NCBI GenBank assembly: GCA_051294905.1
Contig: CM119374.1
Span: 14,446,001-14,510,000 of the forward strand
Reading direction: 5' to 3'
Length of the DNA stretch: 64,000 nt
From: Botryllus schlosseri
Taxonomy: Eukaryota
Part shown: positions 1-64,000 of the stretch, one piece after another
Position numbering within the stretch: the stretch's first letter is position 1
How the letters are laid out: each line of letters opens with the position of its first letter
Translations under genes and position numbers: made by a program
The notes under the pieces: model-generated
Databases searched by the model: none
Told to the model about the DNA's origin: nothing
The model's input: only the letters and a program-made list of their open reading frames with translations

Positions 1-9272: not shown

Positions 9273-9991
9273 AATATATTCATATTACATCACACGAGTC
9301 TGATTTTACTATCGATCTCGCGAAACCGATAGATTCTGGTGAATGGGAGATAGGGCTTGCCGAGTTGTCTTTTAAAAATAATTTTCAGCCCACGTTCGAG
9401 CCTTACGACGGCTTATTATGGTACGTGAATGATGCGGAAGGCGATAATAATTTTTATTATTTCCCGGCTGGTGATTATCATGATAAAATTAGTTTGATGA
9501 AGCGTATCAATCACGATCAGAAAAAAGCACGATTTATTTGGGTAGATGGTTCTGGTCCGGTCTTGATAGCGGGACCCTACAAGAGTTCCAGCGGTCCGAC
9601 ACTTTTCATGGATAATAGAAACCCCGTTCTCAGAGGAGGCGCTCGTTCGGAGGTAGAGCTAGATGGCGGATTACATAGACGAAGAACGATTCACTTTCAA
9701 GGGGAACCTGTGTCCGTGACCAACGTTTTAGTTTATACGGATGTCATCACACCTCAAATTGTAGGTGATACGAGTGCGCCTCTACTTCGCAATATCCGCG
9801 TTACGACAGGAATAGATGAATATCAGCATATGCTATTCAAAAAAATATATTTCTTTCCTCTGAATACGGAGCGAGTAAGCCAGATTCGCGTTATGCTTCG
9901 TGATGATAAAGGCGAAGCTATAAAGTTTGGGAACGCGCCTCTTCATCTCACACTTGCTTTGAGACATCATGAGGAGTCATTATTGCTGTGA
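9269..9991 (+). CDS. Minor capsid protein (penton), copy 2
   Basis: FTIDLAKPI..GEWEIGLAELSF and VYTDVITPQIVGDTSAPLLR...YFFPL...LRDDKG. Confidence 0.87.
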   Translation: MKYIHITSHESDFTIDLAKPIDSGEWEIGLAELSFKNNFQPTFEPYDGLLWYVNDAEGDNNFYYFPAGDYHDKISLMKRINHDQKKARFIWVDGSGPVLIAGPYKSSSGPTLFMDNRNPVLRGGARSEVELDGGLHRRRTIHFQGEPVSVTNVLVYTDVITPQIVGDTSAPLLRNIRVTTGIDEYQHMLFKKIYFFPLNTERVSQIRVMLRDDKGEAIKFGNAPLHLTLALRHHEESLLL

Positions 9992-10340
9992 TCGGGAGGC
10001 GTTCAGAAACTATTATCACCAACAGAGCGGTGGTGATATCAATTTTTTTCGGGGTAAAGTGCAGAGAGGTCATGGACTTGGAAACTTATTTCGTTCGTTC
10101 GGAAGAAGCGTTATGCCCTTAATTTCGAAAGGTGCAAAATCACTCGGGAAGCGTCTACTACATACCGGTGCGCAAGTAGCCTCTGATGTTCTTAATGGAG
10201 AGAATGTCGGTGATAGTCTTAAAATACGCGGCAAAGAAGCCGCTGGGAACGCTCTCGATTCTTTACTGAGAAAAAGAAAAATACCAAGACGGGGCCGTAA
10301 GATCACGAAAAAGAGACGTCGCAAAGATATTTTCGATTAA
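9969..10340 (+). CDS. Small basic virion-type protein with QxGG/QxGxG protease-type sites and amphipathic helix
   Basis: YYHQQSGG...QRGHGLGNLFRSFGRSVMPL and an Arg/Lys-rich tail. Sits immediately before the MCP. Confidence 0.8.
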   Translation: MRSHYCCDREAFRNYYHQQSGGDINFFRGKVQRGHGLGNLFRSFGRSVMPLISKGAKSLGKRLLHTGAQVASDVLNGENVGDSLKIRGKEAAGNALDSLLRKRKIPRRGRKITKKRRRKDIFD

Positions 10341-10389
10341 ATATATATTACACGACGATAAGCATCATTTGTTACTTGAGACTTGATAG

Positions 10390-11667
10390 ATGGCGGAGTT
10401 AATTCATGTACAGTCCCCAGAGGGGGTACATCCCTCATTGGATTTATTTCACATTCCCGCGACACAGACTAGCGTTGAAAAGAAAAGAATCATCAAGATA
10501 GCACCGATTTCGAACAACTCTAGTGTGATAACATTCCGCTTTGAGGGCTCAGAAGACTTTATCGATTTGAGCGAGAGCTATTTCTTATTTCATTTACAAT
10601 TAAAGAAAGGTGGCGAAGCAATTGGCGCCGACGATGATGTTGGAGTTGTAAATAATATCTTGGATTCCTTGATTACTCAACTACAAATTAAAGTCGCTAA
10701 CGAAACTTTGAAACAAGATATAAAAGTACAGTGTTATTCGTCCTATCTGCACAATTTATTCGCTCCGCTTGACGTGCAAAGTACCACACTGAGGGCCTCA
10801 GGATGGAGAAAAGATACTTTAGGAGAAATGGATACGATCGGTGGAACTAACGCCTCGGCTAACAAAGGATATTACAACAGGAGTAAAGCCTATAAGGATG
10901 ATAACGTGGTGGAAATACGTGCAAAAATCCATCACGGACTATGTCTGCAAGACCGCTACATCCTACATGACGTGCCTCTCGAGTTTGAGCTTACCTTGAA
11001 TCCGAAAAGCTTTTTCATGATGGGAGATGCTACCGGTCAATTCACCTTAACGAAAAAGGAATTACAGTTATGTAGCGTACGAGTCAGCGACGATGTGAAG
11101 ACAGCGATGATGGTGAATGCCCAGGCGAAATATCCGTATATCGACATGAAATTGATCACCCGAACATTTGCGGCTGCTACGACGCAGATAGATATCGGGA
11201 ATCTATATAGCGGGACTCTACCTTCTCGCCTAATCATCGGAATGGTAGCTACGAAAGCCTTTCAAGGAGATGTTACGAAAAATCCTTATAATTTCATACA
11301 CAATAATATGCAACGACTCGAACTGAAACTGAACGGATTTCTGATTCCGGAGGGAGGTTATGAGCTAGATTTCGATAAGGGTCATTACACGGAGCTTTAC
11401 CATAACCTGATTGAGGGTACGGGTGCAATGGAGAGAAACACAGGACTCCTAACACCTGAAGAGTTCGCTAGTGGTTTCTGTCTACTGGTTTATAATTTGC
11501 GTCCTGATGATTTGGATGATTGCTTTGACTTACAAAAGAGTGGTACCTTAAGTTTACGGATCACATTTCCTGCTGGCGGGCTAACAGCGGAAACTACTTT
11601 GCTCTGTTTCATGGAATTCCAGAAGCTATTGCAAATCAGTAGCAGTCGTAAAGTGACCGTGCTATGA
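10390..11667 (+). CDS. Major capsid protein (double jelly roll, hexon-like)
   Basis: LDLFHIPATQTSVE, G.LPSRLIIGMV...AFQG...NPYNF, GFCLLVYNL. 425 aa, intact. Confidence 0.93.
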   Translation: MAELIHVQSPEGVHPSLDLFHIPATQTSVEKKRIIKIAPISNNSSVITFRFEGSEDFIDLSESYFLFHLQLKKGGEAIGADDDVGVVNNILDSLITQLQIKVANETLKQDIKVQCYSSYLHNLFAPLDVQSTTLRASGWRKDTLGEMDTIGGTNASANKGYYNRSKAYKDDNVVEIRAKIHHGLCLQDRYILHDVPLEFELTLNPKSFFMMGDATGQFTLTKKELQLCSVRVSDDVKTAMMVNAQAKYPYIDMKLITRTFAAATTQIDIGNLYSGTLPSRLIIGMVATKAFQGDVTKNPYNFIHNNMQRLELKLNGFLIPEGGYELDFDKGHYTELYHNLIEGTGAMERNTGLLTPEEFASGFCLLVYNLRPDDLDDCFDLQKSGTLSLRITFPAGGLTAETTLLCFMEFQKLLQISSSRKVTVL

Positions 11668-12119
11668 ACGGGGATGAAATAGACCAAATATTGTGGTGCT
11701 GCGAGTCAACAAAACATATTTTCCTTGGTACATTTCCTATCGATCGACTGCCGAGGCGACCCCCTCCTCCTTATGCTATCGTGATCAATTATGACGAAGC
11801 TCGAAAAATCGGAAGTCACTGGATATGCATTTACGCGGATGAGGATGAGACACATTTTCACGATAGTTTTGGCTTAATGCCACTGAAATACGAGATTGCC
11901 TGCTTTATAGAACCAGAAAATTATACCTGCTCTATAAAGCGTCTGCAGCACAAACGTTCCAGAGCGTGCGGTCATCATTGTCTAAGCTTTATCGTTCATA
12001 AGGCGCGCGGATGGAGTACGGAACGTTATTTAAATTCCTTTGGCGAAGATCACCGCAAGAATGATTCGATCGTGCGTCGCTTCGTCAAGGAGCTGAAGCA
12101 AGAAAATGAAATTGTGTAA
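11664..12119 (+). CDS. Adenain-like cysteine maturation protease
   Basis: IVINYD..GSHW, FHDSFG, LQ..RSRACGHHC (His/Asp/Gln/Cys set present). Confidence 0.95.
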   Translation: MNGDEIDQILWCCESTKHIFLGTFPIDRLPRRPPPPYAIVINYDEARKIGSHWICIYADEDETHFHDSFGLMPLKYEIACFIEPENYTCSIKRLQHKRSRACGHHCLSFIVHKARGWSTERYLNSFGEDHRKNDSIVRRFVKELKQENEIV

Positions 12120-12130
12120 ATGTATATGCG

Positions 12131-12136
12131 AATAAA
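12131..12136 (+). terminator. AATAAA polyadenylation signal closing the viral gene block
   Basis: 11 nt after the protease stop, followed by T/G-rich sequence. Confidence 0.6.
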
Positions 12137-12242
12137 ATCAATAGTTTCAAAGTTTGCTTAGTACGTTTAAGGGCGATATTCGCTACGTTCATTATAGCAA
12201 TCATCTCAATCAGCAGTAGCGACCTGCTTTCGATTAGGCGAT

Positions 12243-13099
12243 AGTGGCTACATATTACCATCATCTAGCAAGAAACAGGAATTTGTATTGAGTGACTTCG
12301 CTCCTACAGCAAACGCAACTTACATTACGGCGTTACTGAACATCGAGTAATAAGCGGGACTAGTCAGGCTACCCTTAATACGAATTTGCATTTTGCTGGT
12401 ACAATCTATGCTATAGTTGAGCGACTTTGATACGACCTCAGCACACTTCTTTGATATAGCTGCGCAACGATCTAGACTTGAACGTCTGATACAGATGTGA
12501 TGTTATAGCTTCAACTCATAGCGTTTTAGGAGATAAATTATAGCATAGGTTATAGATTTTATTCACAATCGGAAAAGCATCAGTTCACTAACTATTAAAA
12601 TCACGCATCTAAAAGCAGCTTATGGACTAGTGGCTTCATATTATCATCATCTAGCAGGAACCAGGAATTTGTATTGAGTGACTTCGTTCCTATAGCCCCT
12701 GCAAACGCAGCTTACGTTAATACGGCGTTACTGAACATCGAGTAATAAGCGGGACTAGCCAGGCTACACTTAATACGAATTTGCATTTTGCGGGTACAAT
12801 CTATGCTATAGTTGAGCGACTTGAAATGATACGACCTTGGCATACTTCTTCGATATAGATGTAGCTGCGCAACGATGTAGCCTTGAACGCCGACGTCTGG
12901 AACAGCCGCGATGTCGGTGATCTGAAATCTTAAGATATAGCTTCAACCCGCAGTGGCATAGCGTTTTAAAAAAAGAGATAAATTATAGCATATAGACATA
13001 GGTTTAGCTATAGATTTTATTCACTATCGGAAATGTTATGATAACGCATCAGTACACTAGCTATTAAAATCACATATCTAAAGCAGCAGCTTATGGACT
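12243..13099. repeat. Two diverged tandem units (12243-12628, 12629-13099) related to the 713-bp array
   Basis: Both start AGTGGCT.CATATTA.CATCATCTAGCA and end AGCAGCTTATGGACT. They share blocks (GAGTAATAA, TAGCTTCAA, AAATTATA) with the 713-bp unit. Confidence 0.85.
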
Positions 13100-13286
13100 T
13101 GTAAAATCAACATAATATCAGTAGTTAGATGCTTGCTACAACTCGCAATTTACCGCCTTTATGGCATGAGTAAAGCTAGCTAAAGATTTAGCTTCAAGAC
13201 GCTATGGCGTAGCGAATTTTAGAATAGCTCATAAATTATATTTTTCAGCCCACGTTTTGCGACTTTAGTATAGGTATTGGATCTAA

Positions 13287-16200
13287 TTGGTGGTTAACAT
13301 TATAGCCACGCATAGAACTCATTATTACGTTAGCTATTGGAGAAATCTCAACGTAAATCAATCCGCGTTCACAATTCGCGTAAGCTAATGCTGCATCGAG
13401 AAATTATAGCTACATTTAGTTTAAATTGGAACGAAAATACATTGATCTTACCTTATGCCTGCGATGCCTGCATCCCTGCGCACATGGCAATACTTGTCAG
13501 CAGCTTATGGACTTGTAAAATCAACATAATATCAGTAGTTAGATGCTTGCTACAACTCGCAATTTACCGCCTTTATGACATGAGTAAAGCTAGCTAAAGA
13601 TTTAGCTTCAAGACGCTGTGGCGTAGCGAATTTTAGAATAGCTCATAAATTATATTTTTCAGCCCACGTTTTGCGACTTTAGTATAGGTATTGGATCTAA
13701 TATATTCTATAAAACATGTGATTACGTTATTAGCTATTTAAATGATGCGATATAGGGGAAATCTCGGTGTAATTCAATCTGCGCATCATTGAAAAAATTA
13801 TAGCCAATTATTGATGAGGCAGTGGGGCAATCTGGTGAGGTTCTTGGCCGCGTGAAATAGGATGTTTCAGCTTAAAACTCAACGCATTAGCATGCCTAAT
13901 TTATAACCACAGCGAGATTCGAGTAATAACCGAGGCTAGATAGTCTACCTTTAACAGAAAACTTGCATATACATTCGAATTTGTACGACTTCGGCTATAT
14001 TGGTGGTTAACATTATAGCCACGCATAGAACTCATTATTACGTTAGCTATTGGAGAAATCTCAACGTAAATCAATCCGCGTTCACAATTCGCGTAAGCTA
14101 ATGCTGCATCGAGAAATTATAGCTACATTTAGTTTAAATTGGAACGAAAATACATTGATCTTACCTTATGCCTGCGATGCCTGCATCCCTGCGCACATGG
14201 CAATACTTGTCAGCAGCTTATGGACTTGTAAAATCAACATAATATCAGTAGTTAGATGCTTGCTACAACTCGCAATTTACCGCCTTTATGGCATGAGTAA
14301 AGCTAGCTAAAGATTTAGCTTCAAGACGCTGTGGCGTAGCGAATTTTAGAATAGCTCATAAATTATATTTTTCAGCCCACGTTTTGCGACTTTAGTATAG
14401 GTATTGGATCTAATATATTCTATAAAACATGTAATTACGTTATTAGCTATTTAAATGATGCGATATAGGGGAAATCTCGGTGTAATTCAATCTGCGCATC
14501 ATTGAAAAAATTATAGCCAATTATTGATGAGGCAGTGGGGCAATCTGGTGAGGTTCTTGGCTGCGTGAAATAGGATGTTTCAGCTTAAAACTCAACGCAT
14601 TAGCATGCCTAATTTATAACCACAGCGAGATTCGAGTAATAACCGAGGCTAGATAGTCTACCTTTAACAGAAAACTTGCATATACATTCGAATTTGTACG
14701 ACTTCGGCTATATTGGTGGTTAACATTATAGCCACGCATAGAACTCATTATTACGTTAGCTATTGGAGAAATCTCAACGTAAATCAATCCGCGTTCACAA
14801 TTCGCGTAAGCTAATGCTGCATCGAGAAATTATAGCTACATTTAGTTTAAATTGGAACGAAAATACATTGATCTTACCTTATGCCTGCGATGCCTGCATC
14901 CCTGCGCACATGGCAATACTTGTCAGCAGCTTATGGACTTGTAAAATCAACATAATATCAGTAGTTAGATGCTTGCTACAACTCGCAATTTACCGCCTTT
15001 ATGGCATGAGTAAAGCTAGCTAAAGATTTAGCTTCAAGACGCTGTGGCGTAGCGAATTTTAGAATAGCTCATAAATTATATTTTTCAGCCCACGTTTTGC
15101 GACTTTAGTATAGGTATTGGATCTAATATATTCTATAAAACATGTAATTACGTTATTAGCTATTTAAATGATGCGATATAGGGGAAATCTCGGTGTAATT
15201 CAATCTGCGCATCATTGAAAAAATTATAGCCAATTATTGATGAGGCAGTGGGGCAATCTGGTGAGGTTCTTGGCTGCGTGAAATAGGATGTTTCAGCTTA
15301 AAACTCAACGCATTAGCATGCCTAATTTATAACCACAGCGAGATTCGAGTAATAACCGAGGCTAGATAGTCTACCTTTAACAGAAAACTTGCATATACAT
15401 TCGAATTTGTACGACTTCGGCTATATTGGTGGTTAACATTATAGCCACGCATAGAACTCATTATTACGTTAGCTATTGGAGAAATCTCAACGTAAATCAA
15501 TCCGCGTTCACAATTCGCGTAAGCTAATGCTGCATCGAGAAATTATAGCTACATTTAGTTTAAATTGGAACGAAAATACATTGATCTTACCTTATGCCTG
15601 CGATGCCTGCATCCCTGCGCACATGGCAATACTTGTCAGCAGCTTATGGACTTGTAAAATCAACATAATATCAGTAGTTAGATGCTTGCTACAACTCGCA
15701 ATTTACCGCCTTTATGGCATGAGTAAAGCTAGCTAAAGATTTAGCTTCAAGACGCTGTGGCGTAGCGAATTTTAGAATAGCTCATAAATTATATTTTTCA
15801 GCCCACGTTTTGCGACTTTAGTATAGGTATTGGATCTAGTATATTCTATAAAACATGTAATTACGTTATTAGCTATTTAAATGATGCGATATAAGGGAAA
15901 TCTCGGTGTAATTCAATCTGCGCATCATTGAAAAAATTATAGCCAATTATTGATGAGGCAGTGGCGCAATCTGGTGAGGTTCTTGGCTGCGTGAAATAGG
16001 ATGTTTCAGCTTAAAACTCAACGCATTAGCATGCCTAATTTATAACCACAGCGAGATTCGAGTAATAACCGAGGCTAGATAGTCTACCTTTAACAGAAAA
16101 CTTGCATATACATTCGAATTTGTGCGACTTCGGCTATATTGCCGGTTAACATTATAGCCACGCACAGAACTCATTATTACGTTAGCTATTGGAGAAATCT

Positions 16201-16330
16201 CAACGTAAATCAATCTGCGTTCACAATCCACGTAAGCTAATGCTGCATCGAGAAATTATAGCTACATTTAGTTTAAATTGGTACGAAAATACATTGATCT
16301 TACCTTATGCCTGCGATGGCTGCCTCGCTG
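13287..16330. repeat. Tandem array of 713-bp units (starts 13287, 14000, 14713, 15426, partial 16139), preceded by a deleted unit at 13084-13286
   Basis: Exact 713 spacing of TTGGTGGTTAAC, and of the repeated 86-aa ORF calls. Only a few substitutions between units. Confidence 0.97.
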
Positions 16331-16858
16331 CGCACATACTTGTAATAGAAATGCGAAGTTTTCAGAATGCGAATTGCTTTACGTCGGAACTAAACATTCT
16401 AATTCGTAACGCCAACGCGGCATTTTCTTGGAAACGCAACTTTATTTAGAATGTTCTAATTCACTTTGTCGATGTGGCGCAACTTTTTGGAATCGTAAGC
16501 AACTGTATTCGTGGCACATTTACACGCGTCAATTTCTTGGAATAGTATTCAGCAATATGCGCGTGAGCTTTCGCGTCATTGTAGACATTTATGGTGGCGA
16601 TATCTGCATTATCAAGTTGCATTCGCAGAATTCCTCAAAATCATTGACTAATTAATGATGACACAAGTGTTATAGTCGAACATAGTCTTACATTTATGTG
16701 TTATTACTCGAAAAAGGTGTTGTCTCGGAATTTAAGAGAGAATCGGTGGTTATATTCTCAAAACAGCTCAATACGCCTAGTTTGCTCAATAGACTGGTGG
16801 TGGGCGATGTGAAATTATACCCAACCAAACCAGGTTCGATTCTAGCTAAGGTAAGTTT

Positions 16859-17178
16859 TGACGTGGCAATGAGTGACATAGGTGCAGCAATCGACATCGC
16901 GCGGGTTGATGCTGTGCAGCCTATAGATGCGGCAATCAATGCGGTGATGATATGGCAATGGATGATGTGACACTATAGACGTGGCAATGGGTGTGCTATA
17001 GGTGCGGCAAGTGACGTGGCAATGGGTGTCCTATAGGTGCGGCAATGGGTGGATGATGTGGCAATGGGTGTCCTATAGGTGCGGCAATGGGCGGATGATG
17101 TGGTAATGTAGGCGTGGCAATTAAGGCGACGTGGCGAAATTTGATTGGCCTGCAACAAAAACGGATAACAACACTACT
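16859..17178 (-). promoter_or_regulatory. Putative Polinton terminal repeat with GTGGCAAT/ATAGGTGCGGCAA repeats, four GACGTGGC motifs and an ERSE
   Basis: 42-bp tandem units at about 17022-17105. GACGTGGC at 16860, 16978, 17013, 17128. CCAAT-N9-CCACG on the minus strand at 17130-17148. ACTACT end. Confidence 0.65.
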
Positions 17179-18896
17179 CATCCGCCCCATCGCATGCACT
17201 TTCTGATCAACTATGAGTACCACTGTTGCTTCGATTGTATCACCGTATCTGATCAATGAATCATTTCTCAATTATCCACCGGAAGGACATCACGCCGCGC
17301 ATTGTGTAATGCAGAAGCTCGGGAATGAGCGGAAGTAAAACTTATGCTTTCGAGCATGCACCAAATAATTACATAGTTAGATCTAGCCGGATCATGCCAT
17401 GATACGCATTTTTCGGTGTTTATAGGTTAGCGCAAACGTTTTGTTTCCGTTCGAGTTCGGTATACGCGAATAATGATATTTCACAGATTGACGTATGAAA
17501 AGAACCGTAGTAGATCTACCCTGTGAGCGTTTTCGGGAATGCTCTTAATTTTACTGAAATATTAACATTTTTGGTTGAAATTCGATGAAATTGAACAGAC
17601 AGAGAGACAGATTATGAAATTTTTACTGTACAGACAGACAATCAAACAGACAAACGTACAGTATATTGCTTCGTCAAAAATATCAATTTGGACTGAAACT
17701 TCCTATGTACCCACTGCATCGCACTAGGGACGAGAGAGTGAGGAAGTTATTAGAAAATTACTGGTTATGTCCTTGGCCCGTACGTGTGCTAATCATTAGA
17801 GCGAGATCACTATCTTCTTACAAAGTGTAAGTGGTAACTATTGTATACACCAGCTAGAGACACATACGGTCTGGACTCAAAACATTCTACCAGTGGCACA
17901 ATACTACTGGGTGCTGATCATAAGGGCAGTGGTCGGATATAGCTCAGTGGATATAACCGATTCCCACCAATTCTATATTGAACAGTCTTTCGAAATATTA
18001 TAAGATCAACGAATAAATTGGCATTACTTGTTACTATGAATGAGTTTTTTGTAACACAGCTGACTGATAAATCTGTGAAAGAATCGGCTGACAAAAGTTT
18101 GAATCCGACTACCGCTTGTGGGCCATAAACTCCTGGGATTTTACTAACAAGTTGCTGATCATGTTCGTACCAGGGCTGTGAACAATGATTGGAGTACTAG
18201 AATCTGATGCGAGTAATAATTGCAATGATCCGTGTCGAAGAGCAAGAGTAGACTTTTACAACTACCGAAATATTACGCCCCTTTCCACTAACATTTAATT
18301 TTTCAACGAGAATTCTACTTTCGATACTATATTTCCACCACGGAAGTCTAGAAACCTCGATCGACCATATTACAGCATATACAGATAATGTGGTACAAAG
18401 CTATATGCATGCCAGTGTAAATGGCATATCTGAGTCGTGATCAACCCACAACATTGTCACAAAGTGCAATAACATTATTATTAATATTAGTATTGTAAAA
18501 AGTGATAGAGGCGCTTTTCTCCCATATGGGGCTGGTACGCCGAGGTCGGTCATTACCTTCTGGTACAGGGTCGGCGGCGGATATGGGAAAATGAAGCACT
18601 TGGCGGGCCAGATTACAGAATATATACATTTTATACCTTAATCGCGTATTTATCCGCCTATAAAAGGAATCAATTTTATTTAATGTAAACTTCAAGTTTA
18701 AAGCTTGGAGAATAAAAACAGTATTTAATGAATTTATTTACAACAGCTATTGAAGTCAATCAGACATCTGTGGTCGTCCAATATTGTCAACTAGTTGTTT
18801 GAACTCTGGTTGCATGTCATATGCGGAAACCCTTAGTAAAGCTGCCCGCAAACATCTGTTATATTGGAACGCAGCCTTCCTCGTTAATGTTCGTGG

Positions 18897-19752
18897 CAGC
18901 GTTGGGATGAAGTCACTACCTTTGAGTCACAAGCCATCTCGAATCAAGTCAAGTCACTTTATTTTCAAAGGTGACTCATCGGGTCAAGTCAAGTCACTCG
19001 ATTTTTGGAAGTGACTTGAGTTAGGTCGAGTTAAGTCAAGTCAAGTCACGAGTCAAATCACTCGATTTTTAGAGGTGACCCGAGTCAAGTCGAGTCGAGT
19101 CAAGTCAAGTTGAAATGTCAAAGTACTATAATAGACATGATTCAAAGTCATTACATTTTGCTAATTGTTTCAAATACAGATGAAGTACCCATTTATTCTG
19201 AAAAGAGGAACGAATAGTGGATTATACGCGCAAAAGGCACTGTATCGCTCACGCATACGTAGAACTGCTCATCTACGCAAGTATAGCGGTATAGCCTTAG
19301 TGATTAAATATCAGCCAAAATACAGGATAACATACGAAACCACAGAAAGTTTAAAAATGATATAGTTCAATACCCTACCCACCTACATATCCATGATATA
19401 CAATTATGAACGCATGAGCGATATTCGTTTGATTTAAATTATATACAAGAGGGTTGGTCAAGGTGAGCAAGGTTACGACAACGTGAGCTGTTGTATAAGC
19501 TCCCATCATTGTTTTTGCGATCGATTTATTTGTGATATAACAATCCGGATATGGCAATCCGAACTTATAAAAGATACAGCGATTTAGTCGACATCGATTA
19601 CTTGATGACTTGAAATTGACTCGTAAGTTTGGCTTCAGGTCACGAGTCAATCTGCATTTCTGAAGCGTTGAGTCAAGTCAAGTCATTTTTCCAATGTGAC
19701 TCGAGTCATGTCAAGTCATACGAAAAAGGTGACTCGAGTCATCCCAACACTT
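18897..19752 (+). mobile_element. hAT-type MITE with GAGTCAAGTC subterminal repeats (family A)
   Basis: TIR CAGCGTTGGGATGA...TCATCCCAACACT; 8-bp TSD GTTCGTGG/GTTCATGG. Confidence 0.85.
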
Positions 19753-20134
19753 GTTCATGGTTGAAAATGTATGTAGACTGGGTTAGGTTTAGGCTGATGG
19801 GTATGAATGAGTGGGGTTAGCGTGGAGTTTCGATACAGTTTGCAGTGCAGTGTGCACTGTGCATAGTGTGCATGTATCGTGTAGGAGCTTATAGATCGTC
19901 TGGGTTCCGTTCTATGTGTCTGTGAGCATTGCGGTTATGAGTTTATTGTGTCGTACTAATATAATATTATAACTGCATAGACTTGTGGTGTTGTTAGTCT
20001 CAGGCCATATATTGAGTGTGTGTCGTTTGAGCGGTCGGCAGTTGCAAAGAGACGAGGTCCCGAGCCCAGTGGCAGTAACACACACGCGAACCCGTTGTCG
20101 CTACGAGTAGCCTATACGCCGTGACGGGGTCGCT

Positions 20135-20322
20135 ACACATCACTCATACGTCGAAGATTCAATTTGACTTGAATTGTGACTTGACTCGTGACTTGACTTG
20201 ACTTGAATCGACTTGATTCGAGTCACCTCTAAAAATCGAGTGACTTGACTTTACTCGAGTCAAAACCTGCAATGACTCGAGATGACTCGTGACTCGAAGG
20301 TAGTGACTTGATCCCAACACTG
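20135..20322 (-). mobile_element. Truncated family A MITE end
   Basis: GACTTGACT repeats ending GATCCCAACACTG; reverse complement matches 48359-48570. Confidence 0.75.
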
Positions 20323-21213
20323 CATACAATCGGCTATATATTTACATATGTTATTCTGGTTTGAATTCTAATTAATTTTTGAAATTTTCAGCGGTTCAAA
20401 AGATAATGTGACACAAAATTTTCTTGTCGCTAGGCAGCGTACATGTGAAAAATATTTAAAATCAATATTCTGTGCTTCAGTGATTGTAGGGAACCAATGA
20501 AAATTTCTAATTAATAAATTCCGGAGCCAAGGACTTCAGAAAATATAACTGTTTCGCTCTAAACTCAATGTGCGAAAGCTAAAACTGGAAAATTTGGGGG
20601 GAATGGACTTGAAAAAATCGATGCGCCATTACATTTCAACAACAACAAAAAAATTATTGCAAAATGTACTTTGAAGGAGTTGGTTGATATAAAATTCGAT
20701 TATCAAATTAGACTTCGCGGCGATGTAAGCAAACCTTGGTGCCTCTTTGCGCCATTTTGAAAAAAAATATTATGAGTGATGCTTTCACGTGGCAAATAAT
20801 TCGCTTCTTTGATTTTTAAGGATCAGGTAACATATTTATACCTAATCATAACATTTCGTATTGAGCTTACCAAATTCGAAATATGTCATTAGAATCAAGA
20901 TTACATGATGGGAGTAATTCGTGGACGATTAAGAGTGTGCAAGGTCATCGCGCTAACTTTGATTTTGCTTTCTGGGATGCTTGTTATGCGCGCAATTGAA
21001 GATGTTCAGGTAAGCCTTTTTTATTATTTGTTATATTACGCACAATCGACTGGGAAATTGTGAGGTAGAATTCGTGATGTGACATTTCATCAACATGAAG
21101 CAATTTAATAGCTAATTTTAGGTCTGTTTATAGGGATGACGACGATCCCAAGTTCTGGTTCGTGTGAGCACGAATTTTAATAAAAGGTCCGCTGTGAATA
21201 GGAAGGTATACAA

Positions 21214-21977
21214 CAGGGATGTCAAACTTATCTTGGGTCGTGGTACCGATTCAAACCTATTATCGCTTGTGAGCCAGACCAATGAAATGATTCCATGATG
21301 TTAACCTCAAAATCCATAGCTTTATTATTTCAATGAAATTCTCAATTATCAATCCTATGTTACGAATCATGGGATAATTTTGCAGCACCTTTATTCACAA
21401 ACATCGAAAACGGCAAAAATTCAATGATTGGCCGATTGAATACAGTTGTAAACCGCTAAAACAGTGGCTCTAACAGCGATATCAGCTGACATATTTCTGT
21501 GCTCTCTTTGCTTTGGTCGTCATGCGGCGTTGGTCCTGCGCAGAGTACAAGACATTTAACTGTAATAGCTGGCGTTACAATCTGGTTCATTTTAAATCAC
21601 CATTCGGGAACCAACTTGCATACAACGGTTTCACATTGGTTTCACATTCGCTGTGAACTACTTTTGGTCCATTTATCAGAAACATCTAACTTATTTTTGT
21701 CTTCTCGGAATTTTGTGTCAATTGTCCCCGACTTGTTCGTAATAATTACCAGAGTGAAAAAGCAACACTGCGCCGAATGATTATAAAGTCGTCCATGAAC
21801 AATTGAACATGTTCGATATTTGCTGTTTTTAGTGATTTTATGTACGTGAAATTATTTCTTGAAACCTCAACTTTGATCGGAGATGTAGGCCTACTGGTTA
21901 ATCTATGCCCAAGCATTTCTCATCTACTCAGAATTGCTTCTCGGGCCGCCGTATAAAATCGTGTCTCCAAGCCCCTG
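21214..21977 (+). mobile_element. Probable hAT MITE, degenerate
   Basis: CAGGGATGTCAAAC start and ...CCAAGCCCCTG end. No clear TSD. Confidence 0.4.
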
Positions 21978-22569
21978 TCTGTATGATAAGTAGATAAAAT
22001 ATTGTACCAATGGTATTCAATAATCAAAATTCTCTTGGTACTATTCGCAACATGTTTCATACCTATATTATTGGAGCGAACGTGTTATCGTGGATTTTAA
22101 CGAGAAACTCGTCGATAACATTCATCAGATGTCAGGTTGTTTTTATCTTGCAAGAGCTCGATATCGCGGGTGGGTTGTCAAAAATGTAGGAAGAGACGTC
22201 GCGGACATGTCGTCTCAATCATGTACAACGTAACATAACGTTTGATCACATATGTTGAGATTACCGGGACTTTCTTACACTCCACTAAAATCCTGACAGA
22301 GTGGAATCAAAGTTTGCACAGTGAGCACGAACGTGATTCGAACGTTGGCACCATCCCCATTGTTTATTCATTCAGAGCGAATTCGAAATAAGTAGACGTG
22401 AATCGATATCTCACGCGAGGGTTTTGATACGATGTATGACTTCATCAGTTTTCGTTGTAGTCATTGCTCATAACTGTTTCAACAAGGAGTAGCCTAGAAC
22501 TTCTGCAGCAGGGTTTCCGCCTATATCCCGTCCTTACAAGCCATGGATCTTACTGACGGACCTCCTTAA

Positions 22570-24105
22570 CCCTTCAGCGCAGGGATTTTAGATACCTTAA
22601 TCGGCACACACGTTGACAAATTGTCAACCCGGCATTATCTTGTGTTTTTCAATGTCTCATGTTGAATCTGGTATTCTAGGGTGTTTTATATGGATAAAAC
22701 CTTACGAAACGATCACTGATCCTAAGTTGGAGGTCTGTTTTAGTTAGAGGAAGTCGCAAATCTACGAAAAATGTAAAAATTTTCAATTTTTTTCACTCAA
22801 TTTCGCTATGGTTCCGGAACATCTAATTGACGGACCAGCGGGGCTCGTGCACTTTCTGACCAAACTCACTACAGCCTTACGAGGAAATGGGTTTTGAGAC
22901 CGAAAGTGCATGATCCTCGTCCTAGTCCGGGTTCGTCAAATTCAGATACGAGAATTAGGCTTTTTTGGCCGTGATGCGTGATTCGCAAAATACCACTTTT
23001 GAAATGTTAGTCACCTTGAATAGCTCTCAGATAAAATGCGAAGATACCTCAAATATGTGAATGCGGTACTAAACTTGAATATTGCTTTAAAAACTAATTC
23101 CATTGCAGTGGACTTTATTGACTCGAAGACTTTTCGTGTTCCCCTTATCAAGACTTAACGGCACAATATAAAGCAGGAGTTTCCATACAATTTTATAATT
23201 TTCCATGAATACATACTGCTAATTGTCTCTCGAACGTCTTGTATAGTTTGATTTCCTCTTGTGTCTGTGTTGTGACTAACCGTTATAGCTGAATTGCATA
23301 ACGTTCCTTTTCGTTATTGCATCATTACGTCATACTTTGCCAATCTGTTTTTTGCTTGCATCTCTTTCCATATGCTTCTTATTGTGCCGTTACCTCCCTA
23401 TTACCTCTACTGCAATGGATATAGTTCTGAAAGCAATTTTAAAGATACCTCAATAAGCGATGTTTTGCCGGGTATATTTTAAACTCAAGAACAACGAAAC
23501 ATAGAGCACTACAAAAAACTGTTCAGCATTCCAAGCAATATTCGTTCTTCTGAAGTTTTCTGTATCTTAAATAAACCCGTCGGCTGCAAGTGTCACAGAA
23601 AAAAAACGAGTTTGCCTTGCACATTTGTAGCATCTTCCTCGTTTGATACCCCGATCGGTGCGACTATTATTATTAATAATATTATTATTGACGAAAGGGG
23701 GAGTGACGCTTCACGTGGGCCACGGACTAGAATGTGCGGTCGGTATACCAAAATGCTGGCATGAGCAGTGCGATTGAAACTTCTTGAAGTAGCAGCATCG
23801 ATCAGCCCCAACTTTTCAGCAAGAAGTTTAGTTTCTCCTGACAATTTTCTTTTGTGGACATATACGGCTGAGCGAGCTGAATGGTAGGTAGAGCTAGGGC
23901 CTCGATATCCGGCCAACTGTTCATCCACAGTCAATGCTTCCTTAGGGATGTGGACATTGCGCAGATTATTGTTGAATGCTTCCCATTCCTCGCGAATAGC
24001 TACTAACTTTTCATTTCGTTTTCTTTCCGGTCAATTGCGACAGATATCAAAACGCATGCATCGAAGCAGAAATCTGAATCGATTTAGTTCCATAGCCTCT
24101 CTATA
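22570..24105 (-). mobile_element. Degraded, internally deleted piggyBac
   Basis: Minus-strand translation AMELNRFRFLLRCMRFD...LVAIREEWEAFNNNL...LTVDEQLAGYRG (about 23885-24105). Cys-rich C-terminal relic RCYKC...CDTC (about 23575-23640). TTAA|CCCTT at 22566-22574 may be the terminus. Confidence 0.75.
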
Positions 24106-24120
24106 AAAGGGCCTACTATC

Positions 24121-25669
24121 CAATGTTCCCTATAAGCTGCGCACGTGCGCGGCCGCGCACTGCTGACAAAGTCGCCGCGCACAGAAAAATATGTGCCACG
24201 CACAAAAAAGTCAAAGTGATAACCTTTTTTTCAGTCGTTGCGCACTGTTGTCCAATGCAGACTTGGACAGCTAGATAATTCCATTTGACTAATTTCACTA
24301 AATTAAAGCAGAATGCCAGTAATCTAATTTTAATTGCTAAATGTTTCTATGCTCCAATTCCAGTGCTAATCTGGTTTAAGAAATGCACCTATGCTCTAAT
24401 TTTAATTCTAATTATTATTGTCTTCTGGAAAATGCCTTATTGTCCGCGGCATTTTGCAGCAAGTTAACAAGAATATCCCTCTCGCGCCAGAAATTCAGTG
24501 CCAAGCCGCCATCGCACTACTTACACAGAACAGTCATAGTAGCTTTATTGTGACGAATCATAGCCACACTACATAGTAGCTGGAAGTCTGCAAACAACCT
24601 TCTAGTTTCGATCACAAACAGAACAGCAGCAAAGAAACGATAGTTATTACAGGCTTGTTCAATTTCATGCCCTGAGCTACATCAAGAAAGAAGAGGATGA
24701 TTGCTTCAGATCTAACCAAAGAAATTATATCAGACCAGTGGTTCTCAACTTTTTTGTCTTTGCGGACCCCTTTTGAACCGTTACGTACCATACGGCTGAC
24801 CCCCAAAGTTTTAGTTAAATATTAGCTCAATTATTGTGCAACCGTCATCTGTGGTGTGCAGTTATTAACTGTGGGCTAGTGATGAACAGCAGCAATCTGT
24901 TTCTAGACAATAATATCAGGCTATTTATATATGCAGAAATCAGGTAGACTTCTATTTGAAAGCGATTTCTGTAGCTGTATTTCTTGAAATACGTGAACGT
25001 GTCTCGAAAATCGCTCCTTCGACTTGACATGAGTGAGTGCCGAAAATTGATATCCGCAAATGGTGGCGAATGTAATAATAACGCATAACGCTTCTGACGA
25101 GACATTTGGGTATGATCGCAACATATATGACACCACAATTGAGAAACACATTTTTTAATGAATGGTCCTACTTGGTAATTACCAACCAGCCTATTCATTT
25201 ATATCAAGCAGCTCATCTTTTTGTTACCGCGGGATAGGCTACTATGGTTGTATACATCACAGGAGAAAATGCTGTTTTTTTGCAAACATTGTGATTTAGC
25301 ATGAACGAACTTGATTGTTGCTGTATTTCTTTCTCATTCACAATTTCATTCAATTTCAAAGGTTTTCGCGAATTCAGCAATTCTAATTCTTATCTAAATT
25401 GAAAAAAAAACTGTGTAGCTCTAATTCTAATTGTAGTCTAATTTGGAAAAAGCTGTATACCTCTGATTCTAATTTTAATCTAATTCGAAAAAAGGTTTAG
25501 CTCTAATTCTAATTCTAATCTAATTTCGAAACAACTATGCTGCTCTTATTCTAATTCTAATCTACTTTGGAAAAGCTGAAAATTTTCTAGTTGTCTAAGT
25601 CTGGTCCAAGGGACCGCGCAGTGAGTTGGTGAATGCGCGCAGACTCGTGAAAAATTAGAGGGAACATTG
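24121..25669 (+). mobile_element. hAT-type MITE with a nested truncated CAGTGGTTCTCAAC-family fragment (about 24735-25200)
   Basis: TIR CAATGTTCCCT.TAA...TTAGAGGGAACATTG; TSD CTACTATC/CTTCTATC. The inner fragment matches the reverse complement of 36140-36481. Confidence 0.8.
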
Positions 25670-26594
25670 CTTCTATCAAAGGCCACAATGCACGTAAATC
25701 AGTGAAGTTATCTCTGTCCAAGCCAGCACGTATCATGATTGCAAGTCCTGCCTCAATTTATTCAATTGTAAAGTTGTGTTTAGAACTGGCGTTTAATCAT
25801 GCACATCACCGACGAAAAGCCTCGAAAACATTTTAAAACATCACTAGAAATTAACCAATGCTCATCTATGGCTCTGTTCCCTTATAGAACACTTGGTATT
25901 TGGTGTAGGCCACAGAATGTCCATGTCGAAACGGATCGACTGTCCTAGAACCGATGCATAGCCTATTCATTTTTAATGTGAAGTAACACGCACTTCAGGT
26001 TTCGTGTTGAGCTGTTCGTAAGCAGTCTCCGCATTAATCTGGCTGTCTATAATAGACAATGTAAAAGAAGCCCTTTATATATATCATGGCAATAAACCAA
26101 AAAAAGAGTTTGGAAACACATTTCCTCGATTCCGATAATATGAGACAGTATATGGCCAATGGAGAAGAAGAATTAGCATGATAAGTAGAAGCGGAGATTA
26201 ATGATGATAAATTCTTTAAAGTTATCATGATAAGAACTATTTTTAGAAAAGCAGACATCTTGTTTCTTTTACTGTTTCAAAACAAGCTTAAAGGGCCACA
26301 TATTTGGGTCATGTACCAGAGTGAACAATTTTCTTCCACATAATATACCAACAATACAATGTTTATTGTTTGCAAACTTTTACGTTTTACGAAAGAGCAG
26401 TCTGCTGTCATAAAATGCATTGAACGAACAAGTCTACAGGACAGATATATAAAGATAGATAACGTAGGGAACTAAATTAGGTACGGAGCTACTAATCACA
26501 ATCTTTAAACGAAGATTGATACATAAAAATGATAACTGGTACCGACTGAAAATAGTTTCATCCACATATAAATTCATGGGTAGAAAGGAGGTCC

Positions 26595-27256
26595 TGATTG
26601 AACGAAGATAGAGAATCACTGGATTCAAGTTCACCGAAACCTCAGTTATGCTGTTCTACAACAACCCAGGTTTCATCATTATAGAGGATTTCAATAACAA
26701 TATTTGATCTGTTGCTGTGGTACGCTCACCGTAATGTCGCTAACGAAAGCCGAAATTTGATTAACTTATGAAAATGAGAAAAATACATACCGAAAAAAGC
26801 TGACGTGATAGAGAAATTCTGAGTACAAAATCGGATTCAGCAACCTAATAGTACCCTAAATCAACCATTAAAATTTTTTCGGCAAAATGTTTTGGAAATT
26901 TGTAGACCAGTGTAATTTTGTGGGTCGAAAACAGCTTCTGATTGAACGGAGATAGAGAATCACTGGATTCAAGTTCACCGAAAACTCACCCATTCTGTAC
27001 TACCACAACGCAGGTTTAATGATAGATGATTTCAAAAACAATATTTGATCTATTGCCATTGTATGCTTTCCGTGATGTCACGAGCGAAAGCCGAAATTGG
27101 CATAAATTCATGAAAATGAGAAAATTTCATTCGGAAAAAATCTGCCGTGACAGAGAAATTCTGAGCACAGAATTGGATTCAGCAACCTTATATTAGCCTA
27201 AGCCAATCATTAAAAATGTTGGCGCAATTATTTTTTCAACTTTTTATACCAGTGTA
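26595..27256. repeat. Two tandem ~320-340-bp copies of a Chapaev3-like (CACTG) element end
   Basis: Both start CTGATTGAACG.AGATAGAGAATCACTGG and end CCAGTG|TAA. Confidence 0.7.
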
Positions 27257-27991
27257 ATGTAATTACTGTTCAGACAGTGATTCACTGAATGCACATGCAA
27301 CTTTCCGTATGGTTCTGGTTATCACTCTGTGATCATGGTTATTTACTACGTAGTGACTTAAAAGTCCAAACTTCCATTGTTTCTGATTGTTGACATTTTG
27401 TCAACAGATGTGCCGATTAGGGTAAAACGCAAATATGTCATTGTGTAATCAATTTACCTTTTGGGAATTTCTACAGCAGTACGCTACTCATACGTTTTCC
27501 ATCGTCACTGAATATCGCTGAGCAATTACATAAGGCACGGGAGTAATATCGAATAAAGAACCGATTTTGACAAAATGTCAACGCATGTGACAATAAGGGA
27601 ACCGTTATTCTTGTGTTTCCTTGTTGTCCTTGTAATTTATATTTTATCAGGTGAATAAATAATATACATCTCGTTGGAGCAGACACTATCTCAGCATGTC
27701 AAACGGTTTGTATAGACGTCATGTAATAGTTTCCTGGGGGGGGGGGGGGGGCTATGTTGCTCAGGTGCTATATCAATTCCACAGCATGGATCCGTCCAAC
27801 CTGAACTATGGATAAAACGAGTAAAGGACTGCTAAGACATTTGGTTATATTGCTCATCGCCGTTGATTTTATTAATATGAAATACTCACCACCAGTCGCA
27901 TAAAATACATTCGGTAGGCTCGGGCTATCATGCATTGGGTTTTTCGAAGAAGAGGCGGCCATATGAAACTCGATCCGCGACACGAGAAGTG

Positions 27992-30900
27992 TGTTGTGAG
28001 CACGAAACAATATTCGTAAGCAGTTTATTACTTCGGCTTAAATGAACTAATACCTTGACTACGATACTCGCAATACCAACAGTTAAGACAACAGCAACAT
28101 AAATGAAGAACGGTTCTCAGTACACGAAACAGGTAGGCAGTCTGCAATCATTACAGTCCACGCCAGTACATTACGACGAATGATCTTTAACACAGAAAGG
28201 TAATCACAACAAAACTGAAGTCGGTACCAATTTGACACCAAACATACAACATTCACCCCTCCTTATTTCAATGAGGCACTGGTTGTCCGTATCTATTCGG
28301 TGGGACGCCTCGTGTTATTCTAGAGGAGCGGCGAGGTACAACTTGCATTTCGTTTGAACGGGAAGGAGAATTGTCCCCTTCGTTTGACGGTTCTTCATCC
28401 TTCTGGGTAACGAGCTTGCAACCCTCGATGGCATCGGGGAGCTCCTGAATAACTGGATTTTCCTCCGGAACTTGCGGACGAGGACACGGGGCAATATCGG
28501 TTATTGCAACGTTTCTTTCTCTTCCATCGACGTGGCGTACGTTCGCATACAACGGGTTGGCGTTCAACAGTTCCACTTCCTCCACCGAATCGTCGTTTTT
28601 ATTTGAACGGGCGTGACGTTTCAGGAACACAGAACCAGGTTGGGATAACCAAGTCGGCAGGGTCTTTCCGCTGGGTAGCCTGCGATTGAAACCAAAAAAC
28701 AGTTCATGCGGAGTAGAATTTGTACTAGTACAAAGCAAGGAGCGAGTCGCTCGCAATACATGGGGTAAAGCTAGCTCCCAGGATTCGACGGGTAACTCGT
28801 GTGATCGAAGGTATAATCGGATCGCTTTCCACAAAATCCCATTATAGCGTTCGACTTGAGCATTTCCGGTCGGATGATAAGCGGTAGAATGGCTGCTTGC
28901 AACACCCTTACAGAGTAGGTAATCTTTGATTTCGCGAGACATGAACGAACTACCACGATCTGAATGAATGTAATTAGGCGTACCACAAAGCGCAAATAGC
29001 TCATCTAGACATTTGATAACAGTGGATGACCACATATTTGGACAAGCGAAGCAAAATGGAAAGCGTGAAAACTCGTCAACCACTACTAGTGTATATCTGT
29101 TACCAGAGTTCGATGGTATGGGACCTTTGAAATCCATGTTTAAACGCTCGAACGGTTTTGTAGACTTGATAAAGACTCCCTGTTCTCGGCGATAAAACCG
29201 AGGCTTGATTTCGGCACACACTTGACAGGTCGAGCATACTCTTTTAACATCGGACGTTGAGTAGGGCAAGTTCTGCGAACGAACGATATGAAGAAGCCGG
29301 GTGACTCCCGGATGACATAGCTCTCGATGCAGTTCTTCGAGATTACACGTGGAAATGGACGAACAATGGGCTCGGGTCAGGGCGTCGGGCGCACTATGCA
29401 ATTCTCCTGGCCGATATCGAATATCGTACGTGAACTGCGCCAAATCTATAGGCGCCAACACTGAACCTTATTGTTCTTGATTTTCGACCGCTTTCGCATA
29501 TCGAACATGAACGAAACAGCTTCCTGATCCGTGATCAATGTAAATCTTCGTCCTGCCAAAAAGTGCTGCCATTTCCTCACTGCTTCGATAATAGCGGTCG
29601 CCTCTTTCTCGACGGCAGGGTAGTGCTTTTCGCTATTGTTGAGCGTGCGGGACATGAAAGCAATAGGTCGGCCACCCTGATTCAACGTCGCCGACACCGC
29701 GACATCGGAGGCATCACACTCCACCACAAAGGGCTCGTCGTCATCGATCGCTTGTAAAGCGGCGTCCTCCACGCCCTTTTTCAATGCATTGAAATCATTC
29801 AAGCACTTCGCGTTGATTGGAAAATCGACACAGTTGATCAAACTTGCAATTTTGTCTGAGAACGCTGGTATCCACTTTGCGTAATAGGCAAATAATCCCA
29901 ATGCCCTCTTCAGAGCTTTCTTGTTTGTAGGTGGAGGCAATTCACGCAATGGTTTCAATCGCTCCGGATCAGGTTTTATGACACCACGACCAACGCGGTA
30001 TCCTAATATATCCACCTCTGCAACCGATGAAATGGCCTTATTGTGGTTGAGGGTCATGTTTCTTGCACCCAACGCATTCAGCAAGCGCTCAACATTTTTA
30101 TCGTGTTCCTACTGTGACTGGCCTGCGACAGTGACATTATCAAGGTATGGAAACGTATCTGTCAGTTTATCCGAATCGACAATCGCGTCCATAGTTCGTT
30201 GAAATGCGGGTACACCGTTCGTGACCCCGAACGGCAACCGATTGAACTCCCACAATCGACCGACGGCTTCAAAAGCGGTAGGCGCTTTATCGGACTCTCG
30301 TAGCTCCAATTGGTGATACGCGCTCTTCAAATCAAAAGTTGAAAATACTTTGTATTTTGCCAGTTTTTGTACGATGTCCTCTATGCGAGGTAACGGATAG
30401 GCATCGAGTACCGTAAAGCGGTTCACAGTTTGCGAATAATCTATGCACATTCGCTTTTTACCGGATTCTTGATTGGTTACGACCAATGGCTGAGCGCGCC
30501 ATGGTCAACTACTTGGTCTTATAATTCCGTCTTTGGACAGCTTGTCAACTTCACATTCGATGAAAGATGTATCTGCAGCGCTATAACGCCTTGATCGCAC
30601 GCACACTGGCTTGAAATCTGACGTAAGGGACTTGAAGAGTTGTGGACATTTCGTGTTAGATGCTAGAGCAGCACAGGTTCTACGGTCCTGAGATGCTATA
30701 ACGAGTTCCGGGTCTTTGCCATTATACGTGAACACCACGCGTTTGTGCCGTTTCTGAAAGTCTTGAGCAAGTATTATATCGCAACAGAGATCTTTCATGA
30801 CGCCTAGCGTGACATTTTTGTAAACCTTCCCGTTTAACAACAACTCTACGATGCATTGACCAGAGATGGATTCTTTCAGAGACTTTGCCGCCATCGTTAC

Positions 30901-32171
30901 GCAATCTGTATAGGGCAACGCCCGCAATTTCATCGCTTCAACTGTCCTTGGATTGATGTAGCTTAAGCCACTTCCAGGATCCATTAACGTTGACATTCGC
31001 TCGTCTTTTAGGAATGTATCTATGATTGCGTAACGCAAACATCTTGGTGCTTCTTGTATAGCGCAGGACGAGGACGAACTATGTTTCGTGGATACTGTTT
31101 TTCGAGTGGATGCATCTGCTACACTTTTGCAAACTTTCGAGTAGTGCCCCGTCTTCCCACATTTGTAACAGGTGGATGAGCTTGCTGGACAATTTTTACG
31201 GGCATGTTGAATTTTGTCACCACAAAAATAACATTTCCACTCGCCACGATGCACAGCTGCTGCAGCGTTTTCACTTTCTTTGTCGGATGCTGCTTCGGAT
31301 TGAACGGTTGCTATTGGAATCTCGGCACCGCCAGAAGACATGTACGAGGACGAATTTCTTTGTGCAATGTCCAAGGTGCGGGCCTTCCTAAAGGCACTGT
31401 CAATTGTCAATTCGGTTTCCTCCAACAACCGCTGCCGTATGGCATGCGAAAGAATGCCGTTGATGAAGGAGTCTCGAATAAATCCGTCTCGGTGTTCAGT
31501 TTTGGAGACTGCAAGAAAGTTACAATCCTTGCTTAATCTGCGTAGTTCTTGCAAATATTCATCCAAGCTTTGTCCGTGCTTTTGTTTCGTTGTCGCCAGC
31601 ACATGACGTGCAAACACCTTGTTATGTGCTTTGACAAATAGGTTGTCTAACGTTGCAATTGCGGTTTCATAAGTCTCAGCTTCATCGATATACTCGAAAA
31701 GGACATACGATAAGAAGTTTGTAAGAATCTTGAGTTTTTCTATTCTGGCACTTCCTGTCTCGAAGGCCGCAAGATAATTCTCGTAAGTTCTTCGCCAATG
31801 CTTCCACTCTTTCTCTGACGTCGGGCTATTGGGTTCAATTTCCAATACCTTCGGTTTCAACGGCTTCAGTGCTTCAGACATTGTATCGTCAAGAACTTTA
31901 GTTCATTTAATTGTTGTGAGCACGAAACAATATTCGTAAGCAGTTTATTAGTTCGGCTTAAATGAACTAATACCTTGACTACGATACTCGCAATACCAAT
32001 AGTTAAGACAACAGCAACATAAATGAAGAACGGTTCTCAGTACGCGAAACAGGTAGGCAGTCTGCAATCATTACAGTCCACGCCAGTACATTACGACGAA
32101 TGATCTTTAACACAGAAAGGTAATCACAACAAAACTGAAGTCGGTACCAATTTGACACCAAACATACAACA
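27992..32171 (-). mobile_element. Full-length Ty3/Gypsy LTR retrotransposon (non-chromoviral, Mag-like), inactivated
   Basis: 260-bp LTRs 27992-28251 and 31912-32171 (TGT...ACA, 3 differences), 5-bp TSD AAGTG, PPT at about 28252-28267. Confidence 0.97.
28268..31881 (-). pseudogene. gag-pol (gag with CCHC knuckles, PR, RT, RNase H, integrase) with two nonsense codons and one frameshift
   Basis: RPSS*PWRAQ at about 30505; AGQSQ*EHD after YLDN at about 30109; +1 frameshift at about 29446-29455 (QCWR/IDLAQF). Integrase MDFKGP, SDRGSSF, VERYNG. Confidence 0.92.
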
Positions 32172-32795
32172 AAGTGTTTGCATAATACCCAGGACCGAAA
32201 CAGCATTGGTCAGCCACCCCAGAAAAGCGTTGGTCTTGGGCTCCCCATAGAGTGACAAACCAAACCATGGGGGCTTCGCCACCCAAACCCCTCATCAGGC
32301 TACGCGTTTTTGCACCTACTTCTTAGCGAGTTTTGTTGTACTGTCTAGTGAGTCAGCTAATATAGCCTATGACTCGCGAAGCGCGAAAATCAATTCTTTA
32401 TATCCATTTTTTATCCTCTGTGTATTCACGTAATCAGATTTACTGGTAGGGCTGAGTGATGTGTATTGGAAAATGTAGGGCCTGTAAATAATAATTAAAC
32501 ATCTTCGGGCGGACCCGTCGGTATAATGACTTCTTTACATGATGTTATTTCGTGACCTCCTGTCTGATATGTTAAAAGTTATTGAAATCGCCCAAACGTA
32601 CTAAACTAAAAGACGCACACGATTTTAAATAGGTATTTATTCACTGGCAAAGAATTTTTCCGTGCGGCATGGCATTCGTCTTGTGGGGTTCAGATTGCCA
32701 GGACAGGAACATTCGGCGACAGCCATTTCGGCGCATATGGTCAATCAAGCATTTATGTATAGATATCGAAGTTTTCGATCAGCACAAGTGTAGTT

Positions 32796-34171
32796 GGGGA
32801 GACCGGGGACAATTGTAACACTATTCGTATTTTCCAACATTACGTGTTTTTCTCGTAGAAATTTCACTTCCAAAGTTTTATATAAAGAAGCCAACAACTC
32901 GATAGTTGATATGAAAACTAAATTGGAACTCAATCAACAATCAATCATGAAAATTTTGGGTCGCAAAAATCGCTGCTCAAATGTTACAATCGCCCCGTAC
33001 CCAGGGGCAATTGTACCACCCTTGCGGGGCAATTGTAACAGTGCTATTTATAACTAAACACCAACTAAATGAACAACGAAAACGGAAGCACAAATTGTAA
33101 TATTGTATGAAACTAAAGGAAGAGACGTTTGAACGCTTCCAGGCTACGCCCCATCGCATTTATGGCATCTGAGTACAATATCACCCTTCGTGTCTTGTTC
33201 AAGCTTAAAGTGTACAAGAGACACATTCATTCCATCATCTCCCTACACATATTCGGCCTCTTCTACCAAGGTTCTGTTGTTCAGCGGGCATAATGGGTTG
33301 GTCATTCGGTCACCTGCGAAGGTGCGAAACCGACCTGGCTAACATATCTTGGTTGAATGGGCCGATGATAGTATAGTAAAACGAGGACGCAACATTGTGT
33401 GGCGTCAAAGCTATAATGACATTTATCTGTGCTGTAGAAAATTAACATAAATTGTTCACATTAAATATCAAAATGTAAGTGGGCCATGATCAAAGTCAGA
33501 GAACGAGAATTAAGACATGACTATTGAAGTTCGACACACCAAAAGTCGATCAACATGAGAACGGGTGGTTGAATCACGAAAATAACCGAACCGTCAGATT
33601 CACATCACCACTATTGTATGGCCGTTTCGACAGATGATCATGTTAGAATTAGTATCGCAAGGCAGTATCTGTTCTGGTGAACTTCTGGCTGTTGCAAGAT
33701 TATTCTGCAGTAGATGAATGGTAATACCAACATATGAACAAAGACATTCAGAATTCATAACATATTGTAACGGGGCAAAAGTAACAGAGTGTTACGATTG
33801 CCCCTGACACGCTCGACCATGATTAGTGTCTTAGTATGGTACCTTCCCGGCGATGCAAGTCCTATTCTTTCTATCACCACGGTAGACTATAGTAACATTG
33901 TTCCAGCTACACATATTACGTTGTAACTACTTGAGGTACTATTCGTCTAGACAAATTATTCCAGACCAGAAAAACTTTACTCAGGAGTCAAAAATTTCGT
34001 TTTTTGCAAATTATTCCGGGGTTTCGCATCGTAGCTCAACGTAACTCCAGGTATAATAGGAGAGGTACCTACTGCATGCGCACTTAAAATATCAAGCTGA
34101 TTTCTCCATCCTACTAGCGGTGAGGACGATTGTTACATTTGCCCCTAGTTACATTTGTCCCCGGTCTCCCC
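32796..34171. mobile_element. pogo/Tc1-like non-autonomous element
   Basis: 24-bp TIR GGGGAGACCGGGGACAATTGTAAC, internal GGGGCAA..GTAAC repeats, minus-strand relic IGPFNQD at about 33350. Confidence 0.7.
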
Positions 34172-35014
34172 TTCTCTTCGGCCAAGGTTTTCTCGCTGCC
34201 GATCGTTCTGGTACTGTTCTCGGACTCGTATGTTACAGGGCCTACAACTTCATATGTCTTAGTGCGTCGTGGCGCGTTAATGGTCGACGTCGAAATGTCC
34301 ATTTCTATAAATTAAGCGTTTTTTTTTGGGGGGGGGAGGGGTGGAAGAAACTATATTTGGCAACACTAAATCACGCGTAGCATGAAGTTGCATGAATTTC
34401 CCCCCAAAAAACTCAATAATTTAGTTGATTCACGAAATAATTAGGGCTTGGGGTGAGGCAGTTACGGTCCTGTACCACTACGCCTGACGTGTCGCCTTAA
34501 AAGGTAAAGCAAATAATAATATTTGTTTTAACTACTTCGTGGGTCAGAGCATCCCCGACCTCGCGTTTTACCAAGTGCTGACGTGGCATGATTGCGAGTT
34601 GCACAAAACCCTAAAATGATCAAGAGTCAAGGGGTCACTTCGTTGAAATCATTTGGCGTAGTTTTGTAGTTGTTTGATGTACTGTCTTCTGCGCAAGAGA
34701 ACCCTGTTGGGTCTCGGCAGCAACACGTTTCGAAGTGTCGGAGGCTGATACGCGCTCCTACCCTACGTTGCTGTTCTTACGACGTCTAATACGGAATACG
34801 AATACGGAATACGGCATCATGATAAAAAATATTGGCCTGGTCTAAATGACCATCGTATTCGACAAACACCATAAATAGCACACAGCAATAAAGTGTATTT
34901 TAAAACGTTATACCAGGGATGGGCAAACTGCGGCTCGCGATCCACATGCGGCTCTTTTAGCCTTTAATTGCGACTCTTTTATGATCGTACTGCACAGCAT
35001 GCATTTTGCTAGAG

Positions 35015-36481
35015 CACCGGTTCTCAACCGGGGGTCCGCGAAGCAATTTCAGGGGGTCCGCGAGACTTCTAAATTTTTAAAATGGTTGATAACGTAATTT
35101 TTGTCTTATTTTTTAATTTGAGAAAGCATGAGGCAGTTTTGCACCACAACTGCTAAAACCTCATGTCTCATATCATCATCATAATCGTCTGACATGAACT
35201 ATCATAGTGTGGAAATTCATTTTCATTGCCAATTTTCCAATAACCTGCTGATACAAACATATTGCTGTTTAGAGACGTTTTGTTGATGTTTGTGGAAAAA
35301 ATAAAAATGTGGAGATAGTAACGTCAATCAGGGTGACTTCGTAATGTCTGCGAAACCTTTTCGATTTGAAGTTGTCAGTCTCGTCAAATTAGAGAACAGT
35401 CGTTTAAAATAAAAATTTCCGGAGAATTTCCCTAATTTGTCCCAATGCAGGGATTGAAGTCTCGCCCCGAAATCCACTTTATCCTGTGATATACATAACC
35501 ACTATTTGAGCAGCTTCCTGGAGGTACAGAACTTCAATATACAAGTGAATAGTATATTCATATTGAAATGAACCCGGATATTTTTGGCTGACACTCGTCA
35601 TAAATCGGACAATGATATACCTGCTCTTGAAGCTCGGCTATCAGATTATGGGCATTCTTATTGCGGATGCCCTATCGACAAGGCTGATTTTTTGATGAAC
35701 AAGGAGTGTTTCGTTGCTATCAAAGCATTACGCCCCAACCCTGAAATTCATATCACCAGTTATATTGGTATGCAGCCTTGTCTTGTTAATGTTCAATTGT
35801 TCATGGCCGAAAATGTTTGCTGGTAAATATATATGTAAACCCGATCAGAACAAGTCGTTTCATGGCAGTCTTTCTCAGGTTGGAAAACTTGGATCCATTC
35901 TTTGGCGCATAAAATTTGTCTATACTTTTTGATGAGGATTTCACTTTGACGGTAGAAACTCTCTGCGGGTCGATCAAAATGCCGCCGCGGGCCGAATCTG
36001 GACCGCGGTCCGTATGTTGCCCGTCCCTGCGCTAGATGCTGGACGTGATATATTCATAAAATATATATTTCTTCATTTTGGTGCCATAAATGTTGCGACC
36101 ACGCCAAAAGTATCGTCGGAAGCGTTATGCGTTAATATTGCATTAGCCTCCATTTAGCTTTTCGGAAATGGTTTTCGGCACTCGTTCATATCAAAACGAA
36201 GACGCGGATTTTCAAGACACGACCACGTACTTCAAGAAATACAGCAGCAAAACTAGCTTTGAAATAATAAAAGTTTACCAATTTCTACATAAATGTTATT
36301 GTGTTATTTCAAGACAAATCATTATTTTGCTGTTTATCACAAGCCTACAGTTCATATTTGCACGAGACAGATGAAGGTTACTCCATAATAGAGCTAAAAT
36401 CGAACTAAAACTTGAGGGGGTCCGCGAGGGTCCGTGACGGTCAAAAGGGGTCCGCGAAGCCAGAAAGGTTGAGAACCACTG
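35015..36481 (+). mobile_element. Buster-type hAT MITE
   Basis: TIR CACCGGTTCTCAACC...GGTTGAGAACCACTG, GGGGTCCGCG subterminal repeats, perfect TSD TGCTAGAG. Confidence 0.9.
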
Positions 36482-38112
36482 TGCTAGAGGTTTAACCTGA
36501 TTATAGATAGAATGATAGATGCATTCTATCAGGTATTTACAATATGGATATTATTTTCGTGTTTCCTCTTTCCCAATCGTTTACGTAACACATGTAAAAT
36601 TTCGGGAAAGGTGCCACAACAGGGTTAGAAATTTGCAATTGAACTCACGTATCGAGTTCACAAACCTTTCCCTCGTAAGAATGGGTGACTGGTCAATAGC
36701 GCTATTCAAAAATAACTTTTTTTCTGGATTCCAGCTATTTACTGATTTAATTGTCAGGTTACCCTTGAAAAACGTTGCACGCCAAATTTAGCGCATGAAG
36801 CAGGTCTGCGTACCCCTTCTATAAAAACACTAAAAAAAATTACCTTGATTTACCGCGAAATGTCAGGAAGCAGGGTGGCCACTGGCCAGCCACTTGACAG
36901 TAATATAACATTACCGTCACTCAATGTAAATTTAACTTAAACGTGTCCGTTAATCTAACTTTACACGCCAGACTGTAATGTTACAGTCACCTCAGGTATA
37001 TTCAATCCACATTTTCTTCTGTACGTTTACGACCGAGACTGTAATTCTACCTACCTACCTACAACCCTATATGCTGTCCTTGAAAATCAAATTGCATGCC
37101 AGGTTGTAACTTCATGTAGCCTACATCCATACCTATCCCAAAGCAACGCGATACCAAAACACCGCAAACGTTTCTTCGCGCTCTCAAGACGACATTTGGA
37201 AAACTGTATATTCATTCATGATTCACGATGAAAATGTATTGCTGCTGGAGGTCTAATTCTTGTTTAGGAGGCATGCAAATATAGCACGAGTGGTCCCAAG
37301 AAAAGGTGAATTAATTCCACCGCCGGATAAACTTCCAATTGTTTCTTTTTCTTGTCTTCATTCTTTCTGTGTGACTAGTATCTTGCAGTTCCCCTAAAAA
37401 TAATTCATGTGTAACTCGCTGCACTAAGCTAAGTTGCTAACCTAGACATGACTTATAAATAGGCTAACAAAAATAGAACAAGTCTTGAAGTACCGGTACT
37501 GGTACATTGTGAGTTGACGACTCCTCATTTGACATGATATGGCAGAGATTCATGACTTCAATGATCAATGTATTGAAAGAAAAGGTGCCTCATTTGATGC
37601 GGCATGTGAGCCAAACATATCGAGCAGGGGATGAAAACATATCTAAGCTATGACCCGATAAATGTCAATAACAAGCTAACAGTTTCAACTACTCCGCGGC
37701 AGAATATGTGGTGTCGCAGGTCATTATACAAGTCGACTACCCAAAATAGAACAGAGAATGGGGCGACTGAAATATTTAAATCGTGAAACCAAAGTCATCT
37801 GGGTGGTGTGCACAGTCGTAGATATTCAAGGTAACTAAAACTATACAGTAATGTACCTTTTACTATGCGCATCCCATTCATCAGTCCTGGGAATCTTCAA
37901 TGAAATTCTCTACTTTTTTCAATCACAAGTCACAAGCTTCGCACCGTCAGCCTTTGCATGCTCAAAGCTGAACACGACACGCAGGCGACTTTGAAATAAG
38001 TGATATTCATCCGCTCACATATGCCACCAATAATATTTACTGTCCACGTTATAATGTTCAATCTAGGTTGGTTTTTCATACAGAAACATCTATCAACACA
38101 TATAGTCTAGGC

Positions 38113-39591
38113 CAGAGGTCTCAAACACGCGGTCCGCGGGCCGCATGCGGCCCGCCAAAGCATTTTTTGCGGCCCGCGACGACATTTTAGATTTTTATTG
38201 ATTTCAAAATATTTTAGTGTCACATATATCTTTTCAGGTTAGAAAGTCAAAATCCCCTCTTAAATTGCCCCGAAAGCCTGAAACTATTCGTCAAACTTCA
38301 CTATCACATCAATTGCAAACGCTACCATGCAGTGGGAAATTCACTATTTCGCCACATTTCCAATCCATGATGACAAAACCTGACCGTTAGACGATTCGTG
38401 ACTGGAATATGTGAGTTGGACTTGGACGCGACGTTTCGTAGAATTACTCAGACTCGGGCTAACTCGATGGTGAAACGAAAATGACTCGAGTGGACTCGGA
38501 GTGCCGTGAATTTGTTAGAACCATGGACGCAACAAACTAATCGCGTATCAGGGGAATAGTAATATATCAGAAGGTCGAAGGTGTGTGTATGTGTGTTTAA
38601 GTATTCATGGTGTTTGTCGACTACTATGGTCATTTCTTCTTATTTTCTGTAACTGCCGACTTATAGCACGGCCCACCTCTAGGCTTTCGTAAGACACCGC
38701 TGACGCGGATGAGGTGGCGAGGAGGAGCCTGGGCAAACCTCCAACACTTAAGTATCGGAATTCGGAAGTCGACCTCGGTCGGACTCGAACCCGCACCCAT
38801 TGGTGTTGCAGCCGCGGATGATACCACTGCGCTATCTCGCCACCGGCTATCTCGCAGCTTGGTATTTCGCTAACTAAGCAAGTAGTTATTGCAACCATTG
38901 GCAATCTGTCAGTTACATCTTTGGTCGCAAACCATGTTATTAAGGCCACTTACAGGTATACCGAGTACCGTAGCGGTACGCTCCAACGATGTAACAACAA
39001 TGGGCCGTTCGGCGTTCCGACATTTCAATCACTAGGACTCATTCATCAATATATTTATAGTATATTTATATTTGTTTCTGCTCCTATATTTGAAGATATT
39101 TGGTCATGAGATTAATAGCCTACTTATCGAAAGTATATCCGAATCCTGGATTGGAATTACAATGGTCAACCTAAAAATGTTTTGACATCAGATCAGTCTC
39201 TATTATCAATCTGTTAAATTCAAAATATTCATAGTAGCTGCAAAATTATAACCCGATAGCTTTTATGATGGCATCATTCATTTGTCTGCCCATATGGTGT
39301 CTATATGTTATAATTAATATATGTCAAGTACAACAACAATTCTATTCAAATAGTTATAAATGTGATTACTCTTTTTTTGCCAGGCCTAAATTTATACAAG
39401 AGTAAATCACATTTTGATGATGTGTGTTTACTGATAGTCTGCTGGATCGGCTCACTTTCAATAGGACAATTCATTCCCGCCAAATAAGGCATACTTGGAA
39501 AGACAGAGAATACCCCTATACATGTTGCGGCCCGCGGCGTCGTCAAAATTGGAAAACTGGCCCGCGAGCACATTTGAGTTTGAGACCTCTG
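38113..39591 (+). mobile_element. hAT MITE (CAGAGGTCTCAAAC family)
   Basis: 14-bp perfect TIR, GCGGCCCGC subterminal motifs, perfect TSD GTCTAGGC. Confidence 0.92.
38600..38844 (-). mobile_element. tRNA-derived SINE (Pol III A and B boxes); degraded second copy at about 47760-47990
   Basis: Minus strand TAGCGCAGTGG ... GGTTCGAGTCC. The body TCATGGT...CGACTAC.ATGGTCATT is shared with 47768. Confidence 0.75.
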
Positions 39592-42500
39592 GTCTAGGCT
39601 TACCATATTTTGGAAATCTAAAAAGAGGACACTTTTTCAGAAATTTGAGACTTACAAAGCCGGAGAAGAATTCTCAAAAACCGGTGAATTTTTCCCACTT
39701 TGTGATCGGTTGACTAAAAAAAAAGTCATCTTTCCGACCAGAGCTAAAATCACCCTTATTCACTCCTAAATACCCGCCGGAGCGTCACTTCCGTGCTTAT
39801 TTACGGCATATCACTCGCAATTTGCTCTAAATCTGACCTAAATTTTCAAAAAAGAGGACAAAATCTCAAAAAAGAGGACGTATGGTAACCCTAATATAGT
39901 CCCTTTCTTTCGCATCGTATATATTGATATTTATTACTCCATGTGTGGTTCCCTACTTACTTACCTAACCGGACGCCGCTTGTGATGTCACAGTCGCACG
40001 TTGGTTGTTTACTACGAATCTCAGAAAACCCCGCAACGCGTACACCAAGGTAACCTATTATAGGTCGCCGTGTCCGCCATTAATAAATGGTCAACTGAGC
40101 CTGCCGTGCTGTTATTTCTAGTTTCAGGAATAAGATGATATATCCTAAACTGATTTTTGTAACTCATCAGCCCTATATGTGACAACAGATCTAACCGCCG
40201 AGACCGACCCCGTGTAGCCAAAGCCTTATAATATAATGTCTATGGTGTAACTACATTGTCAGCTGTTTCTTGCACCCAACTACAACTATACACTATACCG
40301 AAATTGGTACTAGGGTCAACCAGTTTCGTGTGACCTAACCCTGTCTCGCGAACGAGGTTGAATCAGGTCAAATCGCAGCAAGAATGATATCACAGTGACA
40401 TGCACTTCCACGTATACATTAGCTGCTGGGGCTTGGAAGCTATTCAATTTTGCCAATAGCTTGGTAAAATGCCGTAGCGAGTAACCGTCAGTAACCTTGC
40501 GAAGAAATTCTGGTAACTTGACTTAGCAGCTAAATTTATTTAATATTACATATCAAAATGTAAAATGACAAGCTACACGCTGCTATTGGCTGCGACCGGT
40601 AATTCGTTGTAAAATTTACAGAAATTTCTTTGTAAATCTACCAGATTTTTTTGTGTGTAGCCATCTCAAACAGTCATTTGTTGCACAGAATCTATTTGAT
40701 AGACTTGAAAGTTTCAGAAAACGAACAGCAGTACCATACTAAACGTGCGTCAGCAGAAATTTTTGGACTTTCTCAATTATGCCGCCGAGTTTGACGAATC
40801 GCCGAAAAATGTGAGTGAGGTCTACCTGGTAATGAATGATTTTATTAAAAAAGTAGCATGAGCAATGGGATCGCTCATTCGGTAAGTCAAACATTCCGTG
40901 ATCGTTAGTAGCCGGACTATGCCCATGATCGCCGCCTATTAGTGTTCTCGAATAATTAGTGGAAATGTATAAGTATAGTGTTTCTGGTGAAAACCAACTG
41001 TGTTCACTAAGACATCTCTCTCAATCGATACAAGAATACCCGCCGTATACCTCGCCGCATGAGTTGCATTTGACGTGGGTCTGTGAAAATGCAATGCAAC
41101 CTTTGCATCTGTTTAAACAACACATTATTTCAAGTCACCAAGTCAAACATTTGATAGCGTCGAATATTTCATACGCGTTCGTACACGAGTCATGGTATTG
41201 TGACCGGGGCGTGGGGGAGCTGATGTAAAATCCAAGACTTAGAGGTCAAGAACAAACTCTGTTACATCGGTCTTGCCGTTTCATGAGCCTTCTTCTACCT
41301 GTTCATTACATCGCATTGTGTCTTGTGTATCGCATTATACCTTGTGTGTGTCTTGAACGGATGAAAATAATACAACCTCAATATTTTTATCCTATCGATG
41401 CAACTTGACATATTATAACGAGCAGATTTCGGCCGGCTCTGCAGAGAAATATTCGATCGATAACCCGAGAACGTTGTTTCTAAATTCTAAGGTAGGTTTG
41501 CGTTTTCGTTTACCACCAATTGGGCATGAACACACAATAACATCTGCCGGATCATCGCATGTACAAATGTCCAGGTGTTACAGAGAACGCAGAACAATGT
41601 TCGCAATAACAATCATGCGCAAAAAGGGGACATTTCGGCATTTTCGAGCGTCCGCGGAGAACCATTCACTTTTCATGAGAAAGGGGCACAAATCCTCCTA
41701 AAAGAGTACATATGATAGGCCTAACTAAATTATTATCTAAATGTCACATTTGATTAGCATACACCTCGTCACATGACCTTGTGTAATCGACGGGCTTCCG
41801 TCTCTGAATATACGAGAGGGAAAATGACCCGACTAAACAGCGTCCGAATGTTAAGGTATAGGGGTAGTCGTTTATATTGATAGTTACGTTTACTTTTCAG
41901 TATCGAAGAAAACGATTGCCAGATGTTATCAACATCGGCGTGGAAAAGTGCGGGACGGGGTTTTGGAGATATATCCTACAACGGCATCCGATGTTGTCAT
42001 TTCCCGAAGTCGCGGAATCATAATTCTTCACCTACAATTGGGACAAGGGTGTTCAATTTTACATGTGAGTTCTAAAGGGCCCCTGTCGTAAAACAGATCA
42101 TGATGTCCTCGGCTTGACTTATCCGAAACGATGCTAGAGTTCTTCATCTTGAATAGCCACAAGAATCTTGCGTAATTAAACATACGGTTACCGAGTACCG
42201 ACAGTTAAGCATGGGACACTTTTGTATCGTCACTCAGCATGTAACATAATAACCCTAGAACTAACCGTAACCACAAACATAACCCTGAAATTAACCTTCA
42301 TATATATCTTAACTCAAACTATAACCCCAGCCCACCCCAAACGCATAATTTAATCCGCACGTCGAAGCGTCGTAAGAGCATGCCCATTGCCCATTGCTAA
42401 ATGCTCAAATTTCCACGGACCAATATGAATATCTCAGTATTAATTCTAGTGATTCGAGTACTGCGATGAGTTGTAAAACTGGGATTGTAGGCTACTCTTT

Positions 42501-45500
42501 GTGGTGGCATATAGGGTATGTATTTGAAGATTTCACATCATTCATCCTGGCGATGCATCAATATTACAATAATAAATTCAAATAGGTTCCTTGTGGTACA
42601 GAATTTGAATATTGCAACGAACAACACATTCATATTCGCAATTTATTCACTATAAGCTTTTCAACTGACCCTCGTCGGTAGTGGCCGTCAGTATAATGCG
42701 GAGATTGCAATTCGAAATGTAAAGATGAAATAGGTAGTGTGTCGTAAGAATGGTATAACAACAACAACAACGAGAGATTTCACAAAACGACGAGAGCGTT
42801 AAGCAAAAATGCAATTAGTGCAATGCAAATAAGCTATAATATATAGCCAGAGACGCAACGCTAATGAAATACACGCAGGTAGTAGAGTCGGTCCTTTTGC
42901 CGACAAAGAATCGGTTGCTCGAGTTTTATTATAGTCGATTCGAGAATTCGAAAATGAATGTGAGCGAGGGTTGTGAGTACCGAATGCTTCTGCGTGACAC
43001 GCGAAATAGTCGGGTGGCAACTAAAGCCGCGGGAACCTGTGTAATCTTGGCGGTCGGTAACGCCAGTATACGAATTAAACACAGCCTTTTACTCCAAATG
43101 ATTGAATACACTAGCACAAATGGAAGCACGCATAGGAATAGGAACGTAGGCCCGCAGAAATGTGCGAGAAGTACAGTAGGTCCGTCTGCGTACACAGGCA
43201 AAGACTAGGATTTATAACAATGCTTTGCGAGAATCTTCACAACCATGAAGTGCCGAATTCACCCGAATTTACCAAGCGCCGAATTCACCAAGTGTCCTAT
43301 TCATTGGTAACCAAATATAAAAGTCAATGAGTCATGCAAGAATTACTGAAACGGGATGTCTTCAGTAGGCTAGGATATAATTTGACAACAGTGGATCTTA
43401 TTTTTGTCCTAGTGATCATCATCTTTCTGTATTGACCTTGTCAGGGACCAGATGCCAGAAGCTGCACAATATCACAAAGTAGCAGAAAAGACACCAAGTT
43501 ACTTCAATTTTGTGTCAAATGATGTTCCTGAAAGAGTGAAGTCGGTAGTTCCGAACGCGCTACTTGTGGTGATATTATGCGATCCAGTGAACAGGACGTA
43601 TTCGGATTTCGTTCACGAAGTAAGGTCTCTGCGTGTATAGGCCTATTGTCGCACAGTGTAGGCCTACCTGCCTTTGCCAGTCGAACACGGTTTCAATTAC
43701 CCATTTGCCAAGTCTGAATATGGGATCACATTATAGCTTATGACAATATTGACACTTGCAAAGCAGATTAATTGACATAATATAATGACTTGCAGTTTTG
43801 TTAGCAGTTAAGCTACTTATTCTTCTACTAAGTATAGCAATATTGATGACTTTGACCAACTGTGATATTACGTGAATGTACTAATCACTGAATTACTGTT
43901 CGCGTATAATAGGGCGTCCAAACCCCCACGGTCGTGTCCTATGCATCGCATAATGAAAGGCCAAGTACTTACTATAAATAAACTGGCAATATAGCCAATC
44001 TCGCATCGAAAGTCTCGCTTGGTATGGTCTGAATGCCCAATGCCCATTGTTCATTGTTACGTTCGTGTTTGATCGGTAAATTGCGAGATACTGGCCTAAG
44101 ATGCCACTTGATGATAATAACAATAGGATTTCCTCCAGAGTCCACTCACTACTATACGTGCTTGGGCCTCGTACAGACACAAAAAATGCAAGCAAGTATT
44201 GCGCGTAGAGCACGAAATGGTTTAAAAACAGACACCGCGATGTTACCTTCTTTCACCCGTTTATATTCAGATTATAATGAACAGCGTTCCGGAAGGTAGT
44301 GATTTTGATTCTTACATCGCTGGAATACTCAACGAAACGAAGAAACTTTTGGAGGCCCAGGACGACGATGATGTGATCGATATAATTTTCCAATCTCTTT
44401 CGGGAAATCCAAAGCATATGCTGTCTACAGGGCTGTATTACTATCATGTGCGAAGGTATGGGATTAGGGGAAATGCACTGGCTTTTGGAAAGCGTGTGCA
44501 TGTGCACTGTGCAGTGCATGAGTGATTCAGTACGAGCAAGGTCATACCCTTTGTCAGTATCAAGAGTTTTGATAATGAAAAATCAAAGTGCAATAATTTG
44601 ATTGCAAGGCATCTGAATTGACTCCACAGCAAACTTCCAGTTTCATAAAAAATTGGTACGTATCAGATGTTAATGAACCAACCTAAACCAGAGAGTAGGC
44701 TGCCATAATACATTCGTACGTACAATCCGTCGATAAGCACGAAGCTAGCGAGAAGACAATGTTCGTTTTATTATAGGTGGCTTCGTGTATTTGATCGAAA
44801 GCAGATGTTCTTTATAGACGGCGAAGAACTCGTAACTGATCCCGGGAAAGTATTTGAAGAGGTGACTGCATTGATTTTCTGTCTGCAGTTACTTTCTATT
44901 AGCTACCACAGCCATAGAAGCGCTAATTATCGTTGAAGTTCGAGCTTGTAGGTAAGTGGTTCTTACCTTTACCAACGTGCTGCGGAACTAGGGTTGCAAT
45001 GAAAACAAATGGTTGTTTTAAAACACTTTGTTCAAAACATGTTTTAATAGAAAGCATGTTTTAAGCGGTGCTATAAAAAGGCCTGGTAAACTGTTCAACA
45101 CAATTTGTGAAAGTCATTTGTTTTGAAATTGTGTTAAACTGTTTAAAACAGGTTTTAGGTTTTGCTTCCTCCGCGAGATTTACGGCGGGTTACTGTACTA
45201 ATAAACCGACTGTAAACCGCTGTATATCTCTGTCGGTAGCCCATATTTGTAGTCCGATATCCGATATATAAGTTTCATCACTATCACCGTTACTAATTCT
45301 TGGTGAAATTGTGGACTTTCTTACTACTAGAAGCGAATTAGGTATCCAGCGTTTTCCAAGCCTAATTTATTTATATCTGACCAGTTGCCAAAAAGGTTGA
45401 TTACCGGTCACAGCGTCATACAGTACATCACATGAGAATATTGCCATTCTACACTTTAGCATAAGCCGTATAGGTTGAAACATATTTTACGCTATATCTC

Positions 45501-47065
45501 TGTCATCAAAGTAACCCGATTGTGCTGTTTCCTTCCTGCTAACTTGTTTGAAAGTAAAACCAGCAGCGCGTGAAGCACGGCATAATTAGAAACTCTATTC
45601 CTATTGAAACTTTCGCAGTCCTGAGAACTTGGGCCAAGTGTTAGAAATGTTCAGCTTGGCCAGGTGTTAGAAATGTTCAGCTTACCGACGCGTGTCTGAT
45701 ATAATGTCTGACACGAAACATTTGACATTGAGCTATAAACTGATATCGTAACATGCGCGATTGCAAGTGATATATTTCTGAAAATAATGCTAAACGTGCA
45801 TTGCGGTCGTACTCTACAGCTAGCATACGATTCGCACTTCGGTCAGTAGCCAAGTGAAAGATGTATTGGTCCGACATCTTGCTCAATGCGAATTCGATTG
45901 CAGATTTATATTGCGCGATAAATGAGTACCCGTACCTATAGGCTACTCTTCACAAATGATATTTTTTGCTGTCGGAACTTGCATTTAAGGGAAATTAATC
46001 GCTACTGTTACAGCTTCAAGATTTTATGGGAGTTCCTAAGCTGCTCTTGAAAGAGGATTTCGGAAAAGGTCCTCATGGATTTTATTGTCTTCGTCCCCCC
46101 AAAGTTGCGAATGTGGATGGGAGTCGAACTGTCGTGAACGAAAAGCTAGATTGCCTGCCGCAACGCGCCAAAGGTCGCACGAGGTTCGGGAACTCGGGGC
46201 ATGAACCATCTGCAAAAACAATTACTCAATTACGCCAATTCTTCCAACCTTACAACGGGAAACTGTACAAACTCTTAGAAAGAAGATTTGACTGGCAATA
46301 ATGACTTTGCTCCCTTATCTCATAAACAGCATGACGTCCCGTCCCACGGGGTACCGGGCGATTGTACCACCTATTATTCAGTGCTATAGCAATATTAAAA
46401 ACAACATATTGTCGTAGTCGCGAGCACTGACGATAGCGAAATCGCTATATTTCCTGTGCCTTGCATGTAGTTTCCAAGCGGGGTGTACGTACATATATCT
46501 TGCACCAGTAACGCTCATAACTAGCCAACTAAATTACCTATTCTCTTAAAGCTGCTCAATATAAAGAAATCGAAGATTTGACTATTTTATTTATATTACT
46601 CATCGAAATGAGTGAGCACATAGGCCACAGGGCTTTGGGTTTGCACTATGGTTTTCCTCTTATAAAAGTGATATAACAATCTGTATCTGTATGTGAACTC
46701 TACACCAAGTCGTCGAAAATTGTTAATAACCAGTTCTTCAAATCGTTATCAGGGTATTTGGATCTTCATTACTTGGCAACATGAATCGCATCGACCTTTG
46801 CTTCTTGTTATTAGATTTTACCGGATTATAGGCTTGCTCTATATGCGTCCGCTTTATGACTGTGAGACCAGCACTTAGTATTCCTATCGCCTGGTCGTAA
46901 CTAAAACATTTCGATGGTAGCTCATTAATTACGGCTTCGTCAGAAATACTGTTGGTGGGAAGGATGACAATAACTCAGAGCACTCGATATGCCTCGCTTT
47001 CAAGACACACACCCGTCCGTTTCCAAATTGTGTCAGAGGCGCTGCAACGGCCTGCGGACATATGG

Positions 47066-47391
47066 TAGGCTTACCATATTTTGGAAATCTAAAAAGAGGA
47101 CAGAAGAATTCTCAAAAACCGGTAAATTTTTCCCACTTCGTGATCGGTTGACTAAAAAAAAAAAAAAGGTCATCTTTTCCCTCAGAGCTAAAATCACCGT
47201 TTTTCACTCCGAAATACCCGCCGGAGCTTAACTTCTGTGCTAATTTGCGGCAATTTCCTCTAAATCCGATTAAATTTTCAAAAGAGGACAAAATCTCAAA
47301 AAAGAGGACAAAAGGGCGTCCTCCGAGGACACTTTCAAAAAAGTAAAAAAAGAGGACAAATCCTCTTAAAAGAGGACGTATGGTAAGCCTA
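47066..47391 (+). mobile_element. TAGGCTTACCATA-family MITE, intact
   Basis: Perfect 13-bp TIR, TSD ACATATGG. Confidence 0.92.
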
Positions 47392-48358
47392 ACATATGGG
47401 CAATGGGCATTGGGTATGTGACACTTTAACTTGTGGGTTAAAGCAAGGGTTAGGGCGAGGTGGGGTTGTCGGTTGGGTTTGGCTTGTATAGGGATGTGAT
47501 TAAAAACCTGTTTATGGTCACGACCCGACTTCCGATTTCAAAATGCTCCGCCTCTCACCTCTATAGATTTGGTAAGTTGATTACTCCTAAAATGTTATTG
47601 CCTTCGCCCAGGCGTGATCACGACCCATTTGTAAAGCTGCTAACTAGAAATGGTCAGCATTTTCGCGACTACCTTGGGTTGCGTTGAAAACGTGTTTTGG
47701 GGTTTCGCTCATGGTTAGCTTCGAGGTGAGACGCTCAAATGTCGAATAATGTCGCTGTTTGTGGTATTCATGGTATAATTCGACTACAATGGTCATTTAC
47801 ACCGGGCCGATATTCTATAGTATGATTCTGCTGACTGCTACAGCACTAACCGCTTCTAAGATTTTCAATACACAGCTTTCGCGGAAACGATGGCGAGGAG
47901 GAGCCTAAATAAACCTGCAACACTTCGGAACAGTTTATGGAGTCGACTTCGGTCGGACTCGTACCCGAAAACCATATTGACGTCGCAGCTGTAGATATAC
48001 GGTTGCATTATAAACAAATGGTGTTATACAACGCCTTTGTCAAAACATGTTTCAAAAAATGCCTTTTAAAAAAAGTAAATTGTTTTTTTAAACGTTGTAT
48101 CATTATACAGGCGGTTTAGATACTTAATCAAATATAGTGGATCTCTATTTGGGATCGTTTGCCCCTTGGGCTGACCAGTTTGTAGTAATCAGCATACAAA
48201 ATTTTGAGGTGGGCCACGGAATATTTTCAAATTGGAAATGGAGTCTAGACCGTAAATGGTTTGAAACCACCGAATGTGTAAACATGTGACATGAACATGA
48301 GTTAGCGAAGTAAAGTTACGTTCCCTGCATTTTCAAAGTTCTCATCTCCACCAGCTAT

Positions 48359-49271
48359 CTGTGTTGGGATCAAGTTACTACCTTCGAGTCACGAGTCATT
48401 TCGAGTCATTGCATATTTTGACTCGAGTCAAGTCAAGTCAATCGATTCTCGAAGGTGACTCGAGTCAAGTCAAGTCACTCGATTTTTGGAGGTGACTCGA
48501 GTCAAGTCGAGTCAAGTCAAGTCAAGTCACAATTCAAGTCAAGTTGCCTTTTCGAAGTATGAGGCATGATTACGTCATTACATATCACTAGCTGTCTGAA
48601 ATACAGATTGAGTAGTCATTGATTCTGAACGGATGAACGAATAGAGTTGAATATACACAGAAGAAGGCGCTGTATCGCTCACATATACGTAAAACTCAGT
48701 TTATAGTTACCAGTCAAATTAGAGAATAGAGAATGGAGAAACGAATTGATAACAGGCAATAAATTATCCATTTACATATTAATATGATACAACTCGTGCC
48801 TACGCTAATGGCTGAGGAGTATATAAACTATATCAGAATTCAAATTCGATAAAACAAGAGGTTTGGTTAAGGTAAATACAGAGAACACAAATACATATTT
48901 TTCAATAAATTACTTTACTAATAGTTTACGACAACGTAAGCTGTAAGCTTCGATCATTTCGTTTGTGGTCAATTTATTTCTCAGAGTACCACTGAGTCTC
49001 AGTAAAAAGCACGATCATTGAATGGTTGGTCGCTCTCACGGGTTACACCAGCGTTTCTCCAACAATCTGAACATATGCAATATAGAGAGAATTTTATCGA
49101 CACCGATTACTTGATGACGTAAAATTGACTCGTGAATTTTGCTCCGAGTCACGAGTCAATCCACATTTTTGATACGCTGAGTCAAGTCAAGTCAAGTCAA
49201 GTCATTTTAGCAAAGTGACTCGAGTCGAGTCAAGTTAAACGAAAAAGGTGACTCGAGTCATCCCAACACTG
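48359..49271 (+). mobile_element. hAT MITE family A, full copy
   Basis: C(T)GTGTTGGGAT...ATCCCAACACTG, perfect TSD CCAGCTAT. Confidence 0.9.
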
Positions 49272-51764
49272 CCAGCTATACCGCTAGTGATATATGGAAG
49301 AACCGATATTATTGATATAATTAATTAGCAAAATTTAAAAACCAGATGCATATAGTAATCCCATCAGAAGTTGCATCGACCTCCCTATGGCGGGCCCCAG
49401 ACCAGTGTTTTTTTTGGGGGGGGGGCAGGAGTCGGCTTAAAAGTTTTGTTTCGGTTCATAGCTAAAGCACACAACCACGTATATCTGCACCGACCTAACA
49501 TAGTAACAGAGCTGTCAAACACACGAACGTCTGGTCAGTCAATTTCATCCAGCTCGTGGAGAAGGCTGTTGCAGACCAAGTGAGAATATCGACCCCAGCA
49601 ATCACCAGAGCTCAAATTGGAGATAGCCCTATACGGCCTATATAGTCTAGCTACTAGTTGATTCACGACATATGTTAAAAATATCCACTCCTGTAAACAA
49701 TCGATATTGGTAAAGCACGGTCAGTGTGATGTCATGCTGCTGCCTCATTATAAATCCAGTTAAGAGGCGCTAAAGAGCTTCTGGAATTTGGGTCACAAAA
49801 ATATGGTAACCCTTGTACCCTTCCCCAACAAAAATTACCCATGATTTATAGAAATAAGCGCTTCCGCGTCGGTTATTACCGCGCCACGGCACATCAATAC
49901 ATATGGAGTTATAGGCCATGTAACAAGCGACTTCGAGAAGTGTGCCAGAACGATCAGCAGCGAGAAGACCTGGCCGAAAAGGACTGCCTTTGTGTTAACC
50001 GAAAATTCGATATATATAAATAATTACATATATGTTTAATATTCCATACGTGCCTAAATGGCTGGCGCCGAATGTTCCTGTCCTGGCGTTCTGAGCCCCA
50101 CTAGACAAATTCCATCCCGCAGGGAACATTATTTGCCAGTAAAGAAATACCAATTTGAAATCCAGTACGTCTTATAGTTTAGTTGGTACTGCAGGATATC
50201 CCGAGATCATTCGTCCATGATATTCCGCTATGTCCCGCATAAGAAACTACTTCTTGTGATGACTCGTATATAAGTGCAGTGGCGGCTCGTCCTATAGGGC
50301 AACTGGGGCATTGCCCCACCTAAAATTCGGTTCAATAACAATTATTTATCATTTAGAGACGCGCACCAATCAATATATACCGAAATCACAGCAAAAATCT
50401 TATTCTTCTTGTGCTTTCGCATGTAAATGCCCATATAGGCTATAGCGAAGTCTCTGCGAAAATCGAATTCTCTTCGTGATTTCGCTTTGCGAATGCCTAG
50501 CCGGGGCATGCGCTGGTAGCGCTCAAAACAAGGTTTCACTGTCTATTCTCTCAAAGCCGCGCACAATAAAGAGACGGTGATTTACACTCTCCTATTCATA
50601 AAATTACCGAGTAGGTGGGGCAACATAGCCTGGTTGCTCTTAAGGTGTGATGTAACAATCGTATCTATATCTGAACTCGGTTACCGTCATATGCGTTGAG
50701 TCGATCTTTGCTGGTATAGGTCCATTTTGACGGTGTTTCACACCATGATGATTCTTGAACTTGGTGTGTTATGTCGTGATGGTGGTATTTAACACTGCCC
50801 CAAGTTTCAGGGTTGGTACTTAAAGATTAGGGTAGTAATTCCGTTTCCGAAATTGAGTGTGTGCTCATCCGTCATGTTTCGCAAACAGATTTTATTCAAA
50901 AGTCGGTATTGGTGTCCATTGATTTTGACGATGTTCCATACGGAGATCGGTCATGACATTTGGCACGGTGAGTCTTAATGTTAGTATCGAACGCTGTACC
51001 AAGTTTTAAGGTTTTCACTGAACTATGTTAGTGATAATTTCGTTTCCTAAGTCGAGTGAGAGCCGACTCGTCATTTATCGTTAACAGATTTTACGCAAAG
51101 CCGGTATTGGTCTCTATTGATTTTACCGATGCTCCTTACCTTGATCTGTCAGGAGCTTTTGCACGGTATATCTTGATTTTAGTATCGAACGCTATACCAA
51201 GTCTCAAGGTGGACACTCAATGATTAGGGCAGTAATTTCGTTATCGAGGTCGAGTATGGTAGAGATGTGCGCCGATCTGACACTATAGCCTACGTAACGC
51301 ATTGTGGATTTCACGCAAAAGCCGGTGTGTCTGTGCTAACGTTAACTGTGTTCCATACTGAGATAGGTGATGAGACGATGATATCATGAAACAGTTAACT
51401 AACATTCTCGTTTTTCATTCAAATATTTACCTTTACTTTATATTCTCCAATGTCAATTTCACCGTGAAATTGTGGCCTTCAAGTCATTTGCTTACAACCC
51501 CCTGTCAAGCGCGAAAGCTATTTCGTTTTCGATGACGGCTAACAGCTGATCACTTGATCAGCCTATTCCTCAGTAAATTTTACGCAAAATTCGGTGTTGG
51601 TGTGTTCCGAACAGGCTGTTCGTATTGATTTTGACAGTACCATACCGAAAAGGGTCATGCGGCTCGATGATGTCATGTAACAGTGTACTAAGTTTACAGC
51701 TTTCATTCACGTATTTATTCGGTAATATATTTTCCAATGCCGATTTAGCAGCAGACTTCTAGAC

Positions 51765-53066
51765 CAGCGGTTCTCAACCTTTTTTGACACGCGCCCCCCT
51801 TGGCGATGGTCAAAAAAATCGCGCGCCCCTGACCCCCCCCCCCCTTACATTTATCGTCATGTCAAAAAGAGCACATCATCTAATACAGAGGTGGGCAACC
51901 TTTTTGCTAATCATGGCCGCATTTCGGTAGCTTAAGGCCGCATTCCAAGGCATAGCCGCAATGAACGATCTGGACGCAAAATACATATGGTAAACTGTCC
52001 ATATCCATTCCCGGTGAACTCCGGGTTATTCTACTTTTCACAACGGCCTATTGTACGCACCGAAATCGCGAGTGGCAATGTTATGAATAGTTGTCGGGAG
52101 TGCATATTGTCGCGCAGGGCGCAAAAATTTTTCAGAGCCGCGAATGAATTGTTATTTCTTGAGGATTCCCATTCCTGCTCCAATTAAGAAGGGCCCTACT
52201 GCATTAAAATCGAAAAATGAAGTCTTGTTGAATTGCGCGGAGCGCGAAGAAAATTTCAAGATTAAATAAAATCTCTCGAAAATTCGGGAGTAAATTAGTA
52301 ATTGCAATTTGCATGTCTACCACTGCCAACACATACTAATTGAATTAGGCGTCGACGGTCGCACAAATTCCCTTCTACGGCCGCATGCGGCCGTACGGGC
52401 TGCCCACCACTGATATAATAATATACATAAGGTATATCTTACGCCAATTTTGAATCCGCATTAGAGTTGTTTAGTCTTTTACATTGCTGACAAACTTCCC
52501 CAAACTAGTTTGAAAATAACAAAAAAACATTGAAAAGGACATCAATTAATTTCAAGGTAGGTTGCACTGAGACTAATCCTGATGCTGGTAGTGACTACAG
52601 AGAGCACGGCGTCGTTCTGTCGTGCCATGCTAAATTTGATCAGTTTTGGAAACGAATTAAATTGTGTTGATTTATAGCCAATTCGAGGGCGAAACCGGGC
52701 AACCTATATTGCATCTAAGTCTGTCTTAGGCAGTGCAGTTAGCCAGCTGTCAACAACAGCTACCTAGCGCACAGAGATTTAGGCTACTGTCAAAGCTATA
52801 AAGTAATGAATGACTTGCACGTAGGAATTTCTCTAAATCTTCAAAGAATATCAAAAATTTGCTCAAATGAAGTTGAAGTCTGCCTATACTCCGTTGAGCG
52901 CGACTGCTGGAGTATGAGTTTGTCAAGCTTTCTAGAATACGAATTAAGTTTAATCTTCAATAATCGTATCTTCAGAATGGTTGTGAAACACATGTTTAGT
53001 CACAATTTATACAGACATTGACAAAATTGACAAAAATTTCTCGCGCCCCCAGGTTGAGAACCCCTG
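51765..53066 (-). mobile_element. Internally deleted derivative of the adjacent Buster transposon, inverted, carrying a nested MITE (51886-52412)
   Basis: Same TIRs and subterminal sequence as 53583-56675, TSD TTCTAGAC. Inner MITE CAGAGGTGGGCA...TGCCCACCACTG with TSD ATCTAATA/ATATAATA. Confidence 0.9.
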
Positions 53067-53582
53067 TTCTAGACAGTAAACCATTTGTGTTATGTCCCAG
53101 TTTTTTACAGCCAGACTGTTCAGAGTCAAGTGTACCTGTTTGATGCTGGTGTGATCAGACTAGATGACCTTCACGGTCTTATCGATCATTCCTATCTAAT
53201 ACCGAATACTGTGCATGCATATTTTCTGTTCCATCATCACTGCCGTTTGTTATGTATTTTGGTTGGATGAAAATAAAGACTCTCTCTCTCCCTCTCTCTC
53301 TCTCCAGTTTCAAGGCCAAAATCTCCTATGTTGTTCCGAGACCGAAATTCCGAGGCTGCTTTCGTCTTACTTCTTCAAATTTAAAATGATGTGTTGGATT
53401 CAATATGACAGGCCCAATCTATGAGATAACAATGGCGTGTTTATATAGTTCAGTGGTCTGAACTCGTTGACCTTTCCGGTTAGGCTATACGCAATATCTC
53501 GAGATTGTTAGCCAGGTCAATTGCGAACATGAATCGTGTTGAATTTCTGCTCCGTACGCCGTTTATGCAGTTTCCTTTAGAG

Positions 53583-56500
53583 CAGGGGTTCTCAACCTGG
53601 GGGGCGCGGGAGGCTCTCAGGGGGGGCGCGAGAAATTGACGAAGTCAGTATAGGGGGGGCGCGAGAAATTGACAAAGTCGGTATAAATTGTACGTGTCTA
53701 AACATGTGTTTCACATCCATTATGAGAAGACGATTAATGATGATGAAACTTATTCTATATTCAAGAAAGCTTGCAAAATACAAACTCTAGCAACAGCGCT
53801 CAGCGGAGTATAGGCTGATTTCAACTTCATTTGAGCAAATTTTTGAAATTCTTTGTTGATATAGAGAGCAATTCCCACGTGTAAGTCATTCATTGCTTCA
53901 TAGCTTTGACATTAGCCAAAAGCTTGTCGCGCTGGGCAGCTCTTGTTAGTAGCTTGCGAACTGCACTGCCTAAGACAGACTTAGATGCAATATAGGTTGC
54001 CCGTTTTCGCCCTCAATTAGGCTACCCTAAATCAACACAATTTAATTCAATTCCAAAACTGATCAAATTTAGCATGGCAGGACAGAACGACGCCATACTC
54101 CAAGTGGTCACTACCAGCATACATCTATCTCGCACTAATAACATCGATCACCACATATTCATGTTATTATCTTCAAACTTACAGGCTTATCATACCTGAC
54201 TCCAAAATTTGTTAACATTTCGTGGATAAGTCGCTAGATCACAAATATTACAAATAATGAAACTTTTTACGTAATAAACATAAGTTATTTGTTCTCATCT
54301 ACAACTATCTGAAGATTTATCGGGATTACTGTTACAATGTTACACGTTCTGTACTTTTGAACATTCCGCTAGTCAAGCGAATGGATGATATTATGAACGG
54401 TATTACGTGGTTTACATTCATCAAGCGCATGATCATGATCATATATCGTTGTCAATTGCACGATGATGTCACAATGAAATTGTCGGATCAGGTGCCACAT
54501 TGTCTGCATCTGTGTCGCCGAGGTTTCCACTCATGTCGATTTCGATAATATTGCTATTGTAGGCAGCGGCGTGGGCGTGAATTTTCATCGACATCGTCAA
54601 TTTGCTTGAACTAGTATGAGTGGTAAAAAGAGAAAGTATGTAGAATATTATCTGAAATTTGGATTCATAGAGACCATTGTAAATGGCGAAGTTGTGCCGC
54701 AATGCGTGATATGTTTTCAAAAACTGAGCAACGACGCGTTGATACCAACTCGTCTGGAGCGTCATCTCGAGAAAAAACATTCCGCCCATCAAATTAAGCC
54801 TCTATCTTTTTTCCACAGCAAGAAAGCCTCATTTGAGAAAATGAAGGGTGCATATAGCAAGTGCTTTCGTCAATCTCCGGCTGCTGAAGTCCTTGAAGCG
54901 TCTTACGTAATTACTTACATGATAGCTCTAGAGAAGAAACCCCATAGTATTGGCGAAACGTTGATAAAACCCTGCATGCTACGAGCAGCTAGGCTCGTGT
55001 TGGGTGAGGCGAGCAGTAAGAAGCTTGCGGGGATTTCTCTTTCTAATTCTACCATTAAAAGACGCATCGATGAGCTCGCAGAGGATATTGAGTGTAAAGT
55101 TATAGATAAGATTCACGCATCACCTTATTTCGCCATTCAGTGTGATGAGACGACTGACGTTGCTCAATTGTCTCAGTTGATGGTCTATGTTCGCTTTGTT
55201 GGGCCTACTTCAATCGAAGAAGACATATTATTTTGCAAACCCTTGGAAACGACTACTAAATCAGAAGATATATTCGAACTTGTCGCCACATTTTTTGATA
55301 ACAATGATATAAAATGGGAGAAACTTGTTGGCGTCTGCACTGACGGTGCCCCAGCAATGATTGGATCGCGAAGTGGATTCATTGCCAGGATAAAGCAAAG
55401 AAGCACAAATGCGGTAGGATCGCACTGCGTGATTCACCGAGAGGCTCTTGCTTCCAGAACTCTACCTGCTGCAATGAAGGATAATTTTGCAATATTCATT
55501 CGAATCGTTAACTTTGTCAAAGCAAGTGCAGTCAATACGAGATTGTTTACTAAACTGTGCCAAGATATGGATTCCGATCATGAAACTTTACTGTTTCATA
55601 CATCTGTTCGGTGGTTGTCAAAAGGTAATATGTTAGCTCGAATCTATGAAATGAGGGAAGAACTGAAGCTATTTTGGGAAGCTCATGGTAAAAAGGATCT
55701 GCTTCTGTCGTTTACATCAGAGAAGATGCAGCTGCAGTTGGCCTACTTTGTGGACAGATTTCAAGCCCTCAATAATTTAAATCTCTCCCTACAGGGGAAG
55801 GATGCGAATCGCATTGCAGACTATGATGCGATTCACGCTTTCGTAGAAAAACTTGGGCTGTGGTATCGTCGAATTCAAAAAGGAAATGCGGCTTCATTTT
55901 ACAACCTTGACACTATACTTGACAAAAAAATTGAAATGAAGGGCGCGCTCAAAGCCGAGGTGGAGAATCACCTTCAACTTCTGAAACAAGAATACGAACG
56001 CTATTTTCCAGACTTGAATGATACCGAGCTTCCGGAATGGCGGATGACAAGGAATCCCTTTCATTTGAATGTGGATATTCTTCCGGGCTATTTGCAAGAG
56101 GAGTTTTTGGATCTAAAATGCAATTCTACTGCAAGAGACGACTTTGAAGCACTACCACTTACTGAGTTCTGGGTAAAATATATCCACATCTACAAGAGTG
56201 TGGGTGATGTGGCTATACCCATACTTCTTCCATTTTCATCCACTTACCTGTGCGAAAAGGGTTTTTCTACTCTTGTGAATATGAAGACAAAATCAAGAAA
56301 CAAACTCGACTGTGAATCCGATATGAGATGCGCATTATCTGCTACCTATCCTAGAATTGAACATTTGGTATCCAAAAAACAGGCGCAGCCTTCGCATTAA
56401 GATTAGTCTCGGTGCACCTTGAAATAAATTGATGTATTGTTCAATATTTTTTTGGTATTCTCAAACGAGTTTGGGGGAAATTAATCAGAAATGAAGTAGA

Positions 56501-56675
56501 CGGCATGACTCAACAACTGGAATGCGGATTCAAAATTGGCGTAAGATATACCATATGTATACTATTAGATGATGTGCCCTTTTTACATTACGATATGTGC
56601 AGAGGAATCAGGGGGGCGCAATATTTTTGACAATCGCCAACGGGGGCGCATGTCCAAAAAGGTTGAGAACCGCTG
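53583..56675 (+). mobile_element. Autonomous hAT (Buster subfamily) DNA transposon
   Basis: TIR CAGGGGTTCTCAACC/GGTTGAGAACCGCTG, perfect TSD CTTTAGAG, intact transposase ORF. Confidence 0.96.
54616..56400 (+). CDS. Buster/ZBED5-like hAT transposase, 594 aa
   Basis: BED-like PQCVIC...RHLEKKH; DETTD; CTDGAPAM; CVIHREAL; WLSKG; PFSSTYLCEKGFS dimerisation domain. Confidence 0.96.
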   Translation: MSGKKRKYVEYYLKFGFIETIVNGEVVPQCVICFQKLSNDALIPTRLERHLEKKHSAHQIKPLSFFHSKKASFEKMKGAYSKCFRQSPAAEVLEASYVITYMIALEKKPHSIGETLIKPCMLRAARLVLGEASSKKLAGISLSNSTIKRRIDELAEDIECKVIDKIHASPYFAIQCDETTDVAQLSQLMVYVRFVGPTSIEEDILFCKPLETTTKSEDIFELVATFFDNNDIKWEKLVGVCTDGAPAMIGSRSGFIARIKQRSTNAVGSHCVIHREALASRTLPAAMKDNFAIFIRIVNFVKASAVNTRLFTKLCQDMDSDHETLLFHTSVRWLSKGNMLARIYEMREELKLFWEAHGKKDLLLSFTSEKMQLQLAYFVDRFQALNNLNLSLQGKDANRIADYDAIHAFVEKLGLWYRRIQKGNAASFYNLDTILDKKIEMKGALKAEVENHLQLLKQEYERYFPDLNDTELPEWRMTRNPFHLNVDILPGYLQEEFLDLKCNSTARDDFEALPLTEFWVKYIHIYKSVGDVAIPILLPFSSTYLCEKGFSTLVNMKTKSRNKLDCESDMRCALSATYPRIEHLVSKKQAQPSH

Positions 56676-57975
56676 CTTTAGAGCAATAATTAGAGGTAAA
56701 GAGACTCGGTCCTTATCAGCCTAGAAATTGTCCATTGATCTAATGCTAATCGTATACGCGGGAGGAAAGCGCACTCTTATCCTTCTCCCAACATATTTCG
56801 ATAACAATGAATAGCTGAGGTATAAGCGAGGATAAGGACGCCTCGTTATACACTTTTACACTGCTGGGGCCAGAGGCGGTCTATCTAGTTGGAACAAAAT
56901 TGGGTATCGTGATCTGAAGAATGTGGTCTCTACTGCAAACGGTGTCTCGATATTACCCGATCGTCGACATTACTCGGTTAGAGTTGACTGGCTTATATTC
57001 CAGTGCATATTTTTTTCGAAGTAGTAACCAGTGGTGAACTTTCAAAATTCCTATAGTTGAAAAATCGCTTTCTATTAACTTTGCTGCAGTAACTAGCTTT
57101 TTTGATATCATATTGACCACCCCGATTTCATCCGCAGAATCCAAGCGTGGTTTCAGCACATTAAAACGCATCGAGACTTCTCTTAGAATCGGGATGTGTA
57201 AAGATATAGGCTCGATGAGTTATAGTAGATGTGCTCAGGATTCTCAGCGCTGTGATTATGGGTATTCCAGATTTCAATGAATTCGTTATTGAACATTTTG
57301 CAACTATGAATGCGCAATACGCCTACTAATACAAACGTTAAAATATGCAGGTATGAACTACTGTACCTCATATTTTCTTCCTAATAATTTGATGAGTGTC
57401 AGCTCGAAATACTTCGGGTTTTGATATATTTCTGTCATGAATATATTATTAAAATTTGAAATGCGTAAGTCTAGTTAACCATGCCTAATATCTGCACACC
57501 ATACAAACTGTGTGTGACGACCACGAAGTCACATTTCACGTCAGAATACACTATTGTGACGTCATTTAGATTATTAACATTGCATGCACCCCTTGCGCCA
57601 CCACCCGATATTGTCACGAGCCGCCACTGTATAAGTGTATGTAACACGTGTTAGAGATTATTACTATGATCATGAGACTCTATACGCAACTTCTGCATTT
57701 ACGTTTGAATAAACTACTGTATTGAGCATATATCTGTTACAGACAACTTCACCACAAGATAACTGGCTTCTCGAGTTAAGTATTCAAGTATAGCCGAAAT
57801 CCCAAATATTTGGTTAGCTATACTTCCAATATAGATCACCAGAGACATTAAGCTATAATTGCTGCAGTACGTTAGGGCGATTTCAATATCTTTTGACATA
57901 GCAGATAGCAGGTCACGAAATAACATCGTGTAACGAAGTTAATGTACCAACGGTACGCCCAAAGATGTTTAATTA

Positions 57976-60900
57976 CACTGGTAAACACTATTTTTGTTGA
58001 CTTTGCTCAGACAATTGATATTGACGACTAACTTTTGGGCGCTGAATTAAAAAATGACTTCGGTTTTTCTCTATCACATAACTTTTTTGGGTTAGGCACA
58101 CACCACATTGTCTCATAACCCCCATAATGGCACTATTTTTAATATTTTGTGTTTATTGTATAAAACGTTTCAAAAACCACAAGCAGTCGAAAGTAAATCA
58201 ATAGACTTCAAATAAACATTTGCACTGATTTATGTGACTGGGTTTAAACTGATATTGCTTCTACATGACAAACAAAGTGTGAGTTTCAGGGTCCCAATTT
58301 ACGCTAATAACCTATAATTCTGTAGGTTGTCTAGTTTGATACTCGAGCAATAGTCAGCTAACATATATAGGCATTTGCCATTCACTTGACTTGTAAATTG
58401 GGATTCCTAACTCCTCCGGTAATCCATGGTAACGGTATCATGCAAATGCCAGCATCACGGTAATACACAAAGCTACCGAAAGTAGGCCTACGAAGTAAAT
58501 GCTATTTCTCCTGATCGAACGTGAGATACCTTCTCTATTTTGCCAAGTAATCTTTTATCACTTCATAAGGATGTTAAAACAACCGAAGATTTCTATTCCA
58601 TGTCCCAAAGCTTATGTCAGATCAATAACTCGTGTTAATGGAGTATACTCTACGTTCTGAATGGTCCGTGGACATATTAGCATGCGACACAATAGCAAGC
58701 GACACTTGAGCATGCGACACTTGAGCATAGCGACTTTTGGTCATGGCGACTCGTGGGCATGTAGACACATGAGCACAGAGACATATTAACATGAGGACAT
58801 ATTAGCATGGGGACACATGAGTATAGGGACACACGAGCATGGATACACGTGAGCATAGGGACAGATCAACATGGTGACAATTTAGTAAGTGCCACTTGAG
58901 CATGGTGACACATGAGCATGCGATACATGAGCCTTGACGACACATGAGCATGGGTACACAAGAGCATGGGCACACGTGCGCAATTGCGCATATGGACACA
59001 GGGGCATGGGGACACAAGAGCAATTGTGCACATGAGCATGGGGTCACGTACGCATGCGACACTTGAGCATGCTCCCGTCTACATGCAGACACTTGAGCAT
59101 GCGACACGTGGATATGCAGACACTTGAGCATGCGACACTTGGGCATGCGGCACTTGCGCATGCGACACTTGAGCATGCGTCACTTGAGAATGCGTCACTT
59201 GAGCATGCGACATTTGAGCATGCGACACTTGAGCATGTGACTTTTGAGCATGCGACACTTGAGCATGCGACATTTGAGCATGCGACATTTGAGCATGCGA
59301 CACTTGAGCATGTTAGACTTGAGTATGCGACATTGGAGCATGCGACACTTGAGCATGTGACCATATACATTTGTGTTAAAAGCTTCAGAAATCGAGGTAA
59401 AGCGATAAAGGTTGCCATTGCTCCACATATATTGGAATCGCGTTTACACGTATCGGACGAACTAAAAGAATATATCCTTTTGTGAGACGAAAGCGATTCC
59501 AAATTCGCATTTCGACACGGGACTTATTATTTTATTTTGCGGGTCTCTTTTGATAGGGAAGTTTTACGTGCCGTGGGTGGGTAGGGGGAACATTAGGGTT
59601 CGAAGTGGGTTAGGGTCCATGCTGTGGTTAAGGTATCCCAAGATTAGGGTTGGGGGTGATGGATATTAGGGTTGGTTAGGGTTAGGGTTAAGGTATCCCA
59701 TGATTAGGGTCGTGGATTATGGGTATTAGGGTTGGGAGGGGGATATTAGGGTTAGGGTTATAGGGTTAAGGGTAAGGTATCCCAAGATTAGGGTTAGGGT
59801 TTGCGTTAGGGATAAGGTATCCCAGGATCAGGGTTGGGTTGATGGGTATTAAAGTTGGGAGCGGGGATATTAGGATTGGAGTAAGGGAGATATATTATGT
59901 TCGGACTGGTCTAAATCCTTGATTTTGACGCTAGTTAACTACACACTAATATATGAAAAATGCTCAAGTGTCGTATGCTGAAGTGACGCATGCGCAAGTG
60001 ACGCATGCTCAAGTGTCGCATGATCAAGTGACGCATGCTCAAGTGTCGCATGCTCAAGTGCGGCATGCTCAAGTGTCGCATGCTCAAGTGTCGCATGCTC
60101 AAATGTCGCATGCTCAAGTGTCGCATGCTCAAATGTCGCATGCGCAAGTGTCGCATGATCAAATGTCGCATGCGCAAGTGTCCTCATGCTCATTTGTCAC
60201 CATGCTGATATGTAACCATGCTCATATATCACCATGTACAAGTGTCAACATACTGAAGTGTCCCAATGGTTATGTGTAACCATGCTCACGTGTTACCATG
60301 CCCATATGTAACCATGTCGATTAGTCTCAATACTAATGTTTAACCATACTCAAGTGTCGCATGCTAATCTGTTTCCATGCCCATGTGTCCCCTTGCTCAT
60401 GTTTCACCCTGCTGATATGTCCCCATGCGCATGCATCCCCATGCTCATGTGTCCCTATGCTCATGTGTTACCATGCCAATGTGTCCTCATGCTATAGCGT
60501 CGCATGCTTAACTGTCGTTTTTCCTTGTGTCGCATGCTCATATGTCGGGCAACCGTTCTGAATCAACTTCGATTTCAAAATCTTCATCATTTGGCCTGCT
60601 ATCCCTAAGATCTTCATCTTGATCCAAATTATCGAGCTTAGGAGCTTCAGGTTGCACTGGATAAGCTGGATGGGGCATTCGACCTATAGCTGATAGTAAA
60701 TGTCATGTGTATTTTTCTTGCCATATCCTGCAGTTTGCATCAAATATATGTATGAAATATCCTCGGATGATTGCATCCTTTAACCAAAAATGGGTGCAAA
60801 CATCGTCCTAGATCAATACCAGTACATTTTTCCTACATAATTCAATCGAGCCCTTGACTATATAACTTATTATATGGCAAAAGTGTGGATTTATACATGA

Positions 60901-61083
60901 TATGGAAAAGTAATGTGGCTAAATTCGTGAAAATTTGCATATTTTGGGCATATGTCGTATAGCAAAAAGTTGACTTGATAGAAGAAAACCATTGGCATTT
61001 TTGGAATCAGCACGCCAAAATTAGCCTAAATCAAGTGCAAAATCAAAGTCAACAAATTTTTCGTTCAAAATTGTTGCCCAGTG
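57976..61083 (-). mobile_element. Degraded Chapaev3 (CMC) DNA transposon, interrupted by a foldback element
   Basis: CACTGG termini, 3-bp TTA TSD on both sides, minus-strand relics MLADYC (about 58345-58365) and PHPAYPVQPEAP...DEDF (about 60570-60680). Confidence 0.75.
58663..60554. mobile_element. Foldback (MULE-like) element: inverted arms of 15-bp GAGCATGCGACACTT minisatellite around a TTAGGG-rich core
   Basis: Termini GGT...GACATAT.AGCATGCGACA inverted; perfect 9-bp TSD GTTCTGAAT (58654-58662, 60555-60563). Confidence 0.88.
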
Positions 61084-61089
61084 TTATTA

Positions 61090-61442
61090 TTTGGGGGTCC
61101 TACCTTTTCCAACACACTTCACTCATCAGTGAAAGGAGAAAAGTTGATAGCAATATATATGTAATTCCCGGTCATATTGACCGATTCAATGATGAAACAT
61201 ACAGATTTTTGGCGTTAGCGCTTCGCGCGTTCAGGCGATGCAAGCTCAGTCACTAAACGGACACCCAGATTAGATGATAAGTATAGACAAAAACTGTACA
61301 GCCTGAGGGGGTCTGAGGGGCTTCTGGGCTGGGGGGTTTGGTTTGTCTGCCTACGGGGGCTCAAGACCAACTTTGTTTTGGGGGAGGTAGGCTGACGAAG
61401 TGCTGTTACGGTCCTTTTTATGGTAACCATGAGCATCGCCCA
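61090..61442 (+). repeat. Unclassified dispersed repeat (GCGCTTCGCG family); inverted homologue at 32172-32490
   Basis: Colinear blocks AGGACCG.AACAGCA, GTTGGTCTTG, GACAAACCAAACC, CGCGAAGCGC, CCTAC.TTTTCCAA.ACAC. Confidence 0.8.
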
Positions 61443-62450
61443 TGTTAGTCAGCACGGCGTTGTAATAACATAAAGTTTAAAAAACTAGGATGTCGTGGTG
61501 ATTCGTATGGTCTTTTGCATTCAAGCCATCCCCCCGTGCATCATGTAACATTGCTTTTTTAATCAATAGTTTCCAATTCCTCGGATACTCAAAACGCAAC
61601 TGTTACTGTTGCTGTTGTATTTGACGCCGAGATTTAAGTTAATAAAACCCAACGAAACAAGAGTCTTATGTTTATTGGCACGACAATTTTATTAACTTAA
61701 ATTGTATCTCGCTGCTTGGAGATAGATCGCCTGTAGCAATGTCCGGAGAAAAGTAAATGAAAGTTCCAGTGTTGGACGTTCTGCCAGACTCAGCAGATAG
61801 TGTAAAAATCTTCTCTCATTGGGAGCGGATGTTGAAGAGTTTAATCCAGTGGTTCCCAACGTGGGCGATTTTGAGAAACAAGGGAGCGAAAATATCAAAG
61901 GGGGTTACTGTGGCGCGATAATGTTAGAATGTACTGTGATATTTATTTAATTAACACAGCCAAAAATATGACAGGACAGCTTATTCTGCATATGACGCGA
62001 AAAAAGGTCAACTTAACGAAAAGTAAACGCGGACACCGGTTTTACGAACACCTATCAAGTCGGAAAAATGGCCTATTTTAGTAAATTCACCAGCGATCAG
62101 AGTTACGAGAATATATTTCCCGTAAATATGTCCTTTTTTTAAACTCCGTAAATATAGGGGGGCGAAAATTTGTTTCGAGCTTGATAAGGGAGCGATGAGT
62201 CGAAAATGGTTAGGAACCACTGGTTTAATCGAATCTATAACTGCTCCATCAACTGATGTAAACAAGCTCGCTGTATTGTCAGGTCATGTATCCCCTGAAG
62301 TCTTCTCATTTATTGAAGAAATTGATAATTACTATGCTGCTATCACCGAGCTGCAGATAAACGAAGTCTACGCCCGACATCTGTTATAATAACCGCTATA
62401 GCAACCGCCACGCAAGAGATCGGAGTTACCGTGTCGGAATTTTCAAGACG
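61443..62450 (+). mobile_element. Truncated second Gypsy: probable 5-prime LTR 61443-61685 plus gag relic
   Basis: gag relic PVLDVLPDS...FSHWERML...NKLAVL...VSPEVFSFIEE...YARHLL resembles the N-terminus of the gag at 31881. LTR start TGTTAG is inferred and no 3-prime LTR was found. Confidence 0.65.
61847..62222 (+). mobile_element. Buster-type MITE inserted in the gag relic
   Basis: CAGTGGTTCCCAAC...GGTTAGGAACCACTG, perfect TSD GTTTAATC. Removing it rejoins the gag frame. Confidence 0.9.
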
Positions 62451-63384
62451 ATCTTTTAGAGGGGCGATAAAAATAGGGGGAGCTTGATACGGGGCGTTGT
62501 CGTAAACTGACTATTGCGTTGAGTAACTAACCAAAGCTTTTTTTAAAGTTAAGGTAACCAATGTGGCTTTAAGCATCATAGACGACAATGTACTGTACAA
62601 CGTAACTAATCAGATGAAAGTAATCATTGCCTAATTGCGGATCGCCACAGGCGTCAAGAGAAGAAAGTTTGGGAGCTACTGAATTATAGCATCGATATCA
62701 AATAAATTTATCCATGAAAATTGCCTGCACTCAACATGAGTGCTTTGCTTCTTATGTATTGATCGTTCGCGTTGCTGTGAAATGTTTGCCTTGTAGGCTA
62801 TGTGATAGCTAGTAGCAGGCTTCGAACTCACGAAAAATTCAATTTGAAATGTATCTTATGATGGCTTAATAGGCATATCCATTGAAGATGAAAAACAACT
62901 TATATGCATCTAAAACGCAAGTATACGTTACACAGTGCGTATCTGTCCACCTGCCGAAGGGAGAAGTTGTAGTGGAAAGCAACTTTCGCACTCATTGGGC
63001 TACAGGAAAAGCTTATCGCGAGCCAACAGCAAAAATGGAATAGGGTGTCCCTGTTCAAACCTTAATATCGCGTAAACGCGTACAGCGGAGTTTTGTTATA
63101 TTATAGAAACACAGGAAAGTAATCAAACTTGAGAAACATGTCTCCATTTACTCATTTTTTAAACATTGCAACTACCTTCTCACTCACTGAAGAAAGCCCT
63201 GGGCAGAGTCCAACTGAAAGGTGCCCTGTCCGTTTTGATTAAATGTTCATAAACTGTTGCGACGCGGGAAAGACTGGCCCTGAGATCGTATAGTCTCCAC
63301 ACTTTTGAGTTCAATATAGGGCAGGAGCCGGGGGCAATTCTAAACGGCGGAACGAGCAGAACAGCGGATCGAGCGAGTAGTAGT

Positions 63385-63720
63385 TATGATCGGTCGCGAA
63401 TCGCCATTGTCTCTTATGGGCCCGCTCGCATGCGGCTGGGAAACTCGTGTTGGCATGCGGCTCTTATTTCTTATGGGCCCGCTCGCATGCGGCTATTGCG
63501 TCTTATGGCCCCTCTCGCACGGTAACTCTTTTCAGTATAGGGATCGCTCGCACGCGGCTGGGAAATTTGTGTTGGCATGCGGCTCTTATGTCTTATGGGT
63601 GAGTTGGCATGCGGCGCTTATTTCTTATGGGTGAGTTGGCATGCGGTTATTGCGTCTTATGGCGGAGCTGGCATGCGGCTATTGTGTCTTATGGGTGCGG
63701 CCGTGAATCGCCCTTTCGGG
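63385..63720. repeat. GC-rich minisatellite, ~32-57-bp units with GCATGCGGC and TCTTATGG cores
   Basis: At least 8 GCATGCGG(C) and TCTTATGG repeats visible. Confidence 0.8.
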
Positions 63721-64000
63721 TATAGGCGGCGGCGGCACGGTGTTGAATATGTATTAGGTATAGTAAATAGTCACGTGATTGACTCTTAGTTAATGTGTAT
63801 ACCTCAAATTATTATATATGACCAATTTGAAGTAATCCTAACGTTTACGGCGAGTGCGACTTTAATATATCGTTATTCTTATGATCGCGGTGACATGGTA
63901 ACGTAGCTGATATAGACATGATAGCGTTACAGGTATAGGGATCGCTCACACGGTTCTACATGAAGACATCATAGTTTATTCGTGACAAATGACCGATCGT

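Follow-up and report, generated by a model that had tools for sequence, protein, structure and literature searches.

The element and its genes

The window, by which we mean the whole 64,000-nucleotide stretch of Botryllus schlosseri DNA analysed here, contains toward its left edge an integrated element that is, by its gene content, an intact Polinton/Maverick with its left end outside the window. Twelve tightly packed plus-strand ORFs with no visible breaks occupy positions 414-12119. The principal features of the element are as follows.

414..1655, plus strand: ORF1, 413 aa, with an acidic N-terminal part and a second domain
2044..5922, plus strand: putative protein-primed B-family DNA polymerase, 1292 aa, assigned from its size, its motifs and other Polinton loci
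5926..6543, plus strand: A32-like packaging ATPase (Pfam Pox_A32, E=9e-9; 41 homologues)
7305..8303, plus strand: rve integrase with a chromodomain (rve E=2e-14)
9269..9991, plus strand: second putative minor capsid gene, assigned from gene position and a match in distant locus L006
10390-11667, plus strand: major capsid protein, double jelly-roll (DJR-like) match, E=0.012
11664-12119, plus strand: putative cysteine protease, from a gene-block match
12130..12139, plus strand: polyA signal of the last gene block, context GAATAAAATC, AATAAA at 12131
16338..17178, plus strand: terminal non-coding region, with a B-box match at 16834 and ACGTGGC repeats at 16861-17135

A scan of genome contigs yielded 11 distant Polinton loci, with an ATPase identity of 34-48%. 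The polymerase ORF had tblastn matches to polymerase-region ORFs beside the Polinton ATPases of three of them (L004, L006, and L009), and it had no Pfam polymerase match at threshold. The gene set includes two putative minor capsid genes, the second of which is without a Pfam match, and the capsid and protease matched ORFs of the same gene block in L001 and L006. None of 8 element proteins was present as an exact sequence in the collection searched. Among GenBank phages, the polymerase had no match, and three DNA matches were at chance level. A sigma-70 promoter scan was uninformative for a eukaryotic virus. A perfect 20-bp palindrome lies at 7174-7193 within a 112-aa ORF upstream of the integrase.

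The ACTACT at 17173-17178, which has the form of a terminus motif, is presumably the right terminus; a search of the open-access literature found no paper on this motif. Polintons have terminal inverted repeats and a 6-bp target duplication; here no inverted match to positions 1-413 was found, and the right-end ACTACT was the only terminal feature seen. Transposon-rich host DNA follows. Within 16770-16862, the B-box match at 16834 is followed by a T run, and the fold of this segment was not significant (z -0.5).

The second domain of ORF1 may be a degenerate superfamily-3 helicase-like ATPase, in view of an ESM Atlas feature score of 0.90 to DUF5906/NS1/E1 clusters. This assignment stays a lead because both structure predictions failed: the AlphaFold models were unusable (pLDDT 33.8 and 38.1), which made a fold search on them meaningless. 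Homologues of ORF1 numbered 0 of 2023 candidates and 0 among 1.84 billion representatives. A match to TBP (E=0.25) was too weak and was not accepted. The adjacent ORF2 (1492-2010, probably 111 aa from an ATG at 1675) gave weak language-model matches to tyrosine-recombinase-like clusters, below the threshold of the tool, and no protein family was confirmed for it.

A tandem array in the non-coding right end

The region between the last gene and the terminus is made up of repeats of two ages.

12242..13102, plus strand: older repeat units A1 (12242-12631) and A2 (12628-13102), which share modules with the 713-bp unit
13084..13287, plus strand: 204-bp partial unit copy, which holds patch 2 (see below) at 13238-13256
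13286..16337, plus strand: 713-bp tandem array, copies starting at 13286, 13999, 14712, and 15425, with a partial copy at 16138-16337

The sequence-only reading had described this array as non-coding, nearly homogeneous and situated between the polyA signal and the terminus, and the three points held: no ATG-initiated ORF of at least 100 aa occurs within 12120-17178, the full copies differ at 0-7 positions per 713 bp, and the array lies between the AATAAA at 12131 and the likely ACTACT terminus. The pairwise differences among the four full copies were 3, 3, 7, 0, 4, and 4, and the 200-bp partial copy differed at 10/200 positions. Copies 2 and 3 are identical, whereas copies 1 and 4 carry private variants, which argue for a real array. 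The 713-bp unit is a mosaic of modules, diverged and shuffled, that it has in common with A1 and A2. The array is thus a young expansion of a mosaic unit, with an older 200-bp duplication at its bounds.

Comparison with the host part of the window gave no match above chance. Rfam and ARAGORN returned no RNA family and 0 tRNA genes in the end region, and 9 of 107 folding windows of 100 nt reached z of -2 or lower on either strand. A tRNA origin of the unit was considered and rejected; its likeness to the tRNA of locus L001 scored 43, which equals the top of the coding background.

A patch of ORF1 sequence in every array copy

Each full unit holds a short sequence of ORF1, which we term patch 1.

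592..626, plus strand: patch 1 donor in ORF1, codons 60-71
13805..13839, 14518-14552, and 15231-15265, plus strand: patch 1 in copies 1-3 (32/35)
15944..15978, plus strand: patch 1 in copy 4 (29/29; 33/35), with a Pol III A-box consensus match at 15962-15974

The recurrence of positions 592-620 that the sequence-only reading had reported was reproduced, at 29/29 from 15944 and 28/29 from 13805, 14518, and 15231, as was its extension to approximately 35 nt. The flanks are unrelated, as had been claimed: 12-14 of 60 positions were identical without gaps, and with gaps 368 and 640 of 1000 shuffles equalled the observed scores. Chance is negligible as an explanation, because the best score of a shuffled unit was 19 against the 29 observed (0/2000); when 60 shuffled units were compared with the 12-kb coding region, the best ungapped scores were 11-15. 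At three or fewer mismatches, the patch 1 sequence had 5 matches in the window, whereas 0 of 100 shuffles gave any.

Depending on the copy, the patch differs from ORF1 at 2-3 positions; copies 1-3 have one substitution in common that breaks the match. At 2/35, the divergence is comparable to that of the 200-bp duplication. Within the array, the patch has stop codons on both sides in the reading frame of ORF1. ORF1 is favoured as the donor because the acidic-hydrophobic peptide DDDVTIIDE, which crosses the left patch boundary, is continuous there; we take this peptide to resemble a SUMO-interacting motif. Two shorter words inside the patch recur elsewhere. The 9-mer GTGGCGCAA occurs only at 609, 15961, and 16474, copies 1-3 having lost it, and GCAGTGGC recurs in the older A2 module at 12950.

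A probable second patch from a capsid gene

Each unit also contains a probable second patch, which the match suggests was copied from the second putative minor capsid gene.

9378..9396, plus strand: patch 2 donor (18/19; 15 nt exact)
15791..15809, plus strand: patch 2 in copy 4; also at 13652, 14365, 15078, and 13238

All four copies contain patch 2, as does the 204-bp partial copy. Only two direct exact matches of at least 12 nt were found between the end and the coding region, of 29 and 15 nt, and both lie in the unit; direct exact matches of coding with coding sequence peaked at 13 nt. Both patches are in mRNA sense. Taken alone, patch 2 is borderline because its score was reached by 21 of 2000 unit shuffles and by 21 of 600 shuffles of the whole non-redundant end. 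The older units lack patch 2 and have other sequence at the corresponding site; beyond it, homology with the unit resumes (15/1000 shuffles, one result among 16 comparisons). For this reason the array is the likely recipient of patch 2, which takes the place of A1/A2 sequence and adds no repeat. An empty site in a sister sequence is available for patch 2 (in A1 and A2); for patch 1, the sister sub-module reveals the left boundary only.

Three candidates for a third patch were rejected: 15568-15591 against the polymerase at 3403-3426 (20/24; E 0.09-0.6, not significant), 12911-12937, whose similarity to 10204-10226 (E 6, not significant) is more readily attributed to local duplication, and a minus-strand match of 12196-12216 to the capsid gene (E 0.5, not significant). 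As a separate observation, the only plus-strand B-box match in the coding region (9394-9402) overlaps the end of the patch 2 donor, and most of an A-box is contained in the donor of patch 1; the pairing of the two is probably a coincidence.

Boundary motif, inverted repeats and hairpins

The following features adjoin the patches or lie in the repeats around them.

15934..15943, plus strand: boundary motif AAATTATAGC, directly before patch 1
15868..15947, minus strand: inverted repeat, its right arm finishing in the first bases of patch 1 (z -2.9 for minus RNA, -0.9 for plus)
16116..16172, minus strand: strong 57-nt hairpin at the junction of copies 4 and 5 (z -4.5 minus, -4.1 plus)
12555..12564 (A1) and 13013-13022 (A2), minus strand: polyA-like signal GAATAAAATC

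Patch 1 begins on the base after AAATTATAGC; for patch 2, the related AATTATA stands 1 nt ahead of the exact core. All 11 copies of the 10-mer in the window fall within 12535-16262, against 0.32 expected, and most of these are array copies; the motif was picked after patch 1 had been seen. The presence of AATTATA beside patch 2 has a chance of approximately 0.02, given four such motif ends. A strong sense match (at least 17/20) follows 2 of the 7 ATTATA sites examined. Two sub-modules within the unit are homologous up to AAATTATAGC (0/1000 shuffles) and unrelated past it (360/1000), and A2 has its own separate 13-nt insertion 4 nt beyond the same motif.

Most modules terminate in an inverted repeat, with AATTATAGC as its right arm. 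An ATAGC core with an upstream GCTAT partner was found in 5 of 6 cases in 15425-16337, compared with 1 of 12 in coding sequence and 12 of 57 in host DNA. The pair outside the GCTAT/ATAGC core varies by module yet still pairs, as T-A, G-C, A-T, and, on the minus strand, G-U. Within the unit, nothing serves as an inverted partner to the motif at patch 2. As DNA, the inverted repeat beside patch 1 was not significant (z -1.2 and -1.6), and only the first 4 bases of the patch pair in the adjoining stem. The core of patch 1 is relatively unpaired on the minus strand (88th percentile, versus the 13th on the plus strand). The 57-nt hairpin was picked out of the 107-window folding scan, and its arms match the coding region at 15/22 at best; the corresponding hairpin at the junction of copies 3 and 4 is weaker. 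The GAATAAAATC context occurs 4 times in the window against 0.41 expected, the two minus-strand copies being duplicates of each other.

Related elements

Close relatives of the element are known as proteins (ATPase, 97% and 89%; capsid, 79%). The patches had no match above chance among 43 related proteins, the 11 distant loci and GenBank phages. A right non-coding end lies beside the gene block in 2 of the 11 loci, L001 and L006, both partial contigs. Both ends have tandem repeats, and neither has a direct exact match longer than 13 nt to its own coding part. The repeats are therefore the ordinary component of such an end and the patches the unusual one, as far as two distant ends can indicate (n=2).

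These loci provided several further observations. At 9467-10017, L001 has three tandem units of approximately 180 bp at its right end; the first contains a tRNA-Met predicted by ARAGORN. Degenerate copies and another tRNA-like part are also present, a T run following each, and these may be Pol III small-RNA genes. In L006, positions 11232-11323 and 3-80, which lie downstream of the outermost genes, exhibit co-linear inverted similarity that could be the inner edge of a diverged terminal repeat, and tandem repeats of approximately 150 bp follow at 11359-11723. In L005 (3163-8546), 622-bp inverted repeats that are 99% identical enclose a Polinton-type ATPase, the sole Polinton gene detected there; this is possibly a captured fragment.

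Origin of the patches

The sequence-only reading had left three options: an antisense RNA, small RNA or decoy against ORF1, a protein-binding site used in both places, or a template-switch scar later amplified. The last was the best supported. A same-sense patch 2 stands at the same motif, the older repeats contain the empty site, and the newest array copies carry a mismatch to ORF1. We consider it somewhat better than an even chance (roughly 0.55) that the patches arose through template-switch capture at a rearrangement hot spot and were then passively amplified. On this reading the right non-coding end, a mosaic with modules mostly ending in an inverted repeat, is prone to rearrangement. DNA synthesis would stall or fray at the end of an arm and change template, mostly locally, producing small duplications and fold-backs. 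Two of these switches would have entered coding genes of the same genome in direct orientation, copying approximately 30-35 nt of ORF1 and approximately 15-19 nt of the minor capsid gene. The enzyme would probably be the viral protein-primed polymerase, using single strands that had been displaced; host end-joining is the other candidate. Unequal recombination or slippage, made possible by an older 200-bp direct repeat with a spacing of 713 bp, would then have multiplied the unit together with its patches, as divergence suggests. Junction similarity between each patch and its donor is 6/10 on one flank and 1/10 on the other; the value of 6/10 is equalled at 1.8% and 3.6% of coding positions. 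Neither a function nor selection is required to account for the patches.

The hot spot and a selection for guides predict largely the same anatomy. A leftward transcript from the terminal region could be an antisense regulator that damps the early gene ORF1, in latency or in the exclusion of close relatives, a reading that we regard as possible but unlikely. Such an RNA would present 29-35 nt against the ORF1 mRNA and approximately 19 nt against the capsid mRNA, beside hairpins, and might act directly or as piRNA/siRNA. It would be favoured by a minus strand carrying both patches antisense, by the polyA context after the last gene on the plus strand and twice on the minus strand to the left of the array, by the relatively open patch core and the 57-nt hairpin of the minus strand, and by the persistent pairing outside the GCTAT/ATAGC core; HzNV-1 pag1 offers a precedent (PMC3216547). 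However, few folding windows reach z of -2, the patch is not part of a Dicer-type stem, the strong hairpin has arms that reach no coding target above 15/22, 3 of the 4 copies have an extra mismatch and a weaker hairpin, and Rfam gave no match. It is more doubtful still that the end region is a hairpin-plus-guide cassette that takes 15-35 nt pieces of viral genes after AAATTATAGC and is read leftward to yield guides against ORF1 and the capsid gene; if true, an animal Polinton would here possess a means of self-regulation or exclusion that can be reprogrammed. A programmed, site-specific acquisition in the manner of CRISPR or integrons, in which an enzyme of the element would insert pieces after AAATTATAGC and so record itself or its relatives, appears very improbable. 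The fixed boundary, fixed orientation, 15-35 nt length and sub-threshold recombinase-like matches of ORF2 are in keeping with it, but the modules are diverged instead of identical, patch 2 replaces sequence without an added repeat, most of the examined ATTATA sites (all but 2 of 7) lack a strong sense match, the 43 related proteins match no better than chance, no nuclease or recombinase was found among the element ORFs, and 0 of the 2 distant Polinton ends have patches.

The remaining explanations concern what the shared sequence is and in which direction it moved. The patch could have been kept as a putative protein-binding site, for a host factor or as a Pol III A-box, and would then multiply an enhancer or promoter that is likewise present near the terminus; we judge this improbable. 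The 9-mer GTGGCGCAA recurs close to the terminus (16474), the stretch 16474-17131 contains GTGGCRM 9 times and the coding region twice, copy 4 holds the only 13-nt match in the element to the A-box consensus, and the distant L001 has tRNA-Met-derived tandem repeats at its right end. Nevertheless, a site of 9-13 nt leaves 29 identical bases unexplained, the motif is missing from copies 1-3, no B-box stands at tRNA distance (the nearest plus-strand match is at 16834), and neither ARAGORN, Rfam nor the L001 comparison indicated a tRNA. That the disordered N-terminal region of ORF1 instead took the piece from the repeats is a slim prospect, slightly below that of programmed acquisition. Disordered regions tolerate insertions, and GCAGTGGC is also present in the older A2 module; against this, the ORF1 peptide context is unbroken over the patch boundary, the array is the recipient in the case of patch 2, and the sister sub-module has unrelated sequence past the motif. 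A chance match or an assembly artefact is barely credible: the identity of copies 2 and 3 means that the copy number could be mis-assembled, but 0 of 2000 shuffles reached the patch 1 score, variants private to one copy are present in copies 1 and 4, and 2-3 positions separate the patch from ORF1.

Comparison with known systems

The gene set described for adintoviruses (Polintons/Mavericks) in PMC8502044 agrees with that of the element in its polymerase, A32-like ATPase, chromodomain rve integrase, capsid genes and protease, and also in having genes of no known identity upstream of the polymerase and a transposon-rich host setting. The element differs in the same-sense patches of its own genes in its end repeats, which were seen in 0 of the 2 distant loci. 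No report of self-derived patches in Polinton end repeats was found in the open-access literature searched. tRNA and other non-coding genes have already been reported in Polinton-like viruses (PMC12220804), and PMC9683012 added nothing further on them.

The best classification for the array is a templated-insertion scar whose site bias is unusual. Like template-switch scars, it has a short direct copy, an inverted-repeat end and partial junction similarity; unlike them, it has donors in coding genes at distances of 6 and 15 kb, its motif is reused, and the product was then tandemly amplified. The HzNV-1 pag1/PAT1 system shares with it a repeat-rich non-coding region with trans-acting potential on an early gene of the same virus; according to PMC3216547, a repeat-rich viral RNA represses an early gene in trans. 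That system differs in having verified stem-loop miRNAs that promote latency, whereas here a near-perfect copy lies outside a stem. A viral miRNA cluster of the pag1 type places its targeting sequence in the arm of a 60-70 nt hairpin, and patch 1 is not so placed. CRISPR arrays similarly have a variable virus-matching piece of 15-35 nt after a fixed motif in one orientation, but here identical repeats and spacers do not alternate, whole 713-bp units repeat with the same patches, the targets are genes of the element itself, and one patch replaces sequence. No Cas, acquisition or effector gene family was found among the element ORFs. A Pol III tRNA-like gene combines an A-box, a downstream B-box and a cloverleaf, whereas the array has an A-box in copy 4 only. 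Baculovirus homologous regions and adenovirus end repeats resemble the array as imperfect-palindrome, non-coding repeats near an end and plausible enhancers or origins; they are not known to contain copies of coding sequence.

New in this analysis are the probable patch 2, the common boundary motif and the older repeats at 12242-13287. These features bear on how integrated Polintons remain silent, become active again or exclude relatives, and they concern non-coding ends, of which few descriptions exist. Even if it is a scar, the array documents template switching with a site bias in the genome of a Polinton, and it offers viral non-coding RNAs a possible path to near-perfect complementarity with genes of the same virus. 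If the patches are transcribed and selected, it would be a guide-acquiring array in a eukaryotic virus.

Other features of the window

The host DNA to the right of the element contains additional mobile and repetitive sequences. The coding region of an LTR retrotransposon lies on the minus strand at 28268-31902, with three ORFs (gag-protease, RNase H-like, and integrase), and a 596-aa ORF with a hAT transposase dimerisation domain lies on the plus strand at 54610-56400. At 58670-60493, two minisatellite blocks with units of 15-16 bp that resemble reverse complements of each other surround a short stretch with telomere-like hexamers.

What the first reader, a model, noticed from the sequence alone, without database searches (positions are those of the whole stretch)
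16859..17178. Viral terminus carries an exact ER-stress element and four UPRE-like motifs
Seen: on the minus strand, 31 nt in from the putative AGTAGT terminus, is CCAAT-caaatttcg-CCACG (17148-17130). GACGTGGC occurs four times (16860, 16978, 17013, 17128), twice as TGACGTGGC. Established: CCAAT-N9-CCACG is the ERSE bound by NF-Y plus ATF6, TGACGTGG is the XBP1/ATF6/CREB3 UPRE, and XBP1s reactivates latent gammaherpesviruses. Inference: the mirrored left TIR would point this cassette into the viral genes, giving unfolded-protein-response-triggered reactivation of an endogenous virus. Alternative: the motifs are host-factor sites of the replication origin, like the NFI/Oct-1/ATF sites in adenovirus ITRs.
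Basis: partly seen in the sequence, partly recalled or inferred. Interest (0 to 1): 0.75.

Follow-up and report, generated by a model that had tools for sequence, protein, structure and literature searches.

The report
Host-factor docking site at Maverick end
The end of a virus-like Maverick transposon carries a CCAAT box at the same distance from its tip as in some distant Mavericks, followed by repeats that likely bind host transcription factors; the exact ER-stress element is real but was not seen in relatives, so stress-triggered awakening remains an untested possibility.

Summary
The motifs are real: one exact ERSE at 17148-17130 and four GACGTGGC. They are not five independent signals. 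One GACGTGGC is the ERSE's own CCACG half, only two are true UPREs, and all are units of a 14-unit degenerate minisatellite. The site is the right end of a Maverick/Polinton (pPolB, ATPase, integrase, capsid genes, AGTAGT; contig depth falls from thousands to about 21 just outside). The left end could not be recovered, so mirroring is untested. In related Maverick loci, 0 of 46 candidate ends have an ERSE or UPRE. But a CCAAT box sits at nt 31-32 in 4 of 46 against 0 of 185 controls, across three integrase clades counting this one. Nine bases further on, relatives carry G-x-ATT (6 of 6) where this element has CCACG. Best reading: an adenovirus-ITR-like host-factor platform, with a position-fixed CCAAT box and a family-specific bZIP repeat array. 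The ERSE arises where the two meet. A real unfolded-protein-response switch is possible (about 20%; adenovirus has XBP1s sites at nt 63-195) but nothing here shows it.

The parts
17173..17178 (-). Maverick end motif AGTAGT, (AGT)2 type; right terminus
   Evidence: motif type in PMC8097293 passages; summed contig depth in run X1 is 17,267 in bin 17114-17199 and 17-84 in the ten bins from 17200 to 18059. Depth places the end in that bin; the exact base rests on the motif.
17179..17184 (+). Candidate 6-bp target-site duplication (untested: left junction not available)
   Evidence: One search prints the flank; no left end to compare with
17142..17150 (-). CCAAT box with NF-Y-type flanks (RR-CCAAT-S-R; consensus recalled), CCAAT at nt 31 from the end
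   Evidence: same offset (31-32) in L050, L108, L141, L142, L143 and with one mismatch in L106
17130..17148 (-). Exact ERSE consensus, CCAAT-N9-CCACG; its CCACG half is the first unit of the repeat array
   Evidence: ERSE definition in PMC8910952 passages
16857..17135 (-). Degenerate subterminal minisatellite, 14 core units of two alternating types; 5 units carry CCACG, 4 of them GACGTGGC
   Evidence: some other copies skip 65-100 nt of it (joints)
17012..17019 (+). Perfect UPRE (TGACGTGG), offset about 160
16859..16866 (+). Perfect UPRE (TGACGTGG), offset about 313
16978..16985 (+). GACGTGGC that is not a strict UPRE (preceded by A)
17088..17093 (+). One GC box (not above chance, P=0.28)
12120..16856 (.). 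4.7-kb region with no ATG frame of 80 aa or more; includes about 4.3 near-identical 713-bp tandem copies (13286-16337)
2044..5922 (+). Protein-primed family B DNA polymerase, 1292 aa
   Evidence: ESM Atlas top hits 0.96-0.97 to DNA_pol_B_2 clusters; 38% identical over its length to a gene beside ATPase and integrase in G003; no direct Pfam polymerase hit
5926..6543 (+). A32-like packaging ATPase
   Evidence: Pox_A32, E 9e-9
7305..8303 (+). Integrase with C-terminal chromodomain
   Evidence: rve E 2e-14, Chromo E 3e-8
8463..10340 (+). Two putative minor-capsid genes and a small conserved core gene (names inferred from position and recall)
   Evidence: No Pfam or PHROG hit; tblastn hits in 46, 37 and 42 of 96 integrase-bearing loci
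10390..11667 (+). Putative double-jelly-roll major capsid protein
   Evidence: Atlas 0.98 to clusters with DJR-like_dom on 24% and 15% of members, recognition below the tool's threshold; 4649 relatives at E<=0.001
11664..12119 (+). Putative adenain-type cysteine protease; last gene before the right end
   Evidence: Only a weak PDB hit (S273R protease, E 0.54); hits in 32 of 96 loci
319..375 (+). Own promoter-like signals of the first ORF in the window (414-1655): CCACG at -95, TATA box at -46
   Evidence: function untested

Best explanation
This is the right end of a Maverick/Polinton element, and its last 330 bases likely act as a docking platform for host DNA-binding factors, as adenovirus terminal repeats do. 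Shown: a CCAAT box sits 31 nt from the tip, at the same offset and orientation as in Maverick ends of two other integrase clades; it is followed by a repeat array rich in CCACG/ACGT sites that was not seen in relatives; the exact ERSE lies where the first repeat unit fills a slot nine bases after CCAAT that relatives fill with G-x-ATT. Inferred: NF-Y (or an NFI/CTF half-site binder) binds the CCAAT box at fixed distance from the origin and helps load the protein-primed polymerase or opens the chromatin of the end; ACGT-core bZIP factors (ATF/CREB, CREB3, XBP1, ATF6 class) bind the array and give enhancer activity for the first genes when mirrored at the left end. ER stress would then be at most one input, not the dedicated switch.
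For: End identity. CCAAT at nt 31-32 in 4 of 46 inward, non-coding AGTAGT sites of 112 Maverick-bearing loci against 0 of 185 control sites (Fisher p=0.0014; 0.10 expected); 2 of them exactly at 31, the offset fixed beforehand by the window, from unrelated sources (L050, L108). L142 and L143 align from exactly the AGTAGT onward, so those are true ends. Window, L050 and the G001 ends fall in three parts of the integrase tree (3 changes forced by starred branches). ERSE, UPRE and GACGTGGC in 0 of 46; N9 slot is G-x-ATT in 6 of 6. Other ends carry other motif sets (CRE/ETS in L104, E-box/ETS in L099, FOX in L018). Depth rises towards the tip far more than twofold (X7: 170 at 16340, 9,514 at 17114-17199), which fits many elements sharing only the end. 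Precedent: adenovirus ITRs hold core origin, NFI, NFIII, Sp1 and ATF sites (PMC5717082); NFI binds the origin and recruits the polymerase (PMC3610271).
Against: No binding or function was measured. Most candidate ends (42 of 46, many of them probably not real ends) lack CCAAT at 31-32, including the one paired AGTAGT repeat (L069). Three of the four hits come from one assembly (G001), two of them (L142, L143) were first seen through a CCAAT pattern search, and offset 32 was allowed after seeing them. No full NFI or octamer site is present here. The broader claim that Maverick ends are motif batteries is strong only on 15 hand-picked ends (67 hits vs 9.2) and weak when unselected (mean motif kinds 0.96 vs 0.67, p=0.12; three or more kinds in 6 of 46 vs 13 of 312, p=0.024). 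The tree is the quick version; the careful search did not finish. Summed contig depth is not a copy number.
Confidence: 0.55

Rival explanations
1. One reading: this Maverick family has wired its end to the unfolded protein response. NF-Y plus ATF6 at the ERSE and XBP1s at the UPREs would switch on the element's genes from a mirrored left end under ER stress or in highly secretory cells.
For: Exact ERSE and two exact UPREs, all of one factor class. The N9 slot is constrained in relatives (G-x-ATT in 6 of 6), so CCACG there could be a selected swap. Given the fixed CCAAT, the chance that an array CCACG starts at N9 is only about 2% (5 in 291 positions). Adenovirus has XBP1s sites at nt 63-195 whose loss lowers E1A and viral DNA (PMC7181865); XBP1 transactivates KSHV RTA (PMC7551196). 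None of the 40 listed best-supported variant positions falls in 17130-17148 (106 rows not shown).
Against: 0 of 46 candidate ends of relatives have an ERSE or UPRE; the 2 strict ERSEs in 582 kb of related loci lie inside ORFs. Only 2 of 14 units are UPREs, and some copies skip 88-100 nt including one of them. The right cassette faces away from all core genes, 4.7 kb from the last one; a left mirror would lie more than 413 nt upstream of the first ORF, which has its own TATA box. ACGT-core sites are also read by constitutive bZIP factors (recalled).
Confidence: 0.2
2. The repeats are binding sites for the element's own proteins (packaging ATPase, integrase or the unassigned ORFs), like subterminal repeats of DNA transposons or adenovirus packaging repeats (recalled), and resemble host motifs by accident.
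For: Tandem, degenerate, variable-number units next to a terminus; terminal depth far above interior depth; earlier unchecked notes describe hundreds of gene-poor elements that keep Maverick ends.
Against: Relatives with the same gene set have unrelated repeat units, several matching canonical host motifs, and the CCAAT box keeps host-type flanks across clades.
Confidence: 0.15
3. A neutral minisatellite expanded by slippage next to the end; the ERSE and UPRE matches are chance products of its unit and nothing binds them.
For: Units are not independent, vary between CG and CA at the core as methyl-CpG decay would give (inference), and vary in number; 6 of 100 window shuffles give an ERSE.
Against: It does not explain the fixed CCAAT offset across clades. 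A second organism label shows the same unit types in diverged copies (X6 loose ends).
Confidence: 0.1

Closest known systems
Maverick/Polinton elements with (AGT)2//(ACT)2 ends (PMC8097293; passages and part 1 of 43 of the supplement read)
   Same: End motif, integrase, pPolB, ATPase, capsid and protease genes, size over 17 kb
   Different: The passages read describe only the 6-bp end motif and TIR lengths (46-1,447 bp), no internal host-factor sites; here all core genes lie on one strand with a 5-kb gene-free right arm
Human adenovirus ITR and E1A enhancer (PMC5717082, PMC3610271, PMC7181865, bioRxiv 10.1101/2025.07.20.665756; passages read)
   Same: Protein-primed linear end followed by a CCAAT-family site and GC-box and ATF-type sites; XBP1s-type ACGT/CCACG boxes within 200 nt of the end; the terminal 450 bp are strongly active in reporters
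   Different: No full NFI dyad or octamer here; flanks fit NF-Y better (consensus recalled); the bZIP sites form a minisatellite; the element is integrated; no E3-19K-like activator of IRE1 was identified
Mammalian ERSE and UPRE (PMC8910952; passages read)
   Same: One exact CCAAT-N9-CCACG and two exact TGACGTGG
   Different: Not upstream of any recognisable gene at this end; no ERSE-II; inducibility and factor binding untested; non-mammalian host
XBP1-driven KSHV reactivation (PMC7551196; two passages read)
   Same: Concept of a silent DNA virus read by a UPR factor
   Different: There the sites lie in the promoter of a master transactivator; no such gene is identified here

Membership tests
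Maverick/Polinton | Retroviral-like integrase | tested here: met
   rve plus chromodomain
Maverick/Polinton | Protein-primed DNA polymerase B | tested here: met
   Atlas 0.96-0.97 to DNA_pol_B_2 clusters; direct Pfam and PHROG scans gave no polymerase hit
Maverick/Polinton | A32-like packaging ATPase | tested here: met
   Pox_A32, E 9e-9
Maverick/Polinton | Major and minor capsid genes and protease | tested here: inconclusive
   Atlas lead to DJR-like clusters, weak protease hit, same neighbours in 32-46 of 96 loci; no curated family hit, no PDB hit for the capsid profile
Maverick/Polinton | (AGT)2 end motif at a repeat boundary | tested here: met
Maverick/Polinton | [quoted passage not shown] | not testable with these tools
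   Left end outside the window, no genome held; no mirror in the window; end pattern absent from metagenome contigs
ERSE (functional) | CCAAT-N9-CCACG sequence | tested here: met
ERSE (functional) | Spacing and both halves conserved in relatives | tested here: not met
   0 of 46 candidate ends; N9 slot is G-x-ATT in 6 of 6; only distant relatives sampled
ERSE (functional) | Lies in the promoter of a gene | tested here: inconclusive
   No ATG frame of 80 aa or more within 4.7 kb at the right end; left end unknown
ERSE/UPRE (functional) | NF-Y, ATF6 or XBP1s binding and ER-stress inducibility | not testable with these tools
   No binding or stress data available
UPRE | TGACGTGG/A | tested here: met
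   2 of the 4 GACGTGGC and 2 of 14 units
Adenovirus-type origin | Full NFI dyad TTGGC(N5)GCCAA and octamer site | tested here: not met
   0 of each in the terminal 330 nt; only the GCCAA half
Adenovirus-type origin | CCAAT-family site at fixed distance from a protein-primed end | tested here: met
   Offset 31-32 in three clades; function untested

The most novel reading that the evidence does not exclude
Animal Maverick ends carry an old two-slot module, a CCAAT box fixed 31 nt from the tip plus a partner site nine bases on. This family has swapped the ATF6/XBP1 half-site into the second slot and amplified it, making an endogenous virus, and possibly hundreds of gene-poor satellites that share its ends, responsive to ER stress and scattering ERSEs across the host genome.
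Probability: 0.18. Interest if true: 0.85.

Novelty: new variant of a known kind. Interest (0 to 1): 0.5.

Why it matters
What switches animal Mavericks on, and whether they use host factors at their ends as adenoviruses do, is open as far as my searches showed. A CCAAT box at a fixed offset in three clades gives a precise, testable link between Maverick ends and the adenovirus origin/enhancer layout. I found no description of it in the held library (listings only; most subscription papers are not covered). If the ERSE also works, it would be a defined stress trigger for a Maverick and a route by which a high-copy element spreads stress-response sites.

Tried and rejected
Left end: no genome held; no mirror of the end in the window; the 22-nt end pattern had 0 matches in metagenome contigs; earlier-findings look-ups by place, sequence and words gave nothing on this motif. 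Close relatives with DNA: capsid query found none in viral contigs; the capsid alignment was too divergent for a locus search; the closest proteins (integrase 82% and 66%, capsid 79%) have no DNA available. RNA: no RNA holder listed. One single-cell run laid at about 3% of its reads gave depth 0.9-5.1 on one mate orientation against 0-0.7 on the other over 16684-17199, which would fit inward transcription, but 97% of laid reads run on unlike, so they cannot be assigned to this copy and say nothing on stress. A gene just inside the right end: longest stop-to-stop frame 94 aa; spliced genes not excluded. A hairpin pairing the flank 17179-17193 with a repeat unit: z=-1.8, 9 of 200 shuffles as stable; not pursued. 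Published TIR sequences: none found by text search in the PMC8502044 supplement (4.0 M characters searched, the archive may hold more); the PMC8097293 supplement part read has coordinates only (1 of 43 parts), and its logo figure is not held. Parvovirus origin-factor precedent: 0 papers; left out. The general motif-battery claim was downgraded after the unselected test. Dropped rows: L141 (CCAAT at 31) failed the automatic gene filter; L106 (one mismatch) counted as a miss; L154 has two facing CCAAT-N9-GTATT motifs around a pPolB but no AGTAGT and no matching arms and was not counted; loci L112-L140 and L144-L152, L164 were left out of the count.

Full report
Observation. The sequence claims hold. 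CCAAT-N9-CCACG is at 17148-17130 on the minus strand and begins at nt 31 from AGTAGT. It is the only such match in 64 kb (0.06 expected; 6 of 100 shuffles had one). GACGTGGC occurs six times in the window against 0.97 expected, four of them in the stated places. The motifs are not independent, though. Tandem Repeats Finder calls a period-42 array over 16978-17108, and 14 core units of two alternating types run from offset 44 to 312. Five units contain CCACG, four are GACGTGGC, two are strict UPREs, and the unit at 17128 is the ERSE's own second half. The ERSE and UPRE definitions match PMC8910952 (passages).

What the element is. Positions 414-12119 hold intronless plus-strand genes: a protein-primed polymerase (Atlas 0.96-0.97 to DNA_pol_B_2 clusters; no direct Pfam hit), an A32-like ATPase and a chromodomain integrase, and putative capsid and protease genes with weaker support. 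AGTAGT is the commonest Maverick end motif in vertebrates (PMC8097293 passages). Laying four public runs on 16340-18900 shows summed contig depth of 4,900-61,900 in X1 up to 17199 and 17-84 over 17200-18059; in X7 it climbs from 170 at 16340 to 9,514 in the last bin and is 0-3 beyond. Depth is not copy number, but the step marks the boundary of a high-copy repeat, and the climb suggests many elements share only the end. Earlier unchecked notes on this genome describe hundreds of gene-poor palindromes with Maverick ends; I could not check that they share this sequence. The left end is outside the window and no genome is held, so TIR and target duplication are untested.

Geometry. Between the last gene (12119) and the array lie 4.7 kb with no ATG frame of 80 aa and about 4.3 copies of a 713-bp repeat. 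At this end the cassette faces against all core genes. No mirror exists in positions 1-413, so a left copy would be at least that far from the first ORF, which has its own TATA box at -46 and a CCACG at -95. A mirrored cassette would thus be an enhancer or origin element more than a proximal promoter (inference).

Relatives. An integrase alignment fetched 111 loci from three collections, and gene searches in five assemblies added more contigs. All are distant. Three loci with paired terminal repeats (L001, L052, L069) have no ERSE or UPRE, and the two strict ERSEs in the first 96 loci lie inside ORFs. For an unselected test I took all inward-pointing, non-coding AGTAGT sites outside the gene cluster in 112 Maverick-bearing loci (of 125 considered): 46 sites, many probably not real ends. 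None had an ERSE, a UPRE or GACGTGGC within 330 nt. Four had CCAAT at nt 31-32, against 0 of 185 other AGTAGT sites (p=0.0014; 0.10 expected). Three of the four are from one assembly, two were first seen in a CCAAT pattern search, and offset 32 was allowed after the fact. The two exactly at 31, L050 and L108, came from the integrase search and from unrelated sources. L142 and L143 align from exactly the AGTAGT, so they are true ends. Adding L141 and the one-mismatch L106, all six ends have NF-Y-type flanks (consensus recalled) and G-x-ATT nine bases after the box, where the window has CCACG. On a quick integrase tree of 45 rows the window, L050 and the G001 ends lie in three places, with three changes forced by well-supported branches (careful search unfinished; L142 and L143 have no integrase and are not in it). 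The feature is therefore ancestral with losses, or convergent.

Other ends carry other host-like motifs. On 15 hand-picked ends a panel of 18 recalled consensus motifs gave 67 hits against 9.2 expected, but ends and panel were chosen after reading the sequences. Unselected, the effect is weak: 0.96 against 0.67 motif kinds (p=0.12), and three or more kinds in 6 of 46 against 13 of 312 tiles (p=0.024). I treat this as suggestive only.

Mechanism. The best-supported reading (0.55) is a host-factor platform like an adenovirus ITR, which holds core origin, NFI, NFIII, Sp1 and ATF sites (PMC5717082), where NFI recruits the polymerase (PMC3610271) and the terminal 450 bp are strongly active in reporters (10.1101/2025.07.20.665756). 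Shown: the end, the fixed CCAAT offset, the array not seen in relatives, the different occupant of the N9 slot. Inferred: which factors bind and whether they serve replication, transcription or both. No full NFI dyad or octamer is present, so this works like, but is not, an adenovirus origin. Against it: no conservation in relatives, 2 UPREs in 14 units, copies that skip one of them, and no gene to drive at this end. The two readings can both hold. Sites for the element's own proteins (0.15) and a neutral minisatellite (0.1) explain the array but not the fixed CCAAT.

Novelty. The element is a Maverick on four features met, one inconclusive and one untestable. I found no report of CCAAT boxes, NF-Y or UPR elements in Maverick ends in the held library (listings and abstract starts only), nor in earlier findings; supplements and figures I could not see may bear on this. 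Verdict: new variant of a known kind, interest 0.5. The comparative CCAAT result is firmer than the ER-stress claim but rests on few independent lineages.

Noticed in passing
window 592-626 vs 13805, 14518, 15231, 15944: A 35-nt piece of the first ORF recurs (91-94% identical, same strand) in each 713-bp repeat, between an AG and a GTGAG that look like splice sites; possibly a captured mini-exon.
   Followed up: partly
window 13286-16337: About 4.3 tandem copies of 713 bp at 98-99% identity inside the element's right arm, a recent expansion; an older 76% duplication lies at 12242-13102.
   Followed up: no
window 414-1655 and 1492-2010: Two ORFs (413 and 172 aa) before the polymerase have no Pfam or PHROG hit and no tblastn hit in 96 related loci; candidates for family-specific regulators.
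   Followed up: partly
window 17179-17193: The flank just outside the end resembles an inverted copy of a repeat unit at 17085-17100 (hairpin z=-1.8), and the single-copy flank contig of X1 starts at 17190.
   Followed up: partly
L050, L106, L108, L141, L142, L143, L154, L160: CCAAT-N9-G-x-ATT recurs at Maverick ends and near them; the second half matches no motif in my panel.
   Followed up: partly
L101:7891(-) and L104:386(+): Both candidate ends have ATTGG (reversed CCAAT) at exactly nt 42.
   Followed up: no
L069:1-182 and 14875-15051; L080:820; L081:9481; L088:2593; L045:5428: Terminal or candidate terminal repeats with nuclear-receptor-like, YY1, FOX, ETS and E-box motifs; L069 and L045 also hold telomere-like TTAGGG runs.
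   Followed up: partly
window 27992-32171: LTR retrotransposon with 260-bp LTRs 99% identical and gag, RT, RNase H and integrase in separate frames.
   Followed up: no
window 52582-56400: A fold-back of inverted arms (52582-54120) next to a 594-aa hAT-type transposase ORF.
   Followed up: no
window 58655-60562: Large inverted pair of 15/16-bp minisatellite arrays around telomere-like repeats.
   Followed up: no
L097-L111 (G001-G005): Several prokaryote genome bins contain contigs with Maverick genes, probably co-binned eukaryotic host DNA.
   Followed up: partly
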